IMG/VR virus record: IMGVR_UViG_3300045988_061913
Coordinates: 1-64,000 of that record
Reading direction: 5' to 3' (one strand)
DNA from: a virus
Length of the DNA: 64,000 nt
Shown: one piece after another, positions 1 to 64,000 of the stretch
Numbering within the stretch: the stretch's first letter is position 1
How the letters are laid out: every line of letters begins with the position of its first letter
Made by a program: the position numbers and the translations under genes
The notes under the pieces: generated by a model
What the model was told of the DNA's origin: nothing
What the model saw: the letters and a program-made list of their open reading frames with translations, nothing else
Database searches by the model: none

Positions 1-8355: not shown

Positions 8356-9536
8356 ACAAAGTTTGGATGTGTTCTGGGTCTACATATACCCAGGTAAGCT
8401 CAGGCTATAGCATTGAGCAGTCTCTCCCAGTTGGAATCTACAGTATTTGTCTGACAATGACAGGTTATCACCTAGACAGATATGCGGATAAGTTTGTATT
8501 CCCGTACAAAATGTATGGTTTGCAGAACGAGTTTATTGACCATGTAATTAAGACGTATCACGCTACAGAAGGCAATCTCGGAATTATGCTTACTGGTACA
8601 AAGGGCACTGGAAAGACTGTTACTGCTAAGGAACTGGCTAACAAGCTAAATCTGCCCATCATTATCGTAAAGGATATGGGAGACCATAATCAATCTATGA
8701 TTGAGTTCCTTTCTGGTATTGAAGGAGATTGCATTCTGTTCTTGGATGAATTTGAAAAGAATTTCAGTGAATCGGATTCTACTATCTTGCAAATCATGGA
8801 CGGTGTTTACAACTCTAAGTATCGCAGGGTTTTCCTGCTTACTACTAATGCTATGACCATCAATGAGAATATGGTAGGACGTCCGTCTAGAATCCGTTAT
8901 GTCAAGGAATTTGGCAACTTGGATTTGAAGGTTGTGAACGAATATCTGGACGACGCACTTCAAGTGCCGGAAGCTCGTCAAGATTTGCTTGATTTCATTG
9001 ATTCTTTGACTATATCTACTATTGATATTCTCAAAACTATAGTTAATGAGGTCAATATTCACGGTATAGAAGGATTGAGAAGAGCTAAGAGCTTCTTCAA
9101 TGTAGTAACTAATGAGTATGACTATTCCTGCGTCAGAGGTTATGCATATGCTTATGAGATTTCTGCCGATAAGAGTAAATTCTCTATTGAGGAGTTCTCT
9201 AAAGCTGTTGAGAGATTCAACAATCCGATACCGAAGCCTATTGTAGACGATGAGGATAACTGCACTGTTGAGGAAAGAAAAGCTCTTAACGAGTATTATG
9301 AATATCGTCGCCACAATTTCCACAGTCTGTCATATTTCTATGTATCCTCGGATATTAAGTTCGCAAATCTGTCAGTTGGAGACGACTTCTATGATGAGGA
9401 AATCATTGCGATTGACAAAAAGTTGGGAATCGTAGTTACTAAGGAAAATAATGAGGTTAACTACTACTGGGTTAAAGATCCAAATAGTAAACCGTCTCTG
9501 TATCGTAGAGGTACTTACAACTCTTTGGTACTATAA
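8352..9536 (+). CDS. AAA+ family ATPase of unknown function (394 aa)
   Basis: Walker A GTKGTGKT and Walker B ILFLDEFE, with a sensor-like NAM-T region; embedded in the tRNA island. Confidence 0.65.
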   Translation: MNKVWMCSGSTYTQVSSGYSIEQSLPVGIYSICLTMTGYHLDRYADKFVFPYKMYGLQNEFIDHVIKTYHATEGNLGIMLTGTKGTGKTVTAKELANKLNLPIIIVKDMGDHNQSMIEFLSGIEGDCILFLDEFEKNFSESDSTILQIMDGVYNSKYRRVFLLTTNAMTINENMVGRPSRIRYVKEFGNLDLKVVNEYLDDALQVPEARQDLLDFIDSLTISTIDILKTIVNEVNIHGIEGLRRAKSFFNVVTNEYDYSCVRGYAYAYEISADKSKFSIEEFSKAVERFNNPIPKPIVDDEDNCTVEERKALNEYYEYRRHNFHSLSYFYVSSDIKFANLSVGDDFYDEEIIAIDKKLGIVVTKENNEVNYYWVKDPNSKPSLYRRGTYNSLVL

Positions 9537-9541
9537 AACTT

Positions 9542-9561
9542 GGGGAGCTAGTCTCCCCTTT
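9542..9561 (+). terminator. Rho-independent terminator-like hairpin GGGGA-GCTAGTC-TCCCC followed by TTTAT
   Basis: GC-rich 5-bp stem plus a U-tract directly after the AAA ATPase stop and before tRNA-Cys. Confidence 0.55.
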
Positions 9562-9563
9562 AT

Positions 9564-9637
9564 GTCTAGATGCCCGAGCGGTCTAAGGGAACGGTCTGCA
9601 AAACCGTGTTTCGTGGGTTCGAATCCCACTCTAGATT
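9564..9637 (+). tRNA. tRNA-Cys(GCA)
   Basis: D-arm CCC-GAGCGGTCTAA-GGG, anticodon arm ACGGT-CTGCAAA-ACCGT, T-arm GTGGG-TTCGAAT-CCCAC and palindromic acceptor TCTAGA. Confidence 0.65.
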
Positions 9638-9793
9638 CTACACTAATCTTATTGCTTATGGATTGAGAAGAGAACTTTCTAAAAGAAAGTGGATTTCGAG
9701 AGCTAAAAAGGTTTACAACGCTTGCGGTAAATTTTACGTACCTGTTGCCGGGATTAAAGCCAATGTAAGGTATAATGTTCCTATAATAAGGCG

Positions 9794-10096
9794 TTGAAGG
9801 TCTGTGAGTCAATTACGGATTTCCTTGATAGTTCTAAATACGCAAAGATGCTTAAGAATTGTACTTCTCCTTATAGAAGCAGAATGATGCAATATGAATA
9901 CAAGAAAGAGAATAGAAAGGACAGATATAAAGCAAAAAGAGATATTCAAGAAGGTATTCAAGAATATGAATCTAGGGACAATCTTTCGTGTTCATCCTGC
10001 ATTTTCTATGATAAAGGCTTTTGCGAAAAGGGATTATTAATGACTGCCCAGAATATTGGGATTAAAGTATGGACAAGTATATTAATGGAAGTTTAG
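9794..10096 (+). CDS. Hypothetical protein (100 aa)
   Basis: ORF in the track. Confidence 0.4.
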   Translation: MKVCESITDFLDSSKYAKMLKNCTSPYRSRMMQYEYKKENRKDRYKAKRDIQEGIQEYESRDNLSCSSCIFYDKGFCEKGLLMTAQNIGIKVWTSILMEV

Positions 10097-10136
10097 TAAA
10101 GAGAGTTTTAGTTTTTAAAACTAGAAAGCATCCTGA

Positions 10137-10349
10137 TTGGGTACATTATGTGAACGATTCTTGTTTTGGAAAATACATCGAGACCCATGTTTTGGAACTT
10201 ATACGGAAGAAAAAATGATTTCATCTTTAGAGAAAAGATATGCCTTCTACAAGGATGGAATAGTATATCAGAAACCTCATATCATTTTAGAGTTCTCTAA
10301 AAGACATGATGAATCTATCTATTTTGATAGTGACGGAGGGATGGTTTGA
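10137..10349 (+). CDS. Hypothetical protein (70 aa)
   Basis: ORF in the track. Confidence 0.3.
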   Translation: MGTLCERFLFWKIHRDPCFGTYTEEKMISSLEKRYAFYKDGIVYQKPHIILEFSKRHDESIYFDSDGGMV

Positions 10350-10516
10350 GTCCTTCATGGAAGAATTTGGAAAACCGTTTATTTACATAGACTAATACCT
10401 TTATCCCAGTTTAGAGCTTAGCTCAAATAGTGAATAATAGTAGCTATTGGTTAAAACGAGGTGGAGTGCCAGACGAAAGACTGGAATTAACATAGTTTAA
10501 CTTTGAATCTCCGACT

Positions 10517-10861
10517 ATGCGGAGTATTATTATGGCAGAATTGATTTTCTTAGCTAATGGAAAATGCGACTTGAAGTTCCACGCTCATCCCAAGAATTTC
10601 AAAAGGGTTGAGAAGTTCAACTGCAAAAAGAACTTTTTCAAGGTTTACGTTGACCGAAACGACAGCGTTTACGAGATAACTCGCTGCGAGGTGGTTACAT
10701 GGAAAACCATAGAGAAAGGCAAGAAGAAATTTAACGTCCCTGACGAGGTGAAAGAAACTCGTGATGCTCACTTGTTTGACAAAATCAAGGGGAATCCGTT
10801 CAAAATCGCTATTACTAAGGTAGCTGGCGAGATTGATATGCAGGAGCTGTTATCTGAGTAA
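10517..10861 (+). CDS. Hypothetical protein (114 aa)
   Basis: ORF in the track, followed by the hairpin GGAGAGT...ACTCTCC at about 10870-10891. Confidence 0.45.
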   Translation: MRSIIMAELIFLANGKCDLKFHAHPKNFKRVEKFNCKKNFFKVYVDRNDSVYEITRCEVVTWKTIEKGKKKFNVPDEVKETRDAHLFDKIKGNPFKIAITKVAGEIDMQELLSE

Positions 10862-10896
10862 TTCGTTTAGGAGAGTATCGTAAAACTCTCCATTAT

Positions 10897-10971
10897 GCAG
10901 GTGTGGTGTTAATGGATTGAGCACGCCAGACTTCCAATCTGGAGGGGAGAGTTCGAGTCTCTCTACCTGCA
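10897..10971 (+). tRNA. tRNA-Gly(TCC)
   Basis: Acceptor GCAGGTG/TACCTGC, anticodon arm CCAGA-CTTCCAA-TCTGG and T-arm GAGAG-TTCGAGT-CTCTC. Confidence 0.7.
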
Positions 10972-10976
10972 CATTT

Positions 10977-11048
10977 GTGGGTATAGCACAATGGTTAGTG
11001 CATCGGCTTGCCATGCCGAGGATGTGAGTTCGATTCTCATTATCCACT
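10977..11048 (+). tRNA. tRNA-Gly(GCC)
   Basis: Acceptor GTGGGTA/TATCCAC, anticodon arm TCGGC-TTGCCAT-GCCGA and T-arm GTGAG-TTCGATT-CTCAT. Confidence 0.7.
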
Positions 11049-11052
11049 CTTT

Positions 11053-11127
11053 TCCGATTTAGCTCAGTATGGTAGAGCGCCCATACCAATAAAGCATTAG
11101 TGGGAGGTTCAAATCCTTTAATCGGAA
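11053..11127 (+). tRNA. tRNA-like with an aberrant anticodon arm (possible pseudo-tRNA or expanded anticodon loop)
   Basis: Acceptor TCCGATT/AATCGGA, D-arm GCTC-AGTATGGTA-GAGC and T-loop TTCAAAT are canonical. The anticodon region CCCATACCAATAAAGCATTAGTGGG does not fold as a 5-bp stem with a 7-nt loop. Confidence 0.35.
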
Positions 11128-11205
11128 CGACGCTCCACAGCAGTTACAAGTTGTAACTGGTCTTATCTCCGAATAGCTAGTCTTACGGGGTGGAGAAGTA
11201 GTCAC

Positions 11206-11273
11206 CTCGGTGTACCAGAGTGGCTCAGACTGCAAATCTGCTGATTCGTCAGTTCGAATCTGACCACCGAGTC
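11206..11273 (+). tRNA. tRNA-like (GCA anticodon-like) with a reduced D-arm
   Basis: Acceptor CTCGGTG/CACCGAG, T-arm GTCAG-TTCGAAT-CTGAC and loop CTGCAAA are present, but the D-arm region is only ~10 nt. The perfect palindrome CAGTTACAAGTTGTAACTG lies upstream at about 11144-11162. Confidence 0.3.
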
Positions 11274-11427
11274 TCGACGTGCAAGTCTTTTAACTACAAA
11301 TAGTTAACGTGTCTGGTTACGTTATCACCCAGTCGTCACCTACGGTTAGAAGGCGTCCCTTATCGTGAAAGGCATCCCTGAGTAGCGGATGTAAATTAGC
11401 TACTAATATCGTGGAGTAGAGAAGTTG

Positions 11428-11507
11428 GTCATCTCGCTAGGCTCATAACCTAGAAATCGTCATAAACGGTTCGAATCCTACCTCCGCAACTAAACTCCTT
11501 TTGTGGC
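11428..11507 (+). tRNA. tRNA-like with a CAT anticodon arm (CTAGG-CTCATAA-CCTAG); the 3-prime half does not pair cleanly
   Basis: Canonical D-arm GAGA-AGTTGGTCA-TCTC and anticodon arm are present. A T-loop TTCGAAT is present, but the acceptor 3-prime strand fits poorly. Confidence 0.35.
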
Positions 11508-11731
11508 TCTGTTATTAGATTAATTATTAACAATTTTAAACTTTAATGTTATGAAGAAAGTAATTAATGTTGTAAAGAAAGCTGCTAAATGGTATTTTGA
11601 ACAGAGTTCTAAGAACTACACTTGGTTAGTGTCGGGAACAATACTTCCTCCATATAGAGGACAAGAGTAAAAATATCATTAAAAGGTAAGTACCAATGGG
11701 GTACTTACAGATGTCTGGGAGGAAATAATAT

Positions 11732-11816
11732 GTATGGTTAGCCAAGTGGCCGACGGCAGCGGGCTGTTAACCCGTCGTGAGAAATCCCATCGCAGGTTCG
11801 AATCCTGCACCATACG
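11732..11816 (+). tRNA. tRNA with a long variable region; anticodon tentatively GTT (Asn-like)
   Basis: Acceptor GTATGGT/ACCATAC, D-arm GCC-AAGTGGCCGAC-GGC, T-arm GCAGG-TTCGAAT-CCTGC and anticodon loop CTGTTAA. The ~16-nt variable region is unusual for Asn. Confidence 0.5.
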
Positions 11817-12308
11817 CCTTTTTGCTGAACCCTCCTTAGTTTTTAACTAAGCAATCCAGCAAACTCTAGACCGATGTGAGTCGTCTAGACGGTAGCTAGC
11901 ACTGTAGTACGCAATGGTGGAATAGAAACGGCTAGCATCCACCAACTTTTAATTAATTAGATATGATAGTACAACCTATTGGAAAGTTTAAACTTACTTA
12001 TGCAAATGGTATAAGTCAAGTTAAGCTGTTAATAACTCAGGAAGACTAAAAGTCTATTGTCAAACCTATATTAGATAATATAGCTGAGTTAGAGGCACAG
12101 CGAAGTGGGATTAATAAAAAGAGTAAAAGGTATAAGGAAATTTCGGAAAAACTTAGAGAACTGAAAAAACCTATATCGGAACTTGGAGAGTTTTTCACAA
12201 GCACGTCTCCTCTTGGATTAGCACTATGGAGTAGTCGCTTCCCAAACTTGATACTTCCGCCTCAACAAGGCGGTGGACATTTTGTTAGATTTGAAAAATT
12301 AGATTTGT

Positions 12309-12497
12309 ATGAAAATAAGGAAGGTTAACTCCACTATCAAAAGACGAGTTCTTAGGGAAGTGTCTAGAGAGTGCAGAAAGAGGAATATGATGGACAAGAA
12401 AGGTGAAATTCCAAATGATATTAAAGACATATGGGAAGCGATTAAAGTATTAACAAAGAGAAATAAACAATTTGCTGTTAGATATGCATCAATGTGA
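12309..12497 (+). CDS. Hypothetical basic protein (62 aa)
   Basis: ORF in the track. Confidence 0.35.
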   Translation: MKIRKVNSTIKRRVLREVSRECRKRNMMDKKGEIPNDIKDIWEAIKVLTKRNKQFAVRYASM

Positions 12498-12999
12498 TTA
12501 TTGTTGTTGGTATAATCCTGCCAGTGGGTGCTTGTCCATACGTAATGAGACGGAAAGCGTGTGAGAAGGCTCGTAAACAGAAAGAAGAAAAGCCTAGAAA
12601 GTTATAGCATATTTACTAAGCCTAAACTATCTAATCCTGTATCATGGGAGGATATGAAAGAATTTAATACCCATATGAAGGAAGTAGTTAGAGACTATAA
12701 GATTAGGCAAGCTAGAGAAAGTAATTATTAAGTAAATACTAACCTGGCAAGGTAAAAATCCAGTCGGGGTCTGTTAGCATTTATGCTAATAAGTCGAAGC
12801 CAGTCCCTGCGTAGTTATAATAGGCAAGCTGAACTTGAGAATTGTTAAACGGATGGTTGCCGTTAAAAGATATATAGTTACAAACTTATGTATCCAGAAT
12901 ATAACTAATTAAAGACTTATCTGGTGATGTTAGGTTATGGAATCCTAACAGTGGAAATTTATGAGTTATGTCACCAATTAAAAAGAAAATCTCAAACAT

Positions 13000-13072
13000 G
13001 GGCCGTTAGCTCAAATGGCTAGAGCGCTGGTTTTGCACACCGGAAGATAGGGTTCGAGTCCCTGCGTGTCCA
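13000..13072 (+). tRNA. tRNA-Ala(TGC)-like; acceptor stem pairing is poor
   Basis: D-arm GCTC-AAATGGCTA-GAGC, anticodon arm CTGGT-TTTGCAC-ACCGG and T-arm TAGGG-TTCGAGT-CCCTG are canonical. The 5-prime acceptor GGGCCGT does not pair well with the 3-prime acceptor CGTGTCC. Confidence 0.4.
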
Positions 13073-13274
13073 CAACAAAATTAAATAATTATGAAAGTAT
13101 ACGTAGTGAACCATCATCCAGCTAATGCGCCTCAGAACTATAAAACTGAGTGTCAGATATTTCTGGATAAAAAGGAAGCCGAAGGCTATAAGAAAGCCAA
13201 GGAAGAAGAATATCCCATACGTTGGGGAGGTGAATACAATCATTGTGAAATATTTAAAAAGCATTTGTAATATC

Positions 13275-13345
13275 GCGGGGTGTTAGCAGAGGTAGCTAGT
13301 CAGGCTCATAACCTGAAGGTCGGGGGTTCGAGTCCCTCTCCCGCT
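13275..13345 (+). tRNA. tRNA-Met/Ile2(CAT), second copy
   Basis: D-arm TAGC-AGAGGTA-GCTA, anticodon arm TCAGG-CTCATAA-CCTGA and T-arm GGGGG-TTCGAGT-CCCTC; acceptor GCGGGGT/CTCCCGC has one mismatch. Confidence 0.55.
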
Positions 13346-13350
13346 ACTAG

Positions 13351-13363
13351 TAATTAATTAGAT
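13351..13363 (+). promoter_or_regulatory. Conserved TAATTAATTAGAT motif (also at 1334-1346 and 11950-11962) just upstream of start codons
   Basis: An identical 13-mer occurs three times, each within ~25 nt upstream of an ATG and twice directly after a tRNA 3-prime end. Confidence 0.4.
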
Positions 13364-13379
13364 ACTTAATTTTTAGATT

Positions 13380-13805
13380 ATGAATTACAAAAATCTTACT
13401 AAAGAAACTCTCCCCGTAGAGTTTCAAAACAGAATCGAACGATTTAATCGTCTATTCTCAGCTGCAACCGACCATTCCTTTGAAGAGGATGACTTGTTTG
13501 AGTATGAAATGTTATGTATAAAGCAGGCTCTTTCATTCTCGGAATTTTTCCAAGATTTCGGTGATGAACAGTATCAAGACTTCTTGAAGCAATATGAGAG
13601 CTTATACGACTTAGTTGATGCTATTAAGGACAAACTTCAGTTCTTTGATAACGGACATACTGGAAACTCTATGAGCATGAGTTGGCTTTTATTCCGAACT
13701 TATCGAGAAAGACCGGAATTAGTTCCGTATATGCACGGATGCTTGGCTCAGCTCGTTGGGGATGAAGGCTATTATGATGACCGTTCAGATGTTCCAGAAC
13801 TATGA
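13380..13805 (+). CDS. Hypothetical acidic protein (141 aa)
   Basis: ORF in the track. Confidence 0.5.
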   Translation: MNYKNLTKETLPVEFQNRIERFNRLFSAATDHSFEEDDLFEYEMLCIKQALSFSEFFQDFGDEQYQDFLKQYESLYDLVDAIKDKLQFFDNGHTGNSMSMSWLLFRTYRERPELVPYMHGCLAQLVGDEGYYDDRSDVPEL

Positions 13806-14098
13806 GCGTAATACAACAGGTCTACTTAGCTGAATCAGGCAGTTCTATTTACATAAAGGGAATTAAACCTGATAAAGAGAATGAATATTCTGGTGAGATT
13901 ACTCTAAACGGTAATCCCACTAGATTAGAGAGAAAAGAACGTTACCATATAAGTAACGGTATGCTTGTTACAGATAGTTATCATATCCCTATGGAGTTCA
14001 TTATTAGCTTCTTGCAGGCTAACGGATGTGTTCAAGAAGGAGAAGATGGCAAGTCGTATGTTGTTTTAAGAGAAGTAGAATTTAAATTGAATAACTAA
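13802..14098 (+). CDS. Hypothetical protein (98 aa)
   Basis: ORF in the track, with an ATGA overlap with the previous gene. Confidence 0.45.
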   Translation: MSVIQQVYLAESGSSIYIKGIKPDKENEYSGEITLNGNPTRLERKERYHISNGMLVTDSYHIPMEFIISFLQANGCVQEGEDGKSYVVLREVEFKLNN

Positions 14099-14122
14099 TG
14101 TTATCAGTATTATATAGCGAAT

Positions 14123-14245
14123 ATGAGCTGTCCTAATTGTGGGTGCGATTCCGTTATAAGTAGTGGAGTTTCTGGAGGAGGTCTAACATCTGGAACTTGT
14201 AGACATTGCAAGTTAAAATTTGAAGCGAAAATCCAATGGGAATAG
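14123..14245 (+). CDS. Small zinc-ribbon-like protein (40 aa; CPNCGC...CRHC)
   Basis: ATG at 14123 and in-frame TAG at 14243-14245. There are two CxxC pairs. It is below the ORF-track length cutoff. Confidence 0.3.
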   Translation: MSCPNCGCDSVISSGVSGGGLTSGTCRHCKLKFEAKIQWE

Positions 14246-14556
14246 TCAAATATGGCTGCCATCCAGAAAATCCCTCAGACCCGAAATCTAAATGGGTTAT
14301 GGAAAGCGCAATCAGAATTGAACATCCTAGAAAAGGTATTCCTGCATGGAATTGGGAACCAGTTGACGAACGTCCAGAAGAAGGAGAATATTGGAACTCT
14401 CGTGGTCCTGGCTATCCAGATGTTTCTGGCTTTGTAAAGACCAAAGCTGCTGGTGAGCGTATTCTAGCTATGGTGCATGAAGTGTTAGGAACTGACAAGT
14501 GTAAGACTTATCTAGATTTCAGACCAAGTGAACCAACGTGGATTCAAATTTCATAA
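14236..14556 (+). CDS. Hypothetical protein (106 aa)
   Basis: ORF in the track. Confidence 0.45.
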   Translation: MGIVKYGCHPENPSDPKSKWVMESAIRIEHPRKGIPAWNWEPVDERPEEGEYWNSRGPGYPDVSGFVKTKAAGERILAMVHEVLGTDKCKTYLDFRPSEPTWIQIS

Positions 14557-14639
14557 AGACGAGTTTGATATAGAGAAACTAGATTCTCTTACTCGTGATA
14601 GTGGAATAATTACTAAAGACATAATCAAACAATGTATTT

Positions 14640-14891
14640 ATGGCAAAAGTAGTAAATAGGGCCTCTGATATAATCCAACTTAAAGACCTAAAGGATGGGG
14701 AATTTGCAGAAGTAATAGAATGGTTTGAGGATGGAACAGTATCTAACGGAGATATAATTCAAAGATGTGGACTTGCACTATTTATATTAGGAAGTTGTTC
14801 TTACTATCCTGAGATATTTAGTAAGGGTGCTAGAGACTATACTAATACTAAGTTACGAACACTACCTGAGGGTACAACTATAATGTTATAA
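14640..14891 (+). CDS. Hypothetical protein (83 aa)
   Basis: ORF in the track. Confidence 0.4.
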   Translation: MAKVVNRASDIIQLKDLKDGEFAEVIEWFEDGTVSNGDIIQRCGLALFILGSCSYYPEIFSKGARDYTNTKLRTLPEGTTIML

Positions 14892-15455
14892 TTTCTTTTT
14901 CCAGTTTTCTAATTAAAGATAAACTGGGTATGGGCCTACTTGGATTTGACAGGCGATTACAAATTATAAGGACGTGTAGAGCGCAATCTCTTTAAACGAA
15001 GAAAAAACAATAAATGCTACTTATAGCGAAGTAAGAATGGCAGCCTAAGCTGCTGGCTTGTTGGTAGACACTATTAACTAAGTCGGGTTACGGGAGAGAC
15101 CTAGAAACAGAAGAGGTTGAGTATATTGATATAATGGAGAGCTAGGCTCTAATCCTAGTAATATGCTCTTAATCAGAACACTCTAAGAGTTAGTAAGACT
15201 GAATCTCCTATGTCATAAAACAGATGGAAGATGTGAGATGTGACGAATCTCTAAAGTATCATCCCGTTCTCCAACGTAAATGGAGTGGTGGAACGTTGAC
15301 TTCGGTCAGCCCTATAGTTTGGTAGCTTGTAGATAAGCATCTAGAGAAATACTTAGTATGGACTCTTGTAAGACTTATAAAACTACCTAAATGCTAGAAC
15401 TCCCTAGCTGATATAATAAAAATGAGACGCACGTTATCCTTGTAACGAGGGTTGT

Positions 15456-15486
15456 TTGGACACGGGTTCGACTCCCGTTAGGTCCA
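15456..15486 (+). other. Isolated tRNA 3-prime-half-like fragment (T-arm ACGGG-TTCGACT-CCCGT plus acceptor strand TAGGTCC-A) at the end of a ~560 nt noncoding tract
   Basis: Canonical T-arm and 3-prime acceptor resembling the 3-prime end of the tRNA-Met at 7266-7340. No matching 5-prime half lies immediately upstream. Confidence 0.4.
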
Positions 15487-15492
15487 CATAAT

Positions 15493-15566
15493 AGGGCTAT
15501 AGCTCAACTGGTTAGAGCACCACACTGATAATGTGGAGGTTATCAGTTCAAGTCTGATTAGCCCTA
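15493..15566 (+). tRNA. tRNA-Ile(GAT)
   Basis: Acceptor AGGGCTA/TAGCCCT, D-arm GCTC-AACTGGTTA-GAGC, anticodon arm CCACA-CTGATAA-TGTGG and T-arm ATCAG-TTCAAGT-CTGAT. Confidence 0.7.
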
Positions 15567-15703
15567 CAAAACCGCCAGCTCACGCGGTATATAAGAAAGG
15601 ATTGCCGGACTCGCAGGTGTAACGAGATAAATACCTGCATTTTCGAGGCTGTGGTGTAATGGCTTGCATATCACACTGTCATTAAAATTAATTAAACTTA
15701 TCT

Positions 15704-16249
15704 GTGAATCGAGAACAATCTCTTAAATTGTATTATGAGAATCCTAACCACTGTAAGGAATGTGGTAATGTAATCGAAGTACTAGATAATCAGAGGGTCG
15801 CAGATGTGAGGAAGAAACAGTTTTGTAGTCATTCGTGTGCTGCTTCTTACAATAATAGAGGTAGGATAAAGCACGATGAAAACAAGATATGTCCTAGATG
15901 TGGTAAGCATAAAGATTCAGAAATTTGTCGTAGTTGCTGGGAAGAACTTAATGGAATTGGTAACAAAACATTAGGTTATTATACATCTGGGCAGAAGTAC
16001 TTATCATCTAAATGTCAAGAAATAAGGACTAATGCTCGTAGAGTATTAGAAAGTTCCGAACGTGAGAAAGTATGTCAATATTGTCATAATCATGAATTTG
16101 ATGCAATACTTGAAGTACATCATCTTAAAGGAATATTAGAATTTGACGAAGGCACTCTTATTAAAGAGATTAACAATGAGAATAATTTAGTATGGTTATG
16201 TCCGAATCACCATATTATGTTAGAGAAGGGTTTAATTAGTCTGGAGTAA
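15704..16249 (+). CDS. HNH homing endonuclease with an N-terminal Cys-rich zinc-finger region (GTG start)
   Basis: CxxC...CxxC clusters, then the HNH core EVHHLKG...NLVWLCPNHH. It is free-standing between tRNA genes. Confidence 0.7.
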   Translation: MNREQSLKLYYENPNHCKECGNVIEVLDNQRVADVRKKQFCSHSCAASYNNRGRIKHDENKICPRCGKHKDSEICRSCWEELNGIGNKTLGYYTSGQKYLSSKCQEIRTNARRVLESSEREKVCQYCHNHEFDAILEVHHLKGILEFDEGTLIKEINNENNLVWLCPNHHIMLEKGLISLE

Positions 16250-16260
16250 TCCAGTTACAC

Positions 16261-16332
16261 CGAGGGTTAGTTCAGTGGTAGAATAGTGCACTGTCTATGC
16301 GAAGGTCACCAGTTCAAGTCTGGTACTCTCGG
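16261..16332 (+). tRNA. tRNA-Asp(GTC)
   Basis: Acceptor CGAGGGT/ACTCTCG, D-arm GTTC-AGTGGTA-GAAT, anticodon loop CTGTCTA and T-arm ACCAG-TTCAAGT-CTGGT. Confidence 0.55.
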
Positions 16333-16370
16333 CACTGTGAAGGTTGGGGTCCCCCAGTCTCGGCATTTAT

Positions 16371-16443
16371 TCCCCTGTAGTTTAGTTGGTTAGAACACGT
16401 GATTTGTAATCTCGAGACCTCGGTTCGAATCCGAGTGGGGGAT
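16371..16443 (+). tRNA. tRNA-Thr(TGT)
   Basis: Acceptor TCCCCTG/TGGGGGA, D-arm GTTT-AGTTGGTTA-GAAC, anticodon loop TTTGTAA and T-arm CTCGG-TTCGAAT-CCGAG. Confidence 0.6.
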
Positions 16444-16470
16444 CTTAACCATTAAATCAGATTAATTTTT

Positions 16471-17145
16471 ATGACTAGATTAGAAAAGTATTTAGTAGCA
16501 ACTGCTACTGAGATTATCGAAGCGGAAACAACTGTTTCTCGCTACTTTGTCATTGGAAACGTCAAAGTTAGAGTATCAGACCATTTAAGTAAAATGAGTG
16601 ATGCAGACTTACAAGTGATTATTCCATTGAACGGAGGGACTAAGTATATAGTTACTGTTAAGGATAGTCCTGGAAAATTTCTTGTATGGAATGCAACTCA
16701 AATAAAAGACTTTATTCCTTCATTGCAGATTATTAAGGGCTTGAAGGAAGGAGTACAACTTAAGCCAAAACCTAAAGACTCTGCAGTTCAGAAGATTCAG
16801 CTAGCATTAAATAATAGTAATACCGATGGAGGTTCGTTAACGTTCGATGGTACTATTATCGAGTCTAGATTGAAAGAAAAGCAACTTACCTCCAAACAGC
16901 GGGAAGTTTTCAGGAGAACTAAATCTACTTGGGATATTTCTCAGATTGGAACATTACCCAGTATGATTAAAGTAGATTTGGGATTGTCAAATGGTTCTGT
17001 AAACGAAGATGTGCAGATATTTCTAATTTGTACATCTTTAACCTACAAAGAAATTCTGAACATTTATAAAATAATAGTTGTTGATAACCATATGGTTCCA
17101 ACTATTAAACTGTTGCAAGAAGCTTATAGCTTAATTGTGCAGTAG
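16471..17145 (+). CDS. Hypothetical protein (224 aa)
   Basis: ORF in the track. Confidence 0.5.
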   Translation: MTRLEKYLVATATEIIEAETTVSRYFVIGNVKVRVSDHLSKMSDADLQVIIPLNGGTKYIVTVKDSPGKFLVWNATQIKDFIPSLQIIKGLKEGVQLKPKPKDSAVQKIQLALNNSNTDGGSLTFDGTIIESRLKEKQLTSKQREVFRRTKSTWDISQIGTLPSMIKVDLGLSNGSVNEDVQIFLICTSLTYKEILNIYKIIVVDNHMVPTIKLLQEAYSLIVQ

Positions 17146-17148
17146 GAT

Positions 17149-17220
17149 AGCGCCATCATCTAATGGTTAGGATTCAGGCTTTTCACGCCTGCCATACGGG
17201 TTCGAATCCCGTTGGCGTTA
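17149..17220 (+). tRNA. tRNA-Glu(TTC)
   Basis: Acceptor AGCGCCA/TGGCGTT, anticodon arm CAGGC-TTTTCAC-GCCTG and T-arm ACGGG-TTCGAAT-CCCGT. Confidence 0.7.
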
Positions 17221-17277
17221 CTATGTACCCCAGCAGCGGAAGTTGTTGGGGTATTTTTTGTTTAATATAATTAATAA

Positions 17278-17598
17278 TTGATGAGAAAAACATTTGAGTT
17301 TGTAAAGGTTGGGGGAGTCTGGTTCTATTGGTGGCCAGATTATGACGGAACACCAGAGGAACTAGCAATGGTTGGTGGTGCAGATGAACTTCTTGATTCT
17401 CTAGATAATAAGTTTGTTAGATTGCAGATGGTTGACCCAGCTACAGCTAAGATAACGTTGTCTAAAATTGAGGAGGATGAATGTGGAGCAACTTACTTAT
17501 GCAAAAGTAAGAATTACAATGACAGGGTATGGATTTGTGCTGTAACTCTATCAGTATTCGGGGAATATCCTCAAAATATTTACCTAAAAGATATGTAA
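17278..17598 (+). CDS. Hypothetical protein (106 aa); the true start is probably the ATG at 17281
   Basis: ORF in the track. Confidence 0.45.
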   Translation: MMRKTFEFVKVGGVWFYWWPDYDGTPEELAMVGGADELLDSLDNKFVRLQMVDPATAKITLSKIEEDECGATYLCKSKNYNDRVWICAVTLSVFGEYPQNIYLKDM

Positions 17599-17601
17599 AA
17601 A

Positions 17602-17970
17602 ATGAAAACGTTAAATGAGATTTTAGACAATTACAAAGACTATGCCGTAGTTCTCGATGACCGTTTCGGTTCTAGATTAGCAAAGTTTTTAACAGAAGAG
17701 CAGTTAGAAAAAATAGGCTTCAAGTACGATGGTGATGAGCCTTATCCAGAGCCTAAGGAATGGACTAGAGAGAATATCCTAGAGCAACTTAAGTCTGACG
17801 TGGAGTTTGGTTTTGAGAAGGCTCTAGACCAGAGAGGCATTTCAGCTAGCCTAATGTTCTACGTGGTACTAAGGTGGAATCAAGTTCTAGAAGAGGGCTT
17901 AGAGAATTATCCTGAAGAGAATTATGCTATGTTGCCTTTGTTTAAGGCTACTGCTGTAAAGTATGGATGA
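17602..17970 (+). CDS. Hypothetical acidic protein (122 aa)
   Basis: ORF in the track. Confidence 0.5.
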   Translation: MKTLNEILDNYKDYAVVLDDRFGSRLAKFLTEEQLEKIGFKYDGDEPYPEPKEWTRENILEQLKSDVEFGFEKALDQRGISASLMFYVVLRWNQVLEEGLENYPEENYAMLPLFKATAVKYG

Positions 17971-17992
17971 GAGAATCCTATAGGCGACGATA

Positions 17993-18217
17993 ATGGGGAC
18001 GAAGAGTTCTACAATGAGTAGCGCTATGAAGGAATCTTCTATACTTAAAGCAATTTCTGACGCTATTGAAGAATACGAGGAAAATCAACAAAGACGAATA
18101 GACCTGTTAGAGAGTAAAATTCTGCTATTTGAGAGAGAAAGGGAGGCTTTTATTCGGCATTTGAGAGAAGGAAACATTCAATTATTAAAGGATTATCTAG
18201 GAATTAAAGATGAGTAA
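17993..18217 (+). CDS. Hypothetical coiled-coil protein (74 aa)
   Basis: ORF in the track. Confidence 0.4.
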   Translation: MGTKSSTMSSAMKESSILKAISDAIEEYEENQQRRIDLLESKILLFEREREAFIRHLREGNIQLLKDYLGIKDE

Positions 18218-18422
18218 GTACTATTTAATTAAGGAATGTAATAATATTCCTTTTATCTTAGGACAGTTCGATAGTATTGAAGAGGCTGAGGCCGCTCTTC
18301 CTTCTACAAATAAGAAGGGAGCTAAGCACTTTGTCGTTTGTTCTACAGAGCAATTAAAGTCAGCAAGGGCGGTAACTCAAAATTACTGGGATATTAGATT
18401 AATAGAAGAAGAAGTTTTATGA
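18210..18422 (+). CDS. Hypothetical protein (70 aa)
   Basis: ORF in the track. Confidence 0.4.
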   Translation: MSKYYLIKECNNIPFILGQFDSIEEAEAALPSTNKKGAKHFVVCSTEQLKSARAVTQNYWDIRLIEEEVL

Positions 18423-18913
18423 AAAAGAAAGTTTTAATTATCCTTATGATTAGTATTGTATTCGGATTTGCAACTGGTTATTCTTTGCATCATCTGATAC
18501 ATTCCAATCAGAAACAGGAGGAAATGGTATTGCTGCCAGAGCATCCATTCTACTTATTGGATGAAGTAAACGAAGAAGTATTGTACAATACTTTGAAGCA
18601 TTACGATTTTCCAAATCCAGCAATTATAACAGCTCAGGCTGTTCTGGAATCTGGCAATTTTAAATCGAAACTTTGTAAGGATAATAACAATCTGTTCGGG
18701 TTGTATAACTCCAGAACAATGTCTTACTTCAAGTTCGATAGTTGGATAAGCTGCGTGTTCGCTTATAAGCAATTTATCCTTAGTAAGTATAACCCAGAAG
18801 AGGATTATTACAAATTCCTAGACAGAATTGGCTACGCTGAGGATTCCTTGTATGAAAGTAAAGTTAAGGAATTGGAATTAGATATACTTAATAAATATGG
18901 AAGCTCAAATTGA
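18419..18913 (+). CDS. Membrane-anchored peptidoglycan hydrolase, glucosaminidase (FlgJ/mannosyl-glycoprotein endo-beta-N-acetylglucosaminidase-like) family; candidate endolysin
   Basis: N-terminal TM/signal-anchor segment, then AQAVLESGNFKSKLCKDNNNLFGL, which matches the glucosaminidase-domain consensus (AxAxxESGWG...NNLFGIK). Confidence 0.55.
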   Translation: MKKKVLIILMISIVFGFATGYSLHHLIHSNQKQEEMVLLPEHPFYLLDEVNEEVLYNTLKHYDFPNPAIITAQAVLESGNFKSKLCKDNNNLFGLYNSRTMSYFKFDSWISCVFAYKQFILSKYNPEEDYYKFLDRIGYAEDSLYESKVKELELDILNKYGSSN

Positions 18914-19115
18914 AGAAGCTATCAAATTTAGAAAGAAAGCTAATTTCAAGATATTAACTAGATTAAGTCAAATCATTGACCAATATCCTTATCTAAGATT
19001 TCACCAAATTCTTATTATATATAAGATTAGTGAGCTGGGAGTGGATAAGTTCAATGAGGAGAGTGTAGAAACTTTGAAGAAGCTAGAGCATGAAATGGTG
19101 GAAAAAAGGAATTAG
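18897..19115 (+). CDS. Hypothetical protein (72 aa)
   Basis: ORF in the track. Confidence 0.35.
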   Translation: MEAQIEEAIKFRKKANFKILTRLSQIIDQYPYLRFHQILIIYKISELGVDKFNEESVETLKKLEHEMVEKRN

Positions 19116-19245
19116 TAAGATTACTAGTAATAGTTCTGATGGGAACAATACTATTAGTAACTAGGGAAGTAACGGGTTTTGAGACCGCAGTTATGACTGG
19201 TCTAACTATTATATTATGCAATCAAATATTTAACGAATAAAGATT

Positions 19246-21261
19246 ATGAATTTTAAAGATTTCAAGAAAGATGTAGAGTCTGCTTTCAATGCTATGATTG
19301 CAGATAATTTATTTGTAGTTAATGTAGACAAAGACCTTTTGTGGATGAGTTATCTTCTCTCCTTTGAGGACGAAACAATTCGGCAAGATCACAATTGTAA
19401 TGCTTGTAAGTCTTTCATACATCACTATGGTAAGGTAGTCGCTATAGACCCTCAAACCTACAAGGTGAAAACCTTCTGGGATGATGTTCACACTCCTGGC
19501 TATGAAAAGACCGCATCTGATTTAGCTAAGCTCGTTAAGGAAGCTGGAATAGGAGATATATTCATTCAGGATGTTAATGAGTTTCACGGTTGTGACCATA
19601 ATGTGCAACTTCTTCCTGATGGAACTACTAGAACTTGGACTCACTTGTACGTGACTATTCCTAACAAGTTTAAATTCAACAAGAGAGTACATCATTTCGA
19701 TTCTGCCGCAGGTTATCGCGGAGATGTTAGAGCTAGAGCTGGTGTCTTTGAACGCTCTCTTTCCGAGCTTAAACTAAGTGCGGTAGAAACCGTAATTGAG
19801 TTGATAGAGGATAATAATCTCTATCGCGGAGAAGAGTTCCTAAAGACTCTGCAAGAGTTCAGAAGAACTATGCTTGAGGCCGATAATCTCTCACCAGAGG
19901 TTCGCACTAACTATTGTTGGTTTAACTTCAAATCTCCAATAGCTAAAATTAGAAATACGGCTATGGGAACTCTACTGATTGACTTAAGTAATGGTGTAGA
20001 CCTGGAAAGAGCTGTTAAGTCTTATGAGAACATTATGGCTCCATCTAACTATAAGAGACCTACTGCTCTTATTACTAAGAAACAAATTGAGGCTGCTCAG
20101 AAGAAGGTTGAAGAACTTGGGTTAACTGATGCCCTTCCTCGCCGTCATGCTCGTGTAGAAGATATTTCTGTAAACGACGTTCTGTTCGTAAATAGAGACA
20201 CTCGTGCACGTATGAAAGGAGGTATATTTGACTCTTTAAAAGAGACCTCAACGGTTAATCCTAAAGAGTATACCAAAGCTACTGAAATTTCAATTTCGGA
20301 GTTTGTAACTAATGTATTGCCACACTCTAAGGATGTGCAAATTCTTGTTGAGAATAAGCATATTCCTAATTTTGTTACCCTAACTGCTCCAGAGAACCCT
20401 GATGCAGGTCAGCTGTTCAAATGGAAGAATAACTTCGCTTGGGTGTATAATGGCTCTATGGCGGATTCATTCAAGGAGAAAGTAAAAGCAGCAGGTGGTA
20501 ACGTAAATGGATTCCTAAGATGTTCTCTACACTGGTTTAACTATGATGACCTTGACCTCCATGTAACAGAACCTGGTGGTAATGAAATCTATTACGGGCA
20601 TAAGAGAGGATTAACTGGTGGTACACTAGATGTAGATATGAACGCTGGTTCTGGTAAAACCAGAGATGCAGTCGAGAATATTATCTGGACTGACCAATCT
20701 AAACTCAGAGCAGGTCGATATGAAGTGCGTGTGCATAACTTCTGCAAAAGAGAACATATAGACTTTGGATTCGAGGTAGAAATCGAAATCAATGGAGAAC
20801 TTCATAAGTTCAACTATGATAAGATGGTGTCAGACAGAGAATATATTGCGGTAGCAATTATCAAGGTAGATTCTATTGGTAATATAACCCTAAGTCCGGT
20901 AATTGCCGAAGGTGCAACTTCATACAAGTCTATGAACGAGTGGGGCATTGATACTATGCGTTTCCAAACTGTTTCTTGCATCATGTATTCTCCAAATTAT
21001 TGGGAAGGTAATGAAATAGGAAACAAGCACCTATTCTTCATGATTGATGGATGTAAAAATCCTGACCCAGTTCGAGGATTCTTCAATGAATATCTGAGAC
21101 CCGATCTCGAAAAAGATCATAAGAGAGTATTCGAAGCTATTGGCTCTAGAGCTAAAGCAGAATACAACGATAACCAGTTGAGTGGACTAGGATTCTCTAG
21201 TACGTCTCACGACGAGGTTGTAGTTAAAGTTGATAATAAACCATTTAAAATTAAATTCTAA
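19246..21261 (+). CDS. Large hypothetical protein (671 aa)
   Basis: Long uninterrupted ORF with no recognisable catalytic motif; conserved-looking stretch LHWFNYDDLDLHVTEPGG...GGTLDVDMNAG. Confidence 0.6.
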   Translation: MNFKDFKKDVESAFNAMIADNLFVVNVDKDLLWMSYLLSFEDETIRQDHNCNACKSFIHHYGKVVAIDPQTYKVKTFWDDVHTPGYEKTASDLAKLVKEAGIGDIFIQDVNEFHGCDHNVQLLPDGTTRTWTHLYVTIPNKFKFNKRVHHFDSAAGYRGDVRARAGVFERSLSELKLSAVETVIELIEDNNLYRGEEFLKTLQEFRRTMLEADNLSPEVRTNYCWFNFKSPIAKIRNTAMGTLLIDLSNGVDLERAVKSYENIMAPSNYKRPTALITKKQIEAAQKKVEELGLTDALPRRHARVEDISVNDVLFVNRDTRARMKGGIFDSLKETSTVNPKEYTKATEISISEFVTNVLPHSKDVQILVENKHIPNFVTLTAPENPDAGQLFKWKNNFAWVYNGSMADSFKEKVKAAGGNVNGFLRCSLHWFNYDDLDLHVTEPGGNEIYYGHKRGLTGGTLDVDMNAGSGKTRDAVENIIWTDQSKLRAGRYEVRVHNFCKREHIDFGFEVEIEINGELHKFNYDKMVSDREYIAVAIIKVDSIGNITLSPVIAEGATSYKSMNEWGIDTMRFQTVSCIMYSPNYWEGNEIGNKHLFFMIDGCKNPDPVRGFFNEYLRPDLEKDHKRVFEAIGSRAKAEYNDNQLSGLGFSSTSHDEVVVKVDNKPFKIKF

Positions 21262-21263
21262 TT

Positions 21264-21638
21264 ATGTACAAACAAGCGTCTAAAATGAAGTTGCGCTTTG
21301 CAACTAGTAAAGGTAATTTGAGTGTGGAAGATTTGTGGGACTTAAGTCTTCCTGCATTGGACAGACTGGCAGTGTCCTATGACGAAGAATTAGCCAAGAG
21401 TCCTAGAAAATCTTTCATAACTAATGATACTCCTAGCAATAGCGAACTGGAGTTAAAGTTCAACATTGTGAAAGATGTTATCACTGATAAGCTGAAAGAC
21501 AAGGCTGCTAGAGAAGCAGCTAAAGATAAGGCAGCTGAGAAGGCACGCCTGACTGAACTGCTGGCTAAGAAACAGTCTGAGAAAATGGAAAGTATGTCCG
21601 AAGATGAAATCAGACAACGACTTGCAGAACTCGGATAA
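21264..21638 (+). CDS. Hypothetical protein (124 aa)
   Basis: ORF in the track. Confidence 0.45.
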   Translation: MYKQASKMKLRFATSKGNLSVEDLWDLSLPALDRLAVSYDEELAKSPRKSFITNDTPSNSELELKFNIVKDVITDKLKDKAAREAAKDKAAEKARLTELLAKKQSEKMESMSEDEIRQRLAELG

Positions 21639-21918
21639 TTGTGTCGTATTGAAAACAGTTAGTCCACAAATCTTAGATAAACTAAGGGAAAGTGGATTGA
21701 CTGTTTGTACGTGTTGTGAATTTCCTGGTACAGCCTGGTTAGTATTCAGACCAAATATGCCTACATCGGATATTCACGGTGAGGGGTATGATTTCGAAGA
21801 GATAGGACTTTTTGGAACAGAGGCTGTTCTCAAATACTTCGAAGCTAACACTCCGAATTATGTAGATTGCGGAACTGATGTCGATAAATTTATTAACATT
21901 TGTTTGCAGTTTAAATAA
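21604..21918 (+). CDS. Hypothetical protein (104 aa)
   Basis: ORF in the track. Confidence 0.4.
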   Translation: MKSDNDLQNSDNCVVLKTVSPQILDKLRESGLTVCTCCEFPGTAWLVFRPNMPTSDIHGEGYDFEEIGLFGTEAVLKYFEANTPNYVDCGTDVDKFINICLQFK

Positions 21919-22004
21919 GTTAACGGTTTTTAACTTTGAATTTAACACTTGTACTGTTATTATAGTAAGTTGATTAGCGGTACGTGAGTATAGCTAATTA
22001 CTAT

Positions 22005-22090
22005 GCCCGAATGGTGGAATTGGTAGACACGTCAGATTTAAGCTCTGATGCCCAGTAATGGGCGTGTGGGTTCGAGTCCCACTTCGGGTA
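22005..22090 (+). tRNA. tRNA-Leu(TAA), type II
   Basis: Acceptor GCCCGAA/TTCGGGT, anticodon arm TCAGA-TTTAAGC-TCTGA, long variable arm and T-arm GTGGG-TTCGAGT-CCCAC. Confidence 0.75.
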
Positions 22091-22172
22091 GAAACACAAG
22101 ATTGAAACCTCCACGTGGTGTGTTTTGGGTAAAGCTAATTCAATCAATTATTAATAATGTTATAAATAGTTT

Positions 22173-22793
22173 ATGATATGGGATAATTGCATTACAAATA
22201 TTATCAACAATAAAAGATACGTTGGTAAAACCCTCTTTTACTATATAGGAAAGATTTTAGGAACACTGCAAGGATTCTCGAAAAGAAAGATGTGAAAAAC
22301 GTCCATTATATGATGCTATGAATAAATATGGAGTTGAAAACTTTATAGTAGAGGAATTAGAATATGTAAAGGACGAAAACATACTTTCAGAAAGAGAGGT
22401 ATATTGGATAAAAGAGTTGGAAACTTATGGCTCCAAAGGCTATAATGCTACTAAGGGTGGTGACGGAACATAGTTATCAAGAGATAATCGAACTGTACAA
22501 TATGGGATATACTTGCAAAAAAGTTGCGGAGAAAGTGGGATGATACTGTAAGAAAAGTATTGAAAGCTCATGACATTAAAATCAGAGGTGGGTCTGCTAA
22601 GAAAATTGATCAATTTGATATGGCTGGCAATTATATATAGCACTTCTGGGGAAGAGAAGAAGCAGCTCAATGGCTTGTAGATAATGGTCTAGCAAAAACT
22701 GTTAATTGCAAAAGACATATCACCGATTGTTGCAATCATAAAATAACCCATGCTTATGGCTACATATGGAAGTACGGCATACTTCCAGAGTAA
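22173..22793 (+). pseudogene. Decayed GIY-YIG homing endonuclease (I-TevI/Seg-like), broken into at least four reading frames
   Basis: Frame 1 is MIWDNCITNIINNKRYVGKT (GIY-YIG motif). Frame 2 is RPLYDAMNKYGVENFIVEELEYV...EVYWIKELETYGSKGYNATKGG (catalytic core). Downstream frames give IELYNMGYTCKKVAEKVG and EEAAQWLVDNGLAKTVNCKRHIT...HAYGYIWKYG (NUMOD-like DNA-binding modules). The frames are separated by stop codons and frameshifts. Confidence 0.6.
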
Positions 22794-22989
22794 TGCCACT
22801 TCGGGTACTATAAAATGTTTTAATATGGAAAGATACATAAAAGAACTAGTAGAGATTTATACTAGCAATACTCTTAAGTCAAAAGAGGAGCTAGAAAGTT
22901 TGAAGAAACTTATTATGAACGCTCATAGAGCTGGTTTCATAGCTGGAGAAGAATCTATAGTAAATGTAATTGATAAGTTAACAAAATGA
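22750..22989 (+). CDS. Hypothetical protein; the true start is probably the ATG at 22825 (54 aa), because the 5-prime part overlaps the endonuclease pseudogene
   Basis: ORF in the track, with an internal ATG (MERYIKELVEIY...). Confidence 0.35.
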   Translation: MLMATYGSTAYFQSNATSGTIKCFNMERYIKELVEIYTSNTLKSKEELESLKKLIMNAHRAGFIAGEESIVNVIDKLTK

Positions 22990-23900
22990 AAGAAAGTGTA
23001 TTTTTTGGAAACGAAGGATTGACTTCTACATCTGCTAACTATTATGCTAATGTTGCGCAGGAAATGATTCAGGCTGCTACTGAGCGTCTGAATAGTGTGA
23101 GGTTCTATCAAGTGTTTGTAGCCTCTATAGGAGGTGGGGAGAAGCAATTAATGACAGTAGGTCAAACTTCCCTAGACTTTATTAAGGACGACTTAGAAAA
23201 GTCAGCGGAAATGAATAGCTTCTGTGCTTGGGTGCGGGAGGCTATTAAGAAAAAGGAGGAATTGATTTCCTATACTACTGCTTGCTCTATCGAAAAATGG
23301 GCTAGAGAAAACAATGTTGAGATTCCAGAACAACCTCAATATCCAGATTCACCTATTAAGGCGGATGAAAAAGAGGTAATGGATTCATGGGATGCCAATA
23401 AGAGAAACAAGTACCTAAGACTTGAAGCGTTTGCTTCTACTTATGGGAAATATATTCACCCAAAAGGAGCTTTTAGCAAAGCTAGAAAAGATGTTCATGC
23501 CGCTGAAAACTGCCCAATCTACAAGGAAGGAACTGGTAGAGACTTAATTCTCTATTACCAAGACCCGACTATTAAGGTAGAGGATGTTGATGCGATGTTT
23601 ATGTCTCTTCAAGATACGTATCGTTCTTATGAAAAAGAACTGAACGCTATGAAGGCAGAACTTAAAGAGACTGTAAATAAACTTGATATGACTAGAGAAA
23701 GGGAATATCAAGATAGAGTAGCAGAATTTAAGGCTGACTATGAGAGATATAATTCTAAAATGCAAGAGTTTAGAAGTCAGTTTAATAACTGGAGAACGTC
23801 TGAACAGGAGAGAATCTCTCAACTAAAGATTACCTTGCCAACGAATCTTCTAGGAATTTTCGAAGAGATTAGGAAACAAGGCGATCCTTCCTCTAAGTAA
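22986..23900 (+). CDS. Hypothetical protein (304 aa), coiled-coil-rich C-terminus
   Basis: ORF in the track. Confidence 0.55.
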   Translation: MKESVFFGNEGLTSTSANYYANVAQEMIQAATERLNSVRFYQVFVASIGGGEKQLMTVGQTSLDFIKDDLEKSAEMNSFCAWVREAIKKKEELISYTTACSIEKWARENNVEIPEQPQYPDSPIKADEKEVMDSWDANKRNKYLRLEAFASTYGKYIHPKGAFSKARKDVHAAENCPIYKEGTGRDLILYYQDPTIKVEDVDAMFMSLQDTYRSYEKELNAMKAELKETVNKLDMTREREYQDRVAEFKADYERYNSKMQEFRSQFNNWRTSEQERISQLKITLPTNLLGIFEEIRKQGDPSSK

Positions 23901-23903
23901 TTA

Positions 23904-24336
23904 GAGGAATTTTCTGTAGGAAGCTAACAATTTATATATACGTTAGGAATAATATATGAATCTTTATTTGGAAATCTAAGGATTCCTGACTTACACATTC
24001 GCTGGTCTCACAAAAATCTTGAAATTACTCTCTTATTGAGAGTCTTTGTCTTCGCTAGTGTGACCAGGTCTTCGACTTTGATTTCATCTTTGCCTGCGTG
24101 TTAGCTTCCTACTATAGCTCACCAACCAAGTTGTTGGAGGAGTTACGAAGCCCTGTTAAGGGTTTCAGCATTTGCTTCAGTTACAAGTAATCTTTAAACT
24201 TGGTGACTATTATCCCAAATTCTCAACAAGATGAAGAGGGAGGTTGGCCGACCTAATAACGGTACAAGCTCTTCGGAGTGATAGGAGTGGGGAAAGTATC
24301 TGAGAAGCACAGATACTGGAACCACTCTTTTTTTTG
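23904..24336 (+). ncRNA. Candidate structured noncoding RNA (~430 nt) ending in a hairpin plus T8 terminator
   Basis: No ORF longer than ~30 codons. There is a perfect 14-nt long-range inverted repeat (GTAGGAAGCTAACA at 23917-23930 and TGTTAGCTTCCTAC at 24110-24123) and a local hairpin CTCACCAACCAAGTTGTTGGAGGAG. The terminal stem GAGTGG/CCACTC is followed by TTTTTTTT at 24328-24335. Confidence 0.35.
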
Positions 24337-24372
24337 ATAGATAAAATGTTTAACTAATTAAAATTATTGAAA

Positions 24373-24537
24373 ATGAAGAAGTTACTATTGCTTTTTGTGT
24401 TAGTTGCTGCTATGTCAGCTTGCACACACAAGACTCAACCGGCAACTGTAGTTGCAGAAGACTCTGTTGTAGTCGTTGAGAATGTTGCAGACACAACTGC
24501 TGTCGATTCTATAGTATCTAACGATAGTATTCAGTAA
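24373..24537 (+). CDS. Small lipoprotein (54 aa)
   Basis: MKKLLLLFVLVAAMSAC has a lipobox-like cysteine after a hydrophobic signal; below the ORF-track cutoff. Confidence 0.35.
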   Translation: MKKLLLLFVLVAAMSACTHKTQPATVVAEDSVVVVENVADTTAVDSIVSNDSIQ

Positions 24538-24765
24538 GTATGGATTTCATCGCAACTAGAGTTAGTGAACTCCTAGAAAAGGTTTCACCCATTAGACGAT
24601 GGCTTATTTCCGATGTTGCGAATGAATACTACCGTGAAGGTTATTAAGATGGTCAGAAGCTAGTCTATAGAAATGTATTGAAAGGTAACGCATTGAAAGA
24701 ATTTATTGAAATTCTTAATCATTGCGGAATCAAATTGAGTTACAATCTGCGGAAAGGAGGTTTAA

Positions 24766-25200
24766 TTGTCAGTGTTAGACCTGACAAACTTCCCAATCTG
24801 CAACGCCTCGTTGAATGTTATAAAAATGAAAGTAAAGAAGACAAGAAATTTCAGTGATGCCCCACCTCTTGATGTTCAGTATAACTACATCATGGAGAAC
24901 TTTGACTTTGACAAGGTTCTAGAATATATGAGTTGGGACAAGAGTCATAGAACATATGACGATGATGGAAAATGTGTAGGAAAGTCTCCTTGGAGGATGT
25001 ATATAAGTCCTGGAGAGTATAGAGTTCCATCTATTTCTGACCTGAGAACACTAGCTAGAGACTTACTTACGCAAGTAATAAGAAATTATAGAAACAGTAA
25101 ATCAACATTTGTTTCTATATCTACTGGGCCATTTAAGGCTATGTGTAGATATGGTATGCTAGAGTTGATTGGTGTTATAGAATCTTGGAGCGATGATTGA
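24766..25200 (+). CDS. Hypothetical protein (TTG start in the track; alternative ATG at 24826)
   Basis: ORF in the track; an unusual AGGAGG-like element lies 9 nt upstream of the TTG. Confidence 0.45.
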   Translation: MSVLDLTNFPICNASLNVIKMKVKKTRNFSDAPPLDVQYNYIMENFDFDKVLEYMSWDKSHRTYDDDGKCVGKSPWRMYISPGEYRVPSISDLRTLARDLLTQVIRNYRNSKSTFVSISTGPFKAMCRYGMLELIGVIESWSDD

Positions 25201-25588
25201 GTTCAATGAAGTGTTCTGTTTAGATTTAAAAGATGATTTTGAGGAATTAGGAAGGCATGAGAGAAATTTCGAGCTAGATGAATTCATTCAGAAGGATTTG
25301 AGTAGAGCTTTTGCTTTTGGTTATTGTTACTTAGATTGGATAAAAGAAAAAATGTGGTTTCCAGTCTCTATTAGAAAAGCCTTGAGGCATCTTGGAGATA
25401 ATTTGGAAGACTTTATTCCACAAATTAAGTGGCTTAATGGGAAGTATAGAGCTGTAGGAAAGAGAGTTAGAATAAGTGATTACGCAAACTATATTTTAGA
25501 TAATATATTTTGTGATAACCAAGACGACCTGCTAAAGATAGCAATACTACTAGGAACTAATCTCAGGACTAATACTCAGAATGAGTAA
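25193..25588 (+). CDS. Hypothetical protein (131 aa)
   Basis: ORF in the track. Confidence 0.45.
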   Translation: MIEFNEVFCLDLKDDFEELGRHERNFELDEFIQKDLSRAFAFGYCYLDWIKEKMWFPVSIRKALRHLGDNLEDFIPQIKWLNGKYRAVGKRVRISDYANYILDNIFCDNQDDLLKIAILLGTNLRTNTQNE

Positions 25589-26042
25589 TTTAGAGGTCTT
25601 TACTGACGGAGCTTTTAGTTCATCTAGAAATACAGGAGGAGTAGGAGTTGTATTCGTAATTGATGGGAAAAAATCCTATGAATTTAGCAAGATGATTCCA
25701 AATACTACTAACAACAAATGTGAGTTGTTAGCTGTAATATATGCTCTCAATGCAGTAAGCCGTAAGATAGAATCTCTTACTATCTATTCAGATTCTCAGT
25801 ATGTCATAGGATGTGCTACAAAAGGATGGAAAAGAAAAAAGAATGTAGAGTTGTGGAACTTATATGACAAGGTTTTTGCTAAGGCAAGCCAGTTTTGCCC
25901 TGACATAAAATTTTGTTGGGTTAAGGGACATACTTCAAATTCTGATTTCTTTTCTGAGATGAATAATTTAGCAGATAAATTAGCAGTTGAAGCAAGTCAA
26001 GAATATGAAACTAAGAAAGAACAAAAACAAGAGACTCATTAA
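25581..26042 (+). CDS. rnhA: Ribonuclease HI
   Basis: FTDGA...TTNNKCELLAVIYAL...SDSQYV...WVKGHTSNSDFFSEMNNLADKLA aligns motif-for-motif with E. coli RNase HI, including the DEDD catalytic residues. Confidence 0.85.
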   Translation: MSNLEVFTDGAFSSSRNTGGVGVVFVIDGKKSYEFSKMIPNTTNNKCELLAVIYALNAVSRKIESLTIYSDSQYVIGCATKGWKRKKNVELWNLYDKVFAKASQFCPDIKFCWVKGHTSNSDFFSEMNNLADKLAVEASQEYETKKEQKQETH

Positions 26043-26421
26043 AGAGGCTATGAAGTTCTATCCGTTTGATTATGGTTTTGTTCTCTCCCTAGAGAAACAA
26101 GCTTTAATTAGAATGTATGAATACTTCAAAGTATCTAGAATTGCTGAAGGTAACGAAGTTGTTGAAAAGAATCTAAAACTCGCACTAGGACTTTTAGATA
26201 TTGTTCTAGAGATAGATTCTGCCTATCATTGTGATTTCAGACCTGGGTCTGAAGGATTCGTAGATAGGCACATAAACATTAAGAACTGGAAACGATTCTG
26301 GCCTAAAGCTGCTGATCTTGATTTGAGTAAGCCTATTCTTCAAGACCATTTGAGAAGAGAAAAAGCCTGGTACTTGTACAATAAACTTAGGTTTGAACGT
26401 ATGAGAACTTGGTGGGATTAA
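25987..26421 (+). CDS. Hypothetical protein (144 aa)
   Basis: ORF in the track, overlapping the RNase H 3-prime end. Confidence 0.4.
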   Translation: MKQVKNMKLRKNKNKRLIKEAMKFYPFDYGFVLSLEKQALIRMYEYFKVSRIAEGNEVVEKNLKLALGLLDIVLEIDSAYHCDFRPGSEGFVDRHINIKNWKRFWPKAADLDLSKPILQDHLRREKAWYLYNKLRFERMRTWWD

Positions 26422-26437
26422 TTTAACTAATTTAATT

Positions 26438-27454
26438 ATGAAGAGAATTTTTAGTATTATTTGTTTGTGTTTGATGTGTGCATTTGCTAGCGCACAAGTT
26501 GTTGAGACTGGAAGTATGAAGGATAACTGGTATATTTCTGGTAATGTTGGAACTACTATTTGGGATAACCATAGAAGTTGGGCAGAACCAAATGATGTAC
26601 TAGTAAACATTGCTATTGGTAAGGAGGTTACTCCTATCTTTGGCTTGGAGTTAGACATGATGGCTGGAATGAACCAAGGAAATAAAACATTCTTTGATTC
26701 ACATAATTTGACAGCTAACGTTACTACCAATCTTACTAACCTGATATGTGGATATAACGGAGATAGGCGTCTGTTTGAGCCTATACTAATCGTTGGTGCT
26801 GGTTGGTATCATACTTATGGAGATGTCTATAATAATGTATCCGCCCGTGGAGCCGTTAGATGTAACTTTAATATCTCTAATAGATGGGCATTAAATGTTA
26901 CTCCTGAGTATATGTTACTTCCCAAGACTTCTCCTCTGAATCATGAGTTTAACGTCTATATTGGTGCTACCTATCGCTTTAAGTCTAGCAAGGGGGACTT
27001 TCCAATTATGAAGTTGTATAGTGATGCCGAGGTTGAAAGCCTAAACGCTTCTATTAATGAGTTGAGAGCCAAGAATGAGGAACTTATGGCTCGTAAACCA
27101 ATAGAAATTGTTAAGACGGACACAATCGAAATTACTAAAGTAGAGCTTTTGACTCCAAAAATTCAATTCCTTCAAAATTCTTCAGAGATTTCTAAAACTT
27201 CCAATGTGGCTGTCTCAGAACTAGCTTCCTATATTTCTAATAGTGGAAAAACTTATGTGATTGAGGGATATGCTTCGGAAGAAGGTCCAGAAGAGTTTAA
27301 TAATAACCTTGCTGTAGCTAGGGCAGAATCTATGAAGAAGGCTCTGATTAGCTATGGTGCTCCAGAGGATAAATTGGTTGTTAAGGGATGTGGAATTACC
27401 ACTGAATTTGGAGATAATGAATTTAATCGTATCGTAATAATTTCCGAACAATGA
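26438..27454 (+). CDS. OmpA-family outer-membrane protein: signal peptide, beta-barrel-like N-domain and C-terminal OmpA peptidoglycan-binding domain
   Basis: Signal peptide MKRIFSIICLCLMCAFASAQ. The N-domain is rich in alternating aromatic/hydrophilic residues. The C-terminal YVIEGYASEEGPEEFNNNLAVARAESMKKALISYG matches the OmpA_C consensus (NxxLSxxRAxxV). Confidence 0.7.
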   Translation: MKRIFSIICLCLMCAFASAQVVETGSMKDNWYISGNVGTTIWDNHRSWAEPNDVLVNIAIGKEVTPIFGLELDMMAGMNQGNKTFFDSHNLTANVTTNLTNLICGYNGDRRLFEPILIVGAGWYHTYGDVYNNVSARGAVRCNFNISNRWALNVTPEYMLLPKTSPLNHEFNVYIGATYRFKSSKGDFPIMKLYSDAEVESLNASINELRAKNEELMARKPIEIVKTDTIEITKVELLTPKIQFLQNSSEISKTSNVAVSELASYISNSGKTYVIEGYASEEGPEEFNNNLAVARAESMKKALISYGAPEDKLVVKGCGITTEFGDNEFNRIVIISEQ

Positions 27455-27683
27455 AGTATAAGAAAAAAGTAGCTTGGTTAAAAGCAAAGCAAGCATGGTG
27501 GGATAAACAAGGAAAAGACTTTCAGGCTGCAACTACCAGACCTGGGTCTATTAAAACTCGATAAATCATGATTGTGTGCATAATGTTTGCCGCGTATATT
27601 TATTATGACCCGTATGTAGATATTACAGAGGATAATGTACTACTATGGTATAATAAAAGCGGCAATAGAGAATATATTATTCT

Positions 27684-27896
27684 ATGGTCGAGAAAAACTT
27701 AATTAAGGCATTTGTTGCCGTTCTATTAATCGTTGTAATTTACAACATCAGCTTATGGTTATTATCCGAATCATTGTATGCTGCAAATATCTTGGGGTTG
27801 TTACTATTACTAGTGGCAATCCCAAGTTTAGTTTATAGGATATTCAAATATATTAAGAAACATTACTTAAATAAGGAAAATGAAGACAATTATTAA
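27684..27896 (+). CDS. Small membrane protein (70 aa, two TM helices)
   Basis: ORF in the track; hydrophobic. Confidence 0.4.
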   Translation: MVEKNLIKAFVAVLLIVVIYNISLWLLSESLYAANILGLLLLLVAIPSLVYRIFKYIKKHYLNKENEDNY

Positions 27897-28009
27897 GATT
27901 TTGTGTGTATTAACTTTAGTGTTTAGCAGGATATGATTAAGAAGTGGGATGGAAAACTTCCTACTTATGGTCAGGTTCCCACCTTATTTAAAGACGTAGC
28001 TAATAACAA

Positions 28010-28357
28010 ATGATGTATCTAGTAATATGCACTGTGATGGTAATCATCACGGTGCTTATCTTGAAAGATACCCATGTAACCGTTTATTACAATGGGTATA
28101 GCAGAAGTGTGGCACTTATAGAAGAAGACTATGACCTTAAAGTTCCAGTGTGGCTAGTTTTAGTAATACTAATCCTAGGATTTATCCCAGTACTGAACAT
28201 TATGCTATACACAGTAGGATATTTATTCTATATAGTTCATGCTGTGTGGAATCCAGACAAGTTGTCTGGATATACACATAAGTTCAATCTAAGAGGAAAT
28301 AATTTTCTAACTAGAATAGTGAAGAAGATATGGAAATTCTTAAATGTATGTGTATAA
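28010..28357 (+). CDS. Membrane protein (115 aa)
   Basis: ORF in the track, with two or three hydrophobic helices. Confidence 0.4.
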   Translation: MMYLVICTVMVIITVLILKDTHVTVYYNGYSRSVALIEEDYDLKVPVWLVLVILILGFIPVLNIMLYTVGYLFYIVHAVWNPDKLSGYTHKFNLRGNNFLTRIVKKIWKFLNVCV

Positions 28358-28854
28358 CACTGAGACATCTTAGGCGAATACTTAGACATAAGTTTTGGGT
28401 AGCTTATTACTGTTTTCAGTTAGGTTTATACAAACAGGGCATCTTGCACGACTTATCTAAATTCGGATGGTATGAGTTCTCTCGTTCTGTAAAATTTTAC
28501 GATGATGACACATCTCCCTTAAACAAGGAAAAAGAAATTCTAGGATATTCTAGGTCTTATTTACATCACAGAGGAAGAAATCCACACCATTATGAATACT
28601 GGGTAACTAAGCTAGACATTGGCGGTGTTCCAGTGAAGATGCCTAAAGAGTATGCTCTAGAATTGGTATGCGATTATCTGGCTGCTGGTAAAGTATACAA
28701 CGGTAATAGTTTTCAAGGAGAATATAACTGGTGGATTAAGTATATAAATTCTCCTAGGGCTATCCATCCAGAAACGAAGGAATTTATCACTCAGTGTTTT
28801 AAGAATTTAGCTAGTGGTAAAGGCATGAAAAGTTTATTAACAATTAGTTATTAA
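28330..28854 (+). CDS. Hypothetical His-rich protein with LHDLSKF and HHRGRNPHHYEYW motifs (possible metal-dependent hydrolase)
   Basis: ORF in the track; His/Asp clusters suggest metal binding, but the family was not recognised. Confidence 0.4.
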   Translation: MEILKCMCITLRHLRRILRHKFWVAYYCFQLGLYKQGILHDLSKFGWYEFSRSVKFYDDDTSPLNKEKEILGYSRSYLHHRGRNPHHYEYWVTKLDIGGVPVKMPKEYALELVCDYLAAGKVYNGNSFQGEYNWWIKYINSPRAIHPETKEFITQCFKNLASGKGMKSLLTISY

Positions 28855-28880
28855 AATAATTTTTAGAATGGAAATAATTA

Positions 28881-30407
28881 ATGCTACAGATGGTTACAAG
28901 TTGGGCCATCACAGAATGTACCCCCGAAGGTACTGAACAAGTTTATAGTAACTGGACTCCTAGAAGTAATAAATACTTCCCAGAAGCAACCGAAGGTTCA
29001 GTAGTATTTGGTAACCTAATCAAAGAATATCTCATTAAACAGTTTGAGAAAAACTTCTTTAATCTACCAAAGAAGGAAGCTGTGGAGATGTTCTATCGTA
29101 GAGTAAACAACTTTGTTGGTATTGAATCCGTTGGGTACAGACATATTGAAGCTTTATATGACCTTGGGTATCTACCAATTCGCATAAAGGCTCTTCCTGA
29201 AGGTTCTGTGTGCCCTATTCGGGTTCCCATGATGACCATTACAAATACTCTACCCGAGTTCTTTTGGTTAACTAACTACTTAGAGACTATTATCAGCTGT
29301 ACCTTGTGGATGCCATGCACATCTGCTACTAGAGCTAGGCTTTATAAGAAAGAGCTACATCGTCATGCTTGCAAGACTGGTTTTCCAACAGATGTAAATC
29401 TTGGTTTTTGTTGTCATGATTTCTCAATGCGAGGTATGGCGGGAATGGAAGCTGCAATCATATCTGGTATGGCGCATATGACTTCTTTTGTGGGAAGTGA
29501 GACTATTCCAGCTATTGCTGCCCTGGAAGAATATTATGGAGCTAATTCAGACGAGGAATTGATTGCTGCTACAGTTCCAGCAACAGAACACTCTGTAATG
29601 TGTGCTGGAGGGGAGGAAGATGAGCTGGGCACTTTCAAACGTCTAATTAATGATTTGTATCCTTCTGGGTTTGTTTCTATTGTATCTGATACTTGGGATT
29701 TCTGGAATGTAATTGAAAATTTCTTACCCAAGCTGAAGAAAGACATTATGGCTCGTGATGGTAGAGTAGTAATCCGTCCTGATAGTGGAGACCCAGTAGA
29801 TATAATCTGCGGGTTGAGAACTAATCCTCACTTCAATACCAGAATGAAAGAAGGTAAGTATTATTGCTGCTATGCTCCGTTTAACGACGATGCAGAGTAT
29901 GTTGAAGTGTCCGAAGGTCAATATTATGGGGCATATTATATGCTTGGTAAAATCTTCGGATGGAATACTACTTCAAAGGATTACCGCTATCCTAGCACTA
30001 AGGTTGGTCTGCTTTATGGAGATTCTATTACTCTAGAACGTCAAAAGCAAATCTACTTGAGATTAGAAAACGCTCATATGGCGGCTTGTAATCTCGTTCT
30101 TGGAGTAGGTTCATATCAGTATGCAAGTAGAGATAGTCTTGGGTTTGCTATTAAGGCTACTGCTTGCGTAGTAAATGGCGAGTTGAAAGAAATCTTCAAA
30201 CATCCTAAAACTGATGATGGTACTAAGAACTCTTTGAAAGGTTTGATTGCTGTCTATAAATGTCTGGATGGGAAGTATACTGCTACCGACCAGGTCTCAA
30301 TCGAGGAGGAAAAAGAGGGATGCTTAGAGACTGTCTTTGAAGATGGTATCTTGAAGAAAGAATATTCTCTTGAAGAAATTAGACAAAGAATTGACCATGG
30401 ACTTTAA
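28881..30407 (+). CDS. nadV: Nicotinamide phosphoribosyltransferase (NadV/NAMPT family)
   Basis: 508 aa with NAMPT-like blocks GSETIPAIAA, PATEHSVMCAGG, VIRPDSGDPVD and LYGDSITLE; size and motif order match the NAMPT/PncB superfamily. Confidence 0.7.
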   Translation: MLQMVTSWAITECTPEGTEQVYSNWTPRSNKYFPEATEGSVVFGNLIKEYLIKQFEKNFFNLPKKEAVEMFYRRVNNFVGIESVGYRHIEALYDLGYLPIRIKALPEGSVCPIRVPMMTITNTLPEFFWLTNYLETIISCTLWMPCTSATRARLYKKELHRHACKTGFPTDVNLGFCCHDFSMRGMAGMEAAIISGMAHMTSFVGSETIPAIAALEEYYGANSDEELIAATVPATEHSVMCAGGEEDELGTFKRLINDLYPSGFVSIVSDTWDFWNVIENFLPKLKKDIMARDGRVVIRPDSGDPVDIICGLRTNPHFNTRMKEGKYYCCYAPFNDDAEYVEVSEGQYYGAYYMLGKIFGWNTTSKDYRYPSTKVGLLYGDSITLERQKQIYLRLENAHMAACNLVLGVGSYQYASRDSLGFAIKATACVVNGELKEIFKHPKTDDGTKNSLKGLIAVYKCLDGKYTATDQVSIEEEKEGCLETVFEDGILKKEYSLEEIRQRIDHGL

Positions 30408-30826
30408 TCATCCTTTTGGGAAAGAAGCTTGCAAGAAACGACTATTAGAAGAGTATCATAAATACGGAAAGCTAATAGTCGCTTTCGATTTTGATAATAC
30501 TATTTTCGATTACCATAATACTGGCGGAGATTATAGTTGCGTTATAGAACTACTTAAAGAATGCTCACTTCTAGGTTTTGAAATGATTTTATTCACCACT
30601 GATGAAGATGATTATGGCAAAGCAGACAATTTGTATGCGATTAGGAATAGCAAATATTACTTCTAATACTTTATCTGCTCCAAACATTAGTAGTTCTATA
30701 TTCTCTAAATCTAAGAAACCTTATTACAATATCCTCCTAGATGATAGGGCAGGTCTGGAAGAAAGTTATGAAATCTTAAAATATGTAGTAGATGAAATTA
30801 AACTTAATCAACAAGGAAATCAGTGA
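30370..30826 (+). pseudogene. HAD-superfamily hydrolase split across two frames by a +1 shift (frameshifted gene or sequencing error)
   Basis: Frame A (30370-30666) carries HAD motif I FDFDNTIFD. Frame B (30602-30826) carries the motif III/IV-like SKSKKPYYNILLDDRAG. A single nucleotide shift near 30600-30666 would join them. Confidence 0.45.
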
Positions 30827-31601
30827 AATTAAGTACGATGTTACTAGATTTCCTGATGGAGAGCCTCAGTTTTTCCTTACTGAGGAATTAAACAGAAAGG
30901 AATCTATTGATGTCATTTGTAGAATATCTAATACTGAGGATTTATTCCTCTTAGTGCAAGTAGGAGATATTTTAGATAGACAAGAAGTAGAATGGGATTT
31001 ACACATTACTTATTTAATGTCTATGCGTATGGATAGAGTAATGAGTTTTAATCGTCCATTCTCCTTGAAAGTAGTATGTAATATGTTAAATAGCTTAGGC
31101 TATAGAAACATATATGTTCTTGAGGCACATTCTAGTAGAACTTTTCATCTTCTTGGTGACAGATGTTTACCTTGGGAATTTGGACACCACTCTTGGATTC
31201 CAGCCCAAAGTAATATCGTGTTCCCAGACCATGGGGCGAAGGACAGATATGGAAGTAACTATTCTCACTATGGTTATTTAGTCTTCAAAAAGGAAAGAAA
31301 TCTAGAGACTGGAAGAATTGAGTCCTTTGAAATAGAGGAGTCTAAGAATTGCTACTATTCTACATTTGTGTTCATTGATGACTTGTGTGATGCCGGAGGA
31401 ACTTTCCTAGGAGAGCTTAAGGTTCTCAAAGAGAGATATCCAAATAGCAAGTTTATCATAATCGTATGTCACGCAGTTAATGATAAAGGTCTGATTAATA
31501 TGTGTAATAATTTTGACCAGGTTATTGTATCTAATTCTCATAGGGATATTAATTATCGTCCCAGCAACGAGAACTTAACTGTAATAGACGTTTGTAAATA
31601 A
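30792..31601 (+). CDS. Ribose-phosphate pyrophosphokinase (Prs)-like phosphoribosyltransferase
   Basis: N-terminal TRFPDGEPQFFL (cf. Prs KRFSDGE) and PRPP-binding loop VFIDDLCDAGGTF (cf. Prs ILVDDMIDTAGT). Confidence 0.55.
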   Translation: MKLNLINKEISEIKYDVTRFPDGEPQFFLTEELNRKESIDVICRISNTEDLFLLVQVGDILDRQEVEWDLHITYLMSMRMDRVMSFNRPFSLKVVCNMLNSLGYRNIYVLEAHSSRTFHLLGDRCLPWEFGHHSWIPAQSNIVFPDHGAKDRYGSNYSHYGYLVFKKERNLETGRIESFEIEESKNCYYSTFVFIDDLCDAGGTFLGELKVLKERYPNSKFIIIVCHAVNDKGLINMCNNFDQVIVSNSHRDINYRPSNENLTVIDVCK

Positions 31602-31611
31602 CAAAATAAAA

Positions 31612-31914
31612 ATGGTAATTGAAGGTCCTTTTTACAGACTTACTCCCATTAGTGAATCTTCTCCGAGGTTTGACTTGGAATTGTTGTATGATATTGGTGG
31701 GAAAAATCCGAGAAAAGAATTTAAAGTGGAAGGCTATGGCTATCCCCTAGAAGCTGCTATAGAGCGATGTCGCCATTATGCAGTAAGAAAAAAGTTCGGA
31801 AAAGATGAAGTTATAACTTTAGGTAGGTACTTAGATGAGTTTAAAAAGGCAAAGGAGGAAATTAAACTCGAAGTCTCAGGAGATTCAGGAGATTCTAGCG
31901 GAGAGGCTGAATAA
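31612..31914 (+). CDS. Hypothetical protein (100 aa)
   Basis: ORF in the track. Confidence 0.35.
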   Translation: MVIEGPFYRLTPISESSPRFDLELLYDIGGKNPRKEFKVEGYGYPLEAAIERCRHYAVRKKFGKDEVITLGRYLDEFKKAKEEIKLEVSGDSGDSSGEAE

Positions 31915-32308
31915 GCTTTGTAGATTCTTAGATGAGGAATATGACGTTAATTGTGGAGGGTGTTGCTATATAGCATACTGTCTAGCTAGGCTACTAAGTA
32001 GAGATAAATTCAAGTTCAAAGTCATTATTTACGAGGATTATAAACTAGAAGAAAAGTTTAGCGAAGTAGCGAGAAGTCATTATCATTATGCGATTTCTAT
32101 TGGAAAGTACACCATAAACGCAGCAAATTGTGATGATGACGATAGCTTTTGCAGAAATGTGTATACTAGCGTAAAAGCTTCCGAACTATTATCTCACTAT
32201 CAGAAATGTAGCTGGAATGACTGTTATAATACTCAAAAGAATCAATTCATTTTTAAGACTATAAAGGTGTTTTATGACGACCTCACGGAGGACTTACGAG
32301 AAGGATAA
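31835..32308 (+). CDS. Hypothetical Cys-rich protein (157 aa); start uncertain, overlaps the previous ORF
   Basis: ORF in the track. Confidence 0.4.
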   Translation: MSLKRQRRKLNSKSQEIQEILAERLNKLCRFLDEEYDVNCGGCCYIAYCLARLLSRDKFKFKVIIYEDYKLEEKFSEVARSHYHYAISIGKYTINAANCDDDDSFCRNVYTSVKASELLSHYQKCSWNDCYNTQKNQFIFKTIKVFYDDLTEDLREG

Positions 32309-32558
32309 ACAAATTGTGCATACGCACGATAAGTTTATCTACTGTAGTTCAGTATATCAAATATGGAGCTGGGGAGCTGCTCTAATGGAAGAAAAATACT
32401 ACTCTTCTAATAAACCTATTGTATTGAAAAAGAATCAACTATGTTGTAAGAGGAAGAAGTACTCTTTGCATAGATTCTTTGAATTACAATTTGCTCCCGA
32501 AGAATATTTAATTAATAACGGTTTTAAAATTGTAGAAAATGAAACAGGATGTGATTGA
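32274..32558 (+). CDS. Hypothetical protein (94 aa)
   Basis: ORF in the track. Confidence 0.3.
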   Translation: MTTSRRTYEKDKQIVHTHDKFIYCSSVYQIWSWGAALMEEKYYSSNKPIVLKKNQLCCKRKKYSLHRFFELQFAPEEYLINNGFKIVENETGCD

Positions 32559-33123
32559 GTACATGGTAGACTCATTTGTAGACTTTAAGGGTGAAGAACG
32601 TAAAATTGTAGCTTGTGCTTTAAGTCAGGCTGCTGAAGTAAGTGAGGATGATTGTGTCTTAGCAGTAGGTTGGGTAGCTCCCGATGAATACATATGCACA
32701 AATGATCCGGACTATGCTAGAATCTGTAGAGTAGTAACCGTTGGTATTGCAGTATGTAATCCTAGTGATACCTTCGATTTGGCTAAGGGACAGAAGAAGG
32801 CTTACGATAAGGCTCTTCATGATCCAAAGTGTCCAGCTATTTATACTACATCTAGAGGTGTAGCAGGTAAAGTGCTGGTAAAAGCATTCTTGGAACAGGA
32901 GCTTACTTTCTTGAAAGAAAATCCAGAGCGTATCATTAAGGGGTATAACCAAATGAAAGCTCGATTCGAAAGAAAAGAAGCCCTCAAGAACGAAATCAAA
33001 AATCTCTCTGATAAAGAGAAGCAAGCTTTGAATCTAGCTAAAGAAGGTATAGATGTAGTTAAATGCGCTGAACTGGTAACTAAAGCCAAGGCAATAGGCG
33101 TTGAGCTAAATGAACAGGACTAA
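32539..33123 (+). CDS. Hypothetical protein (194 aa)
   Basis: ORF in the track. Confidence 0.5.
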   Translation: MKQDVIEYMVDSFVDFKGEERKIVACALSQAAEVSEDDCVLAVGWVAPDEYICTNDPDYARICRVVTVGIAVCNPSDTFDLAKGQKKAYDKALHDPKCPAIYTTSRGVAGKVLVKAFLEQELTFLKENPERIIKGYNQMKARFERKEALKNEIKNLSDKEKQALNLAKEGIDVVKCAELVTKAKAIGVELNEQD

Positions 33124-33415
33124 GTTTTGCTATATCTTAATAGCCTTGATGGGATTGCTAATTATTTATTTGCTAATACCTAAGAAGGAAACCGCAGTTT
33201 CTCCGCCTAATGTGCAGGAAATAGTAAGGGATTCTATAATTAGAGATAGCATCTATATAGTTAACGATTCCATCGTGGAGAAAATTAAGTATATAGACAA
33301 AGAGTATGATGAGAAAGTATCTACTATTATGTCTAGTTCTGATAGCATCAATTTGTGCTTTTTCTCAGAATACATCGACCGTTACAATAACCAGCGAGCA
33401 ACTAAAAACAACTAA
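33110..33415 (+). CDS. Membrane protein (101 aa)
   Basis: ORF in the track with an N-terminal TM helix. Confidence 0.35.
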   Translation: MNRTKFCYILIALMGLLIIYLLIPKKETAVSPPNVQEIVRDSIIRDSIYIVNDSIVEKIKYIDKEYDEKVSTIMSSSDSINLCFFSEYIDRYNNQRATKNN

Positions 33416-33680
33416 TCTGATATTTGCCGAGCATCAGAAGTTGTCTGAAACTGTTCCGTTATTGAATAAGCGAATAACTAATCTAGAACTAATAAATAAG
33501 AGTTGGGAAAAAACGGATTCTCTTCGTAGAGTTCAGTTACTGTATTATGGAAACATAATTGAAGATAAAAATAGATCTATTGAAGGTCTTAATAAGTCTT
33601 TAAAAAAGAAGCAGAATGTCATTAAATATGGCGCTGCTGGTTCATGTGTATTAATATTATTATGCCTATTACTGAAGTAA
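33306..33680 (+). CDS. Secreted or membrane protein (124 aa)
   Basis: ORF in the track with signal-like N-terminus and C-terminal hydrophobic tail. Confidence 0.4.
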   Translation: MMRKYLLLCLVLIASICAFSQNTSTVTITSEQLKTTNLIFAEHQKLSETVPLLNKRITNLELINKSWEKTDSLRRVQLLYYGNIIEDKNRSIEGLNKSLKKKQNVIKYGAAGSCVLILLCLLLK

Positions 33681-33853
33681 TGTTTAAGGACAAAGATGGT
33701 TTTCACTACAAACATCCTGAACGTAGCTGCACTAGGTGTAAGAATTACCCTTGCTTGCCTAACATGGATAAGCTGCAAGGAGACTTCGCTTCTTATGGTT
33801 GTAGGAAGTTCGAGGATATTAATACATTTGAAGTGTGGAAACCAAAGAAGTAA
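33644..33853 (+). CDS. Small Cys-rich protein (69 aa)
   Basis: ORF in the track; CTRCKNYPC...C pattern. Confidence 0.35.
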   Translation: MCINIIMPITEVMFKDKDGFHYKHPERSCTRCKNYPCLPNMDKLQGDFASYGCRKFEDINTFEVWKPKK

Positions 33854-34158
33854 CTTACCATGTCAAATTTGTTGCTGAATATGAGGACGGGATGGGATAC
33901 GCTAATTATGTCTTTGAAAGGCTAGAATATGATAATCTAGATTACAAGGATATAATGTGTGTTCGATTCCCGAATTGGAACCAGTGTTTTATGAAATTAG
34001 GAGATGTCGGCTATGTTTCACTAAGATACGTAGAAGAAGGCATCGATAGATGGTACGATGGTAAAGATTTTGTTCCATACAAGGATAGTAATATAATTTT
34101 CTTGAAATTTATTCATGAAAAGCCTATCATTGAAGATGGACAAATATTATTAGATTAA
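33835..34158 (+). CDS. Hypothetical protein (107 aa)
   Basis: ORF in the track. Confidence 0.4.
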   Translation: METKEVTYHVKFVAEYEDGMGYANYVFERLEYDNLDYKDIMCVRFPNWNQCFMKLGDVGYVSLRYVEEGIDRWYDGKDFVPYKDSNIIFLKFIHEKPIIEDGQILLD

Positions 34159-34203
34159 CATTAAAAAGGAGATAAACTATGAAGTATTTTTAAAGAATAA
34201 TTT

Positions 34204-35067
34204 ATGACTGTATTAGGAGATAAGCTGAGAGAGGCTTTGAGCGATAAAGCAAACGACGTTAATAGCTATGTATGGAAAGGACCTAAGGTAAATGGGGTCC
34301 AGGAGGAAATTAAATTGGTAGACGCAGGTTATAACCAGCTGAGACAATTCTACAATCATTGTGAACAAATGTTGTACAACTCTAATACCAAGAATCCGGG
34401 TCGTGTAACATTACTCGGAATTGTGTCCGACCAAATACAAAGATGTCGTGCAGAGCTTCTTATTAGATGGCTTAGAGCTGAAAAGCAATACACAAACACA
34501 CGTTGTTTGGAAGACTTGAGAGCTGTTATCAAAAACAATAAGGAAGTGTTAACTAATGAGGCTATTAAGGTCTATCCAATTGGAGAGATTCTTAATGGAA
34601 TCCCTGTAGAGTTTAGAGAAGTACCAGTAAGTTTAGTTATGGATGCTTGTTTAGATTCCTTGGGATTGTTTGACAACTCTCATTTGACGCTTAACTTCAT
34701 TGTAAAAATGGGACTGTGGTTTACACAGCAAGAAATGCAGAAAGACTTGTATCGTAAAGACCCAGTGACAGGTAAAGCTGTTAACAGACTGTTAGTAGTA
34801 AGTAAGGAACTTCGTTTGAATCCTTCTATAGCTCTGAAAATCTGTGATACTGGATTAAGTTATGCTGAGTTTAGATCTATGTGTAGATTGAAACGAGATA
34901 AATATGCTAACTTAACTAGTGATCAGCTCAGACTGCTATCAAACAAAGTTCTTTATCGCTTCCAAAATCAATGCGAGAACCAGGCTAAACAATGGAAGGA
35001 TAAGATGGAAGAAATCAAGAAAGTTGCAGAACTTAAAGGATGGAACATCACTAGGAATATAGATTGA
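34204..35067 (+). CDS. Hypothetical protein (287 aa)
   Basis: ORF in the track. Confidence 0.55.
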   Translation: MTVLGDKLREALSDKANDVNSYVWKGPKVNGVQEEIKLVDAGYNQLRQFYNHCEQMLYNSNTKNPGRVTLLGIVSDQIQRCRAELLIRWLRAEKQYTNTRCLEDLRAVIKNNKEVLTNEAIKVYPIGEILNGIPVEFREVPVSLVMDACLDSLGLFDNSHLTLNFIVKMGLWFTQQEMQKDLYRKDPVTGKAVNRLLVVSKELRLNPSIALKICDTGLSYAEFRSMCRLKRDKYANLTSDQLRLLSNKVLYRFQNQCENQAKQWKDKMEEIKKVAELKGWNITRNID

Positions 35068-36341
35068 TGAAAGACCTCTTTACTCCTGTTACTCGTGATG
35101 AGCGACAGGAGCAATGTAAGAGAGCCTGGTTATTACATAAAGGAAGAGGCACCATAGAAGCCTGTACAGGCTTTGGTAAAACACGATGTGCTATTAATTG
35201 TTTAAAGGCTGTTCTATCTAAATATCCTACTATTAGAGCATTGGTAGTAGTCCCCACGGAACTTTTAAAGAATCAGTGGATAGATATATTAGATAAGGAA
35301 GGTCTAGGGTTAAATACAGAGGTGCAAGTTGTAAATACTACAGCAAAGAATGGATACGAATGTGACTTTTTAATCATTGATGAAATCCATAGAACTGCTG
35401 CTGAGACTTTACAATTTGTATTTAGTAAGGTTAAATACAAGTTAATTCTTGGACTAACTGCTACTCTGGAAAGACTTGACGGTAGACATACTATAGTCGA
35501 GAAATATTGCCCTGTAGTTGATAGCGTAACTATTGAAGTAGCCAAAGCCAATGGTTGGGTATCTGATTTTACTGAATATCAAGTAATTATCACAGCAGAA
35601 GACATCGAAAGCTATCGAGAGCAAAATAGGGAATTTATAAGACATTTTGAATTCTTTAACTTTGATTTTGGACTCGCAATGAGTATGGTTGGTAAAGACG
35701 GCCTCAGAAATAGGCTTAATTACAGAAACCAGATTTGTAGTAGTTCGGATAAAGCTGAGCTGTCTAATGCTTTGAAGCAGATTACCTTTCATTCTACAGC
35801 TTTTATGAGAGCTTTACAAGCTAGAAAAAAGTTTATCCATAATCATCCGGCTAAATTAGAAGTGGCTAGGGAGATTATTGCTCACAGAGCAGACAAGAAA
35901 ATTATTACATTCTCTGCTAACACTGCAATGGCAGAGAAGATAGGAGTAGGATATGTTTACACTGGCAAAGAAAGTAAAAAACAAAACAGAATTACACTTG
36001 AGGAGTTCGCCCTACTAGACAAGGGCGTGATTAATAGCTGTAAATTGGCTATTGAAGGTTTTGATTGTCCCGGTCTATCGGTCGGGATAATGCTTGGAGT
36101 TGACTCTAGTAGCACAAAAAGCACTCAAGCCGCTGGTAGGGTCATTAGAAAAGAAGGTTCTAAATACTCTGAAATATTCACATTAGTGCTAGAAGATACC
36201 ATTGAACAAGAATGGTTTAAGAAGTCTCATCAAAAGAGCGAGTATGTTACTATTGATGTAGATAACTTACGAAAGTTACTTAATGGAGAGCCTTGGGAAC
36301 CTTACAAGAAAAAATTGCAGAATTTTACCTATCGTTTTTAA
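35064..36341 (+). CDS. Superfamily-2 DNA/RNA helicase (DEAD/DEAH-box like)
   Basis: Walker A ACTGFGKT, DExH box IIDEIH, motif III TATLER and C-terminal motif VI-like QAAGRVIR. Confidence 0.7.
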   Translation: MMKDLFTPVTRDERQEQCKRAWLLHKGRGTIEACTGFGKTRCAINCLKAVLSKYPTIRALVVVPTELLKNQWIDILDKEGLGLNTEVQVVNTTAKNGYECDFLIIDEIHRTAAETLQFVFSKVKYKLILGLTATLERLDGRHTIVEKYCPVVDSVTIEVAKANGWVSDFTEYQVIITAEDIESYREQNREFIRHFEFFNFDFGLAMSMVGKDGLRNRLNYRNQICSSSDKAELSNALKQITFHSTAFMRALQARKKFIHNHPAKLEVAREIIAHRADKKIITFSANTAMAEKIGVGYVYTGKESKKQNRITLEEFALLDKGVINSCKLAIEGFDCPGLSVGIMLGVDSSSTKSTQAAGRVIRKEGSKYSEIFTLVLEDTIEQEWFKKSHQKSEYVTIDVDNLRKLLNGEPWEPYKKKLQNFTYRF

Positions 36342-36499
36342 TCATGGAAACTTATTACACTAAAAAAGAGTTTAATGAGATGAAGTCTGCTTTGACTAAG
36401 AAGTGCAAAGCATTGGAAACTAAAGTTAGTAAGCTTACCGCTGAATTGAAGGAATTAAAGAAGGACTATGCAGTACTTCTTGAAACTGCCAGCGAATAA
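36293..36499 (+). CDS. Small coiled-coil protein (68 aa)
   Basis: ORF in the track. Confidence 0.3.
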   Translation: MGTLQEKIAEFYLSFLIMETYYTKKEFNEMKSALTKKCKALETKVSKLTAELKELKKDYAVLLETASE

Positions 36500-36599
36500 A
36501 GTTGAGGACTAAAGTTTATCACGTAACCAAGTTTTAACGCTTTAACAAGTAAACTAGACTTGGTGTATAGATTAGTAGAAAATCTATTAATTTGTACAC

Positions 36600-37205
36600 G
36601 TGAAAAATCTTGAACTGAAACAGCAACTTTTGTTTTGTGAAAAATATAGCATAAACCCAAGTGAGCTGTTGTTGTTAGAAATTCTTCTTATCGCCCAAGA
36701 GGGTGATGAACCCGAAATTGTCCACGAGTATTTCTCTTCTAGAGTATGCGCTCGTGGTTTTACAATAGAACTATTAACTGGACTTCGCGATGCTGGAGTT
36801 ATTCATAAATCCTATAAGATTCCTGAGAAAGGGTCTGTATTTAACCCACTAGATGTTCCTCTAAATAAGTTAGTTGTGAAAGACTTTTATAAGTGTTCAT
36901 TCGACTTAGGTAAGGAATTGTGGGATACTTATCCATTATTTGGAATAGTTAATAATACACAAGTGGGTCTGAAAAGCGTATCTAAGAAATTTGATACAAT
37001 TGAAGACTTCTATAGGTTTTATGGTAAAACTATCAGATGGAAGCCAGAAACTCATAACTATATTATAGAGTTAGTTAAGTGGGCTAATGAACACAATATA
37101 TTGTGTACCACAATAGCTAATTTTGTAATAGACCATAAGTGGGAAGAACTAGAGGCATTAAAGAATGAAGGCGGAGTTAATTATGATTCTATGAGATTAC
37201 TATGA
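36600..37205 (+). CDS. Hypothetical protein (201 aa); positionally a candidate replication initiator or helicase loader
   Basis: ORF in the track, immediately upstream of the DnaB-like helicase; inference from position only. Confidence 0.45.
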   Translation: MKNLELKQQLLFCEKYSINPSELLLLEILLIAQEGDEPEIVHEYFSSRVCARGFTIELLTGLRDAGVIHKSYKIPEKGSVFNPLDVPLNKLVVKDFYKCSFDLGKELWDTYPLFGIVNNTQVGLKSVSKKFDTIEDFYRFYGKTIRWKPETHNYIIELVKWANEHNILCTTIANFVIDHKWEELEALKNEGGVNYDSMRLL

Positions 37206-38233
37206 TTTCTGATAAACTTCTCAATGAAATTGATAGAGGTAGACAGGGACTAAATCATGGTATTTCTATGAAACTTCCTAAGCTAGAGAGTATTATTGAT
37301 GGAGTTACTAGGGAAACCTATACTTTAATTCTATCAAACTCTGGTGCAGGTAAGACTTCGTTTGCCTTATATGCTTATGTATATCGACCACTAATGGAAC
37401 ATCTTGATGATGATGATTTTAAGGTATTGTATTTCAGTCTTGAAATGGGAGAAGTAGCTTTGTATATTAAGCTGTTATCCATATATATATTTGAGACCTA
37501 TGGAATCCAACTATCTTTTAAGAAGATATTGTCAAGAGAAAAAGAATATATTTTATCTGATGAGCATTATGACTTAGTTAAGCAATGTATGCCTTGGATA
37601 GATAAGATTAGTAAGAAGTTAGAAATCTATGACAAGAAGGTAACTCCGAAGAAGGTATATGCCATCTTGAAAACTAGGTTGGAGGAAATGGGAACCTTTT
37701 CTGAAAGTGAAACCCGCCTCGTCTATACTCCAAATAATCCTAATCTTATTTATAATGTAGTCGTAGACCATATTGGTCTTGTTGGTACAAAGCCTGATAT
37801 TGATTTGTTGTCTAGCTATCTTCTTTTTCTTAGAGATAAGTGTTTTATTAGTCCTGTAGTAATACAGCAAGCTAATAGAGAGCAAGGAAATATTGAGAGG
37901 TTTAAACAAGGCAAAAGTGCGTTTACTATTCACGATGCTAAGGATTCAGGTAATACTGTGCAAGATTGTAATATCATGATTGCATTGTATAATCCTCACA
38001 GAGATGGATTGAAAACTTATAAACATTACAATATTGAGTATCTAGGCTCTTATTATAGGAGTATTATGGTACTTAAGAACCGATATGGGGATTGCGATGT
38101 TGAGATTGGAGTAAACTTCTTTGGATGGATTAATATGTTCTACGAGCTGCCGAAGCCCGATGAAATTTATGATTATGAGAGATATACAAGTCCAAACTAT
38201 ATATTAGAAGATAATAGTTCTATTGTAGAATAG
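37202..38233 (+). CDS. DnaB-family replicative DNA helicase (RecA-like C-terminal domain)
   Basis: Walker A SNSGAGKTSFAL, DnaB H1a-like FSLEMG and Walker B VVVDHIGL. Confidence 0.6.
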   Translation: MISDKLLNEIDRGRQGLNHGISMKLPKLESIIDGVTRETYTLILSNSGAGKTSFALYAYVYRPLMEHLDDDDFKVLYFSLEMGEVALYIKLLSIYIFETYGIQLSFKKILSREKEYILSDEHYDLVKQCMPWIDKISKKLEIYDKKVTPKKVYAILKTRLEEMGTFSESETRLVYTPNNPNLIYNVVVDHIGLVGTKPDIDLLSSYLLFLRDKCFISPVVIQQANREQGNIERFKQGKSAFTIHDAKDSGNTVQDCNIMIALYNPHRDGLKTYKHYNIEYLGSYYRSIMVLKNRYGDCDVEIGVNFFGWINMFYELPKPDEIYDYERYTSPNYILEDNSSIVE

Positions 38234-38295
38234 GAGCTAGATGATATTACAGAATTAGATAATTCAAATTCGAATCTTAATTTTGCATTATAATA

Positions 38296-38991
38296 ATGGC
38301 TGCTGAAACAATTGCTATCGTAGGTGAATCAGGTACTGGAAAAAGTACAAGTTTAAGAAATCTTAATCCCGAAACTACTTTTATTATAAGTACTACGGGT
38401 AAACCCCTTCCCTTCCGTGCATGGAAGAAGAAGTATATTCCCATCAAAGTCGAAGGAAAGAACGTGAGTGGTAACTACTATGTAAGTTCAAAGTGGGACC
38501 AAATACTGAAAATGCTTCAATTTATTGATAAGATGATGCCACACATCAAGCAGGTAATCATTGATGACTTCCAATATGTTCTCTCTTATGAGTTCGTTGA
38601 TAGAGCAACTGAAGTTGGTTATACTAAGTTTAGTGAATTAGCTCAACACGCTATGGAAATTCTGAGATATTCAGAAAAGATGAGAGAGGATTGCAAAATG
38701 ATCTTCTTGACTCACTCAGAAAATGTTGGAGACAACGTTAATCCTAAGTATGTTATCAAGACTGTTGGTAAGTTGCTGTCTGAAAAAGTAACCTTGGAAG
38801 GTTTGTTTACATATATCTTCTTTACTAAAGTAAACGAAGGAGACTCCGGTAGAATGGAGTATAAGCTTATCACTAACAATGATGGTAGCTGTGTAGCAAA
38901 GACTTCTTTGGGAATGTTTGAAGACTTAGAAATTGATAATGATTTGGATGAGATTATTAAAGTTATTGACGCTTATAACGAAGGGGAATAA
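38296..38991 (+). CDS. P-loop ATPase (Sak4-like RecA-family recombination/replication protein?)
   Basis: Walker A GESGTGKST at the N-terminus and Walker B-like VIIDDF; size (~230 aa) is typical of phage Sak4-type proteins. Confidence 0.45.
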   Translation: MAAETIAIVGESGTGKSTSLRNLNPETTFIISTTGKPLPFRAWKKKYIPIKVEGKNVSGNYYVSSKWDQILKMLQFIDKMMPHIKQVIIDDFQYVLSYEFVDRATEVGYTKFSELAQHAMEILRYSEKMREDCKMIFLTHSENVGDNVNPKYVIKTVGKLLSEKVTLEGLFTYIFFTKVNEGDSGRMEYKLITNNDGSCVAKTSLGMFEDLEIDNDLDEIIKVIDAYNEGE

Positions 38992-39566
38992 TGAAATTAG
39001 ACATACTGTTTCACTATGATGTGAATGAGCAAACGGGTGAAATCACCTATATTGGTAAAGAAGAAATCCATGTTGACACCGTAGCTACTAAGAAAGCTGC
39101 AAGTAGTAAATCTTCATCTGCTAAGGTAGATGAAAATCCTGAACCTATTATTACGCTTGATTCTAACAAGTTGATTTTGACCCAAGGGGCAGTAGACTTG
39201 TTACAAGTCTGTGCAGATTGTCGTGTAGACATCAAGTATAAGAAAAAGGATAAGAAGGCAGTTCCTATTATTGGAACCGATGCTGCTTTCGGTACTAAGG
39301 CTGGAAACAAGCTGACTAAAAGTAATACTGTAAGTTATAGAGGAGCTGCTAACGAAAAGCTTTCTGCTTACGGTACTGTCTTTAAGTTGGAACCTACAGA
39401 GGATAAAGGAATTTATTATCTGATAGGAGACAAGGTACAGGAGTCAAATCCTGTGCCGGAAGAGATAATTGATATCGAAAAAGAACTCGATATAGAAGCA
39501 TTAGATAATTTAAACATAGACGAAGATGACAAAAACTTAGAAAAATTTGATTTTAATTTGAATTAA
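38991..39566 (+). CDS. Hypothetical protein with acidic C-terminus (191 aa)
   Basis: ORF in the track. Confidence 0.45.
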   Translation: MKLDILFHYDVNEQTGEITYIGKEEIHVDTVATKKAASSKSSSAKVDENPEPIITLDSNKLILTQGAVDLLQVCADCRVDIKYKKKDKKAVPIIGTDAAFGTKAGNKLTKSNTVSYRGAANEKLSAYGTVFKLEPTEDKGIYYLIGDKVQESNPVPEEIIDIEKELDIEALDNLNIDEDDKNLEKFDFNLN

Positions 39567-39568
39567 TT

Positions 39569-40264
39569 ATGGCATTTAATTTTGGTATATCAGCAGACTC
39601 AGCAGTAAGAAACACACGTCGTCCTTTAACCCCTTGGAATATCCATGATGTAAAATTCATGGGTTGCGAAATCAAGGAATTTGATGGGAAGAAGGACCCA
39701 ACAGCCCACTATAAGGTTTTGTCTATCAATTTTGAGAACGAAGATGGTTACTTCTCAGTAACTCAATTCTTCCCGAAAGCTGGTGATGATGAGAGACGAG
39801 AATTTGATAGTAAGAATGGTGGAAAGGTAGTGATGCCCTCCAACTTCGAAACTTTGATGGCTGTAGTTAAACAGACTGCGCAGGTTCTTAACCCTGCAGG
39901 ATTCGAAAAGATGCAAGCAGCTAGCTCTAAATTTAAGAGCTTCGATGATGTAGCTAAGGCTCTGATTACTATAACTGAAAAAGTTAAAGGTACAGAGACT
40001 AAGTTGAAGTTGATTGGTAGAAACCGTGATGGTAAAGTAGTTGCTGATATACCTCGTATCGTAGGTATTAACAAACAAGGTGAGTCGTTCATCTCTGATA
40101 ACTATATTGGTGACAAGCTGTTCTTCTCTGACTATGAGGAGGGAGAACGTCAGAAGTATCTGAAAGCTAAGCCTACCGAAATGAAGTCAGAAGACCCGAT
40201 TGCAGATGTTGCCGGTGTAGATGCTGCACTAGGAAATGACTTCGATCTTGACAACTTGCTATAA
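39569..40264 (+). CDS. Hypothetical protein with an acidic C-terminal tail DFDLDNLL (possible SSB-like DNA-binding protein)
   Basis: ORF in the track; the acidic tail resembles SSB tails; weak. Confidence 0.45.
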   Translation: MAFNFGISADSAVRNTRRPLTPWNIHDVKFMGCEIKEFDGKKDPTAHYKVLSINFENEDGYFSVTQFFPKAGDDERREFDSKNGGKVVMPSNFETLMAVVKQTAQVLNPAGFEKMQAASSKFKSFDDVAKALITITEKVKGTETKLKLIGRNRDGKVVADIPRIVGINKQGESFISDNYIGDKLFFSDYEEGERQKYLKAKPTEMKSEDPIADVAGVDAALGNDFDLDNLL

Positions 40265-40298
40265 TGATTTGTTAGTAGAGTAATTCATAAATTCCTTA

Positions 40299-41318
40299 GT
40301 GACTATGTTTGATTATACTTTTGAACCCAAAATTACTAAGGAATTTCTTCTATCTAAGAACAATGAGGAGACTTACATGACTTATTATCTGGGTATTCCA
40401 GTTAAGAAAGGACTGTTCAAGTCTCCTTTGCGTAGTGACAGTCATGTCACCTGCAGCTTTTTTAGAGGAAAATCTGGAAACTTATATTTTAAGGACTTTG
40501 CTTCCGGAAAATGTTTGACATTCGAAGGGGTAGTTATGGAAAAGTATAATTGTAACTATCACACTGCTTTAAAGATTATAGCTAAGGACTTTGGATATAC
40601 TAAGGATTCTCCTGTAAAGAAGATTGCAGTAAAAATCCAGCCGAAATTTGAGGAAGAAAAACAAACCTTCATCCAAATAGAAGCTAAGGAGTTCTCAGAA
40701 CCTGAGTTGAAGTGGTGGGGAAGCTTTGGTATTACTAAAGATATTCTACATAGGTTTAAGGTATACAGTTGTAGTACTGTATTCTTAAATGGAAATATAT
40801 ATGCACAGTCTGCCCAACATAGTCCTATCTATGGATATTATTTTGGGAAGAAAGAGAACATCGAGCAATGGCGTATTTATATGCCAAAACGAAAGGAGTT
40901 TAGATTCATAGGTAATGTTTCTACTAAGACTATTCAAGGCTATAAACAATTAGCTAAGACTGGAAAACTGGTAGTAATAACTAAGTCTATGAAAGATGTA
41001 ATGTGTTTATATTCTTTAGGAATACCAGCTATAGCTCCCAACTCTGAGACTCAGTTTGTTTCTGACAAAGTTTTAGAAGAATTAAAGCAGAGATTCAAAT
41101 ACATTGTGTTGCTATATGATAATGACCTAACTGGAGTTCGTTTTACTAATAAGATTAGGAAACAACATCCAGAATTAATCGTATCAATGATTCCCAGAAA
41201 CACAGGAGCTAAGGATATAAGTGATTACTATAGGGACTATGGAAGAAAAGCTACTCAGGAGTTGATTAAGTTAACTATTGACAAATTTAAAAGAAATGGT
41301 ATTTTACGTAGTAATTAA
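40299..41318 (+). CDS. DNA primase (DnaG-like; zinc-binding N-terminus plus TOPRIM domain)
   Basis: SPLRSDSHVTCSFF zinc-finger-like region, then TOPRIM acidic motifs VITKSMKDV...LLYDNDLTG. Confidence 0.6.
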   Translation: MTMFDYTFEPKITKEFLLSKNNEETYMTYYLGIPVKKGLFKSPLRSDSHVTCSFFRGKSGNLYFKDFASGKCLTFEGVVMEKYNCNYHTALKIIAKDFGYTKDSPVKKIAVKIQPKFEEEKQTFIQIEAKEFSEPELKWWGSFGITKDILHRFKVYSCSTVFLNGNIYAQSAQHSPIYGYYFGKKENIEQWRIYMPKRKEFRFIGNVSTKTIQGYKQLAKTGKLVVITKSMKDVMCLYSLGIPAIAPNSETQFVSDKVLEELKQRFKYIVLLYDNDLTGVRFTNKIRKQHPELIVSMIPRNTGAKDISDYYRDYGRKATQELIKLTIDKFKRNGILRSN

Positions 41319-41472
41319 TGATACTGGAGAAAACTTTATTTCTGGAGACGAAGAAGCACTAATATCCAAATTTCCTAGACAGACAGTATATAGGTGTGAG
41401 CTTCCAGCCGGAGCGTGTGTAAATACACAAGACTTATTGGACTTTATAAATGAGCAACTCGTTATTGACTAG
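41278..41472 (+). CDS. Hypothetical protein (64 aa)
   Basis: ORF in the track. Confidence 0.3.
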   Translation: MTNLKEMVFYVVINDTGENFISGDEEALISKFPRQTVYRCELPAGACVNTQDLLDFINEQLVID

Positions 41473-41783
41473 AGAAACCCTAGAGATGTAAAGTTAATGA
41501 AAAAATAAATAGAATAAACGGAATGAAAAAGTAGACTAATATAAGTGTTACAGCTACATTTAAAAATGGAGAAAAGAAAACCTTCGAAACTATAGAAGAA
41601 GCCTCAGAAGTAACTGGCTTAGAGATAAACTCTATTAAAGCTAGGGCTAATAAACCTGGCTCTGGAGCTAAATCGAAAGATGGAATTACCTTTGAATGGG
41701 CAGATCCTGCAGTTAGAAGAAGTAAGCAAGCGAAGAAAAGTAAACAAAAAGGTTCTCAATATGAGTTAGAAATAATTCATAAA

Positions 41784-42068
41784 TTGAGAGATGTTGGATA
41801 TGAAGGATGTGTATCTAGTAGAAGCCAGAACAAACTGGCTGATGCTGACAAAATAGATATTGTTGATATGAACAATGAACTTCCAGTTAATATCCAAGCC
41901 AAGTTTACCCAAAATATGCCAAACTATTTTGACATTAGGGACGCTTGTAGTGATAAATCTAAACCGTTCTGTATATGTTGGAAGAAGGCAGGAAAGAACG
42001 GGGCACCTAGCGTGGGTCAAGTAGCTGTAATACCTATAGAATATTTTTATGAATTGCTTAAGAAATGA
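41784..42068 (+). CDS. Hypothetical protein; the reading frame is open upstream to ~41538 without an ATG, and the upstream part has a homing-endonuclease-like HTH/NUMOD motif
   Basis: In-frame upstream translation gives KTFETIEEASEVTGLEINSIKARAN...KDGITFEW. Confidence 0.4.
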   Translation: MRDVGYEGCVSSRSQNKLADADKIDIVDMNNELPVNIQAKFTQNMPNYFDIRDACSDKSKPFCICWKKAGKNGAPSVGQVAVIPIEYFYELLKK

Positions 42069-42313
42069 AAAAGTTAATAGTTAAAGGTCCAATTCCTACG
42101 ATTAAGAACTGTGTAGTTAATGACTTTGATGACGAGTATGCCCTCTATTTGAGGACAGCTAAGAAGAATTGGAGAACTGAGGAAGCATTTTCTCTAGAAT
42201 TTGACTCTACATTATCTGATTTGAAAAAGAGTCACTTTGTCTACGTGGATAGAGAAGACCTTGAACTTTTAATTAAGAAGCGATTAAATGTTATTGAAGT
42301 AATCGAGTTATGA
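42065..42313 (+). CDS. Hypothetical protein (82 aa)
   Basis: ORF in the track. Confidence 0.4.
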   Translation: MKKLIVKGPIPTIKNCVVNDFDDEYALYLRTAKKNWRTEEAFSLEFDSTLSDLKKSHFVYVDREDLELLIKKRLNVIEVIEL

Positions 42314-42531
42314 ACACATATTTATTTCCATGGCATACAGATGAAGTCTGTAGAATTGGTAAAGTGGTAGCTAGAAGCTACGAGGATTGTGAAGAAAAAA
42401 TAAAGAGTATGTATATAAATAAATACGACGATTTAGATGATCTTCTGGATTATGATGATTTCTGTATAGAACTTGCTGAAAAACATGGAATATATTTAGG
42501 AGACGTATCTGAGATAAATGAATTTATGTAA
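42310..42531 (+). CDS. Hypothetical acidic protein (73 aa)
   Basis: ORF in the track. Confidence 0.4.
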   Translation: MNTYLFPWHTDEVCRIGKVVARSYEDCEEKIKSMYINKYDDLDDLLDYDDFCIELAEKHGIYLGDVSEINEFM

Positions 42532-43036
42532 TTCATTAAGGATAGCGTTAGACTTGGATGACACAATCTTCGATTTCTGGGGAGCATATAAAACACTATT
42601 CCCTAGAGAATCAGATTTAGTCGAGCACGTAATTACACGAAACGTAGTAAGTCTTCGCTACAACAAGGAGTTTTGGGAAAATTTACCCTTGCTAGAAAAG
42701 CCGAATTTCGAGCCGCATATTTATGCGACTAAAAGAATTAACAGTAAAACTTATACTCGAAATTGTCTAGCTAAATACAATTTACCCATAAGACCTATTT
42801 ATCAAATGTATTATCAGCACGGAAACAAGGCTGACTTGATAAAAGGCAAATGCGATGTATTAATCGACGACAGTATTAGTAATGTGACTATGGCAATAAA
42901 CTCTGGACTTCCAGCATTGCTAATAGATAGGCCACATAACCAGAATGGAGATCCTTTATTCCGCATTTATAGTTTAGATATTGACGAAATTAGATTTGCA
43001 TATGAATTAGAATTAGCAACTTTAGGATGGAATTAA
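42518..43036 (+). CDS. HAD-family 5-prime(3-prime)-deoxyribonucleotidase-like phosphatase
   Basis: Motif I LDLDDTIFD and motif IV DVLIDD. Confidence 0.55.
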   Translation: MNLCNSLRIALDLDDTIFDFWGAYKTLFPRESDLVEHVITRNVVSLRYNKEFWENLPLLEKPNFEPHIYATKRINSKTYTRNCLAKYNLPIRPIYQMYYQHGNKADLIKGKCDVLIDDSISNVTMAINSGLPALLIDRPHNQNGDPLFRIYSLDIDEIRFAYELELATLGWN

Positions 43037-44076
43037 AAGATATCAAGCTTAGGCCGCTGCTAGACACACTAAGATTGGAGAAGATAAGTGATAAGGTATA
43101 TTTTTCTGAACAGTACAGTGGATACGTTAGTAATTCCCGTTTAGGATTAATTAATCCTCGGCAGGATGGTAATCCAGATAAATTCTTTACTGGGTTTAAA
43201 AATACTTTCTCTTCTGCTCTGGAACTTGGAAGTGCTGTACACGAATTGGTGCTACAGCCAGATAGTTTTGAACTGTCAGAAGACATTGGTAAACCTACTG
43301 CAAAGTTAGGAGCAATGGCTAATGAACTCTATCCCGTTTTTCTAAAAGGAGAAGTGACATTTGACGATGTAAAGAAAGCATCAGACAAGGTCGAATATTA
43401 TAAGGGAAAGCTTACCAAGGAACTAGCTAAATCTGTGATTGAAGCTTCTACTAACTATTGGAAGAATAGACAGCTAAAAGAATTTGATTTAACACAAGAT
43501 AAGGAAATTATATATCTTGACAACAAATCACTAGAAATCGTAAAGTCTTGTGTATCAGCATTAAATAGCAATAAGCAAGTGCAGAAACTTTTACATCCTG
43601 AAGGGATAACTAAAACACCTATTTCTGAAAATGAGCAAGCTATTTTATTGGACGTGGAGGCGACCTGCCCTAATGGAAAAAAGTTTATCTTACACCTGAA
43701 GTCCAAACTAGATAATTATACAATAGATACAGAAACTAACACTATTGTAGTGAATGATATTAAGACGATTGGAAAAATCGTTAGTGAAATTGATACCAAT
43801 ATCAATAAGTATCACTATAGTAGGGAGTTTGCGATGTATTTATACCTTCTGAAGTTGTGTGCTGAAAAGTTCTATAACTTGGAGAATCCAAAATTGCAAG
43901 CTAATTACTTAGTAGTTTCTACCATTCCGAACTTTTATAGTAAGGTTAGGCCAGTTACTTATTTGGAATTGCGACAAGGATTTCATGAGTTCAAGACTCT
44001 TTTGAAGTATGTAGCCTATCAGATAGGTTATAGAGACTATTCTCTTGATGAACGACCTTCAAAATATCAGCTTTGA
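43027..44076 (+). CDS. Hypothetical protein (349 aa), possible PD-(D/E)xK-type nuclease
   Basis: ORF in the track; weak D...E.K-like pattern LLDVEATCPNGKK; positionally within the replication/recombination module. Confidence 0.45.
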   Translation: MELKDIKLRPLLDTLRLEKISDKVYFSEQYSGYVSNSRLGLINPRQDGNPDKFFTGFKNTFSSALELGSAVHELVLQPDSFELSEDIGKPTAKLGAMANELYPVFLKGEVTFDDVKKASDKVEYYKGKLTKELAKSVIEASTNYWKNRQLKEFDLTQDKEIIYLDNKSLEIVKSCVSALNSNKQVQKLLHPEGITKTPISENEQAILLDVEATCPNGKKFILHLKSKLDNYTIDTETNTIVVNDIKTIGKIVSEIDTNINKYHYSREFAMYLYLLKLCAEKFYNLENPKLQANYLVVSTIPNFYSKVRPVTYLELRQGFHEFKTLLKYVAYQIGYRDYSLDERPSKYQL

Positions 44077-44398
44077 ACAATTGTCATCAATTTACTCAAA
44101 ATACTTTACCTTAAACTACCTAGGGAGCAATATGGGTGATAAACTAGCCTGTATTGCTCTTACTTGTTATATAACTAATGAGTTAAAGAAAAAAGGTCAA
44201 AAGGTAACGTGTTATGATGTTTTATTGAAAGTCGGAAAAGATTTTAGGGAAGGAGAAAAAAATACCTTTCTGAAGTCTTTAGGGGCTATCTGTGAGGATT
44301 TAATGTATGGGTGTACCACTTTTCTTGACTTTGGTATTAAGCCGAAAGATATGCCCAAACAGCTCCAGATTTTGCTCGACAATTATGTACCGTTTTAA
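44045..44398 (+). CDS. Hypothetical protein (117 aa)
   Basis: ORF in the track. Confidence 0.4.
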   Translation: MMNDLQNISFEQLSSIYSKYFTLNYLGSNMGDKLACIALTCYITNELKKKGQKVTCYDVLLKVGKDFREGEKNTFLKSLGAICEDLMYGCTTFLDFGIKPKDMPKQLQILLDNYVPF

Positions 44399-44579
44399 GA
44401 GATTTTTAGTTAAGAGGATTTTAACGTCCTTTAACATAAAATTAACATTTGAAGATTAGGGTTTCTATGTATGATGTAGTATAATTGATTACATCAGTAA
44501 GGGAAACAATACTGATTAGATACGGAAAAATAATTTCAGATTATATGTTAATGATTTATGTTTAAAAATTTTATTTATT

Positions 44580-45137
44580 ATGAGTACAACGATTTTGAAT
44601 TTTAAGAAAGTAGAAGTAGTAGCAGAAAGCAAAGAAGCAGCAATCGCACAAGTTGAAAGCACATTATTCCACGTAAATGGTGATGCAACTCAGGCTTACA
44701 AAAATTGGAAAGCTAAACAGACTAAGGGTATTACTGAGCGTGATGTAAAAGAGTTTATGCTTGAATATCTCGCTAAGAAAGGCAAGAACTGCCCCGGTGC
44801 TGGTTATCTGATTACTATTGAATCGTCTGTTGCAGACACTCGTGAGCGTCCGTACAAGGTTGACGATGTTAAAGGTGACGGAAAGCGTAAGTTTAGGACT
44901 TTCTACAAGTGGATTGACAAAGAAACTAAGACTGTTGTTTGCCAAGTTAATACTAACAAAGCTGACGCTAAGAACGCAATCAAAGAATTGTATAAGAGCG
45001 GTGAGTATAAAGGAAATGCTGAGTTGGTGAAAACTAAGGATGTTGTTGAAGGACAGGCAGTAGTAGCAACTGCACAATATACTCCTTCTAAGAATACCAA
45101 GAATGGTACTTGGTTAGCTTTCGGTATCGAAGCCTAA
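44580..45137 (+). CDS. Hypothetical Lys-rich protein (185 aa) in its own transcription unit
   Basis: Preceded by a ~180 nt AT-rich noncoding tract and followed by a strong terminator. Confidence 0.55.
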   Translation: MSTTILNFKKVEVVAESKEAAIAQVESTLFHVNGDATQAYKNWKAKQTKGITERDVKEFMLEYLAKKGKNCPGAGYLITIESSVADTRERPYKVDDVKGDGKRKFRTFYKWIDKETKTVVCQVNTNKADAKNAIKELYKSGEYKGNAELVKTKDVVEGQAVVATAQYTPSKNTKNGTWLAFGIEA

Positions 45138-45161
45138 TTTCTTGAAAGATATACGTTTAAA

Positions 45162-45199
45162 AGGAAGATTGCCTAAGGGTGGTCTTCCTTTTTTATTTT
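45162..45199 (+). terminator. Rho-independent terminator (stem AGGAAGA/TCTTCCT followed by TTTTTTATTTT)
   Basis: 7-bp stem with a 14-nt loop and a long T-tract, 25 nt after the stop of the preceding gene. Confidence 0.7.
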
Positions 45200-45270
45200 G
45201 AGATAAGCAATATTTAATAGATATTAAACGTAATTTAATTATGGAAGTGCAACAACTAATTAACAATTAA

Positions 45271-45861
45271 ATGGAATTTACTCCTATAACAGGACTTCAG
45301 ATTAGAATTAATTTCTATACAAACAGAGGTTGTGTGCTTGAAGATGTAATAGAAAATCATTTCTATAACTATTTTAGCTTAGTTAATCCTCTAATAATCG
45401 GAAGAAAAGAATCCATCGCGGGAAAACCTACAGATGGAATAGTTAGATTCTATGACGAAAACCGGAATGTCAAGTTCTGGATTCTTCAAGAAACTAAAAG
45501 AGATATAGGTATTAACTCTGTTTTCGTACATAGGTCTTTATTACAGGCTATGATGTATTTAGGAAACGTGTATTATGATACTAGTACTCATTTAGGAGTA
45601 GATAATTTCAATGGAGTATTTCTCGATTCGGCAAGGTATTTTTGCTACATTCCGAGAAGAGAAATAGATACTCTAATGGAAAAATTTGAACCTTTATGGC
45701 GCAAATATTTTCGAGTTTCACCTTCCAAAGCATACAAAGAACCAGAATTAGAGAGTTTTGCAGAATTAGCTATGTATTCTCTAAGGCATAGGGTTAAAGA
45801 ATTGGATGAACACTTTAGATTAGACCTCCTATTAAAGGAGATTTACTATAATAATGTTTAA
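45271..45861 (+). CDS. Hypothetical protein (196 aa)
   Basis: ORF in the track. Confidence 0.5.
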   Translation: MEFTPITGLQIRINFYTNRGCVLEDVIENHFYNYFSLVNPLIIGRKESIAGKPTDGIVRFYDENRNVKFWILQETKRDIGINSVFVHRSLLQAMMYLGNVYYDTSTHLGVDNFNGVFLDSARYFCYIPRREIDTLMEKFEPLWRKYFRVSPSKAYKEPELESFAELAMYSLRHRVKELDEHFRLDLLLKEIYYNNV

Positions 45862-45863
45862 AT

Positions 45864-46631
45864 ATGGAATTGACGATTGAACAATTGATGCAAGGGAAAG
45901 CAACTAGAATTAAGGATAAAGAGTATTTTACTACTGAAGCCTATGTAACTCCGTTTATAGACAGAGTATCTAAAATGACTGATAATTTTATCATTAATGC
46001 TAAGCCTGCTGACCAAATATCGCTTACTAAAGATGGGGAGATTAATTTTGATGATGTAATATACAATAGAGTTTGGATTCAAGGTGTTTTGCCGGACGAA
46101 TATGCTTGGGATAATCATAAAAGAGTAATTAGTATGATTTATGCCCTTGATACTCGTAAACCATTAGTTAAGTTCTATGTAGGAGCTTTAAATATGGCTT
46201 GTCTAAACTTGTGTGTATTTAATCCAGAAATGTTAAATGTTTCTGAGCTAGAGCCAGAATCTGCTATTAACTATAGCTTCTTAAGAAATGCTATGTCGAT
46301 GACAGATGAAACCAACTTAATGCTTAAGAAACTTTCAGAGATGGAGTATAAGAAAGATGATATATATGCTAGCCTAGGTCACTGGGTTGACAACTGCATC
46401 AATTCTAAAATCAACATGGGATTTGGTTCTGTAAAATTAGCTGAATCTGCTCCGATTGATGTTTATAAAGATTTGTTTTATGATGAAAAATCTAAGTATT
46501 ATACAACAGACAATGTTGTAGATGGATTTACCGTGTATAACGCATTTACTGACTTGATTACCCAGGATAAGAGAGACTTAGTAAATAAATTCGAGAAGAC
46601 ATTGTTAATTAAGGACGTAATGGGTATTTGA
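45864..46631 (+). CDS. Hypothetical protein (255 aa)
   Basis: ORF in the track. Confidence 0.5.
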   Translation: MELTIEQLMQGKATRIKDKEYFTTEAYVTPFIDRVSKMTDNFIINAKPADQISLTKDGEINFDDVIYNRVWIQGVLPDEYAWDNHKRVISMIYALDTRKPLVKFYVGALNMACLNLCVFNPEMLNVSELEPESAINYSFLRNAMSMTDETNLMLKKLSEMEYKKDDIYASLGHWVDNCINSKINMGFGSVKLAESAPIDVYKDLFYDEKSKYYTTDNVVDGFTVYNAFTDLITQDKRDLVNKFEKTLLIKDVMGI

Positions 46632-46632
46632 T

Positions 46633-48801
46633 ATGCAAGTAGTAAAGAGAGACGGAAGTTTACAGGAATTTGACGGTAATAAGATAGTAGAAGCAATATC
46701 TAAAGCATTTAATGCTTGCTGTCCTGAAGAAAATAAAGAAGTCATTACAGCTATGGTGGCTGATATGCATTTATGGGACGGCATTACTATAGAAGAGATT
46801 CAGGACGTAGTAATAGAAACCTTGAGGGACTATGGTTACGATGATGTAGCCTCAGCATATTCTCAGTATAGAAGTGAACAATCTAGACTTAGAGAAATCA
46901 TAGCTAAGATTAGTTATCAAGATAACTATATTAATAGTTCCGAAAATGCAGCTACTTCATCTGAAACAGATGGAAATGCTAACGTTGTATCTAAGAACGT
47001 TGCTACATTAGAGAGTGAGGATAGAAAGCGCGAGAACAGAGAAATTCAGCGCTATCGTATGAAGAAGAAATTAAAGCTTCTTTATCCCGAACTCTCTTCT
47101 CAATATTCTAGAGACCTAGACAGTCATATTATTTATACTCACGATGAGGCTTCTACGTCAGTACTTAAACAGTATTGTATGGCAGTCTCGTTATATCCTC
47201 TAATGTTAGAGGGAGTAGGTAATATTGATGGAGTTACTCCTGGCCCTCCTAACGATTTGCAGTCATTTAGTGGACAGGTTACTAACTTAGTATTTCTATT
47301 GTCTTCTCAATGTAAAGGAGCAGTTGCTGTAGGTAGCTATTTTATTGCACTTAACTATTATATTATTGCTGAATACGGAGAAAAGTGGTATGAGAAGCTC
47401 GATTGTATATGTACTTCGGAACATTCTCTTATTAAGAGAACTATCGAAGACTCCATCCTTAAAGCTTTTAAACAGTTTGTTTGGGGAATTAATCAACCTG
47501 CTGGAAACAGAAGTTATCAATCTCCCTTTACTAATGTTTCGTACTACGATAAGACCTATTTTGAATCTCTATTTGGAGAATTTTACTATCCAGACGGAAC
47601 TAAGCCAGAATGGGTAGCAATTGATACTTTACAGAGATTGTTCATGTCTTGGTTTAATAAACTTCGCTTGAAACAAGTTCTGACATTTCCAGTAGAAACC
47701 TTTGCTATGGTGCATGACGGTAAAGACATTATAGATAAGAACTATAAAGACTTATGTGCAGAAATGTATTCTCAAGGTCATAGTTTCTTTACCTATATCT
47801 CAGACAGTGCAGATAGTCTTGCATCTTGTTGTCGTCTTCGTAATGAATTAGCTGAAAATACATTTAGTCCTACCTCTGGTATGACTGGTGTAAAGACAGG
47901 TTCTTGTAATGTTATTACTCTGAATATTAACAGAATTGTCCAAGATTGGGCTAGACAAGAAACTACTTGGTGGAGTGAAGATGGAGACAAAAATCTCTTG
48001 CATTGTAAAGATAATGTTGCCCTACTCAAAAAATATCTAATAGATATTCTAGAGAGAGTATACAAGTATCACATTACCTATAAGACCATGCTCTATGAGT
48101 GGGAGGATAAGAAGATGTTTGCTTCTTCAAATGGAGGTTATATAAACATCAAAGACCTATATAGTACTATTGGGCTAAATGGTCTGAATGAAGCTGCTGA
48201 GTTCTTAGGAATGAAGGTATCTAATAATCCAGAATATTTTGAGTTTTTACAGCTCATACTTGGAACAATAAAAGAGCAGAATAAACTTCATTCTATCCAT
48301 GACAAAAAGCGCCCCTTCTTATTTAATTCTGAAGTCGTTCCAGCAGAGGGACTTGGTGGTAAGAATTATAAATGGGATAAAGCAGATGGCTATTGGGTTC
48401 CTGAAGATAGGAATCTATACAATAGTTACTTCTATAATGCCCATGATGATACATCAGTGTTGGATAAGTTTATACTTCATGGAAGGCAGACTTATCAGTA
48501 TACAGATGGAGGTAGTGCAGCTCACATTAACTTGGAGGAACATCTGTCTAAGGAGCAATACTTGAAGCTTATAGACTTTGCTATTCAGCAAGGAACTAAT
48601 TACTTCACGTTCAATATTCCTAATAGTAAGTGCGAGGATTGTAAACATATTGTGAAAGCTCCCATTAAGGTATGTCCTAAATGTGGAAGTGAACATATTA
48701 CTCAATATACCAGAATTATTGGCTATCTAAGACCTATCACTGCTTTTGGTAAGGATAGAAGAATAGAAGCTGAAAGAAGAACATATTCAAAAAATGTATA
48801 A
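46633..48801 (+). CDS. nrdD: Anaerobic ribonucleoside-triphosphate reductase (class III RNR)
   Basis: N-terminal ATP-cone VVKRDGSLQEFDGNKIVEAISKA, 722 aa, C-terminal zinc ribbon CEDCKHIV...CPKCGS and glycyl-radical motif RIIGYLRP. Confidence 0.85.
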   Translation: MQVVKRDGSLQEFDGNKIVEAISKAFNACCPEENKEVITAMVADMHLWDGITIEEIQDVVIETLRDYGYDDVASAYSQYRSEQSRLREIIAKISYQDNYINSSENAATSSETDGNANVVSKNVATLESEDRKRENREIQRYRMKKKLKLLYPELSSQYSRDLDSHIIYTHDEASTSVLKQYCMAVSLYPLMLEGVGNIDGVTPGPPNDLQSFSGQVTNLVFLLSSQCKGAVAVGSYFIALNYYIIAEYGEKWYEKLDCICTSEHSLIKRTIEDSILKAFKQFVWGINQPAGNRSYQSPFTNVSYYDKTYFESLFGEFYYPDGTKPEWVAIDTLQRLFMSWFNKLRLKQVLTFPVETFAMVHDGKDIIDKNYKDLCAEMYSQGHSFFTYISDSADSLASCCRLRNELAENTFSPTSGMTGVKTGSCNVITLNINRIVQDWARQETTWWSEDGDKNLLHCKDNVALLKKYLIDILERVYKYHITYKTMLYEWEDKKMFASSNGGYINIKDLYSTIGLNGLNEAAEFLGMKVSNNPEYFEFLQLILGTIKEQNKLHSIHDKKRPFLFNSEVVPAEGLGGKNYKWDKADGYWVPEDRNLYNSYFYNAHDDTSVLDKFILHGRQTYQYTDGGSAAHINLEEHLSKEQYLKLIDFAIQQGTNYFTFNIPNSKCEDCKHIVKAPIKVCPKCGSEHITQYTRIIGYLRPITAFGKDRRIEAERRTYSKNV

Positions 48802-48994
48802 AATAGAAGAGTTTGTAGGAACAGCTGCTGAGCTGGAGAAGTTCCTTAATGAAATGCAAGTTATTAAACATTTTAATCTATCTCATATAGTATCTAGACA
48901 AGCTAAAACTTTTGCAGGACCTGGATGCTCAGTTGATAGAACCGTTTATACCTTAGTATTTTATGGGAATGACGAAGAAACAAATATATCTTGA
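48794..48994 (+). CDS. Hypothetical protein (66 aa)
   Basis: ORF in the track. Confidence 0.3.
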   Translation: MYKIEEFVGTAAELEKFLNEMQVIKHFNLSHIVSRQAKTFAGPGCSVDRTVYTLVFYGNDEETNIS

Positions 48995-49130
48995 ATATGC
49001 TAAAGAAAACTTATGTAAAGATTGCTTGACTTGTGCAGACTTCGGGTATTATTGTAGAGGAAATAAAGAAAGATGTAATGCGTGGAAATACGATGAAAAA
49101 GCACATTATAGAATTGATAAAGTTGTATGA
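48963..49130 (+). CDS. Small Cys-rich (zinc-ribbon-like) protein, 55 aa
   Basis: ATG at 48963 runs in-frame to a TGA overlapping the next start. It encodes CKDCLTCADFGYYCRGNKERC and is below the ORF-track cutoff. Confidence 0.3.
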   Translation: MGMTKKQIYLEYAKENLCKDCLTCADFGYYCRGNKERCNAWKYDEKAHYRIDKVV

Positions 49131-49792
49131 GTAAAGTTTTAATTATTCCAGATGTTCACGGTAGACCATTCTGGAGAAAAGCAAAAGAGAAGATTAATAG
49201 TGTGGATAAGGTAGTCTTTTTAGGGGACTACCTCGACCCATATGGTTATGAAGGTATTACTAGAGAGAATGCGATAGAGGAGTTTAAAGAGATTATCCAA
49301 TTCAAAGTTGATAATCCCGATAAGGTAATACTACTCCTTGGAAATCACGACTGTGCTTATTGCTATGATTTCGGAAGTGCTTCTAGGTATGATTACGCTA
49401 ATGCAGAGCTAATTAAGGAAATGTTTGAGAATTTCAAGTCTCTATTCCAACTCAAATACTTCTCGGAAGGTATTCTATATACTCATGCTGGAGTTACTAA
49501 TGATTGGTTAAAGAGTATGGATTTTACTATTACTGACCTAATTACTAAGCCTGAGGACTTTCTAGTTGGCTTCCTATGGGAAGTATCTCGTATGAGAGGA
49601 GGGTGGTCTAATACAGGCAGTATGGTATGGAGCGATGTCAGAGAAGGAGATAGAGAGTCTACATATTATCAAATATTTGGGCATACTCAATTGGAATCAG
49701 AACCCATTATTACTGACAAGTTTGCTTGCTTAGACGTAAGAAGACCTTTTATATTAGATACAGAAACTAAAAAGATTGAGGAGTATGCTTAA
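49127..49792 (+). CDS. Calcineurin-like metallophosphoesterase (Ser/Thr phosphatase-like)
   Basis: Motifs DVHG, GDYLD and GNHD in canonical order. Confidence 0.65.
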   Translation: MSKVLIIPDVHGRPFWRKAKEKINSVDKVVFLGDYLDPYGYEGITRENAIEEFKEIIQFKVDNPDKVILLLGNHDCAYCYDFGSASRYDYANAELIKEMFENFKSLFQLKYFSEGILYTHAGVTNDWLKSMDFTITDLITKPEDFLVGFLWEVSRMRGGWSNTGSMVWSDVREGDRESTYYQIFGHTQLESEPIITDKFACLDVRRPFILDTETKKIEEYA

Positions 49793-50279
49793 ATATGTTG
49801 ATGCCAGAGTAGTCTTTCAGGAAATTCCGGATGAGATTACATTAGCTATAAATATATCTAACTGTCCTTGTCATTGTAAAGGATGTCATAGTCAATACCT
49901 AGCCGAAGATATAGGTAAACCATTAATTGAATATCCGCAGGGGTTCTCTGATGATTACATTATTCATCTAGACGAACTAATTACAGATGGTATTTCGTGT
50001 ATAGCATTTATGGGAGGGGATTCTGACCCTCACTTAGTAAATGTGTTAGCTAGTTTTGTTAAAGATTATTATCCGAATTTAAAAGTGGCATGGTACTCAG
50101 GTAGACAAGAACTATCAGAGCACGTGAATATGAAGCATTTCGATTATATCAAGCTAGGTCCATATATTGAAGAAAACGGGCCTTTAAATAGTAAGACAAC
50201 TAATCAAGTTATGCTTCATATAGATAATAGCTGTGGGAAACCCATAGTTAAAGACATAACATCACGTTTTTGGAAATGA
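49776..50279 (+). CDS. nrdG: Anaerobic RNR activating protein (radical SAM)
   Basis: Cys cluster NCPCHCKGCHS near the N-terminus, FMGGDSDP (cf. NrdG SGGDP); adjacent to nrdD. Confidence 0.6.
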   Translation: MRSMLKYVDARVVFQEIPDEITLAINISNCPCHCKGCHSQYLAEDIGKPLIEYPQGFSDDYIIHLDELITDGISCIAFMGGDSDPHLVNVLASFVKDYYPNLKVAWYSGRQELSEHVNMKHFDYIKLGPYIEENGPLNSKTTNQVMLHIDNSCGKPIVKDITSRFWK

Positions 50280-50575
50280 TTCTTAAGGTTGCATATGATG
50301 ATAACAGTCAACATCTGGTTGACGAATTAAAAAAGGTTCTTTCTAAATATCCTTTAGTAGAATTACAAACTTACCATGAAGGCTTGTTTAAGGAACGTAA
50401 AAACGCCTTCAAGCTTAAGGGAGGTTTTAGCGCTAGACATACTCCATTTGCTGTATTAATTGATAATGATGCAGCTCCAGTAATGGCATTCTACAGTGAA
50501 GCTAATACTTGTACCATAGAAGAGATAATGAAAGCATTAAATAATCCTGTAGTGTATGGTAGAATTGAAGGTTAA
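50270..50575 (+). CDS. Hypothetical protein (101 aa)
   Basis: ORF in the track. Confidence 0.4.
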   Translation: MEMILKVAYDDNSQHLVDELKKVLSKYPLVELQTYHEGLFKERKNAFKLKGGFSARHTPFAVLIDNDAAPVMAFYSEANTCTIEEIMKALNNPVVYGRIEG

Positions 50576-50897
50576 AGATATTATTGAAAGGAAGAAACTT
50601 CTGATAAAAGGACTTGGAGAGAATATCTTCAAGGACTTTACTGAAGAAGAAGAAAATCTCTTGCACTCCAAGCACGGAATGATTAAAGTTAGTCATAGGT
50701 CAGGCGCTGGTAAAGTGTACGAAGGGATAACTGGAGCGTTTAAGGTTGGGCTTCCTCTAATTATTGATAGTGAGCCGACTAAGATAATACAGAGAATTAC
50801 CATGATAGATTGGGACTCTAGTATGTTCCAGGATGCAGATGGAGAGTGGTTTATATTTGAATTTACTCCAATAAGACTCTACGAATTAAGTGTATGA
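50556..50897 (+). CDS. Hypothetical protein (113 aa)
   Basis: ORF in the track. Confidence 0.4.
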   Translation: MVELKVKDIIERKKLLIKGLGENIFKDFTEEEENLLHSKHGMIKVSHRSGAGKVYEGITGAFKVGLPLIIDSEPTKIIQRITMIDWDSSMFQDADGEWFIFEFTPIRLYELSV

Positions 50898-51199
50898 TAA
50901 GAAAATTTACTAACATCGTTTGTGTATATTACAACGACAAAAATTATATTCCAGCTAAGTATAATTGTCCAGACTTAGAGATTGATGATGTAATTCTCAA
51001 CCTGACTACAAACAAGGAACAGAATTATGAAAAGATTTCTGAGATTATTGTTGATTATGCCTTTGCTTTGTTCTGTAACAAATCTGATTTAAAAGATTTT
51101 TCACAAGACCATAAGAAGTATAAGAGGCAGAACTGGAAATTGCTCGACTTTAGGGAAATAATTAAAACAACAGAGATAAAACCAAAAGATCAGAAATGA
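50894..51199 (+). CDS. Hypothetical protein (101 aa)
   Basis: ORF in the track. Confidence 0.4.
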   Translation: MIRKFTNIVCVYYNDKNYIPAKYNCPDLEIDDVILNLTTNKEQNYEKISEIIVDYAFALFCNKSDLKDFSQDHKKYKRQNWKLLDFREIIKTTEIKPKDQK

Positions 51200-51750
51200 A
51201 ATATGGAGTTATTTTAGCTAGGTTTCAGCCCATTCACAATGGGCACCTAGCTTTAATTAAAAAAGCTTGTTCAGAGAACGATAAGGTTCTTTTGTTAGTT
51301 GGTAGTGCTGATAAAGTAAACAAGCGTAATCCTATTCCTATAAAGGTTAGGATAAAATTACTAGAAACTGCCTTAGAGGACGAAGGTTTACTTAGTAGAT
51401 GTATCATTCACCCTCTTAATGATTTGACTGATGAGTCTGATAACTCTCAGGATTGGGGATTCTATTTATATGCTAACATAGTTAGTATTATAAAAGAGTC
51501 CCATTTTAATATCTACTATAGCGATGGATACGAAATTATTACAACATGGTTTCCAAAGTTTATGCTGAAGGGTTATATATCAATGACTCTCATGGCAAGA
51601 GAACAGGTAGAAGAAGGTATATCGGCTACTGTTGTAAGAGATGCCCTAAGATCTAATTTAAGCCTAGAAGGACTAGTTCCTAAGTGTGTTATAGATGCAA
51701 GATTTTATTTAACTGAATTTATTTTATTACATGAAAGTACTCATAATTAA
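51196..51750 (+). CDS. Nicotinamide/nicotinate-mononucleotide adenylyltransferase (NMNAT, NadM/NadD-like cytidylyltransferase fold)
   Basis: N-terminal [14 protein letters not shown] (the (H/T)xGH nucleotidyltransferase motif) and C-terminal [11 protein letters not shown] (ISxTxxR motif). Confidence 0.65.
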
Positions 51751-52312
51751 TAAATCAAGACATCAACTTCCTCAGTATGAAACTCCCTTATCAGCAGGTA
51801 TGGATATTAGAGGAGACTTTAGTAGAATTAAGTTAGTAGACAATAAGCCTGAGAAATTCTTTTTCGATGCTGATGTTGTAGCTATTAGTAAAATTGAAGA
51901 TCCAAATGGTCCATTTGTGGTAGACAAGGAAGGAAATCTTACTGATAGAAGAGTTCCTAGTATTCCCGTTGCTTCTACTATTGAAATAAAGCCAGGAGGT
52001 AGATGTTTGATTCCGACTGGATTGTTTATAGCTTTACCTAAGGGTTACGAGGCGCAAGTTAGACCACGAAGCGGTCTTGCACTAAAATTGGGACTTACTG
52101 TCCTTAATTCACCTGGAACCATTGACGCTGACTACAGAGGAGAGATTGGAGTTGTATTAGTGAACACTTCCAATGTCCCAGTTAGAATTACTGATGGAGA
52201 AAGAATTGCCCAAATAGTTATTGCTAAGCATGAAACTATAGAATGGGAAGTTGTTGAAGAATTACCTTCCACTGAACGAGGAGAAGGGGGATTTGGACAT
52301 ACCGGAGTATGA
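51731..52312 (+). CDS. dut: dUTP diphosphatase (trimeric dUTPase)
   Basis: All five motifs are present: [32 protein letters not shown] and [10 protein letters not shown]. Confidence 0.85.
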
Positions 52313-52554
52313 TATGGATATTAATGGTATTGGGGTTATGTAATTTAGCCCTAATACTTTGTCTCATGCGGAGAGTTGAGGACATTAGTAATCAAATCAA
52401 AACTAATTATCACTTTATTGATGATACAAGAGACAAAGTCAAGTATCTAACTTCTCTAATGGATATACGAGTGAATATTCCAGAAGAAATCGAGAAGCAA
52501 TTTGGTAAGATGAAAAAGGAAATTGTTGTTAAAAATGTATTAAAAGCACCATGA
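52309..52554 (+). CDS. Small membrane protein (81 aa)
   Basis: ORF in the track with an N-terminal TM helix. Confidence 0.4.
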
Positions 52555-53186
52555 CTAAAGAGGAATTGAGGTCTAAAATATTAGAACTCGAAGAAGCTAT
52601 GAGAGAAGAAGACAGCAAGTCTACCACAGCTAAACTAAGTGATGAATGGGATGAATTAATGAGTAAGTTGGAAGATGTTATCTATGACGAACTCGAAGGT
52701 GTTGCAGTTAAGATAGTCACTGAAAGAATTGTTGATAAATACGATGTAGACACTGATATATTAATTGCAGAGTATATGGAAAGTGGAGACCTAGAGGAAT
52801 CATTTAAGATAGCAGCCGAGGAGTGCGATTGGAAGACAGATATTACAAAAAAGAATATTAAAATAATTACTACTATGACTAAAGAAGGATTTGTAAAGCT
52901 TATTGAAAATGCCCAGAACTATTCTAAGGAATTGGATAGATGGTCTAATTTTGGAATTGATTTGTTTGAACTTCCTATATCCGAACTCGGTTGGGGATTC
53001 TTAAATACAGTACTTCCGGAATTGTTCTCTGATGAAGGAGTGGACTGGGTTAATTGGTGGTTGTTTGAGAAGCCTGGACTATTCAAAAATAGTCTTCCTA
53101 ATGAAGCTTATGATGAAGACGGAAATATAATTCCTACTGATACGATTGATGATTTGTGGAACTTAGTTAAGGACTACCAGAAATGA
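52551..53186 (+). CDS. Hypothetical acidic protein (211 aa)
   Basis: ORF in the track. Confidence 0.45.
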   Translation: MTKEELRSKILELEEAMREEDSKSTTAKLSDEWDELMSKLEDVIYDELEGVAVKIVTERIVDKYDVDTDILIAEYMESGDLEESFKIAAEECDWKTDITKKNIKIITTMTKEGFVKLIENAQNYSKELDRWSNFGIDLFELPISELGWGFLNTVLPELFSDEGVDWVNWWLFEKPGLFKNSLPNEAYDEDGNIIPTDTIDDLWNLVKDYQK

Positions 53187-53413
53187 CACTAGAAGAACTT
53201 AAAAAGAAAGTAGTCACTATTACAGTACACAAAAATATTGTATTAGGGGAAGATTTACATGAAGATGATCTGCTAGAGTTTCTCGAACTGCAAGAGGAGG
53301 AGGCTTGTTCTGACGAAAGATTATTACAAGCAATAAAAAATGCCTACTACGGAACTCTTAGTGATATTGAAGATATTATCTACGATAACCTCAATGTAAC
53401 TATTCATGATTAA
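53183..53413 (+). CDS. Hypothetical protein (76 aa)
   Basis: ORF in the track. Confidence 0.4.
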   Translation: MTLEELKKKVVTITVHKNIVLGEDLHEDDLLEFLELQEEEACSDERLLQAIKNAYYGTLSDIEDIIYDNLNVTIHD

Positions 53414-54605
53414 ATATTTGTTAAGCAAAGCCTCAACTGGCAAGTTTAGAGTTGTATATTTATCTACTACAGAGCAGTGGGATGAAGAAAAAGCTGGATT
53501 TGTAATTAATAGAGTTACAGGACAGCTACATGGAAAGATGACAGAGCAACCAGAAATAGTCATTACTAAAGGAAAAGCTGGTAGAACGCATAGAGAACAA
53601 CTTGAGTTGCAGTTTAAGTCTGAGCTTAAGAAATATTTAGATAAGGGTTACAAGGAGCTAGAGAACGATCCCGAAACTTATAGCGAAACTCAATTGGAAG
53701 AATTTTATGGAGACATTAAAACCGACCAGAATGGATTTGCAAAGCACATGCTTGCAAAATCTGCAGATAAAGTTAAGGAATCCTCAATCAATAAGGTTAA
53801 GTATTGGTATGCTAGCAGAAAAATTGATGGAGTTAGGTGTTCCTTCTACTATAAGGACGGTGAGATTCTATCTGCTTCCAGAGGTGGGGGGAATTATGAC
53901 TATTCAACAAGCCATATCCGAAACAATGAGAGATTGCTTGAGTTCTTCAGGAATCATCCCACTTACATTCTTGATGGAGAGTTGTATAGACATGGTAAAA
54001 GTCTCCAACAAATCAGTGGAGCAGCTCGTCTTGAGAAAAACGCAGTTGACTGCGACTGGCTTGAATATTATGTTTACGATATAATGATTCCTAGTATGAA
54101 GTTCTCTGATAGGCTTGAAATTCTTAAGCAGCTTCAGAAAGAACTTAATCTTGGATTTAATCCAGATAAAGATTGGGAAGAGGGTGAGTTACAATTGCAA
54201 ATAGTCCCGCAGGAAAAGGTCTCTGGGTACGAGAATATTATGAAACTGCACAACCAATATGTTTCAGAAGGTTGGGAAGGAGTAGTATGTAGAAATCCAG
54301 ATAAAGAGTATGGCTTCGGCAAGCGTACTAATGATATGCTAAAATTTAAATTCTACAAAGATGCAGAGTTTGAAATTACTGGTTTATCAGAAGGTCTTCG
54401 GGAAGAAGATATGTGTTTTACGCTAATAACAGAAGATGGTATAGAATTTAAAGCTAAACCAATGGGTTCTAGAGAACTTAAACAGCAATATAGGGAAAGA
54501 CTTAAGGAGCTGATAGGAAAGATGGCTACTGTTAAGTACTTCTATCTATCTGATGAAGGTACTCCATTGCAACCTGTACTAAAATGTATTCGCGATTATG
54601 AGTAA
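53406..54605 (+). CDS. ATP-dependent DNA ligase
   Basis: Motif I RKIDGVR (KxDGxR), with HMLAKS upstream, motif III LDGELY, motif IV EGVVCRNPD and motif V MLKFK. Confidence 0.75.
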   Translation: MIKYLLSKASTGKFRVVYLSTTEQWDEEKAGFVINRVTGQLHGKMTEQPEIVITKGKAGRTHREQLELQFKSELKKYLDKGYKELENDPETYSETQLEEFYGDIKTDQNGFAKHMLAKSADKVKESSINKVKYWYASRKIDGVRCSFYYKDGEILSASRGGGNYDYSTSHIRNNERLLEFFRNHPTYILDGELYRHGKSLQQISGAARLEKNAVDCDWLEYYVYDIMIPSMKFSDRLEILKQLQKELNLGFNPDKDWEEGELQLQIVPQEKVSGYENIMKLHNQYVSEGWEGVVCRNPDKEYGFGKRTNDMLKFKFYKDAEFEITGLSEGLREEDMCFTLITEDGIEFKAKPMGSRELKQQYRERLKELIGKMATVKYFYLSDEGTPLQPVLKCIRDYE

Positions 54606-54843
54606 GTACAAATTTGATGTGTCGCTTGTTATATCTGGTCTTAGTGAAGGAGTATTCGAACTGCAGCCTAGTGACTATCTATACTGTGAGGACGAAGATG
54701 AGTTATTTGATGAAGTTAACGATACATTGTGTGGTACACTTCGCAAGCATATCAAGTTCTCTAGAGTATACACTTGCGAATCAGACTGGCGTTACCCAAA
54801 AGGATTTTTGGAAGAATGGAGGCGATTAAAGAATGAGCGCTGA
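54598..54843 (+). CDS. Hypothetical protein (81 aa)
   Basis: ORF in the track. Confidence 0.4.
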   Translation: MSKYKFDVSLVISGLSEGVFELQPSDYLYCEDEDELFDEVNDTLCGTLRKHIKFSRVYTCESDWRYPKGFLEEWRRLKNER

Positions 54844-55033
54844 AGATATAATTATTTTAGTTATCGCTAATATAGTTGGCAACAGCTCAAATAGATTCGG
54901 GCAATCACACGAGCTGTATCTTCCAAAGTCTCTAGAGTCAGAAGTACATGATAAGTGGGACAACTGCTATCATCAAGGCAAATACTATATAGCTGGAAAT
55001 ACTTTTAAAATCAATTTTTATGAAGAAGATTAA
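54833..55033 (+). CDS. Hypothetical protein (66 aa)
   Basis: ORF in the track. Confidence 0.35.
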   Translation: MSAEDIIILVIANIVGNSSNRFGQSHELYLPKSLESEVHDKWDNCYHQGKYYIAGNTFKINFYEED

Positions 55034-55658
55034 GTATAGGCAATATTACTACGATGGGAACTTTTCTAACCTAGAGTTAGAAGTTCCCGACGAATGCCGT
55101 ATCTATGAGATAGGCTTTATGAATATATCTCACAAGATTGAAGAAGGTGAGACTAAAGCTTATGTTTTTCTTTGTCCTTCAGAAATCGAGGATTCTAAAC
55201 TGCTTTGTAATGTTTATCTATCTTACCTAGACGATGTTTTTATAGAAAACTCAGAAATACCTATACAGAATGTAGAGGAGGCTCCTAGATTTGAAAATGC
55301 GTATATGGTAAGATACTACAAAGATGCTGTGGCAGAAAACAAAATATCAGCTATTCTAAGTAAAATAGGAAAGCTCAGTGAAGCTTCTGAACAGGATAGG
55401 AGTGACTTACAAGTATTATATAAGGAATCTAAGGGTATATCCGAAATATCTAAGCTTAGACGTATTACTTATAAAGGTATAGAGATAGGTAGTGTGTATT
55501 TCAAGAACTGGATAGATGGAACAGAAGTTGCTTCTATGGCTGTTAGTGAATTACCATATGGACGTATATGGTTTGAGGAGTTCTCTAATTCCAATGATAT
55601 AGTTGCTAAGTTTAAGGAAGAAGCAGATAAAATCTATAATTCTATAATAAATTATTAA
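55020..55658 (+). CDS. Hypothetical protein (212 aa)
   Basis: ORF in the track. Confidence 0.45.
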   Translation: MKKIKYRQYYYDGNFSNLELEVPDECRIYEIGFMNISHKIEEGETKAYVFLCPSEIEDSKLLCNVYLSYLDDVFIENSEIPIQNVEEAPRFENAYMVRYYKDAVAENKISAILSKIGKLSEASEQDRSDLQVLYKESKGISEISKLRRITYKGIEIGSVYFKNWIDGTEVASMAVSELPYGRIWFEEFSNSNDIVAKFKEEADKIYNSIINY

Positions 55659-55660
55659 TT

Positions 55661-55864
55661 ATGTATTTAAGTATTCGATTAGACGATGACAGCGTTGAAC
55701 TAATGCAGTCTGACATCGAAGATATGTGGAATTATCTGGAACAGGATACGGAAAATTTTGTGTATCATACAGCCTCGTACATAGAAGGTCTAGAGTTGGA
55801 GTATTATGCAGATGAGCTTAGGCCGCTATATGAGACATTGAAAAACTTCTTTGAAAATGAGTGA
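55661..55864 (+). CDS. Hypothetical acidic protein (67 aa)
   Basis: ORF in the track. Confidence 0.35.
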   Translation: MYLSIRLDDDSVELMQSDIEDMWNYLEQDTENFVYHTASYIEGLELEYYADELRPLYETLKNFFENE

Positions 55865-56075
55865 TGTAGAAAAACGCTATATTTGGCTAGTTAATCATCT
55901 AATCTGGAATGGCTCTAAGCAGAAAAACGGGGTTTATTGGGTAAAAATAACCAAAGAGAATGCAGCCCTTCTTGAAGAGAAATATGAAGTGTGCGATACT
56001 CGCGCCTTGAAAGGAGGGCTTAAAGTAAATGTTATAAAAATGTGTGATAATTTTATTGTACTTGATACGCGATGA
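55851..56075 (+). CDS. Hypothetical protein (74 aa)
   Basis: ORF in the track. Confidence 0.35.
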   Translation: MKMSDVEKRYIWLVNHLIWNGSKQKNGVYWVKITKENAALLEEKYEVCDTRALKGGLKVNVIKMCDNFIVLDTR

Positions 56076-56563
56076 AATACGAAAAATTTGATATTCTAAA
56101 GAAAGCTAAATATTCTATCGTTCCGAATAATAGAGAGCTGTATGTAGTTTATGTAGAATGTGACGCAAACGATGGTGATTACATGAGAGATACTATTGAA
56201 TTTGATAAAGAATCGTTTGAAGAAGACGAACTTCTCCTATTGGTTTTATCATATGTTAGTAAGTATTCCGGAAGATTTTCTGAGAAAGGATGGAACTCTG
56301 CAGGATATGGGCACCATGTAGATGAAAACAAAGATTTTCCTTGGTTGTCGGAGTATCTATCTGAAAATGATACTCTGATATTCGCTGGAATGTGTGATAT
56401 CATGTGCCATAGCGTATCTCAGATACGTATAGAATATTATGACAACGATGGAAGAAAGAATAAGGTAGAGCTTCCTGATGTAGATAATCTTTTTGAAAAC
56501 AAACAGGAGTTTGTGGATTATTTAAATAGTCTGTACAAACTGTATTATGATGAAATTGAATAA
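56072..56563 (+). CDS. Hypothetical protein (163 aa)
   Basis: ORF in the track. Confidence 0.45.
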   Translation: MKYEKFDILKKAKYSIVPNNRELYVVYVECDANDGDYMRDTIEFDKESFEEDELLLLVLSYVSKYSGRFSEKGWNSAGYGHHVDENKDFPWLSEYLSENDTLIFAGMCDIMCHSVSQIRIEYYDNDGRKNKVELPDVDNLFENKQEFVDYLNSLYKLYYDEIE

Positions 56564-56873
56564 TGGAGGAAAGCTCCCAGACAAGTTTAAAATAGCTAAT
56601 CAAGAAATAACCGTAATCATAGAAGATTCTCTTCCAAATAACGATTACGGTTATTTTTGTGATGCTACTAACACTATTAAATTGGCGAGAACAGTAAAGT
56701 CTGAATATGAAGGAAACGTCTCTATGAGTGATGAACAGCTTAGGAATACATTTTATCATGAGCTGTTTCATGTTTTCCAGTTCTATTACAATAATGAATT
56801 TAATGAGATTCAGGCTCAAGTATATGCTAACTTTATGTGTGAATTTATAGAAACTACTGAAGAACCATTTTAA
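56547..56873 (+). CDS. Small HExxH zinc-metallopeptidase-like protein
   Basis: FYHELFHVFQF contains an HExxH motif. Confidence 0.4.
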   Translation: MMKLNNGGKLPDKFKIANQEITVIIEDSLPNNDYGYFCDATNTIKLARTVKSEYEGNVSMSDEQLRNTFYHELFHVFQFYYNNEFNEIQAQVYANFMCEFIETTEEPF

Positions 56874-56884
56874 AAATATAAGAA

Positions 56885-58252
56885 ATGGAGTTATTAAAAA
56901 GTAAGAAAGCCAATGTCAATTATTTGGCAAAGATTGTAGAAATTAAGAATTTTAGACAACACAGTAACCCAGAAGTAACTAGACTTAAGTGTTGCACCAT
57001 CGATGGATTTAACATTATTACTGGTATTGATTCCCAGCCAGGATTGTATGTTTATTTCCCAACTGCTTGTTGCATTAATCCTGATTTTCTAAGGTATTGC
57101 AACTTGTATAGACATAAGGAGTTGAACAACGACCCAGAACAAACTGGTATGTTTGAAGACAATGGTAGAGTCAAAGCTATTAGACTTAAAAATGAACTGT
57201 CGGAAGGTTTTATTATGCCCATTATACAGTTCCAAAACTACATAATGTCCGTAACTAATAAAGAGATAGAAATTGAAGTAGGAACTGAATTTGATATTGT
57301 AGAACATGAAGGCAAAGAATTTTGGATTAACAAGAAGTACATCCCTAAGAGACAGCAAGGACAAGGTGGCACACCACGTAACAACCAAACGAAGAAGGTC
57401 AAAGGAATCAGCAAGGTCATTGATGAACAATTTAGATTCCACTACGACACAACTCTTATTAAGAAATATCCTAATGTAATTCATCCAAATGATTTAATCA
57501 GTATTACTGAGAAAATTCACGGAACTTCTGGTATATCAGCTTATGTGCTTTGTAAACAAGACCTGAACTGGAAACAGAAAATCGCTAAATGGCTTACTGG
57601 AGAAGAGTTCAATAAGTATGACTATTTGTATGCTTCTAGAACGGTAATAAAGAATCAGTTCTATAATAAGAATGTTACTCCTGGATTCTACGGGTGTGAC
57701 GTTTGGGCGGAAGCTGATAAAATAGTTAAACCTTGCTTGTCTAAAGGTATGACTGCATATTATGAAATCGTTGGTTTCTTACCTAATGGTGGCTATATCC
57801 AAAAGAATTATGACTATGGCTGTATACCTCCTAAAGAAGGAGAACAGTATACTCATGAAAAGCACTTTAAAGTGCGAATATATCGTGTAACATTAACTAA
57901 TGTTGATGGTGTAGTTCACGAATTTAGTGCTAGGGAAGTTCAACAATGGTGTGCTAAGGTAGGTCTTATCCCAGTGGAAGAGTGGTATTATGGTACTGCC
58001 AATAGCTTATATCCAGAACTTAACGAAGCTGAGCACTGGAACGAAAATTTCATGGAGAAATTAGCTAACGACGCTAGATTCTATATGGAGCGAACTTCGC
58101 CATCTTGCGATAACAAAGTGCCTCATGAGGGAATAGTTATTAAGATTGAGAATATGAAATCTGAGGCATTTAAGCTTAAATGTTTTAAATTCCTAGATAA
58201 GGAAGGAAAGGAACTTGACAAAGGTGAAACTAATATTGAAGACGAAGCATGA
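56885..58252 (+). CDS. RNA ligase (Rnl2-like nucleotidyltransferase) with a ~200 aa N-terminal extension
   Basis: Motif I EKIHGTS (cf. T4 Rnl2 EKIHGTN), with downstream covalent-nucleotidyltransferase motifs YYEIVGF, HEGIVIKIE (EGxVxK) and FKLK. Confidence 0.6.
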   Translation: MELLKSKKANVNYLAKIVEIKNFRQHSNPEVTRLKCCTIDGFNIITGIDSQPGLYVYFPTACCINPDFLRYCNLYRHKELNNDPEQTGMFEDNGRVKAIRLKNELSEGFIMPIIQFQNYIMSVTNKEIEIEVGTEFDIVEHEGKEFWINKKYIPKRQQGQGGTPRNNQTKKVKGISKVIDEQFRFHYDTTLIKKYPNVIHPNDLISITEKIHGTSGISAYVLCKQDLNWKQKIAKWLTGEEFNKYDYLYASRTVIKNQFYNKNVTPGFYGCDVWAEADKIVKPCLSKGMTAYYEIVGFLPNGGYIQKNYDYGCIPPKEGEQYTHEKHFKVRIYRVTLTNVDGVVHEFSAREVQQWCAKVGLIPVEEWYYGTANSLYPELNEAEHWNENFMEKLANDARFYMERTSPSCDNKVPHEGIVIKIENMKSEAFKLKCFKFLDKEGKELDKGETNIEDEA

Positions 58253-58505
58253 TAATAAGTTATAATGTAGAGGTAGTTAAGAACTACGATGTGAATATCC
58301 CTAAGTTAATCGACCAAGTGGTGAAAACACTTAAGGAAGATGAAGAGGGAGAAGTTGAAGGCTGGATGGATGATACTTAATGAAGCGAGAGATAACATAG
58401 ATTATCATCTGCGGAACTTAGGCTTTCCTGACTCTGATTGTCTAACTGACTATGTCATTGATGATATTTTAGACGAAATGGAGAAAGAGCTAGTAAAACA
58501 AGGAT

Positions 58506-59105
58506 ATGAATGTTAAAGAGTACTTAACTAGTAAAAAGTATGGCAGTTTGCGTTACAAGCTGTCGTACTTTTTTCATAGTAAAATTCCTTTCCTTTCTCC
58601 TGGCTGGAACGAGTATCGTAATCCATGGTATCACTGGTGGAAAGCCAGAAAATACTTTAAACGCCCCAAGGCCCACTTTCTATTTAGAAAGAACTTTTGG
58701 ACATTTGGACTTCCCATAAGAAGAGACTACTATAGTCCGGTGATAGATATAGGATTTCATGCATTAGGATGGAAGGATAAATGGGACAGTCCCAGACACG
58801 AATGGGACCCGATGATTTGTATAACATTTTTCAGAACTTGGCATTTATTATGGATATTTAACTGGGCTACTAAACATAAAAAGGATAGTATTACTGGCAG
58901 CATGGCTACTTGGGAAGCTATTCTAGACTATACTAGATATGATAAATCTCTAAGCTATGTAGTAGACAATCATATATGGTCGTATGACCGTGATGGTGAA
59001 AAGGTTTATATTAGTATAGTACCTAATATGACTAGAGAAGGACTAAATAAATATTCTGATGAATCCAAACACACTGAGAAAGATACAGAGATTGGAGGCT
59101 GGTGA
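58506..59105 (+). CDS. Hypothetical Trp-rich protein (199 aa)
   Basis: ORF in the track. Confidence 0.4.
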   Translation: MNVKEYLTSKKYGSLRYKLSYFFHSKIPFLSPGWNEYRNPWYHWWKARKYFKRPKAHFLFRKNFWTFGLPIRRDYYSPVIDIGFHALGWKDKWDSPRHEWDPMICITFFRTWHLLWIFNWATKHKKDSITGSMATWEAILDYTRYDKSLSYVVDNHIWSYDRDGEKVYISIVPNMTREGLNKYSDESKHTEKDTEIGGW

Positions 59106-59355
59106 ATCGTTTATAACAAGCGAGCCGGGAAATTCAATGCTCCCTCTGTATAAGAGCAATGAAAAGCATCTTGTCACTCCTATAAGGTGGCAAGAATGTA
59201 ATGTTGGAGATGTAGTATTTTGTAAAGTTAGAGGCGCTTGCGTTACTCATAAAGTATACGCGATAGACTCAAACAAAGGATGCCTTATTGGAAATAACAA
59301 AGGGCATATGAATGGATGGACTAAAAATGTTTACGGATTAGCTCATAAGATATGA
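59059..59355 (+). CDS. S24-family (LexA/UmuD-like) serine peptidase domain protein, standalone
   Basis: GNSMLP is the Ser nucleophile motif (cf. GDSM). VGDVVF...VTHKVY supplies a candidate general-base Lys. The start is uncertain and overlaps the upstream ORF by 46 nt. Confidence 0.45.
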   Translation: MNPNTLRKIQRLEAGESFITSEPGNSMLPLYKSNEKHLVTPIRWQECNVGDVVFCKVRGACVTHKVYAIDSNKGCLIGNNKGHMNGWTKNVYGLAHKI

Positions 59356-60047
59356 AAATATGTGCAATAAGTGATTTACATGGATTTCTAATTGATTATA
59401 TAGAGCCATGTGAACTTGTTTTAATATGTGGAGATATTGTTCCTCTTTATATGCAGAGAAACAAGCCACAGTGTGAGAAGTGGTTGAAGACTGTATTTGC
59501 AGATTGGATTAAATCATTGCCGTGTAAGAAGGTAGTATTTACAGCTGGAAACCATGATTTTGTTTTTGAAAATAGGGATTTTCTTTGGAATAACTCTGTG
59601 ATTAAATTTCCTACAGAAGGAAAAGCTGAATTTCTTGATAATTCTCATCTAGACTATCTAAGTGATGAAGGAAAGGTATATAGAATTTATGGAACTCCGG
59701 CCTGCCATGAATTTGGTAATTGGGCTTTCATGTATTCTGATGAGAAACTGGAAGAAATCTATTCACATATCCCAGGAAATTGCGATATATTGATTAGTCA
59801 TGATGCTCCCGCATTAAATGATTGTGGTATGATTCCACCTGGTAGGTGGAGTTCTACTCCCATAAATGCAGGAAATGAGGTCTTGGCTAAGGCTATTATA
59901 GATAAGAAACCGAAGTATGCTTTTTGTGGACATATCCACGAAGGAAATCATTGGCTACTAGATGCAGGCGAGACAAAGACCGCCAATGTATCTATTCTCG
60001 ATGACTCTTACGATATTAATTATGAACCTTTATATTTGGATATTTAA
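59352..60047 (+). CDS. Calcineurin-like metallophosphoesterase (second copy)
   Basis: Motifs DLHG, GDIVP, GNHDF and GHIHEG. Confidence 0.6.
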   Translation: MKICAISDLHGFLIDYIEPCELVLICGDIVPLYMQRNKPQCEKWLKTVFADWIKSLPCKKVVFTAGNHDFVFENRDFLWNNSVIKFPTEGKAEFLDNSHLDYLSDEGKVYRIYGTPACHEFGNWAFMYSDEKLEEIYSHIPGNCDILISHDAPALNDCGMIPPGRWSSTPINAGNEVLAKAIIDKKPKYAFCGHIHEGNHWLLDAGETKTANVSILDDSYDINYEPLYLDI

Positions 60048-60185
60048 TACTATTCTGGTCTATATATTTGGAGGATTAGTATTGTCATTAGTAATAGTTG
60101 GAATTTATGAGATAATACAGGAAGAAAAGGACTTCCTTGAAACCTACGGGTCTAGATTCATTTGTAAATATTAAAAATTAATCAA

Positions 60186-60428
60186 ATGGAACAAGCTGTA
60201 TTTCAAAGAATGTTGGGAGAATTTAACGAAGTTAATGAACGTGCTGTTAAGCTCAGAGATTTTATCCTAGGGGATAAGTTCAAGGAGGTTAACAACCTTA
60301 ATAAAGACTTACTAGTCGCCCAACTAAAAGCAATGGAAGCATATATATCAGTACTATCTATTCGTATTGGTCTTAATGCTCCTAAAGATGAAATTTCAGA
60401 AGCCCAGGTTGTAAAAGAAGGTGAGTAA
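60186..60428 (+). CDS. Hypothetical protein (80 aa)
   Basis: ORF in the track. Confidence 0.4.
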   Translation: MEQAVFQRMLGEFNEVNERAVKLRDFILGDKFKEVNNLNKDLLVAQLKAMEAYISVLSIRIGLNAPKDEISEAQVVKEGE

Positions 60429-61266
60429 AAAAATCATTTTCACAGACCGTTTTGACTCACTGTTGACGAGTTATCTCAGGGATATATCTAAATATAAGAT
60501 TTTAGATAGTACTGAGGTAACTCGTCTCATTTGTGAGGCTCAAAAAGGAGATGATGTTGCTAGAGAACAAGTCATAAAATCAAATCTTAGGTTTGTTGTG
60601 ACTATCGCCAAGCAATTTCAGAATAGAGGTATTCCTTTAATGGATTTAATCTCTAGTGGAAATGAAGGATTAATGAAAGCTATTGATAAGTTTGACCCAG
60701 AAAGAGGAGTTACATTCTTGTCATATGCTGTATGGTGGATTAGACAAAGTATCTATAATTCTATATATTGGCAAGCACGAGAAATTCGTCTTCCAATGTC
60801 TCAGCAATTATTGGTAATAAGTATACTCGATGCAACTAATAAATTCTTGCAATCGCATGATAGAAATCCAAGTTCCGAAGAAATATCAGAAATGACTGAT
60901 ATTCCTAGGGAGCAAATTGACTATCTAGCACAGTTTTCTAATAAGTTAGTTTCTGTGGACGATTTCATAGGAGGAGATGAAGAAAACAGTCAAGTCTGTG
61001 ATATTATTCCAGATGGTGAAGATCCCCTTGACGAACAAGTAAATAAAAGCTATGTAACTAAAGAGCTAGAGAATCTACTTTCTAAATTAACAATTAGAGA
61101 GCATGATTTAATCTGTATGCTATTTGGTATAGGAATGGCTCCGGTCAATCCTAAAATTATAGCTGATATGTACGGTGTTGGAGGAGAAAGAATAAGACAG
61201 ATAAAGGAGGGAGCTTTAGCTAAATTAAGACGTAGATTTTCTAATCAACTTAAAAATTTAATGTAA
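60421..61266 (+). CDS. Sigma-70 family RNA polymerase sigma factor
   Basis: Region 2 LRFVVTIAKQFQNRGIPLMDLISSGNEGLMKAIDKFDPERGVTFLSYAVWWIRQSI and region 4 HTH LTIREHDLICMLFG...ERIRQIKEGALAKLRR. Confidence 0.75.
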   Translation: MSKKIIFTDRFDSLLTSYLRDISKYKILDSTEVTRLICEAQKGDDVAREQVIKSNLRFVVTIAKQFQNRGIPLMDLISSGNEGLMKAIDKFDPERGVTFLSYAVWWIRQSIYNSIYWQAREIRLPMSQQLLVISILDATNKFLQSHDRNPSSEEISEMTDIPREQIDYLAQFSNKLVSVDDFIGGDEENSQVCDIIPDGEDPLDEQVNKSYVTKELENLLSKLTIREHDLICMLFGIGMAPVNPKIIADMYGVGGERIRQIKEGALAKLRRRFSNQLKNLM

Positions 61267-61589
61267 TGAAATTCGGAGAAATATTGTCTAAGTTACAAGA
61301 GGGAAAAGTAGTAAGAAGGAAAGTATTTCAGAGCAATCTGGTGATATTTATGCAGATACCTGCAATGATTTCTGGAGATGGAATACCTGCCATGCGTTCT
61401 ATCCCTGATGATATGAAAGCTCTTATGTGTAGTTACGGTGTAGGTATTACATACCATGACCAGTTTATCATGTATGACTTTTCTGATAGGACTTGTACTT
61501 ACTATCCTTTTGATGGTGAAGATATAAACGCAGATGATTGGGAAGTAGTTGATCCTTTAACTTATGACCCATATGACGACTTTAGATAA
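61266..61589 (+). CDS. Hypothetical protein (107 aa)
   Basis: ORF in the track. Confidence 0.4.
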   Translation: MKFGEILSKLQEGKVVRRKVFQSNLVIFMQIPAMISGDGIPAMRSIPDDMKALMCSYGVGITYHDQFIMYDFSDRTCTYYPFDGEDINADDWEVVDPLTYDPYDDFR

Positions 61590-61824
61590 TTATCCAATGG
61601 GTGCAGCTAATGACCCTAGAGCACCTTACAATGAACCACCACCTACTAAGGTTAAGGTAGAAGTAGGAGTTGAATTAGGGTTATTTGTAGATGTAGAAGT
61701 AATAGATGAAGATGATATTAAAGGTGCAGTTGAAGAAGCTATTTATAATAGGTTCAAATCCAAAGATGTTGAAATAAATAACATCGAAATCTATCAACAT
61801 GATTTATTTAGTAAGTCGGAATAA
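61564..61824 (+). CDS. Hypothetical protein (86 aa)
   Basis: ORF in the track. Confidence 0.35.
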   Translation: MTHMTTLDNYPMGAANDPRAPYNEPPPTKVKVEVGVELGLFVDVEVIDEDDIKGAVEEAIYNRFKSKDVEINNIEIYQHDLFSKSE

Positions 61825-63988
61825 AACTTTATTTGGGTCTACAAAATACAAAGAAGTAAGTTTCGAAGAGGCAATGAAAATATTGTTGCCTCTTTCTTTA
61901 GTTCAATTTGATACTGAAACTAAGGGGTTAGATGCGCATACTAAGGAGTTACTAACTGTGCAACTAGGTTGCAAAGAAAATCAAGTTGTCTTTGACTGGA
62001 CAACTATGTCAGCAGAAGAGAAAGCTGAGGTAAAGAATTATTTTGAGTCTGATAGAGTATTTCTTGGATGGAATTTAATGTTTGACTTAGGGTTTTTATA
62101 TGTGCAGGATATTTGGCCAAATTATATCTGGGATGGTATGATTGCCGAGAAATTACTTTGGTTAGGCTATCCAGCTAATATAAGAGAAATGAGTTTGAAA
62201 GCAGCTGCATGGAATTATCTAAACTATGACTTAGATAAATCTGTTCGAGGCAAGATTATAAATGATGGTCTTACTGAAGATGTAGTAGTCTATGCTGCAG
62301 GAGACGTAATGTGGCTAGAAGACATTAAAGAAAAACAAGAAATAGAGCTTGCTAAGCAAGAATTAAATCTTGCTATGAAACTTGAGTGTGAGTTTATCAA
62401 GAGTCTTGCTTATTTCAAGCATTGCGGCGTTCATTTAGATGTCGTAAAATGGAGAAATAAGATGGCTAAAGACCTTGTTAAACTGAAGAATGCTGAGCAA
62501 GAACTAAACGATTGGGTAGTTCAATGGGATTCTGAAAAGAGACATGAGCATGACGGATGGGATATTAAATATCCAGAATTGGAATTTTATAACCTTATGG
62601 AAATAGAGGATGAAGTAGCTAGACTACTAAAAGAGAAATATGTCCGATGCCCTCAAGAAGACCTTGAAACACCAGACGGAAAGGTTAAAGCTTATAGAAA
62701 AAGAGTAATAAGTCAATTTACTAAGGTAGATAATCAAGGTGATTTATTTAATGGCTTTGATACCAAGCCTAAGTGTACAATTAACTGGAGTAGCTCTCAA
62801 CAAGTTATTAAATTATTTGAATTACTAGGAATTAAAGTCGAGACATTTGATAAGCAAACTAAGAAGGAAAAGAAATCTGTTGAAGCTAAGCTTCTAGCTC
62901 CACAGGCTAAAGATTTCCCGATTATTCCTATCTATCTAAAATATCAGGAAGCTGCAAAAGTGGTTTCTACTTATGGGGAGAACTGGTTGAAGGCAATTAA
63001 CCCTAAGACTGGAAGAATCCATGTAGATTTTCACTCACTAGGAACTGATACAGCTAGAGTAAGTTCTGGAGGAGGAGTATATAAACTTAATCTACAGAAT
63101 TTACCTCATGACAAGGAAACTAGAGCATGTTTTACTGCAGAGAAAGGTAATAAGTGGATTTCTGCGGATTATCAGTCTCAAGAAAGTAGAATCATTGCTT
63201 CTGTATCTAAGGACGAGGCTATGATTGAACTATTTGAACATGGCTGTGGGGATGTTCATAGTCTAGTAGCTAAAATGTCTTATCCGAATATTATCCCTAG
63301 AGACTGCCCTATAGAGGATATAGCTAAATTATATCATGCCCAAAGACAGGATGCTAAAGGTATTGAATTTGCCATCAATTATGGAGGCGATGCAAATACT
63401 ATAGCTAATAACAAGGGGCTACCGTTGTCAGAAGCTCAAGAAATCTATGATAACTTTATGAAGGGTTTCCCTGGAGTAAAACAGTATCAAGATTATTGTA
63501 GAATGACGGTAATGAGGGATGGTTATATTCTGTTAAATCCCATAACTAAGCATAGAGCACATATATATGATATTGATGACCTCTGGCGGATTTCTAAGAA
63601 GTTCAATGACCCAGAGTTCTGGAATTATTACAGAGAAATGAAGAGAGATTCTCCTGGCTGTGATACCGTCCAAGACGTTAAGAGATATTTTCAGAGAAAA
63701 GCAGCATCTGAAAAGCAGTCTATCAATTATCGTATTCAGAACAGGGGAGCAATGTGTTTTAAACTTTCCTCTATTAAACTATTTAATTGGATTAAGGAGC
63801 ATAAGCTTCTTAACATTGTTAAGATGTGTGTTCCAGTCCATGACGAGTTTAATCTAGAATGCCCAGAATCTATTGCCGATGAAGTATCTAAGGTATTAGT
63901 TAAATGTATGATAGATGGAGGGAAACCATTCTGTCCTAATGTATTTTTAGGTGCAGATGTTACTGTATCAGATCATTGGATTCATTAA
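61799..63988 (+). CDS. Family A DNA polymerase (PolA-like) with N-terminal 3-prime to 5-prime exonuclease domain
   Basis: Exo I QFDTETKGL and Exo III YAAGDV, then polymerase motif A DYQSQESRIIA, motif B RQDAKGIEFAINYG and motif C PVHDEF. Confidence 0.85.
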   Translation: MIYLVSRNKTLFGSTKYKEVSFEEAMKILLPLSLVQFDTETKGLDAHTKELLTVQLGCKENQVVFDWTTMSAEEKAEVKNYFESDRVFLGWNLMFDLGFLYVQDIWPNYIWDGMIAEKLLWLGYPANIREMSLKAAAWNYLNYDLDKSVRGKIINDGLTEDVVVYAAGDVMWLEDIKEKQEIELAKQELNLAMKLECEFIKSLAYFKHCGVHLDVVKWRNKMAKDLVKLKNAEQELNDWVVQWDSEKRHEHDGWDIKYPELEFYNLMEIEDEVARLLKEKYVRCPQEDLETPDGKVKAYRKRVISQFTKVDNQGDLFNGFDTKPKCTINWSSSQQVIKLFELLGIKVETFDKQTKKEKKSVEAKLLAPQAKDFPIIPIYLKYQEAAKVVSTYGENWLKAINPKTGRIHVDFHSLGTDTARVSSGGGVYKLNLQNLPHDKETRACFTAEKGNKWISADYQSQESRIIASVSKDEAMIELFEHGCGDVHSLVAKMSYPNIIPRDCPIEDIAKLYHAQRQDAKGIEFAINYGGDANTIANNKGLPLSEAQEIYDNFMKGFPGVKQYQDYCRMTVMRDGYILLNPITKHRAHIYDIDDLWRISKKFNDPEFWNYYREMKRDSPGCDTVQDVKRYFQRKAASEKQSINYRIQNRGAMCFKLSSIKLFNWIKEHKLLNIVKMCVPVHDEFNLECPESIADEVSKVLVKCMIDGGKPFCPNVFLGADVTVSDHWIH

Positions 63989-64000
63989 CGAATAAGGGGC

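Follow-up and report, generated by a model that had tools for sequence, protein, structure and literature searches.

Large structured noncoding RNAs with strong covariation are rare, and those that have been characterised often have notable functions. Phage T4 makes two stable RNAs, C and D (species 1 and 2), of ~140 nt, which lie inside its tRNA cluster and have no assigned function. In the trp and hut leaders of Bacillus, spaced repeats are the hallmark: (G/U)AG or UAG triplets wrap a ring-shaped protein oligomer (TRAP or HutP), sit in the short 5' leaders of metabolic operons and overlap the antiterminator. Other systems pair a protein gene with a structured RNA that adjoins it on the same strand, as in TnpB/IscB and omega RNA, Ro and Y RNA, ToxN-ToxI, and the retron RT-msr-msd modules. 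The large multi-helix RNAs GOLLD and ROOL occur in phages near tRNA genes (PMC12286853).

Here, a 64-kb stretch of phage DNA (the window) was found almost certainly to carry a structured noncoding RNA gene of ~430-450 nt on the plus strand, at ~23888-24335, whose family is uncatalogued in Rfam. Like GOLLD and ROOL, this is a large, conserved, multi-helix phage RNA of unassigned function that lies beside a tRNA cluster, has optional modules and ends at a predicted terminator. It differs from these two and from OLE in that none of their covariance models matched at E<=10, only the phage, the tRNA neighbourhood and the size class being shared. It is roughly half the size of GOLLD and ROOL, its most conserved part is an unpaired hexamer tract where theirs is a compact pseudoknotted core, and it is strictly linked to one protein gene, which is not a known property of either. 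The T4 RNAs C and D are likewise associated with a phage tRNA cluster, but the present RNA is three times larger, lies 1.8 kb past the last tRNA and has another architecture. With the TRAP and HutP leaders it shares regularly spaced, unpaired short repeats (~5-7 nt spacing) and a terminator downstream; here, however, the repeat is G-N-Y-U-U-N, it lies in a 200-nt closed domain 3' of a gene, protein binding is suggested by analogy, and the neighbouring proteins include no TRAP or HutP homolog. As in the protein-RNA modules, the RNA partly overlaps the gene end and the pair is kept over deep divergence. In contrast to those modules, the upstream protein lacks the catalytic domains of TnpB/IscB, Ro, ToxN and retron proteins (Pfam, PHROGs, PDB and BFVD were negative), and the locus has no guide-like variable segments, reverse transcriptase or 34-36-nt ToxI-type repeats.

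On one side of the element is the tRNA island, whose end is near 22.3 kb, and on the other are the replication genes. An initial annotation had singled the region out as the longest coding-free stretch outside the tRNA island, and this is correct: 23901-24366 (466 nt) holds no plus-strand ORF of at least 50 aa, and the next-longest such gap is 311 nt (41473-41783). A coding reading was rejected: in several lineages stops or frameshifts interrupt the two short ORFs that overlap the element, and relatives do not preserve the candidate mini-ORFs that follow GGAGG or start at AUG 24231. The plus strand folds at -130.2 kcal/mol (z = -4.69 versus shuffles) and the minus strand reaches z = -3.67. All features listed in the initial annotation, local hairpins included, were recovered, and coordinates had to be corrected in one item only: the perfect 14-nt inverted repeat exists, with arms GTAGGAAGCTAACA (23916-23929) and TGTTAGCTTCCTAC (24099-24112) separated by 169 nt (183 nt start to start), whereas the positions first given (23917-23930 and 24110-24123) were off by 1 nt in the first arm and 11 nt in the second. 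When the 433-nt region was shuffled 1000 times with dinucleotides preserved, a perfect inverted repeat of at least 14 nt arose once. The GAGTGG/CCACTC stem proposed ahead of eight Ts is also present (24285-24290 and 24322-24327), as part of a longer interrupted hairpin (24284-24328) whose internal loop explains why it is missing from a simple terminator scan. A sigma-70-type promoter scan, with a model not built for Bacteroidota or phage promoters, gave chance-level results and no promoter; we infer the 5' end, abundance and expression of the RNA from its sequence.

The RNA comprises two domains, a 5' domain with helices P1 and P2 and two hexamer tracts, and a 3' domain of five helices (Table 1).

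Table 1. Features of the RNA locus (positions in the window)
Feature	Position	Strand	Sequence or structure	Basis
Anchor gene	22986-23900	+	304 aa, mostly helical	ORF; sole constant neighbour of the RNA
P0	23888-23909	+	9-bp hairpin UUCCUCUAA[GUAA]UUAGAGGAA; tetraloop holds anchor-gene stop TAA 23898-23900	
P1, 5' strand	23916-23929	+	purine-rich GUAGGAAGCUAACA; partner 24099-24112	
Lineage-specific hairpin between P1 and P2	23942-23990	+		MFE fold, alignments
P2, 5' strand	24002-24011	+	CUGGUCUCAC; partner 24058-24067	
P2a hairpin	24027-24043	+	ACUCUC[UUAUU]GAGAGU, inside P2 loop	fold, alignment
Hexamer tract 1	24042-24053	+	GUCUUU GUCUUC	alignments
P2, 3' strand	24058-24067	+	GUGUGACCAG; partner 24002-24011	
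Hexamer tract 2	24068-24097	+	GUCUUC GACUUU GAUUUC AUCUUU GCCUGC; predicted essentially single-stranded	
P1, 3' strand	24099-24112	+	UGUUAGCUUCCUAC; partner 23916-23929	
Two optional hairpins	24115-24145 and 24147-24166	+		compensatory changes
3' domain	24173-24335	+	five helices and U-tract	model R1, covariation
Ha	24179-24188/24198-24208	+	loop AAUCUUUAA	
Hb	24214-24216/24238-24240	+	encloses invariant AAAUUCUCAACAAGAUGAAGA	
Hc	24244-24250/24260-24267	+	loop ACCUAAUAA	
Hd	24268-24271/24276-24279	+	tetraloop cap UUCG, GCAA or GAAA	
He, terminator hairpin, outer stem	24284-24290/24322-24328	+		
He, inner stem	24296-24302/24310-24316	+	conserved GAAGCA loop	
U8	24328-24335	+		

Nearly all divergent copies, as read by eye, show a hairpin at the stop codon of the upstream (anchor) gene or immediately past it, with differing stem sequences (e.g., CUUCUAA/UUAGAAG, CACCUCG/CGAGGUG, UAAGAAG/CUUCUUA). 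P1 closes the 5' domain only; it measures 13-17 bp in 22 of 22 diverse copies and is 94% paired, with 8 of 14 pairs altered on both sides in a plain MAFFT alignment. P2 is 98.1% paired (7 of 9 pairs altered on both sides) and P2a 80% (4 of 6 pairs compensatory, MAFFT alignment). The lineage-specific hairpin that separates P1 from P2 differs among copies in both sequence and length, and the minimal copy, L210, lacks it. The hexamers follow a G-N-Y-U-U-N consensus with a 6-nt period, number 2-3 plus 5 units in the window's clade and are unpaired in RNAalifold consensus folds. In most relatives the first tract has three units (GUCUUU GUCUUA GUCUUC), and its copy number differs by one unit (6 nt) among near-identical genomes. 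No other array of at least three hexamers occurs on either strand of the window. The hexamer consensus is loose, and a literature search returned no protein known to bind such hexamers.

The 3' domain contains ~95 nt of near-invariant loops, and covariance model R1 scores 203.9 bits on it, the sole copy in the window. Part of this invariance is attributable to recombination, the 3' halves of two loci (L148 and L209) being nearly identical to that of the window. Terminator hairpin He is 100% paired in its outer and 92.7% in its inner stem, with 9 of 14 pairs compensatory, and in all copies it is followed by T5-T9, as in intrinsic terminators; termination in vivo is predicted. Both optional hairpins ahead of the 3' domain are missing from L149, L152-L156, L207, L210 and L211; in L044, L155 and L209 the second is swapped for a structured insertion of ~265 nt, with which the RNA reaches ~700 nt. 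Two further pairings, a pseudoknot between the loops of Ha (AUCUU) and Hb (AAGAU) and a pairing of UUCAUCUU with AAGAUGAA, were dropped, as neither is kept in divergent copies; the former fails in the L152 group.

The initial annotation had suggested covariation in homologs as a check, and compensatory changes were indeed found in more than 20 divergent copies, in which 93-97% of cells pair compared with 30-44% in slid controls. For the 5' domain, a structure-blind MAFFT alignment of 18 diverse copies had 92.8% of cells paired (30-44% when slid) and 19 of 29 pairs altered on both sides, and none of 500 shuffles reached its covariation score. The 3' domain, aligned over 22 sequences, had 96.6% of cells paired (35-44% when slid) and 16 of 38 pairs altered on both sides, and these values were again reached by 0 of 500 shuffles. 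Many G-U pairs are invariant or frequent and would be A-C mismatches on the opposite strand, which assigns the RNA to the plus strand. The RNA is better conserved than its flanks, with 82% DNA identity in a comparison that gives the adjacent protein 74% amino-acid identity, and the comparisons indicate that the element is kept as an intact unit under purifying selection. The original reading of a discrete, structured, terminated RNA, still a prediction from sequence, is much strengthened by covariation in many homologs, and the accompanying label of phage sRNA or riboregulator had the right general flavour.

More than 100 assemblies, produced independently in different studies, carry the element in colinear form, which refutes an assembly chimera or repeat collapse, the artefacts that the initial annotation had allowed for. 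Covariance model R2 (P2 plus hexamers), built from the window's clade only, scores 93.6 bits on 23998-24098 and matches 44 of 47 loci of a distant clade at the same place and on the same strand (33 at E<=0.01), although the anchor protein there is only 33-38% identical. One of these loci lies on a 546-kb contig and has a shorter version of the RNA. A hexamer array, often of exactly six units, is found 150-196 nt past the anchor gene in 33 of the 47 distant-clade loci, against a background of 1 array in the other 508 kb. These comparisons show the 5' module, a P1-closed domain with P2 flanked by unpaired tandem hexamers, to be the ancestral core. The 3' module, dispensable in the distant clade, proved to be limited to the window's own clade and provides the terminator. 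A 15-mer scan of viral contigs gave extra matches in L075, L079, L099, L109 and L119, which were rejected as chance matches because they fall in coding sequence for ...GDYYP.... In an 18-mer scan of 185,579 species genomes, two true copies were recovered, both on probable phage contigs binned as bacteria, and no host chromosomal homolog was found, which makes an attP site or host-derived origin unlikely. The RNA occurs in abundant uncultivated human-gut phages of ~185-190 kb with some 20 tRNAs and a tmRNA.

Searches against known families set the RNA apart. The Rfam covariance search that the initial annotation had proposed (Rfam 15, 4227 models) gave no family match: at gathering thresholds, the whole window yielded tRNAs and one tmRNA elsewhere and nothing at the element; permissive filters (E<=10) on the region alone returned a single 16.8-bit chance match to snoR74; and nothing was hit on the element in insertion-bearing L044 or in eight divergent or distant loci. 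A tmRNA had already been dismissed for this site, rightly so, given that neither Rfam nor ARAGORN found one; ARAGORN detected no tRNA or tmRNA in 23900-24340 or in the L044 insertion. A possible tag frame ending ACC UAA UAA was rejected: L149 interrupts it with a UGA in frame, and RNA-type covariation is seen in its stem. Elsewhere in the window, a tmRNA-like gene lies at 14932-15489. The self-splicing intron remnant that had been listed as a candidate was not recovered by any Rfam intron model, even at E<=10. The element sits between complete genes, the 304-aa ORF closing with a stop codon of its own. Homologs that lack the optional parts reveal no exon-like junction such as a group I or II intron would leave, and the element is conserved intact instead of decaying. 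RNase P RNA is characterised by the P4 pseudoknot sequences and by a P1 formed by both ends of the molecule. Here no RNase P model matched at E<=10, motifs of its conserved regions (GGAAAGUCC ... ACAGAA-N-GGCUUA type) were absent on reading the sequence, and P1 does not join the molecule's two ends. Literature searches found no description of this RNA. A structured-RNA screen of IMG/VR reports motifs of 29-151 nt only (PMC10690425), among which fragments of the present RNA may figure.

When loci were sought with an RNA word alone, 49 of the 51 recovered had the anchor gene directly upstream, with 5-7 nt from its end to the RNA except in insertion-bearing L054. Even at 33% protein identity, the RNA proved inseparable from this gene for a ~300-aa helical protein, whose family spans 1,162 clusters at 50% identity. 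Because the loci all belong to related phages and were mostly collected via the anchor protein, the linkage is partly phylogenetic inertia. The adjacency could also arise from co-transcription alone, or from an action of the RNA in cis on that mRNA, and need not imply a physical complex. The protein matched no Pfam or PHROG family and no PDB sequence profile, and no cultured phage carrying it was found. Its AlphaFold2 model (pLDDT 90.5) had no significant Foldseek match in the PDB (best E 0.075) and only another uncharacterised phage protein in BFVD, and these comparisons revealed no recognisable RNA-binding fold. Genes downstream vary by locus and include RNase H, an ADP-ribosylglycohydrolase, a tubulin/FtsZ homolog, an AAA/PD-(D/E)XK protein and RNA ligase 2. 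Within the window's clade, 0-4 small genes separate the element from RNase H downstream of it, and the element heads the replication module (helicases, primase, ligase, family A polymerase); in the distant clade the RNase H neighbourhood is gone and the RNA core is retained.

The explanation that we favour is a protein-docking RNA. The transcript would begin at or just before the upstream stop codon, which lies in the P0 loop, and end at the interrupted hairpin and U8; it would arise when transcription of the upstream gene reads through, when the 3' end of that gene's message is processed, or both, and, with P0/P1 and the terminator hairpin shielding it, might accumulate stably. The regularly spaced hexamers, about six per tract, would then offer a multivalent single-stranded platform to an oligomeric RNA-binding protein. 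By analogy with repeat-reading oligomers, we give an even chance that the hexamer tract is such a platform. The most economical partner would be the upstream gene product, giving a phage-encoded ribonucleoprotein, with a host protein as the alternative; that the upstream protein is the partner is a tentative proposal and more doubtful than the platform. The full statement, combining a new noncoding RNA, a hexamer platform and the upstream protein as partner, we regard as equally balanced between right and wrong. A bolder version is speculative and probably wrong in at least some of its terms: that RNA and protein form an unrecognised phage ribonucleoprotein, widespread in Bacteroidales-associated large phages and megaphages, in which an oligomer or captured host factor reads about six hexamers on a rigid P1/P2 scaffold, and in which the 3' domain adds a second activity, e.g., docking to the translation or transcription machinery via the invariant GGGAGGU, ACCUAAUAA and UCUCAAC loops.

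A cis-acting regulatory region would account for part of the same evidence and is unlikely, if still worth serious weighing. Either the element is a protein-dependent attenuator or antiterminator, in which a hexamer-bound protein decides between a stop at U8 and read-through into the downstream genes, or it belongs to the 3' UTR of the upstream gene and governs how stable that mRNA is or how its translation terminates. A strong terminator-like hairpin does stand just ahead of the next genes, the spaced short repeats recall TRAP- and HutP-type leaders, and the location between tRNA island and replication genes would suit such a role. Because P0 holds the stop codon, terminating ribosomes would melt it, and since the P1 closing strand of the distant clade runs directly into a U-run, P1 formation could itself signal termination. 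However, the downstream genes are not conserved, which makes a leader dedicated to them unlikely; the window's hexamers lie more than 200 nt from the terminator with four conserved helices between, unlike the TRAP/HutP switch; a non-exhaustive search of the folds gave no mutually exclusive terminator/antiterminator pairing; and ~95 nt of near-invariant loops exceed what a stability element needs. That the molecule is a large ornate RNA acting alone, a ribozyme or RNA-only particle like GOLLD, ROOL or OLE whose conserved loops make tertiary or intermolecular contacts instead of binding protein, appears decidedly improbable. Its size (~430 nt, or ~700 nt with the insertion), its many helices, invariant loops and GNRA and UUCG tetraloops, and its phage location close to a large tRNA island would fit, yet no Rfam model, GOLLD and ROOL included, matched, conservation reaches furthest in a single-stranded repeat of low complexity and not in a compact core, the distant clade does without the 3' domain, and no loop-loop pairs covary, the AUCUU/AAGAU candidate having failed.

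Base pairing in trans, in which the pyrimidine-rich hexamers or the invariant loops would pair with purine-rich sites in phage or host RNA, has very little likelihood in our estimate. The conserved single-stranded stretches are long enough for seed pairing, and GGGAGGU in the 3' domain is complementary to the anti-Shine-Dalgarno end of 16S rRNA; nevertheless, sites complementary to the hexamer tract show no enrichment across the 64-kb window (3 matches with at most one mismatch, 1.85 expected), tandem degenerate repeats are atypical as seeds, and 430 nt with more than 60 conserved base pairs is far larger than base-pairing sRNAs need. The initial annotation had also entertained a replication-origin-like element. 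A fuller version is an origin or primer RNA whose hexamers would serve as iterons and whose transcript would be processed by the RNase H encoded close by, on the pattern of ColE1 RNA II and the R-loop origins of T4. In its favour are the genomic context in the window's clade, where the element heads the replication module a short way ahead of RNase H, tandem repeats rich in T and a local dip in AT skew. This idea was not borne out and we consider it highly improbable: cumulative GC skew is monotonic across the window without an inflection at 24 kb, the compensatory changes, abundant G-U pairs and RNA tetraloops point to selection on a folded RNA of one strand, the transcript is predicted to end at an intrinsic terminator and not at a hybrid-forming site, and the distant clade keeps the RNA core without the RNase H linkage. 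The chance that the element is an artefact (a coincidental repeat in AT-rich spacer, a chimera or a collapse) or a decayed group I intron or tmRNA is negligible; beyond the caveats of the initial annotation nothing speaks for it, and it is countered by the colinear assemblies, the shuffle result, purifying selection with covariation, the empty Rfam intron/tmRNA and ARAGORN searches and the interrupted tag-like frame.

The RNA has an unusual and easily testable signature, tandem hexamers on a covarying scaffold, strictly coupled to a widespread orphan protein family. On the conservative reading too, covariance models R1 and R2 allow the family to be annotated in viromes. If the RNA and the protein work together, they would offer a first way into the function of both an orphan phage protein family and a new RNA class, and might reveal how these phages manipulate their Bacteroidales hosts; should the ribonucleoprotein reading be true, host takeover would involve RNA-protein machines of a new class.

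The region directly downstream of a 304-aa ORF (22986-23900, +; the anchor gene) encodes a single-copy, conserved and folded non-coding RNA on the + strand, which is modular, has a terminator-like 3' end, displays an unpaired tandem hexamer tract in its core and is tied to one protein gene. As the initial annotation had proposed, this is the longest coding-free stretch outside the tRNA island, with no + strand ORF of at least 50 aa between 23901 and 24366. The perfect 14-nt inverted repeat reported there is real, but its second arm had been placed 11 nt off (24110-24123); the true arms, separated by 169 nt, are the strands of helix P1, and when the 433-nt region was shuffled with dinucleotides preserved, a perfect inverted repeat of such length appeared once in 1000 trials. 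The terminal stem followed by eight Ts was found as described, the stem being a portion of a longer interrupted hairpin. Predicted folding was weaker for the reverse strand (z = -3.67) than for the + strand (-130.2 kcal/mol, z = -4.69). An exact 10-nt direct repeat, AGGAATTTTC, occurs at 23852-23861 and 23905-23914 (53 nt apart), the first copy falling in the final part of the anchor ORF and the second between P0 and P1, and may be due to chance.

Positions of the structural features of the RNA in the window
Feature	Position	Strand	Description
P0	23888-23909	+	9-bp hairpin, GUAA loop containing the anchor stop codon
P1	23916-23929/24099-24112	+	13-17 bp in 22/22 diverse copies
P2	24002-24011/24058-24067	+	surrounds small hairpin 24027-24043
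Hexamer tract 1	24042-24053	+	GUCUUU GUCUUC
Hexamer tract 2	24068-24097	+	GUCUUC GACUUU GAUUUC AUCUUU GCCUGC
3' domain	24173-24335	+	five helices, Ha to He
Terminal stem	24285-24290/24322-24327	+	GAGTGG/CCACTC
T8	24328-24335	+

Compensatory changes were observed in homologs for both domains. With 18 copies in a plain MAFFT alignment, P1 and P2 were 94% and 98% paired, with both sides changed in 8 of 14 and 7 of 9 pairs, respectively, and 92.8% of cells paired across the 5' domain versus 30-44% with slid partners. The 5' strand of P1 was purine-rich in all 22 diverse copies, and its many compensatory variants include GUAGGAAGUCGGC/GCCGACUUCCUAC, GGUAAGAAAUCAGC/GCUGGUUUCUUACC and AUAGAAAGCCAA/UUGGCUUUCUAU. 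When 22 copies were aligned with guidance from a model, 96.6% of 3'-domain cells paired (35-44% in slid controls) and 16 of 38 pairs were compensatory. Neither the 5'-domain covariation score nor the 3'-domain values were matched in any of 500 shuffles. This control overstates significance, given the shared ancestry of the sequences, and more reliance can be placed on the slid-partner controls and the count of independent pair types. The loop of Hd is a UUCG, GCAA or GAAA tetraloop, and AAUCUUUAA, AAAUUCUCAACAAGAUGAAGA, ACCUAAUAA and GAAGCA form invariant or near-invariant loops. Many G-U pairs, several of them invariant, are workable on the + strand only, and both short ORFs overlapping the element are broken in relatives, which makes the region a non-coding RNA, read from left to right. 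In nearly all divergent copies, hairpins resembling P0 but differing in stem sequence were read by eye over the stop codon or just past it, and the RNA structure therefore begins within the 3' end of the upstream gene.

Two runs of G-N-Y-U-U-N hexamers, both predicted to be unpaired, lie on either side of the P2 3' strand. Tract 2 is the sole array of at least three units on either strand of the window, and tract 1 has three units in most relatives, the window copy being a shorter form. Near-identical genomes (the window versus loci L046, L003 and others; A2 columns 157-162) differ by the presence of one GTCTTA unit, which suggests replication slippage.

Homologs were sought using the anchor ORF. 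In IMG/VR, 48 loci were recovered from viral genomes of ~185-190 kb, mostly from human gut, and all 48 carried the element, its DNA being 82% identical in genomes with only 74% amino-acid identity in the anchor protein. A metagenome scan using an alignment of this protein added 80 loci, with protein identity down to 33%, and contig look-ups for intermediate homologs a further 12. By profile search and covariance model, all loci with an anchor of about 48% identity or higher had the full element, which ranged from a minimal form of 338 nt (L210) to ~700 nt through a 265-nt structured insertion (L044, L155, L209). This insertion of ~265 nt (L044 5163-5445; L209 2660-2955) takes the place of a small hairpin at window 24147-24166, folds stably (z = -4.66). 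Two lineages share it at 98% identity and show one compensatory change in it. It carries a T-arm-like GGUUUGAAUCC, and scored only 18.8 bits (E 0.47) against Rfam tRNA and was negative in ARAGORN. The 3' half of the RNA in L148 (3530-3810, with near-identity extending into the flank beyond the RNA) and L209 (2949-3111) is almost identical to that of the window, despite upstream proteins only 59-62% identical, implying that breakpoints of recombination lie within the RNA and that its 3' domain is exchanged mosaically among phage lineages; recombination adds to the 3'-domain near-identity in these lineages. Among 185,579 species genomes, no host chromosomal copy was found; the RNA occurred on two contigs only, a 186-kb 'Bacteroides sp.' MAG contig resembling a mis-binned phage genome and a 29.8-kb contig binned as Clostridium sp. 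Bacteroidales hosts are suggested by the Parabacteroides or Prevotella MAG labels of some distantly related anchor proteins.

When loci were found by an RNA word alone, the anchor gene lay directly upstream in 49 of 51, and the other two are truncated on the upstream side. In the 49, the gene stops 5-7 nt short of the RNA, the insertion-bearing L054 being the sole exception. Its protein belongs to a family of 1,162 clusters at 50% identity, was not found in any cultured phage and matched no family in Pfam or PHROG. A confident AlphaFold2 model (pLDDT 90.5) consists mostly of long helices; no PDB structure matches it significantly, and BFVD gave a single match, another uncharacterised phage protein. 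At L108 (IMGVR_UViG_3300045988_057044, 2840-3460) the RNA is present, and tblastn finds only the last ~67 anchor residues although the sequence continues further upstream; truncation or strong divergence of the gene may explain this, which would provide a natural test of the RNA persisting without an intact partner.

A covariance model search found the 3' domain (model R1) absent from all 47 loci with a 33-38% identical anchor (the distant clade). There, an element of ~270 nt follows the anchor gene, consisting in order of a 5' hairpin (UCAAUG loop), a purine-rich long-range helix, an inner helix, hexamers directly 3' of it (often exactly six), a hairpin, a closing strand and a U-run. Compensatory change was seen in 22 of 61 predicted pairs across seven sequences, and tandem hexamers occurred 150-196 nt past the gene in 33 of 47 loci, with one array in the remaining 508 kb. 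A model of P2 and the hexamers built solely from the window's clade (93.6 bits on window 23998-24098) matched 44 of the 47 loci at the same place and strand, 33 of them at E<=0.01 (E-values from covariance models built here are rough), with one weak stray match elsewhere. Because this model recovers loci without the 3' domain, P2 and the hexamer tract are, judged by sequence comparison, the ancestral core, and the 3' domain an addition in the window's clade. The distant loop UCUCAAUGGAUG followed by CUAAU (L165 3890-3925 and relatives) resembles window 24220-24233, where the invariant UCUCAACAAGAUG and CUAAU keep the same order; this may reflect a permuted or expanded shared module, a likeness with no statistical support and no R1 match at the distant loop. 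One of the 47 loci, with the short 5'-core-only RNA and its partner gene, lies on a megaphage-sized contig (L184, ERZ791810 NODE-1, 546,475 bp; 3861-4100).

At gathering thresholds, Rfam 15 identified ~20 tRNAs and a tmRNA-like gene elsewhere in the window and no family at the element; with permissive filters on the region alone, only a 16.8-bit chance match was returned. ARAGORN called no tRNA or tmRNA at the element, in line with the earlier dismissal of a tmRNA, and divergent and distant copies matched no Rfam family. The intron-remnant and assembly-artefact readings raised initially were likewise refuted. The tmRNA-like gene (14932-15489, +; 62.2 bits, gathering score 47), not called by ARAGORN, lies inside the tRNA island immediately before tRNA-Ile (15493), and its 558 nt on a 374-position model imply large insertions. 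Directly after tRNA-Leu (22004-22091), overlapping ORF fragments in three frames (22173-22680, +) resemble, from their translations, a broken GIY-YIG homing endonuclease (…KRYVGKT…, …EREVYWIKELETYGSKGYNATKGGDG…) and probably represent a mobile endonuclease gene in decay. The next longest stretch outside the island to lack a + strand ORF of at least 50 aa (41473-41783, 311 nt), second to that at the element, sits between a primase-like gene and the next ORFs.

The RNA would arise together with the upstream transcript, or out of the 3' end of that transcript, and persist as a stable RNA; its hexamers would act as a multivalent docking surface for an oligomeric protein that binds single-stranded RNA. 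A comparable arrangement is known from TRAP and HutP, which recognise spaced triplets, and the upstream protein would be the simplest candidate partner. Arguing against this, no RNA-binding fold is recognisable in that protein, and the gene may be linked to the RNA simply through co-transcription. A role in cis, as attenuator or 3'-UTR element, is plausible, but there is no conservation of the downstream genes: in the window's clade, 0-4 small ORFs separate the RNA from RNase H, with a replication module further downstream, whereas genes vary from locus to locus in the distant clade (a tubulin/FtsZ homolog in L200 and an Rnl2-type RNA ligase in L161 lie just downstream). An origin or primer RNA, also considered initially, is unlikely: the GC skew has no inflection, it is the RNA that selection acts on, and the distant clade lacks the link to RNase H. 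Base-pairing regulation is not supported, as the hexamer complement is not enriched in the window, and an ornate RNA acting by itself appears quite improbable.

A literature search returned no matching published element; an IMG/VR-wide structured-RNA screen describes motifs of 29-151 nt only (PMC10690425), and its listing could include fragments of this RNA. The element is filed as a new family within a known broad kind, the phage-encoded structured non-coding RNAs, and combines two traits absent from all described families, a tandem hexamer tract and an obligate protein partner gene.

Follow-up and report, generated by a model that had tools for sequence, protein, structure and literature searches.

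A decayed Namat-HAD phosphatase-Adps operon in a crAss-like gut phage and a probable third component of NAD+ reconstitution pathway 1

A stretch of DNA of 64,000 nucleotides (hereafter the window) from a gut phage of the crAss-like group (Crassvirales) carries three genes whose best explanation, which is considered probable as a whole, is as follows: they form a translationally coupled operon encoding a nicotinamide ADP-ribose transferase (Namat), a HAD phosphatase, and an ADP-ribose pyrophosphate synthetase (Adps); in intact relatives Namat and Adps together make up NAD+ reconstitution pathway 1 (NARP1), with the HAD phosphatase as a conserved third component; and the operon of the window has recently turned into a cluster of pseudogenes. 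The NARP1 operon is already known (Osterman et al., 2024, bioRxiv 10.1101/2024.02.11.579819), and the conserved third gene is so far undescribed. These three genes and a distant fourth all lie on the + strand, where a sequence-only reading of the same DNA had located them:

28868..30407, + strand: predicted Namat gene (NAMPT-like), disrupted; the true ATG is at 28868 and the frame shifts after codon 19
30397..30826, + strand: HAD-fold phosphatase gene, disrupted; N-terminal fragment at 30397-30666, C-terminal part in the +1 frame
30792..31601, + strand: predicted Adps gene (Prs-like), intact, 269 aa
51196..51750, + strand: stand-alone NadM-type NMN adenylyltransferase-like gene, intact, 184 aa, outside the NARP1 operon

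The Adps gene starts 385 nt 3' of Namat in the same operon and shares its first 35 nt with the 3' end of the HAD gene. A further gene is located directly 5' of the operon:

28330..28854, + strand: DUF5662 gene (Pfam DUF5662, E 1.5e-28)

This gene was considered as a fourth pathway gene and set aside, because it is found near the cluster only within this crAss-like group (in contig L114, between the HAD and Adps genes) and because no solved homologue of it could be detected. As a neighbour it is specific to the lineage, and it may or may not be part of the operon.

The 508-aa ORF at 28881-30407 is hit by the Pfam family NAPRTase at E 2.6e-30 and by phrog_448 ("nicotinamide phosphoribosyl transferase") at E 3e-167, and falls within the NAMPT/PncB superfamily, as had been proposed. 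In phmmer comparisons, its match to the Namat of SpβL1 (9W5X/9W5W; E 6.5e-137, 460 bits) was far stronger than those to mammalian Nampt (about 2e-56, ~194 bits) and Xanthomonas Nampt (E 7e-53, ~183 bits), with ~60% identity to the crystallised SpβL1 protein over the aligned core. Likewise, tblastn gave 37-50% identity to phages with adjacent Prs-like and NAMPT-like genes (Staphylococcus, Bacillus, ICP1, and FelixO1-like phages) and 24-30% to T4-like/KVP40-like phages of NMNAT-carrying groups, such as PVA8 and RB43. By sequence, then, the ORF belongs to the Namat clade and not to the Nampt clade; it is the sole NAMPT homologue in the region examined, in which a KVP40-clade, PRPP-preferring Nampt was not found.

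Structural work on Namat has associated selectivity toward ADP-ribose pyrophosphate (ADPR-PP) with a selectivity-clamp helix (SCH) motif, GSXΦXΦXΦTRD with an aromatic X, and with a stacking residue in the selectivity-clamp loop (SCL), which is either Arg or a residue preceded by Lys/Tyr (PMC12774641). Intact orthologues of the window gene are 516 aa long and begin with MEIINATDGYK, and every full-length orthologue among the close relatives carries GS[YF]SYQYASRD, which fits the SCH motif with Ser replacing Thr. In the window copy this stretch is GSYQYASRD, which lacks two residues and does not fit the motif. The loop is retained:

28956..28979, + strand: SCL region, TPRSNKYF, with K-Y aligned at the position of SpβL1 Arg40

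The K-Y pair would satisfy the stacking-residue rule. A complete Nampt-like catalytic core comprises N-terminal Asp/Tyr contributed by the partner protomer, Phe189/Arg192, the catalytic His, and Arg306/Asp308. The core motifs HDFSMRG, PATEHS, and IRPDSGD are present in the window copy; its catalytic core is nevertheless incomplete, the TDGYK segment (with the equivalents of Asp13 and Tyr15) being encoded in another frame.

The 269-aa product of the last gene in the operon hits phrog_619 ("ribose-phosphate pyrophosphokinase") at E 2e-51 and, less clearly, Pribosyltran and Pribosyltran_N at a weak level, which keeps it inside the type I PRTase/Prs family to which it had been assigned. It does not qualify as a Prs proper, scoring 58.3 bits against the TIGR01251 cut-off of 113 and lying far under the cut-offs of all Prs equivalog models; in blastp it gave 63-82 bits to phage Adps proteins vs 40 to Escherichia coli Prs. 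The motifs RMDR, HS, PDxGA, KxR, and DDxxDxGGT are present, and the protein is 100% identical to copies in many relatives. It is classified here, by its sequence relationships, as a phage Adps-type Prs homologue. Such a homologue beside Namat is the arrangement that defines NARP1, in which Namat adjoins 97% of Adps-clade genes (Osterman et al., 2024).

The intact relatives thus share with described NARP1 systems an adjacent phage Prs-like and NAMPT-like pair together with the SCH motif and the SCL stacking residue. They differ in gene order (Namat-X-Adps here vs Adps-Namat), in the conserved HAD gene embedded in the pair, and in Namat itself, which in the alignment has Glu in place of SpβL1 Asp215 throughout this lineage and SRD in place of TRD. 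By analogy with homologues for which the reactions have been shown experimentally, Adps would catalyze the ATP-driven pyrophosphorylation of ADP-ribose (ADPR) to ADPR-PP, and Namat would combine ADPR-PP with nicotinamide to give NAD+ directly, so that NAD+ split into ADPR and nicotinamide by SIR2-, TIR-, and SEFIR-type defences would be restored. Since NARP1 builds NAD+ directly from ADPR and nicotinamide, it requires neither a supply of PRPP nor an NMN adenylyltransferase (NMNAT).

All superfamily assignments of the sequence-only reading (NAMPT-family, HAD-like, Prs-like, and NMNAT-like genes) are borne out by Pfam, PHROG, solved relatives, and the HAD motifs, and the link it drew to the countering of NAD-depleting defences also stands. 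Its main pathway is a different matter. It had the NAMPT homologue (NadV) form NMN from PRPP supplied by the Prs homologue, with the distant NMNAT completing NAD+ in a self-sufficient, NARP2-like salvage route. The Pfam and PHROG names given above agree with such a route, as does an intact NadM-type NMNAT-like gene, which accompanies the cluster in more than 45 of the lineage's contigs. However, the NAMPT homologue falls in the Namat clade, its orthologues bear the ADPR-PP selectivity motif, and the Prs homologue scores under the TIGR01251 cut-off; moreover, the assayed SpβL1 Adps acts on ADPR and reportedly does not behave as a Prs, Namat offered both substrates makes only NAD+, and the Namat gene is in any case disrupted in this genome. 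Canonical salvage is therefore judged improbable. The alternative that had been mentioned in second place, an ADPR-pyrophosphate synthetase, is judged to be the correct one, given the sub-cut-off Prs score and the grouping with phage Adps proteins.

The NMNAT-like gene at 51196-51750 is real, as had been stated; it is also intact and conserved throughout the lineage. The 184-aa protein is cytidylyltransferase-like, with archaeal and NadM/NadR NMN adenylyltransferases as its closest solved relatives (1f9a, E 9e-10); NMNATs account for all of its best matches in the PDB and NCBIfam, albeit below curated cut-offs (NF002243, 57 bits), and it carries the motifs RFQPIHNGH (RFQPxHxGH) and ISATVVR (ISxTxxR). 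It had been taken as one half of a module split over two loci 20 kb apart. The gene instead sits in a nucleotide-metabolism block with NrdD, metallophosphoesterase, dUTPase, and ligase genes, and, as NARP1 requires no NMNAT, the module is not divided. The predicted enzyme could turn NMN into NAD+ without involvement of NARP1. NARP2 comprises the KVP40 Nampt and a NadM-Nudix Nmnat. The window protein shares 24-30% identity with the NMNAT domain that phages have in their NadM-Nudix proteins, but it is without a Nudix domain, and the KVP40-clade Nampt is missing from the region examined. No phage with NARP1 and NARP2 together was reported by the NARP source paper, and the present lineage pairs NARP1, with the HAD gene, with a stand-alone NMNAT.

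The middle gene had been described as a frame-shifted HAD hydrolase, and this is confirmed: the ORFs 30370/30397-30666 and 30602-30826, which overlap in different frames, hit the same phage family, phrog_1238, and align jointly to one intact gene of 141-145 aa in relatives. In contigs L013, L016, and L023, the ORF is intact and has a GTG start. The catalytic motifs are distributed over the two parts:

30487-30501, + strand: HAD motif I, DFDNT, in the N-terminal fragment, which also holds motif II
30713-30727, + strand: HAD motif III Lys, in the C-terminal part (+1 frame)
30737-30754, + strand: HAD motif IV DD, in the C-terminal part (+1 frame)

The DxDxT, Thr/Ser, Lys, and DD signatures are invariant across 30 sequences of the family, and a confident structure model has a HAD-like, Rossmannoid fold; four such motifs on this fold are what a HAD superfamily phosphatase calls for. 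From model and sequence, the product is a small, capless, active-looking HAD phosphatase. No Pfam match was obtained for it; a PDB sequence search returned noise only, and a Foldseek search against the PDB gave nothing at E <0.1. The BT_0820 family HAD-type phosphatase (PDB 2obb; NCBIfam NF046079), for which a literature search gave no function, was matched at 20.6 bits against a family cut-off of 165.

This gene is closely tied to NARP1. It adjoins Adps in all 74 evaluable IMG/VR viral loci, with Namat detected nearby in 71 of them, and the triad also occurs in Bacillus Wphvirus phages, Phass-1, DAC15, cr126_1, and cr111_1; in a Lak megaphage, HAD and Adps stand together by themselves. Among bacterial loci, Adps and/or Namat lie within 5 kb of the HAD gene in 49 of 67, in three different gene orders, and the other 18 homologues have no NARP1 gene nearby. 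Bacterial neighbours include NrtR (8-9 loci), NADAR, ADP-ribosylglycohydrolase, PnuC, and NadR. A nucleoside 2-deoxyribosyltransferase-like domain is joined to two distant members of the family and GIY-YIG to one protein, the latter probably a gene-call fusion, and the fusion survey revealed none to Adps, Namat, or Macro. No description of the HAD gene as a NARP1 component was found in the literature: a search combining NARP1 with haloacid dehalogenase led to the Metis paper only, whose HAD protein is part of a defence and not related to the phage gene, and one combining crAss with nicotinamide phosphoribosyltransferase led to unrelated papers only.

The nearest known system is NARP1-AP, an Adps-Adpp-Namat operon in which Adpp is a Macro phosphatase (bioRxiv 10.64898/2026.01.28.702374). 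Both are three-gene operons with a phosphatase-type gene amid the core NARP1 genes, and the HAD loci of Saprospiraceae even have the same order, Adps-phosphatase-Namat. The phosphatase here has, in contrast, a HAD fold (DxDxT, aspartyl-phosphate intermediate), unrelated in sequence and fold to Adpp. Correspondingly, no Macro-domain (Poa1p-like) phosphatase for ADPR-1''-phosphate is encoded in the operon, and no Macro domain was found in the middle gene or in the neighbours scanned; the bacterial survey took in the top 25 neighbour families, and a Macro-domain gene may yet occur in some HAD-bearing operons. Gene context makes a non-homologous counterpart of Adpp the likeliest role for the HAD protein. 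It would then turn phosphorylated ADP-ribose, which NARP1 cannot use, into ADPR, the candidate substrates being ADPR-1''-phosphate, a product of RES-type NADases, or else a product derived from ADPR-cyclic phosphate, itself a breakdown product of ADPR-PP. By dephosphorylating the former, or ring-opened ADPR-cyclic phosphate, the enzyme may feed such products back into NAD+ synthesis, and, together with the NMNAT, intact members of the lineage might rebuild NAD+ from ADPR and nicotinamide, from ADPR-1''-phosphate and nicotinamide, and from NMN and AMP. The full proposal—a widespread third NARP1 component (in crAss-like, Lak, and Bacillus Herelleviridae phages and in NrtR-linked bacterial operons) that is an Adpp analogue and, with the NMNAT, covers all three known modes of NAD+ cleavage in immunity—is put forward tentatively.

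The HAD protein may instead have another NAD-linked or nucleotide role, such as dephosphorylation of NADP+ or 2'-phospho-ADPR, 5'-nucleotidase activity on NMN, AMP, or dNMP, or the clearing of a by-product such as PPi. The two fusions to a nucleoside 2-deoxyribosyltransferase-like domain point in this direction, toward nucleotide or nucleoside chemistry rather than ADPR-phosphate, and the 18 bacterial homologues away from any NARP1 gene also count against the main explanation. Yet the tightest linkage, seen in every evaluable viral locus and in the HAD-Adps pair of Lak, is to an ADPR-handling enzyme, and the bacterial neighbours NrtR, NADAR, and ADP-ribosylglycohydrolase are likewise ADPR-centred. 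A nucleotidase degrading NMN or AMP would, furthermore, oppose the rebuilding of NAD+, and an ADPR-1''-phosphate phosphatase is already known inside NARP1, in NARP1-AP. A role of this other kind is thus regarded as rather unlikely.

The sequence-only reading treated the pathway as working and overlooked that the NAMPT-like gene, too, is frame-shifted; both Namat and HAD are in fact disrupted here, by four indels relative to the intact contig L004:

28921..28925, + strand: C5 homopolymer, +1 frameshift site (C4 in intact relatives); the upstream frame stops at 28934-28936
29007..29024, + strand: 6-nt deletion that keeps the frame (TTCAAT missing between 29013 and 29014), changing FGIQYLIK to FGNLIK
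30108..30134, + strand: damaged SCH motif, 6-nt deletion of TATTCC at 30113/30114, with loss of "YS" (GSYSYQYASRD to GSYQYASRD)
30610..30611, + strand: 8-nt deletion junction, ATTATAAA lost between ATTAT direct repeats, frame-shifting the HAD gene

The extra C, seen in the sequence itself and in its alignment to contigs L001 and L004, shifts the frame after codon 19, so that the 508-aa ORF starts with 15 out-of-frame residues and is missing the TDGYK segment. In the HAD gene the break falls between motifs II and III, and Adps is the sole intact gene of the three. With the N-terminal Asp/Tyr residues of the Namat nicotinamide site and two SCH residues lost, and with the HAD gene split, NARP1 is, as far as sequence can tell, probably dead in this genome. 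The 508-aa ORF retains the catalytic His and Arg/Asp and may have residual Namat activity. Recoding of stop codons, known in crAss-like phages, was also considered as the cause of the split genes and rejected, as the lesions are indels relative to intact relatives.

The lesions might be sequencing or assembly errors, the real operon being intact, and a single extra base in a homopolymer is indeed a classic type of error. The other three lesions are deletions of 6, 6, and 8 nt flanked by short repeats, however, which is atypical of read errors; all four fall inside Namat and HAD, with no indel in the 4 kb downstream against several relatives; and the haplotype recurs with 100% identity over 3171 nt in the Logan assembly of SRR6028313, possibly from the same sample. 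In addition, ~30% of close relatives bear independent lesions in the same genes, comprising the same C5, a nonsense codon, a 186-nt deletion, and larger kb-scale deletions. Error is for these reasons deemed very improbable. The C5 run (CCC-C and then CGA) could also be a site of programmed or tolerated +1 ribosomal frameshifting, at which full-length Namat is still made. CCC-C/CCC-N is a +1 slippery context, prone to shifts by tRNA-Pro, and the C5 allele is present in three separate contigs, two of which (L010 and L012) have no other lesion in the operon. But most relatives are in frame with C4, distant orthologues have CCA or CCG at this place with no run, and the window allele has gathered additional damaging deletions, as a gene would once its function is gone. 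Such a site is considered exceedingly unlikely; a small amount of full-length Namat might still arise from the C5 allele by +1 slippage. Recent decay of a NARP1 operon remains the preferred explanation.

Depletion of NAD+ is among the commonest bacterial strategies against phages, and NARP1 is the main known phage counter-measure. The names "NadV", "Prs", and "phosphoheptose isomerase" are all misleading as annotations of these genes. If the role proposed for the HAD protein is correct, a second, unrelated phosphatase family in NARP1 would extend the recently described NARP1-AP principle; this would matter most for crAss-like phages, which dominate among the viruses in the human gut, and for Lak megaphages, and would point to Bacteroidota defences that yield phosphorylated ADP-ribose. 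The bacterial versions beside NrtR, a regulator of NAD metabolism, suggest ordinary recycling of ADPR to NAD+ that includes the HAD phosphatase. Finally, Namat and HAD have been inactivated repeatedly and independently in wild phage populations, which amounts to a natural experiment on what anti-defence genes cost and what they bring, and such frequent natural knock-outs would, if the tentative full proposal is true, show that the module is costly or dispensable where hosts are without such defences.

Tightly packed genes, all on the + strand, fill 28.3–31.6 kb of the window, which was traced by DNA search to a crAss-like phage (relatives: Steigviridae cr126_1 and cr111_1, Bacteroides phage DAC15; the faecal scaffold MT836666 is 98.9% identical). 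The genes named in the sequence-only reading, namely NadV, a HAD hydrolase, a Prs-like enzyme, and a distant NMN adenylyltransferase (NMNAT), are all present:

28881–30407, +: NAMPT-like ORF, 508 aa (Pfam NAPRTase, E = 2.6e-30; phrog_448 "nicotinamide phosphoribosyl transferase", E = 3e-167)
30370/30397–30666 and 30602–30826, +: HAD-gene fragments, two short ORFs in different frames (both match phrog_1238)
30792–31601, +: Prs-like ORF, 269 aa (phrog_619 "ribose-phosphate pyrophosphokinase", E = 2e-51)
51196–51750, +: cytidylyltransferase-like ORF, 184 aa

Phage operons labelled Prs + Nampt encode instead Adps, which forms ADPR-PP from ADPR and ATP, and Namat, which converts ADPR-PP and nicotinamide to NAD+; this pathway, NARP1, is a countermeasure to Thoeris, DSR1/2, SIR2-HerA, and SEFIR (Osterman et al., bioRxiv 10.1101/2024.02.11.579819). 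In phmmer searches, the NAMPT homologue matched the crystallised SpβL1 Namat (PDB 9W5X/9W5W) with E = 6.5e-137 (460 bits), versus about 2e-56 for mammalian and 7e-53 for Xanthomonas Nampt, and tblastn against a phage database gave 37–50% identity to Bacillus, Staphylococcus, ICP1, and FelixO1-like phages, with a Prs-like gene adjacent, versus 24–30% to KVP40-like and T4-like phages. Two elements form the selectivity clamp that the 2026 structure paper defines as specific to Namat: the helix motif G-S-X-Φ-X-Φ-X-Φ-T-R-D (X aromatic) and a loop in which Arg or Lys/Tyr plus the next residue provides stacking (PMC12774641); aligned intact Namat orthologues of close relatives have GS[YF]SYQYASRD and K-Y, respectively. 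The 269-aa protein scored 58 bits against TIGR01251 (cut-off, 113) and, by blastp, 63–82 bits to phage Adps-type proteins versus 40 to E. coli Prs, with the RMDR, HS, PDxGA, KxR, and DDxxDxGGT motifs kept. By sequence, then, the gene pair is NARP1, not NadV + Prs, and the locus belongs to this known system. Since NARP1 needs neither PRPP nor NMNAT, a nicotinamide-to-NAD+ route with PRPP-supplying Prs is not the best model; the alternative mentioned in passing, a Prs homologue acting as ADPR-pyrophosphate synthetase, fits better.

At the position of SpβL1 Namat Asp215, which hydrogen-bonds nicotinamide and whose D215A exchange lowers activity 8-fold according to published work, crAss-lineage Namat has Glu (GSETIP, 29493–29510), so that base specificity might be altered. 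Directly upstream of Namat lies a DUF5662 gene (28330–28854, +; Pfam E = 1.5e-28; HDLSKF-type motif), for which sequence search found no solved homologue. Homologues accompany the NARP1-HAD cluster throughout the window's crAss-like group, lying between HAD and Adps in the more distant viral contig L114, and are absent from Bacillus-phage and bacterial NARP1-HAD clusters. An ORF 1.4 kb upstream of the cluster (26438–27454, +) contains outer-membrane beta-barrel and OmpA domains (Pfam E about 1e-10 each).

Among solved structures, the closest to the 184-aa protein are NMN adenylyltransferases without exception: MJ0541 (1f9a, E = 9e-10), Methanobacterium NMNAT, Francisella and Synechocystis NadM-Nudix, and NadR. 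Its top NCBIfam models are NMNAT families, at scores below their cut-offs, and it has RFQPIHNGH and ISATVVR motifs. Its neighbours (NrdD, a metallophosphoesterase, an NrdG-like gene assigned by eye, dUTPase, and an ATP-dependent ligase) are of the nucleotide-metabolism type, placing it outside the NARP1 operon rather than as the second half of one split module. The gene is 84–100% conserved and uninterrupted in >45 contigs in which the NARP1-HAD cluster is found too, some of them with broken Namat. No phage was reported to combine NARP1 with NARP2 (10.1101/2024.02.11.579819); unlike NARP2, the window lineage has an NMNAT-like gene alongside NARP1 without a KVP40-type Nampt. Speculatively, NMNAT could draw NMN from a Namat side activity, the host, or defences splitting NAD+ to NMN + AMP, such as Metis. 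The metallophosphoesterase (calcineurin-like; 49127–49792, +), flanked by NrdD and the NrdG-like gene and lying some 1.4 kb upstream of NMNAT, is of the same enzyme class as that cleaving NAD+ in Metis.

The operon was compared with 29 near-identical IMG/VR loci and MT836666. In intact relatives, Namat has 516 aa and begins with MEIINATDGYK, the HAD protein has 142–145 aa, and Adps has 269 aa; relative to these the window has four indels, every one within Namat or HAD. An extra C at 28921–28925 (C5 vs C4) shifts the frame 19 codons after the real Namat start (ATG 28868), with a stop at 28934–28936; because of this, the 508-aa ORF opens out of frame and is missing TDGYK, the segment with the counterparts of Asp13 and Tyr15, two residues lining the partner protomer's nicotinamide pocket. 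Two 6-nt deletions in Namat change GIQYL to GNL (29013/29014) and remove YS from the selectivity motif, now GSYQYASRD (30113/30114). In the HAD gene, the loss of 8 nt (ATTATAAA, flanked by ATTAT repeats) at 30610/30611 has cut the reading frame in two between motifs II and III. Sequencing error is an unlikely source, the homopolymer possibly excepted, since the 4 kb downstream show no indels against the relatives L004 and L011 and one against L017, L025, and L028, and the window agrees at 100% identity over 3171 nt with a Logan assembly of SRR6028313. On this comparison, the operon in the window genome is a recent pseudogene cluster.

Independent lesions turn up again in roughly 9 of 30 close relatives that could be evaluated. 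The C5 allele is common to the window and two further contigs; L021 has a nonsense mutation at codon 16 (AGA-to-TGA), L009 a truncated Namat, MT836666 a 186-nt in-frame deletion at the Namat C-terminus and a HAD deletion of about 176 nt, L029 and L031 kb-scale deletions, and L014 a C-terminal HAD frameshift. Adps is broken in L029 only. In the more distant L076, L079, L082, L094, and L099, the Namat match spans only part of the query. A single in-frame stop in the HAD orthologue of L114 (5214–5216) could be a nonsense mutation or stop-codon recoding as in some gut phages.

The middle-gene product is a capless HAD phosphatase: intact homologues (133–167 aa), none with a Pfam match, share invariant DxDxT (D31, D33, T35), motif II Thr/Ser, Lys110, and Asp118-Asp119, and AlphaFold2 gives a confident model (pLDDT 90.9); Foldseek returned no significant match. 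In the database the protein is misnamed "phosphoheptose isomerase". The segment between motifs II and III (30537–30692), the most variable in the family alignment, occurs as two alleles about 68% identical at the protein level, and divergent alleles (loci L068–L072, L085, and L096 vs L044) sit in 99–100% identical Namat/Adps backgrounds, a pattern suggestive of recombination, or of diversifying selection acting where the protein faces its substrate or a partner.

A family-profile search yielded 77 viral HAD loci, and in all 74 not cut by a contig end Adps is immediately adjacent, with Namat detected close by in 71. The order is Adps-Namat-HAD in the Bacillus Wphvirus phages BPS10C and Zuko, and HAD-Adps in Lak megaphages. 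Adps, Namat, or both lie no more than 5 kb away in 49 of 67 bacterial HAD loci, as Namat-HAD-Adps in Flavobacteriia, HAD-Adps-Namat in Cohnella and Paenibacillus, and Adps-HAD-Namat in Saprospiraceae; neighbours include NrtR (8–9 of 57 ORFs), NADAR, ADP-ribosylglycohydrolase, PnuC, and NadR, and one phage locus has an Acb2/Tad1-like gene. This linkage, kept across phyla and gene orders, argues for functional coupling of HAD to the NARP1 genes.

Individual clusters differ in their additional genes. An NrtR-type Nudix/winged-helix regulator adjoins the bacterial triad in L162, L127, L133, L143, and L148, and the Paenibacillus psychroresistens chromosome (L162, 4181–9369) has NrtR-HAD-Adps-Namat-PnuC-NadR, an arrangement resembling a regulated operon for recycling ADPR to NAD+. 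In two Saprospiraceae MAG contigs (L128:3693–4232, L164:4897–5460), NADAR (Pfam E down to 4e-53) lies inside the cluster, as another ADP-ribose-linked accessory gene. The code-15 gut phage Phass-1 (OQ749652, 881–5319) carries a cluster of five genes in the order PncA (an isochorismatase), Prs-like, NAMPT-like (with 33% identity to crAss Namat), HAD, and NAD synthase NadE, which hints at a nicotinate/deamido-NAD form of the pathway.

A January 2026 preprint describes the Macro-domain phosphatase Adpp in 15% of NARP1 operons (NARP1-AP), where it turns the ADPR-1''-phosphate made by aRES, a RES-domain defence, into ADPR and lets NARP1 work, and does not mention a HAD gene (bioRxiv 10.64898/2026.01.28.702374); literature search found no other description of it. 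By analogy with Adpp and given the ADPR-centred neighbours, the HAD enzyme is tentatively proposed, at somewhat short of even odds, to be an ADPR-phosphate phosphatase: it would convert an ADPR phosphate to ADPR, candidate substrates being ADPR-1''P or a product derived from ADPR-cyclic phosphate, to which ADPR-PP breaks down. It may instead be another NAD or nucleotide phosphatase, as suggested by nucleotidase-like structural neighbours, a nucleoside 2-deoxyribosyltransferase-like domain fused to HAD in two cases, and 18 bacterial homologues without a NARP1 gene nearby. Overall, the HAD gene is a conserved accessory gene of NARP1 that has apparently not been described before.

Follow-up and report, generated by a model that had tools for sequence, protein, structure and literature searches.

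The window, the whole stretch of 64 kb of viral DNA analysed here, encodes on its plus strand a putative RNA ligase of 455 residues with an ATG start, at exactly the coordinates given in the initial annotation (Table 1). A separate ATP-dependent DNA ligase is present upstream, from which it had rightly been distinguished. The protein is an ordinary member of a widespread family of phage RNA ligases: it matches PHROG 968 ('RNA ligase') over its entire length (E-value 2.6e-40), and full-length copies sharing 95-99% identity with it are carried by gut-phage contigs of about 185 kb. PHROG 968 also includes the 'RNA ligases' of mycobacteriophages of clusters E, J and L (Omega gp162, LeBron gp85 and Zaria gp86) and proteins from Microbacterium, Gordonia and Bacillus phages; these phage homologues share 26-30% identity with the present ligase at 97-98% coverage. 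A single-protein scan for related loci recovered close relatives only (64-99% identity), and the genomic contexts of distant relatives were drawn from an annotated phage collection. A phmmer search of the PDB with the single sequence gave no relevant match, a family profile being required, and the score for the Pfam RNA_ligase domain was below threshold.

Table 1. Features of the RNA ligase and of its surroundings (positions in the window)
Feature	Position	Strand	Residues	Details
RNA ligase gene	56885..58252	+	455 aa	ATG start; coordinates include the stop codon; ORF list
N-terminal OB module, Rnl5 type	56885..57349	+	1-155	
Basic Gln/Lys/Gly-rich linker	57350..57424	+	156-180	pLDDT, composition
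Nucleotidyltransferase (adenylyltransferase) domain, C-terminal	57425..58249	+	181-455	
Motif I, EKIHGTS	57509..57529	+	209-215	
Lys210	57512-57514	+	210	Predicted AMP-accepting nucleophile
Motif Ia, ASRTVIKN	57632..57655	+	S251, R252	Conservation, alignment
Motif III, AYYEIVGF	57755..57778	+	Glu294	Conservation, alignment
Motif IIIa, RIYRVT	57875..57892	+	Tyr333	Conservation, alignment
Motif IV, HEGIVIK	58124..58144	+	Glu415-Gly416	Conservation, alignment
Motif V, AFKLKC	58166..58183	+	Lys430, Lys432	Conservation, alignment
HExxH ORF	56547..56873	+	108 aa	12-nt gap upstream of the ligase
ATP-dependent DNA ligase	53406..54605	+		DNA_ligase_A_M 76 bits and OB_2 (Pfam)
Lambda-phosphatase/NinI-like metallophosphoesterase	49127..49792	+		Metallophos 47 bits
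Second metallophosphoesterase	59352..60047	+		Metallophos 47.8 bits; in the ligase-Pnkp block
tRNA array	282..22091	+		20-22 tRNA genes and a tmRNA hit (14932-15489); ARAGORN, Rfam

All six nucleotidyltransferase motifs of Rnl5-type ligases (I, Ia, III, IIIa, IV and V) were located and are conserved among 48 diverse homologues, near-invariant meaning here at least 90% conservation. In motif I, which had been correctly recognised, K210 and G213 are invariant and H212 near-invariant, and K210 aligns with K170 of NgrRnl (Naegleria gruberi, PDB 5COT) and K35 of T4 Rnl2. The near-invariant S251 and R252 of motif Ia align with the invariant SRN of canonical Rnl5. The invariant E294 of motif III aligns with the QGE motif of canonical Rnl5 and with 'FGEFAG' of T4 Rnl2 (E99). 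Motif IIIa (Y333 and R334, both near-invariant) aligns with 'FYVFDI' of Rnl2, motif IV (E415 and G416, both invariant) with 'REGLVFK' of NgrRnl (E312) and 'AEGYVLK' of Rnl2, and motif V (K430 invariant, K432 near-invariant) with the lysines of NgrRnl 'FKAIS' and Rnl2 'IKCKN'. The sequence also departs from the characterised Rnl5 enzymes. Motif I reads KxHGTS, with His212 replacing the metal-binding Asp of KxDGSS in NgrRnl and in DraRnl of Deinococcus radiodurans; this Asp is not essential, since the D172A mutant of NgrRnl is active. An invariant Asn-Tyr stands where NgrRnl has Arg4. The γ-phosphate arginine of NgrRnl (Arg149, in the 'KTDxER' element) has no clearly conserved counterpart, 'FRFHxDT' replacing 'PKTDxER' with no arginine aligned.

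The His-for-Asp exchange, the unclear Arg149 counterpart and the sub-threshold scores against curated ligase models could also fit a catalytically diverged nucleotidyltransferase that does not join strands (for instance an RNA 5'-adenylyltransferase, or an enzyme resembling capping enzymes) or an inactive RNA-binding factor. Overexpression of LeBron gp85 is highly toxic in M. smegmatis (PMC13148394), an effect not necessarily expected of an enzyme devoted to repair alone. We regard this alternative as improbable. The protein presents neither the OB domain C-terminal to the nucleotidyltransferase nor the closest structural neighbours that would mark a DNA ligase or an mRNA capping enzyme.

The region preceding the catalytic domain had been described as a long extension and as a possible novel domain of about 200 residues for substrate recognition or end healing. 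It corresponds in fact to the OB domain already described for Rnl5-type ligases: the module is homologous to the N domain of DraRnl and NgrRnl by both sequence profile and structure, and its K151-Y152 occupies the place of Lys121 in NgrRnl. The 209 residues ahead of the motif I lysine are real, but this is no true extension because 169 and 164 residues precede the same lysine in NgrRnl and DraRnl, respectively, leaving only about 40 additional residues. Residues 1-200 show no phosphoesterase or kinase fold. The following linker is predicted to be disordered (pLDDT 50-75, below 50 at residues 166-171) and lies outside the alignment to canonical Rnl5. As in Rnl5 enzymes, which have no domain after the nucleotidyltransferase and end about 30 residues after motif IV, the protein stops 40 residues past E415 and 23 past K432 of motif V, with short helices only in the predicted structure of its C-terminal tail. 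It exceeds DraRnl and NgrRnl by 115 residues, of which 7 are N-terminal, about 28 belong to the linker, about 63 to insertions of the catalytic domain and 10 to an acidic tail at the C-terminus, and shares only 14-18% identity with them. It belongs to a divergent clade with Rnl5 architecture and is not a DraRnl equivalog, since its score against the equivalog model TIGR02306 (NCBIfam RNA_lig_DRB0094) is 24.9 bits, far under the cut-off of 151, with the match confined to the OB part.

The initial annotation had assigned the protein to the Rnl2 type, with a possibly novel N-terminal domain and the two metallophosphoesterases (MPEs) of the window as candidate end-healing partners; in the resulting model, the ligase and these MPEs would repair tRNAs in place of a kinase-phosphatase. 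Its motifs are indeed Rnl2-like: motif I is nearly that of T4 Rnl2 (EKIHGTN), and T4 Rnl2 was the sole PDB ligase detected, marginally (E 0.05), with a profile restricted to the nucleotidyltransferase core. The catalytic half is no nearer to canonical Rnl5 than to Rnl2, local hhalign comparisons giving E-values of 3e-12 for Rnl2 and 4e-8 for canonical Rnl5 cores, although these small profiles are indicative only. The nucleotidyltransferase is nevertheless C-terminal, behind 180 residues; the N-terminal region matches the Rnl5 OB module and gives no match to Rnl2, which has no such module. In contrast to T4 Rnl2 and the kinetoplastid RNA-editing ligases (REL1), the protein also lacks the defining C-terminal domain of Rnl2, on which Rnl2 depends for nick recognition and 5'-adenylylation, since the alignment covers only residues 11-236 of the 337 of Rnl2 and no sequence remains past motif V. 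The flanking domain thus decides for an Rnl5-like assignment, whereas motif I alone would wrongly send this family to Rnl2. The protein is not an Rnl1 either, the C-terminal tRNA-specificity domain of T4 Rnl1 being missing.

The initial annotation had also remarked that no P-loop polynucleotide kinase was seen. This is true of the window, in which a Walker-A scan and a comparison of Zaria Pnkp with all ORFs revealed no such kinase; the three ORFs with a Walker-A motif are all of helicase or AAA types. The situation changes beyond its edge: a tblastn search of the flanks of related loci identified a T4-type Pnkp encoded 3.1 kb past position 64000 in relatives whose DNA is about 99% identical up to that position. 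Judging from the sequence of these relatives, the kinase is missing only as an artefact of the window edge, and the kinase-free window no longer supports healing by MPEs. Ligase and Pnkp genes are adjacent or at most 10 kb apart in five independent phage groups, the evolutionary linkage that characterises T4-type heal-and-seal systems. In such systems, one genome encodes the ligase and a Pnkp combining a P-loop 5'-kinase with a DxDxT HAD 3'-phosphatase. Among culturable relatives, ligase and Pnkp are gp85 and gp74 in LeBron, and gp157 and gp158 in PBC2.

Both MPEs, recognised as such in the initial annotation, are calcineurin-like, but they are found inconsistently near the ligase, and the conservation of neighbourhoods rules them out as conserved partners. 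The MPE at 59352 lies in a lineage-specific block between ligase and Pnkp (with an S24-like ORF, a sigma factor, a Tad2-like gene and PolA) and was found only in relatives of at least 92% and below 70% identity, being present in none of the 26 loci of the 70-90% tiers. The MPE at 49127 is missing near the ligase in most loci of these same tiers. It matches phrog_246 (NinI-like) and positions 172-320 of the 737 of phrog_8238 ('RNA ligase'), a PHROG whose proteins combine an MPE domain of this kind with an RNA ligase, and Lak-A1 carries a homologue (38% identity) 1.9 kb downstream of its ligase. It recalls the MPEs of the Clostridium thermocellum Pnkp and lambda phosphatase type, which are able to remove 2',3'-cyclic and 3'-phosphates (PMC2190708), and calcineurin-like phosphatases have occasionally been proposed as healing enzymes of jumbo phages (PMC7824862). 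Unlike C. thermocellum Pnkp, however, it is fused to neither kinase nor ligase, and its linkage to the ligase varies across lineages. A weak accessory role in 3'-end healing is possible for this MPE in view of the Lak-A1 homologue. With a canonical Pnkp in the lineage and no healing fold in the N-terminal region, the model of an Rnl2-type ligase acting through a novel domain and two MPEs is largely refuted, and we consider it very improbable.

The present data establish the fold and order of the domains, the conserved motifs, the family to which the protein belongs and the genomic linkage to Pnkp; its catalytic activity, its specificity for nicks and tRNA as its natural substrate are inferred. 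This predicted ATP-dependent ligase of Rnl5 architecture probably provides the sealing step of RNA repair by a heal-and-seal route. By analogy with DraRnl and NgrRnl, Lys210 would attack ATP to form ligase-AMP, with the OB module, which carries Lys151, positioning the pyrophosphate leaving group; AMP would then be transferred onto a 5'-phosphate, and attack by an RNA strand through its 3'-OH would seal a nick in a duplex or stem. Hallmarks of Rnl5 enzymes are a preference for Mn2+, an OB domain required for adenylylation and the sealing of 3'-OH/5'-PO4 duplex nicks only where the 3'-OH strand is RNA. The healing half would be provided by Pnkp, about 9 kb downstream and just outside the window, the two enzymes restoring tRNAs, of the host or encoded by the phage, broken by host anticodon nucleases. 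T4 Rnl1 and Pnkp likewise associate an ATP-dependent RNA ligase and a kinase/HAD-phosphatase in a tRNA-rich phage. The T4 pathway counters the anticodon nuclease PrrC; here, tRNAs are the presumed substrate. The departures in motif I and at Arg149 and the low TIGR02306 and Pfam scores weigh against this reading as a whole, as does the fact that Pnkp is read from relatives rather than from this window. Characterised Rnl5 enzymes are, in addition, sealers of duplex nicks in which only the 3'-OH strand must be RNA, DNA being accepted elsewhere; their physiological substrates are described as 'uncharted', and the sole known phenotype, delayed genome reassembly after irradiation upon loss of DraRnl, concerns DNA repair (PMC5397189).

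The gene neighbourhood provides further points against RNA repair. A large set of tRNA genes is indeed present, but the figure of about 25 first given was too high: ARAGORN and Rfam each detected 20, with a union of 22 in addition to one tmRNA hit. All lie 35-56 kb upstream of the ligase, which is located in a module of replication and nucleotide metabolism (DNA ligase, dUTPase, NrdD, PolA, helicases, primase). No tRNA was found within 10 kb of the long-form ligase in eight other loci, and physical linkage between the two was discarded. Of all neighbouring genes, the DNA ligase is retained most consistently (in the lower identity tiers, in 5/6, 19/20 and 3/4 loci), and MT835470 and Bacillus phage PBC2 also have one close to their RNA ligase. 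This context would fit a role in DNA replication or repair, in which the protein, alongside DNA ligase and PolA, would seal nicks with 3'-OH ribonucleotides (primer remnants, misincorporated rNMPs or stop-gap ribo-patches), and Pnkp would heal damaged ends of DNA or RNA. We consider such a role a plausible but clearly minor alternative. The vicinity of replication genes argues only weakly for it, since early and middle phage modules routinely mix replication and counter-defence functions. Tight linkage to Pnkp and co-occurrence with tRNAs at the genome level, in several unrelated phage groups, mirror T4 RNA repair, and a canonical Rnl5 lies inside the tRNA cluster of Arthrobacter phage Racecar, the only such case. 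The same genomes harbour other translation-rescue or anti-defence genes (the tmRNA hit, NAD salvage and the Tad2-like gene).

The RNA-repair reading, which we favour, was published a decade ago for the phages of PHROG 968 named above (PMC3706429), and the co-occurrence of Pnkp and ligase has been published for clusters E, J and L. These phages share with the present one the linkage to a T4-type Pnkp, NAD-salvage genes and phage tRNAs. They differ in infecting Actinobacteria, whereas the present ligase is found in gut phages of another host phylum (the Lak relatives being assigned to Prevotella) with Pnkp 9 kb away, behind the lineage-specific block. The initial annotation is partly confirmed in its observations and partly supported in its interpretation. 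As now corrected, the annotation of the gene is sound but routine, adding one more to the widely annotated phage 'RNA ligases', with an N-terminal domain already known from DraRnl and NgrRnl. The outcome is mainly corrective, concerning the assignment from motif I and the missing kinase. The long-form clade is large and tightly linked to Pnkp across very different phages, and its members could show whether Rnl5-type ligases really perform tRNA repair.

The small ORF immediately upstream of the ligase contains an HExxH motif and matches phrog_1233 and, weakly, the putative metallopeptidase families DUF6782 and DUF5700. It was not detected in distant relatives and was discarded as a universal partner; it is retained in gut lineages only, where 5/6, 12/20 and 3/4 loci in the lower identity tiers have it.

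The initial annotation had located the RNA ligase gene and its motif EKIHGTS exactly, and had rightly kept it apart from the DNA ligase at 53406 (see the table below). The window has a G+C content of 36%, carries nearly all of its genes on the + strand and belongs to a lineage of human-gut phages whose genomes measure ~185 kb. The ligase is barely detected by curated single-family models: Pfam RNA_ligase scores 20.8 bits over residues 206-435 (cut-off 27), NCBIfam TIGR02306 (RNA ligase, DRB0094 family) scores 24.9 bits (cut-off 151), and residues 29-113 give a faint match to the "PHA02142 OB-fold domain". The match to PHROG 968 "RNA ligase" spans the full length (E 2.6e-40). Homologues are full length and abundant (1,878 clusters at 90% identity; 2,032 representatives at 50% identity, most of 430-460 aa), so that the N-terminal part is an integral conserved half of the family and not an extension of one gene. 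Annotated phages contribute 379 matching records (coverage 89-100%), from Lak megaphages (53% identity), Desulfovibrio and Synechococcus phages (38-40%), Vibrio phage 2.275.O, Bacillus phage PBC2, Microbacterium and Gordonia phages, and 296 Mycobacterium phages in which the protein is annotated "RNA ligase". The PBC2 homologue, gp157, is labelled "2'-5' RNA ligase", the name of another enzyme family, and looks mis-annotated.

Coordinates of the features discussed (window nucleotides unless ligase residues or another locus are named)
Feature	Position	Strand	Remarks
SPFH/Band-7 protein	3523-5481	+	652 aa
tRNA called by ARAGORN alone	5541-5630; 11206-11273		Ser; Cys
tRNA called by Rfam alone	11053-11127; 13000-13072		
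tmRNA (RF00023)	14932-15489	+	full-length Rfam match, 62.2 bits, gathering score 47, E 7e-22
HNH endonuclease ORF	15704-16249		inside tRNA array
Outer-membrane beta-barrel + OmpA domain protein	26438-27454	+	338 aa
NAPRTase/Nampt-family enzyme	28881-30407	+	NAD+ salvage
PRTase (PRPP-type)	30792-31601	+	NAD+ salvage
Calcineurin-like metallophosphoesterases	49127-49792; 59352-60047		
Cytidylyltransferase-like (NMNAT-type) protein	51196-51750	+	NAD+ salvage
ATP-dependent DNA ligase	53406-54605		DNA_ligase_A_M 76 bits, DNA_ligase_OB_2
HExxH ORF (HELFH)	56547-56873	+	108 aa; 12 nt upstream of ligase
RNA ligase ORF	56885..58252	+	ATG start, 455 aa
Ligase motif I EKIHGTS	57509-57529	+	residues 209-215
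Ligase OB module	residues 1-155		
Ligase linker	residues 156-180		Lys/Gln/Gly-rich, disordered
Ligase adenylyltransferase	residues 181-455		motifs I 209-215; Ia 250-257; III 291-298; IIIa 331-336; IV 414-420; V 428-433
Trp-rich ORF	58506-59105	+	199 aa; just downstream of ligase
Tad2-like ORF (Thoeris anti-defence 2)	61266-61589	+	107 aa; Pfam 36.5 bits, cut-off 25
T4-type Pnkp in relatives	L074 20238-21152; L005 19381-20316		window-equivalent ~67.1-68.0 kb

RNA ligase families are told apart by their flanking domains: Rnl1, 2, 3, 4 and 6 combine an N-terminal nucleotidyltransferase with distinctive C-terminal domains, whereas Rnl5, known from bacteria, bacteriophages, archaea and unicellular eukaryotes, is the only one in which an N-terminal OB module precedes a C-terminal nucleotidyltransferase (PMC7261155, PMC1807946, PMC5397189). 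The latter architecture is that of the window ligase. Its OB half matches the canonical Rnl5 OB module (probability 99.2%, E 1.6e-19) and not Rnl2 (0.2%, no match), and the Rnl2 C-terminal domain is absent, since the protein ends 23 aa after motif V. The flanking domain thus decides the family unambiguously as Rnl5, against the Rnl2 type first proposed. The chief novelty claimed for the protein, an atypical N-terminal region of ~200 aa, turns out to be a known ligase accessory domain, the Rnl5 OB module, of a length typical for Rnl5 (169 residues before motif I in NgrRnl of Naegleria gruberi and 164 in DraRnl of Deinococcus radiodurans).

In an alignment of 48 homologues (34-60% identity), K210 and G213 (motif I), E294 (motif III), E415-G416 (motif IV) and K430 (motif V) are invariant, and K432 (motif V) is present in at least 90% of the sequences. 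The top PDB match of this profile is NgrRnl (5COT, E 5e-8), with most of the score coming from the N-terminal domain (profile 14-122 against NgrRnl 7-109) and with motif I and motifs IV-V paired collinearly; the match to T4 Rnl2 is weaker (E 1e-3) and confined to the catalytic core. The AlphaFold2 model built from the same alignment is confident (pLDDT 92, pTM 0.89), with a single disordered stretch at ~155-180, and its best 13 Foldseek matches are NgrRnl entries throughout (E ~1e-13, ~450 alignment columns). Comparison by hhalign with an alignment of five canonical short phage Rnl5 (phiAS4, PAK_P2, BcepSaruman, Racecar and Serratia BF) gave a probability of 99.45% (E 5e-22) over 333 aligned columns, spanning positions 8-431 of the first alignment and 3-358 of 360 of the second. 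K151-Y152 is the counterpart of an invariant Lys in canonical Rnl5, equivalent to NgrRnl Lys121, which is among the residues holding the ATP gamma-phosphate (PMC7261155). NgrRnl Arg4 corresponds to Asn12, shared by at least 90% of the sequences, and the invariant Tyr13. Profiles and model together show a two-domain Rnl5-type ligase whose active site is predicted to be intact.

The catalytic core is less typical. Motif I is of the Rnl2 kind, with His at +2, and differs from the KxDGSS of canonical Rnl5; "EKIHGTN" and "IQKNVDYG" of T4 Rnl2 align in the same order with "EKIHGTS" and "IQKNYDYG" of the window ligase, and when the PDB is searched with a profile of the catalytic half by itself, T4 Rnl2 is the sole match (E 0.05). 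The catalytic half matches T4-type Rnl2 (Rnl2 residues 11-236 only) with a probability of 97.6% (E 3.3e-12) and the canonical Rnl5 catalytic half with 94.9% (E 4e-8), and the latter matches Rnl2 with 97.2% (E 4e-11). The three cores are therefore about equidistant; these half-by-half profiles are local and small, making any ranking indicative only. Compared with NgrRnl (340 aa), the window ligase is longer by 115 residues: ~7 are added at the N-terminal end, ~28 lie in the stretch joining the OB module to motif I, ~63 are insertions in the catalytic domain (from motif I to motif Ia, and ahead of motif IIIa) and ~10 form an acidic tail. In view of its failure against the curated equivalog model and its Rnl2-like core motifs, the most apt description is a member of a divergent long-form clade with Rnl5 architecture. 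We found no biochemical assay of any long-form member in the literature. The window ligase is built like an Rnl5 ligase and presumably works like one: by analogy with DraRnl and NgrRnl, it would seal nicks in three ATP-dependent steps, the OB module would promote lysine adenylylation, and the 3'-OH strand of the nick would have to be RNA.

The 64-kb window contains no P-loop polynucleotide kinase, as judged from Walker-A ORFs and a bona fide phage Pnkp (polynucleotide kinase-phosphatase) probe; Walker-A motifs were seen there only in an AAA ATPase (8352), a helicase (35064) and an AAA_24 protein (38296). The initial annotation was correct on this point for the window. The DNA of four related loci (L003, L014, L016 and L074) matches the window at ~99% identity as far as position 64000, and L074 encodes, 3.1 kb further, a 304-aa protein with the motifs GIQGSGKS and DMDAT (HAD_PNKP 94.5 bits, AAA_33 55 bits), so that the missing kinase is most probably a window-edge effect. 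A tblastn search with Pnkp against all 80 ligase loci placed it ~0.7 kb downstream of ligases of 73% identity, 2-3 kb downstream at 84%, and 8-10 kb downstream, in many cases truncated by the end of the locus, at 92% or more (the window's lineage); in the four loci below 70% it was not found within the locus. Across lineages, the distance grows from 0.7 to 9 kb by insertion of a block comprising, in this lineage, the 59352 metallophosphoesterase, an S24-like ORF, a sigma factor, a Tad2-like gene and PolA. The Tad2-like ORF lies between the sigma-factor gene and PolA.

The pairing recurs widely. In mycobacteriophage Zaria, ligase gp86 lies 3 kb from gp76, a T4-type Pnkp (motifs GYPGSGKS and DIDGT), near a PRPP transferase/nicotinate ribosyltransferase pair and a tRNA cluster. 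In PBC2 (L097 9995-12272), Pnk gp158 directly follows the ligase and precedes a DNA ligase, PRPP synthetase and Nampt; in Microbacterium phage Tandem, Pnk gp76 and ligase gp74 flank gp75. Mycobacterium phage records in the phage collection number 303 for Pnkp and 296 for the ligase, and Pnkp is also present there in Lak-A1 and Aeromonas phage 44RR2.8t. Lak-A1 Pnkp homologues of the gut lineage occur on contigs of 178-197 kb, and the IMG/VR contigs on which one of these homologues was located also carry the ligase. In Lak-A1 itself, the two genes are ~270 kb apart.

This genomic linkage suggests that the ligase would be the sealing partner of Pnkp in RNA repair, most plausibly of tRNAs cut by host nucleases. 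The family is known (hundreds of phage genomes have it annotated as RNA ligase), and such a role has been proposed before: Pope et al. suggested RNA repair for Omega gp136 (Pnk), gp162 (RNA ligase) and phage tRNAs, and observed that Pnk and RNA ligase genes are present in every phage of clusters J, E and L and in no others, and that each of these phages has one or more tRNA genes (PMC3706429). Phages of clusters E, J and L are among our homologue matches. PARIS AriB nicks tRNA anticodon stems, leaving 3'-OH/5'-PO4 ends (PMC12409363); that the clade is a tRNA-directed repair ligase, which could reseal such nicks directly, is a speculative and rather unlikely extension. LeBron gp85, of the same family, is strongly toxic on overexpression in M. 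smegmatis (PMC13148394) and therefore acts on something in the cell, which does not indicate the target. The chief competing explanation, less probable but plausible, is that the ligase serves DNA replication or repair; it is supported by the replication-module setting of the gene, the DNA ligase as a conserved neighbour and the irradiation phenotype of DraRnl (PMC5397189).

Neighbour conservation was scored over the 80 loci. In the 70-90% identity tiers, the genes kept are NrdD, two small ORFs, dUTPase, the DNA ligase, the HExxH ORF and PolA. The two metallophosphoesterases, correctly recognised and put forward as end-healing partners, are not conserved near the ligase in these tiers (49127 in 0/6 and 3/20 loci, 59352 in 0/6 and 0/20), and the lineage has Pnkp. 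An accessory role of the 49127 enzyme is possible, since it matches a PHROG whose members fuse such a domain to RNA ligase and has a homologue (38% identity) 1.9 kb downstream of the Lak-A1 ligase (L093 13340-14071), and since jumbo phages have been proposed to use calcineurin-like phosphatases occasionally for end healing (PMC7824862); this role is neither needed nor backed by consistent linkage. The HExxH ORF, with weak matches to putative metallopeptidase DUFs, lies near the ligase in 5/6, 12/20 and 3/4 loci of gut lineages and was not detected near ligases of distant relatives. The Trp-rich ORF, without a match in Pfam, PHROGs or NCBIfam, occurs only in the tier of at least 92% and in 2/4 loci of the tier below 70%.

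The large tRNA array is real, with 20-22 genes rather than the ~25 first counted: ARAGORN finds 20 (282-22091) and Rfam 20, with a union of 22 plus one tmRNA match. Its first gene lies 282 nt inside the window, so that the array may continue upstream. The tmRNA match, which has no ARAGORN call, abuts tRNA-Ile (15493) and is, at 558 nt, long for a tmRNA; a phage-encoded tmRNA, if such it is, would suit a translation-rescue theme. In Arthrobacter phage Racecar (L086 710-2564), a tRNA cluster surrounds a canonical short Rnl5 of 322 aa: four tRNA genes immediately precede it, and tRNA-His follows after 20 nt.

Homologues of the NAPRTase/Nampt and PRTase of the window accompany long-form ligase and Pnkp in Zaria and PBC2 (41-46% identity), which suggests that NAD salvage, ligase and Pnkp form a recurring counter-defence gene set. 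The SPFH/Band-7 and beta-barrel/OmpA proteins are unusual phage cargo; LeBron also encodes a Band-7-like protein (PMC13148394).
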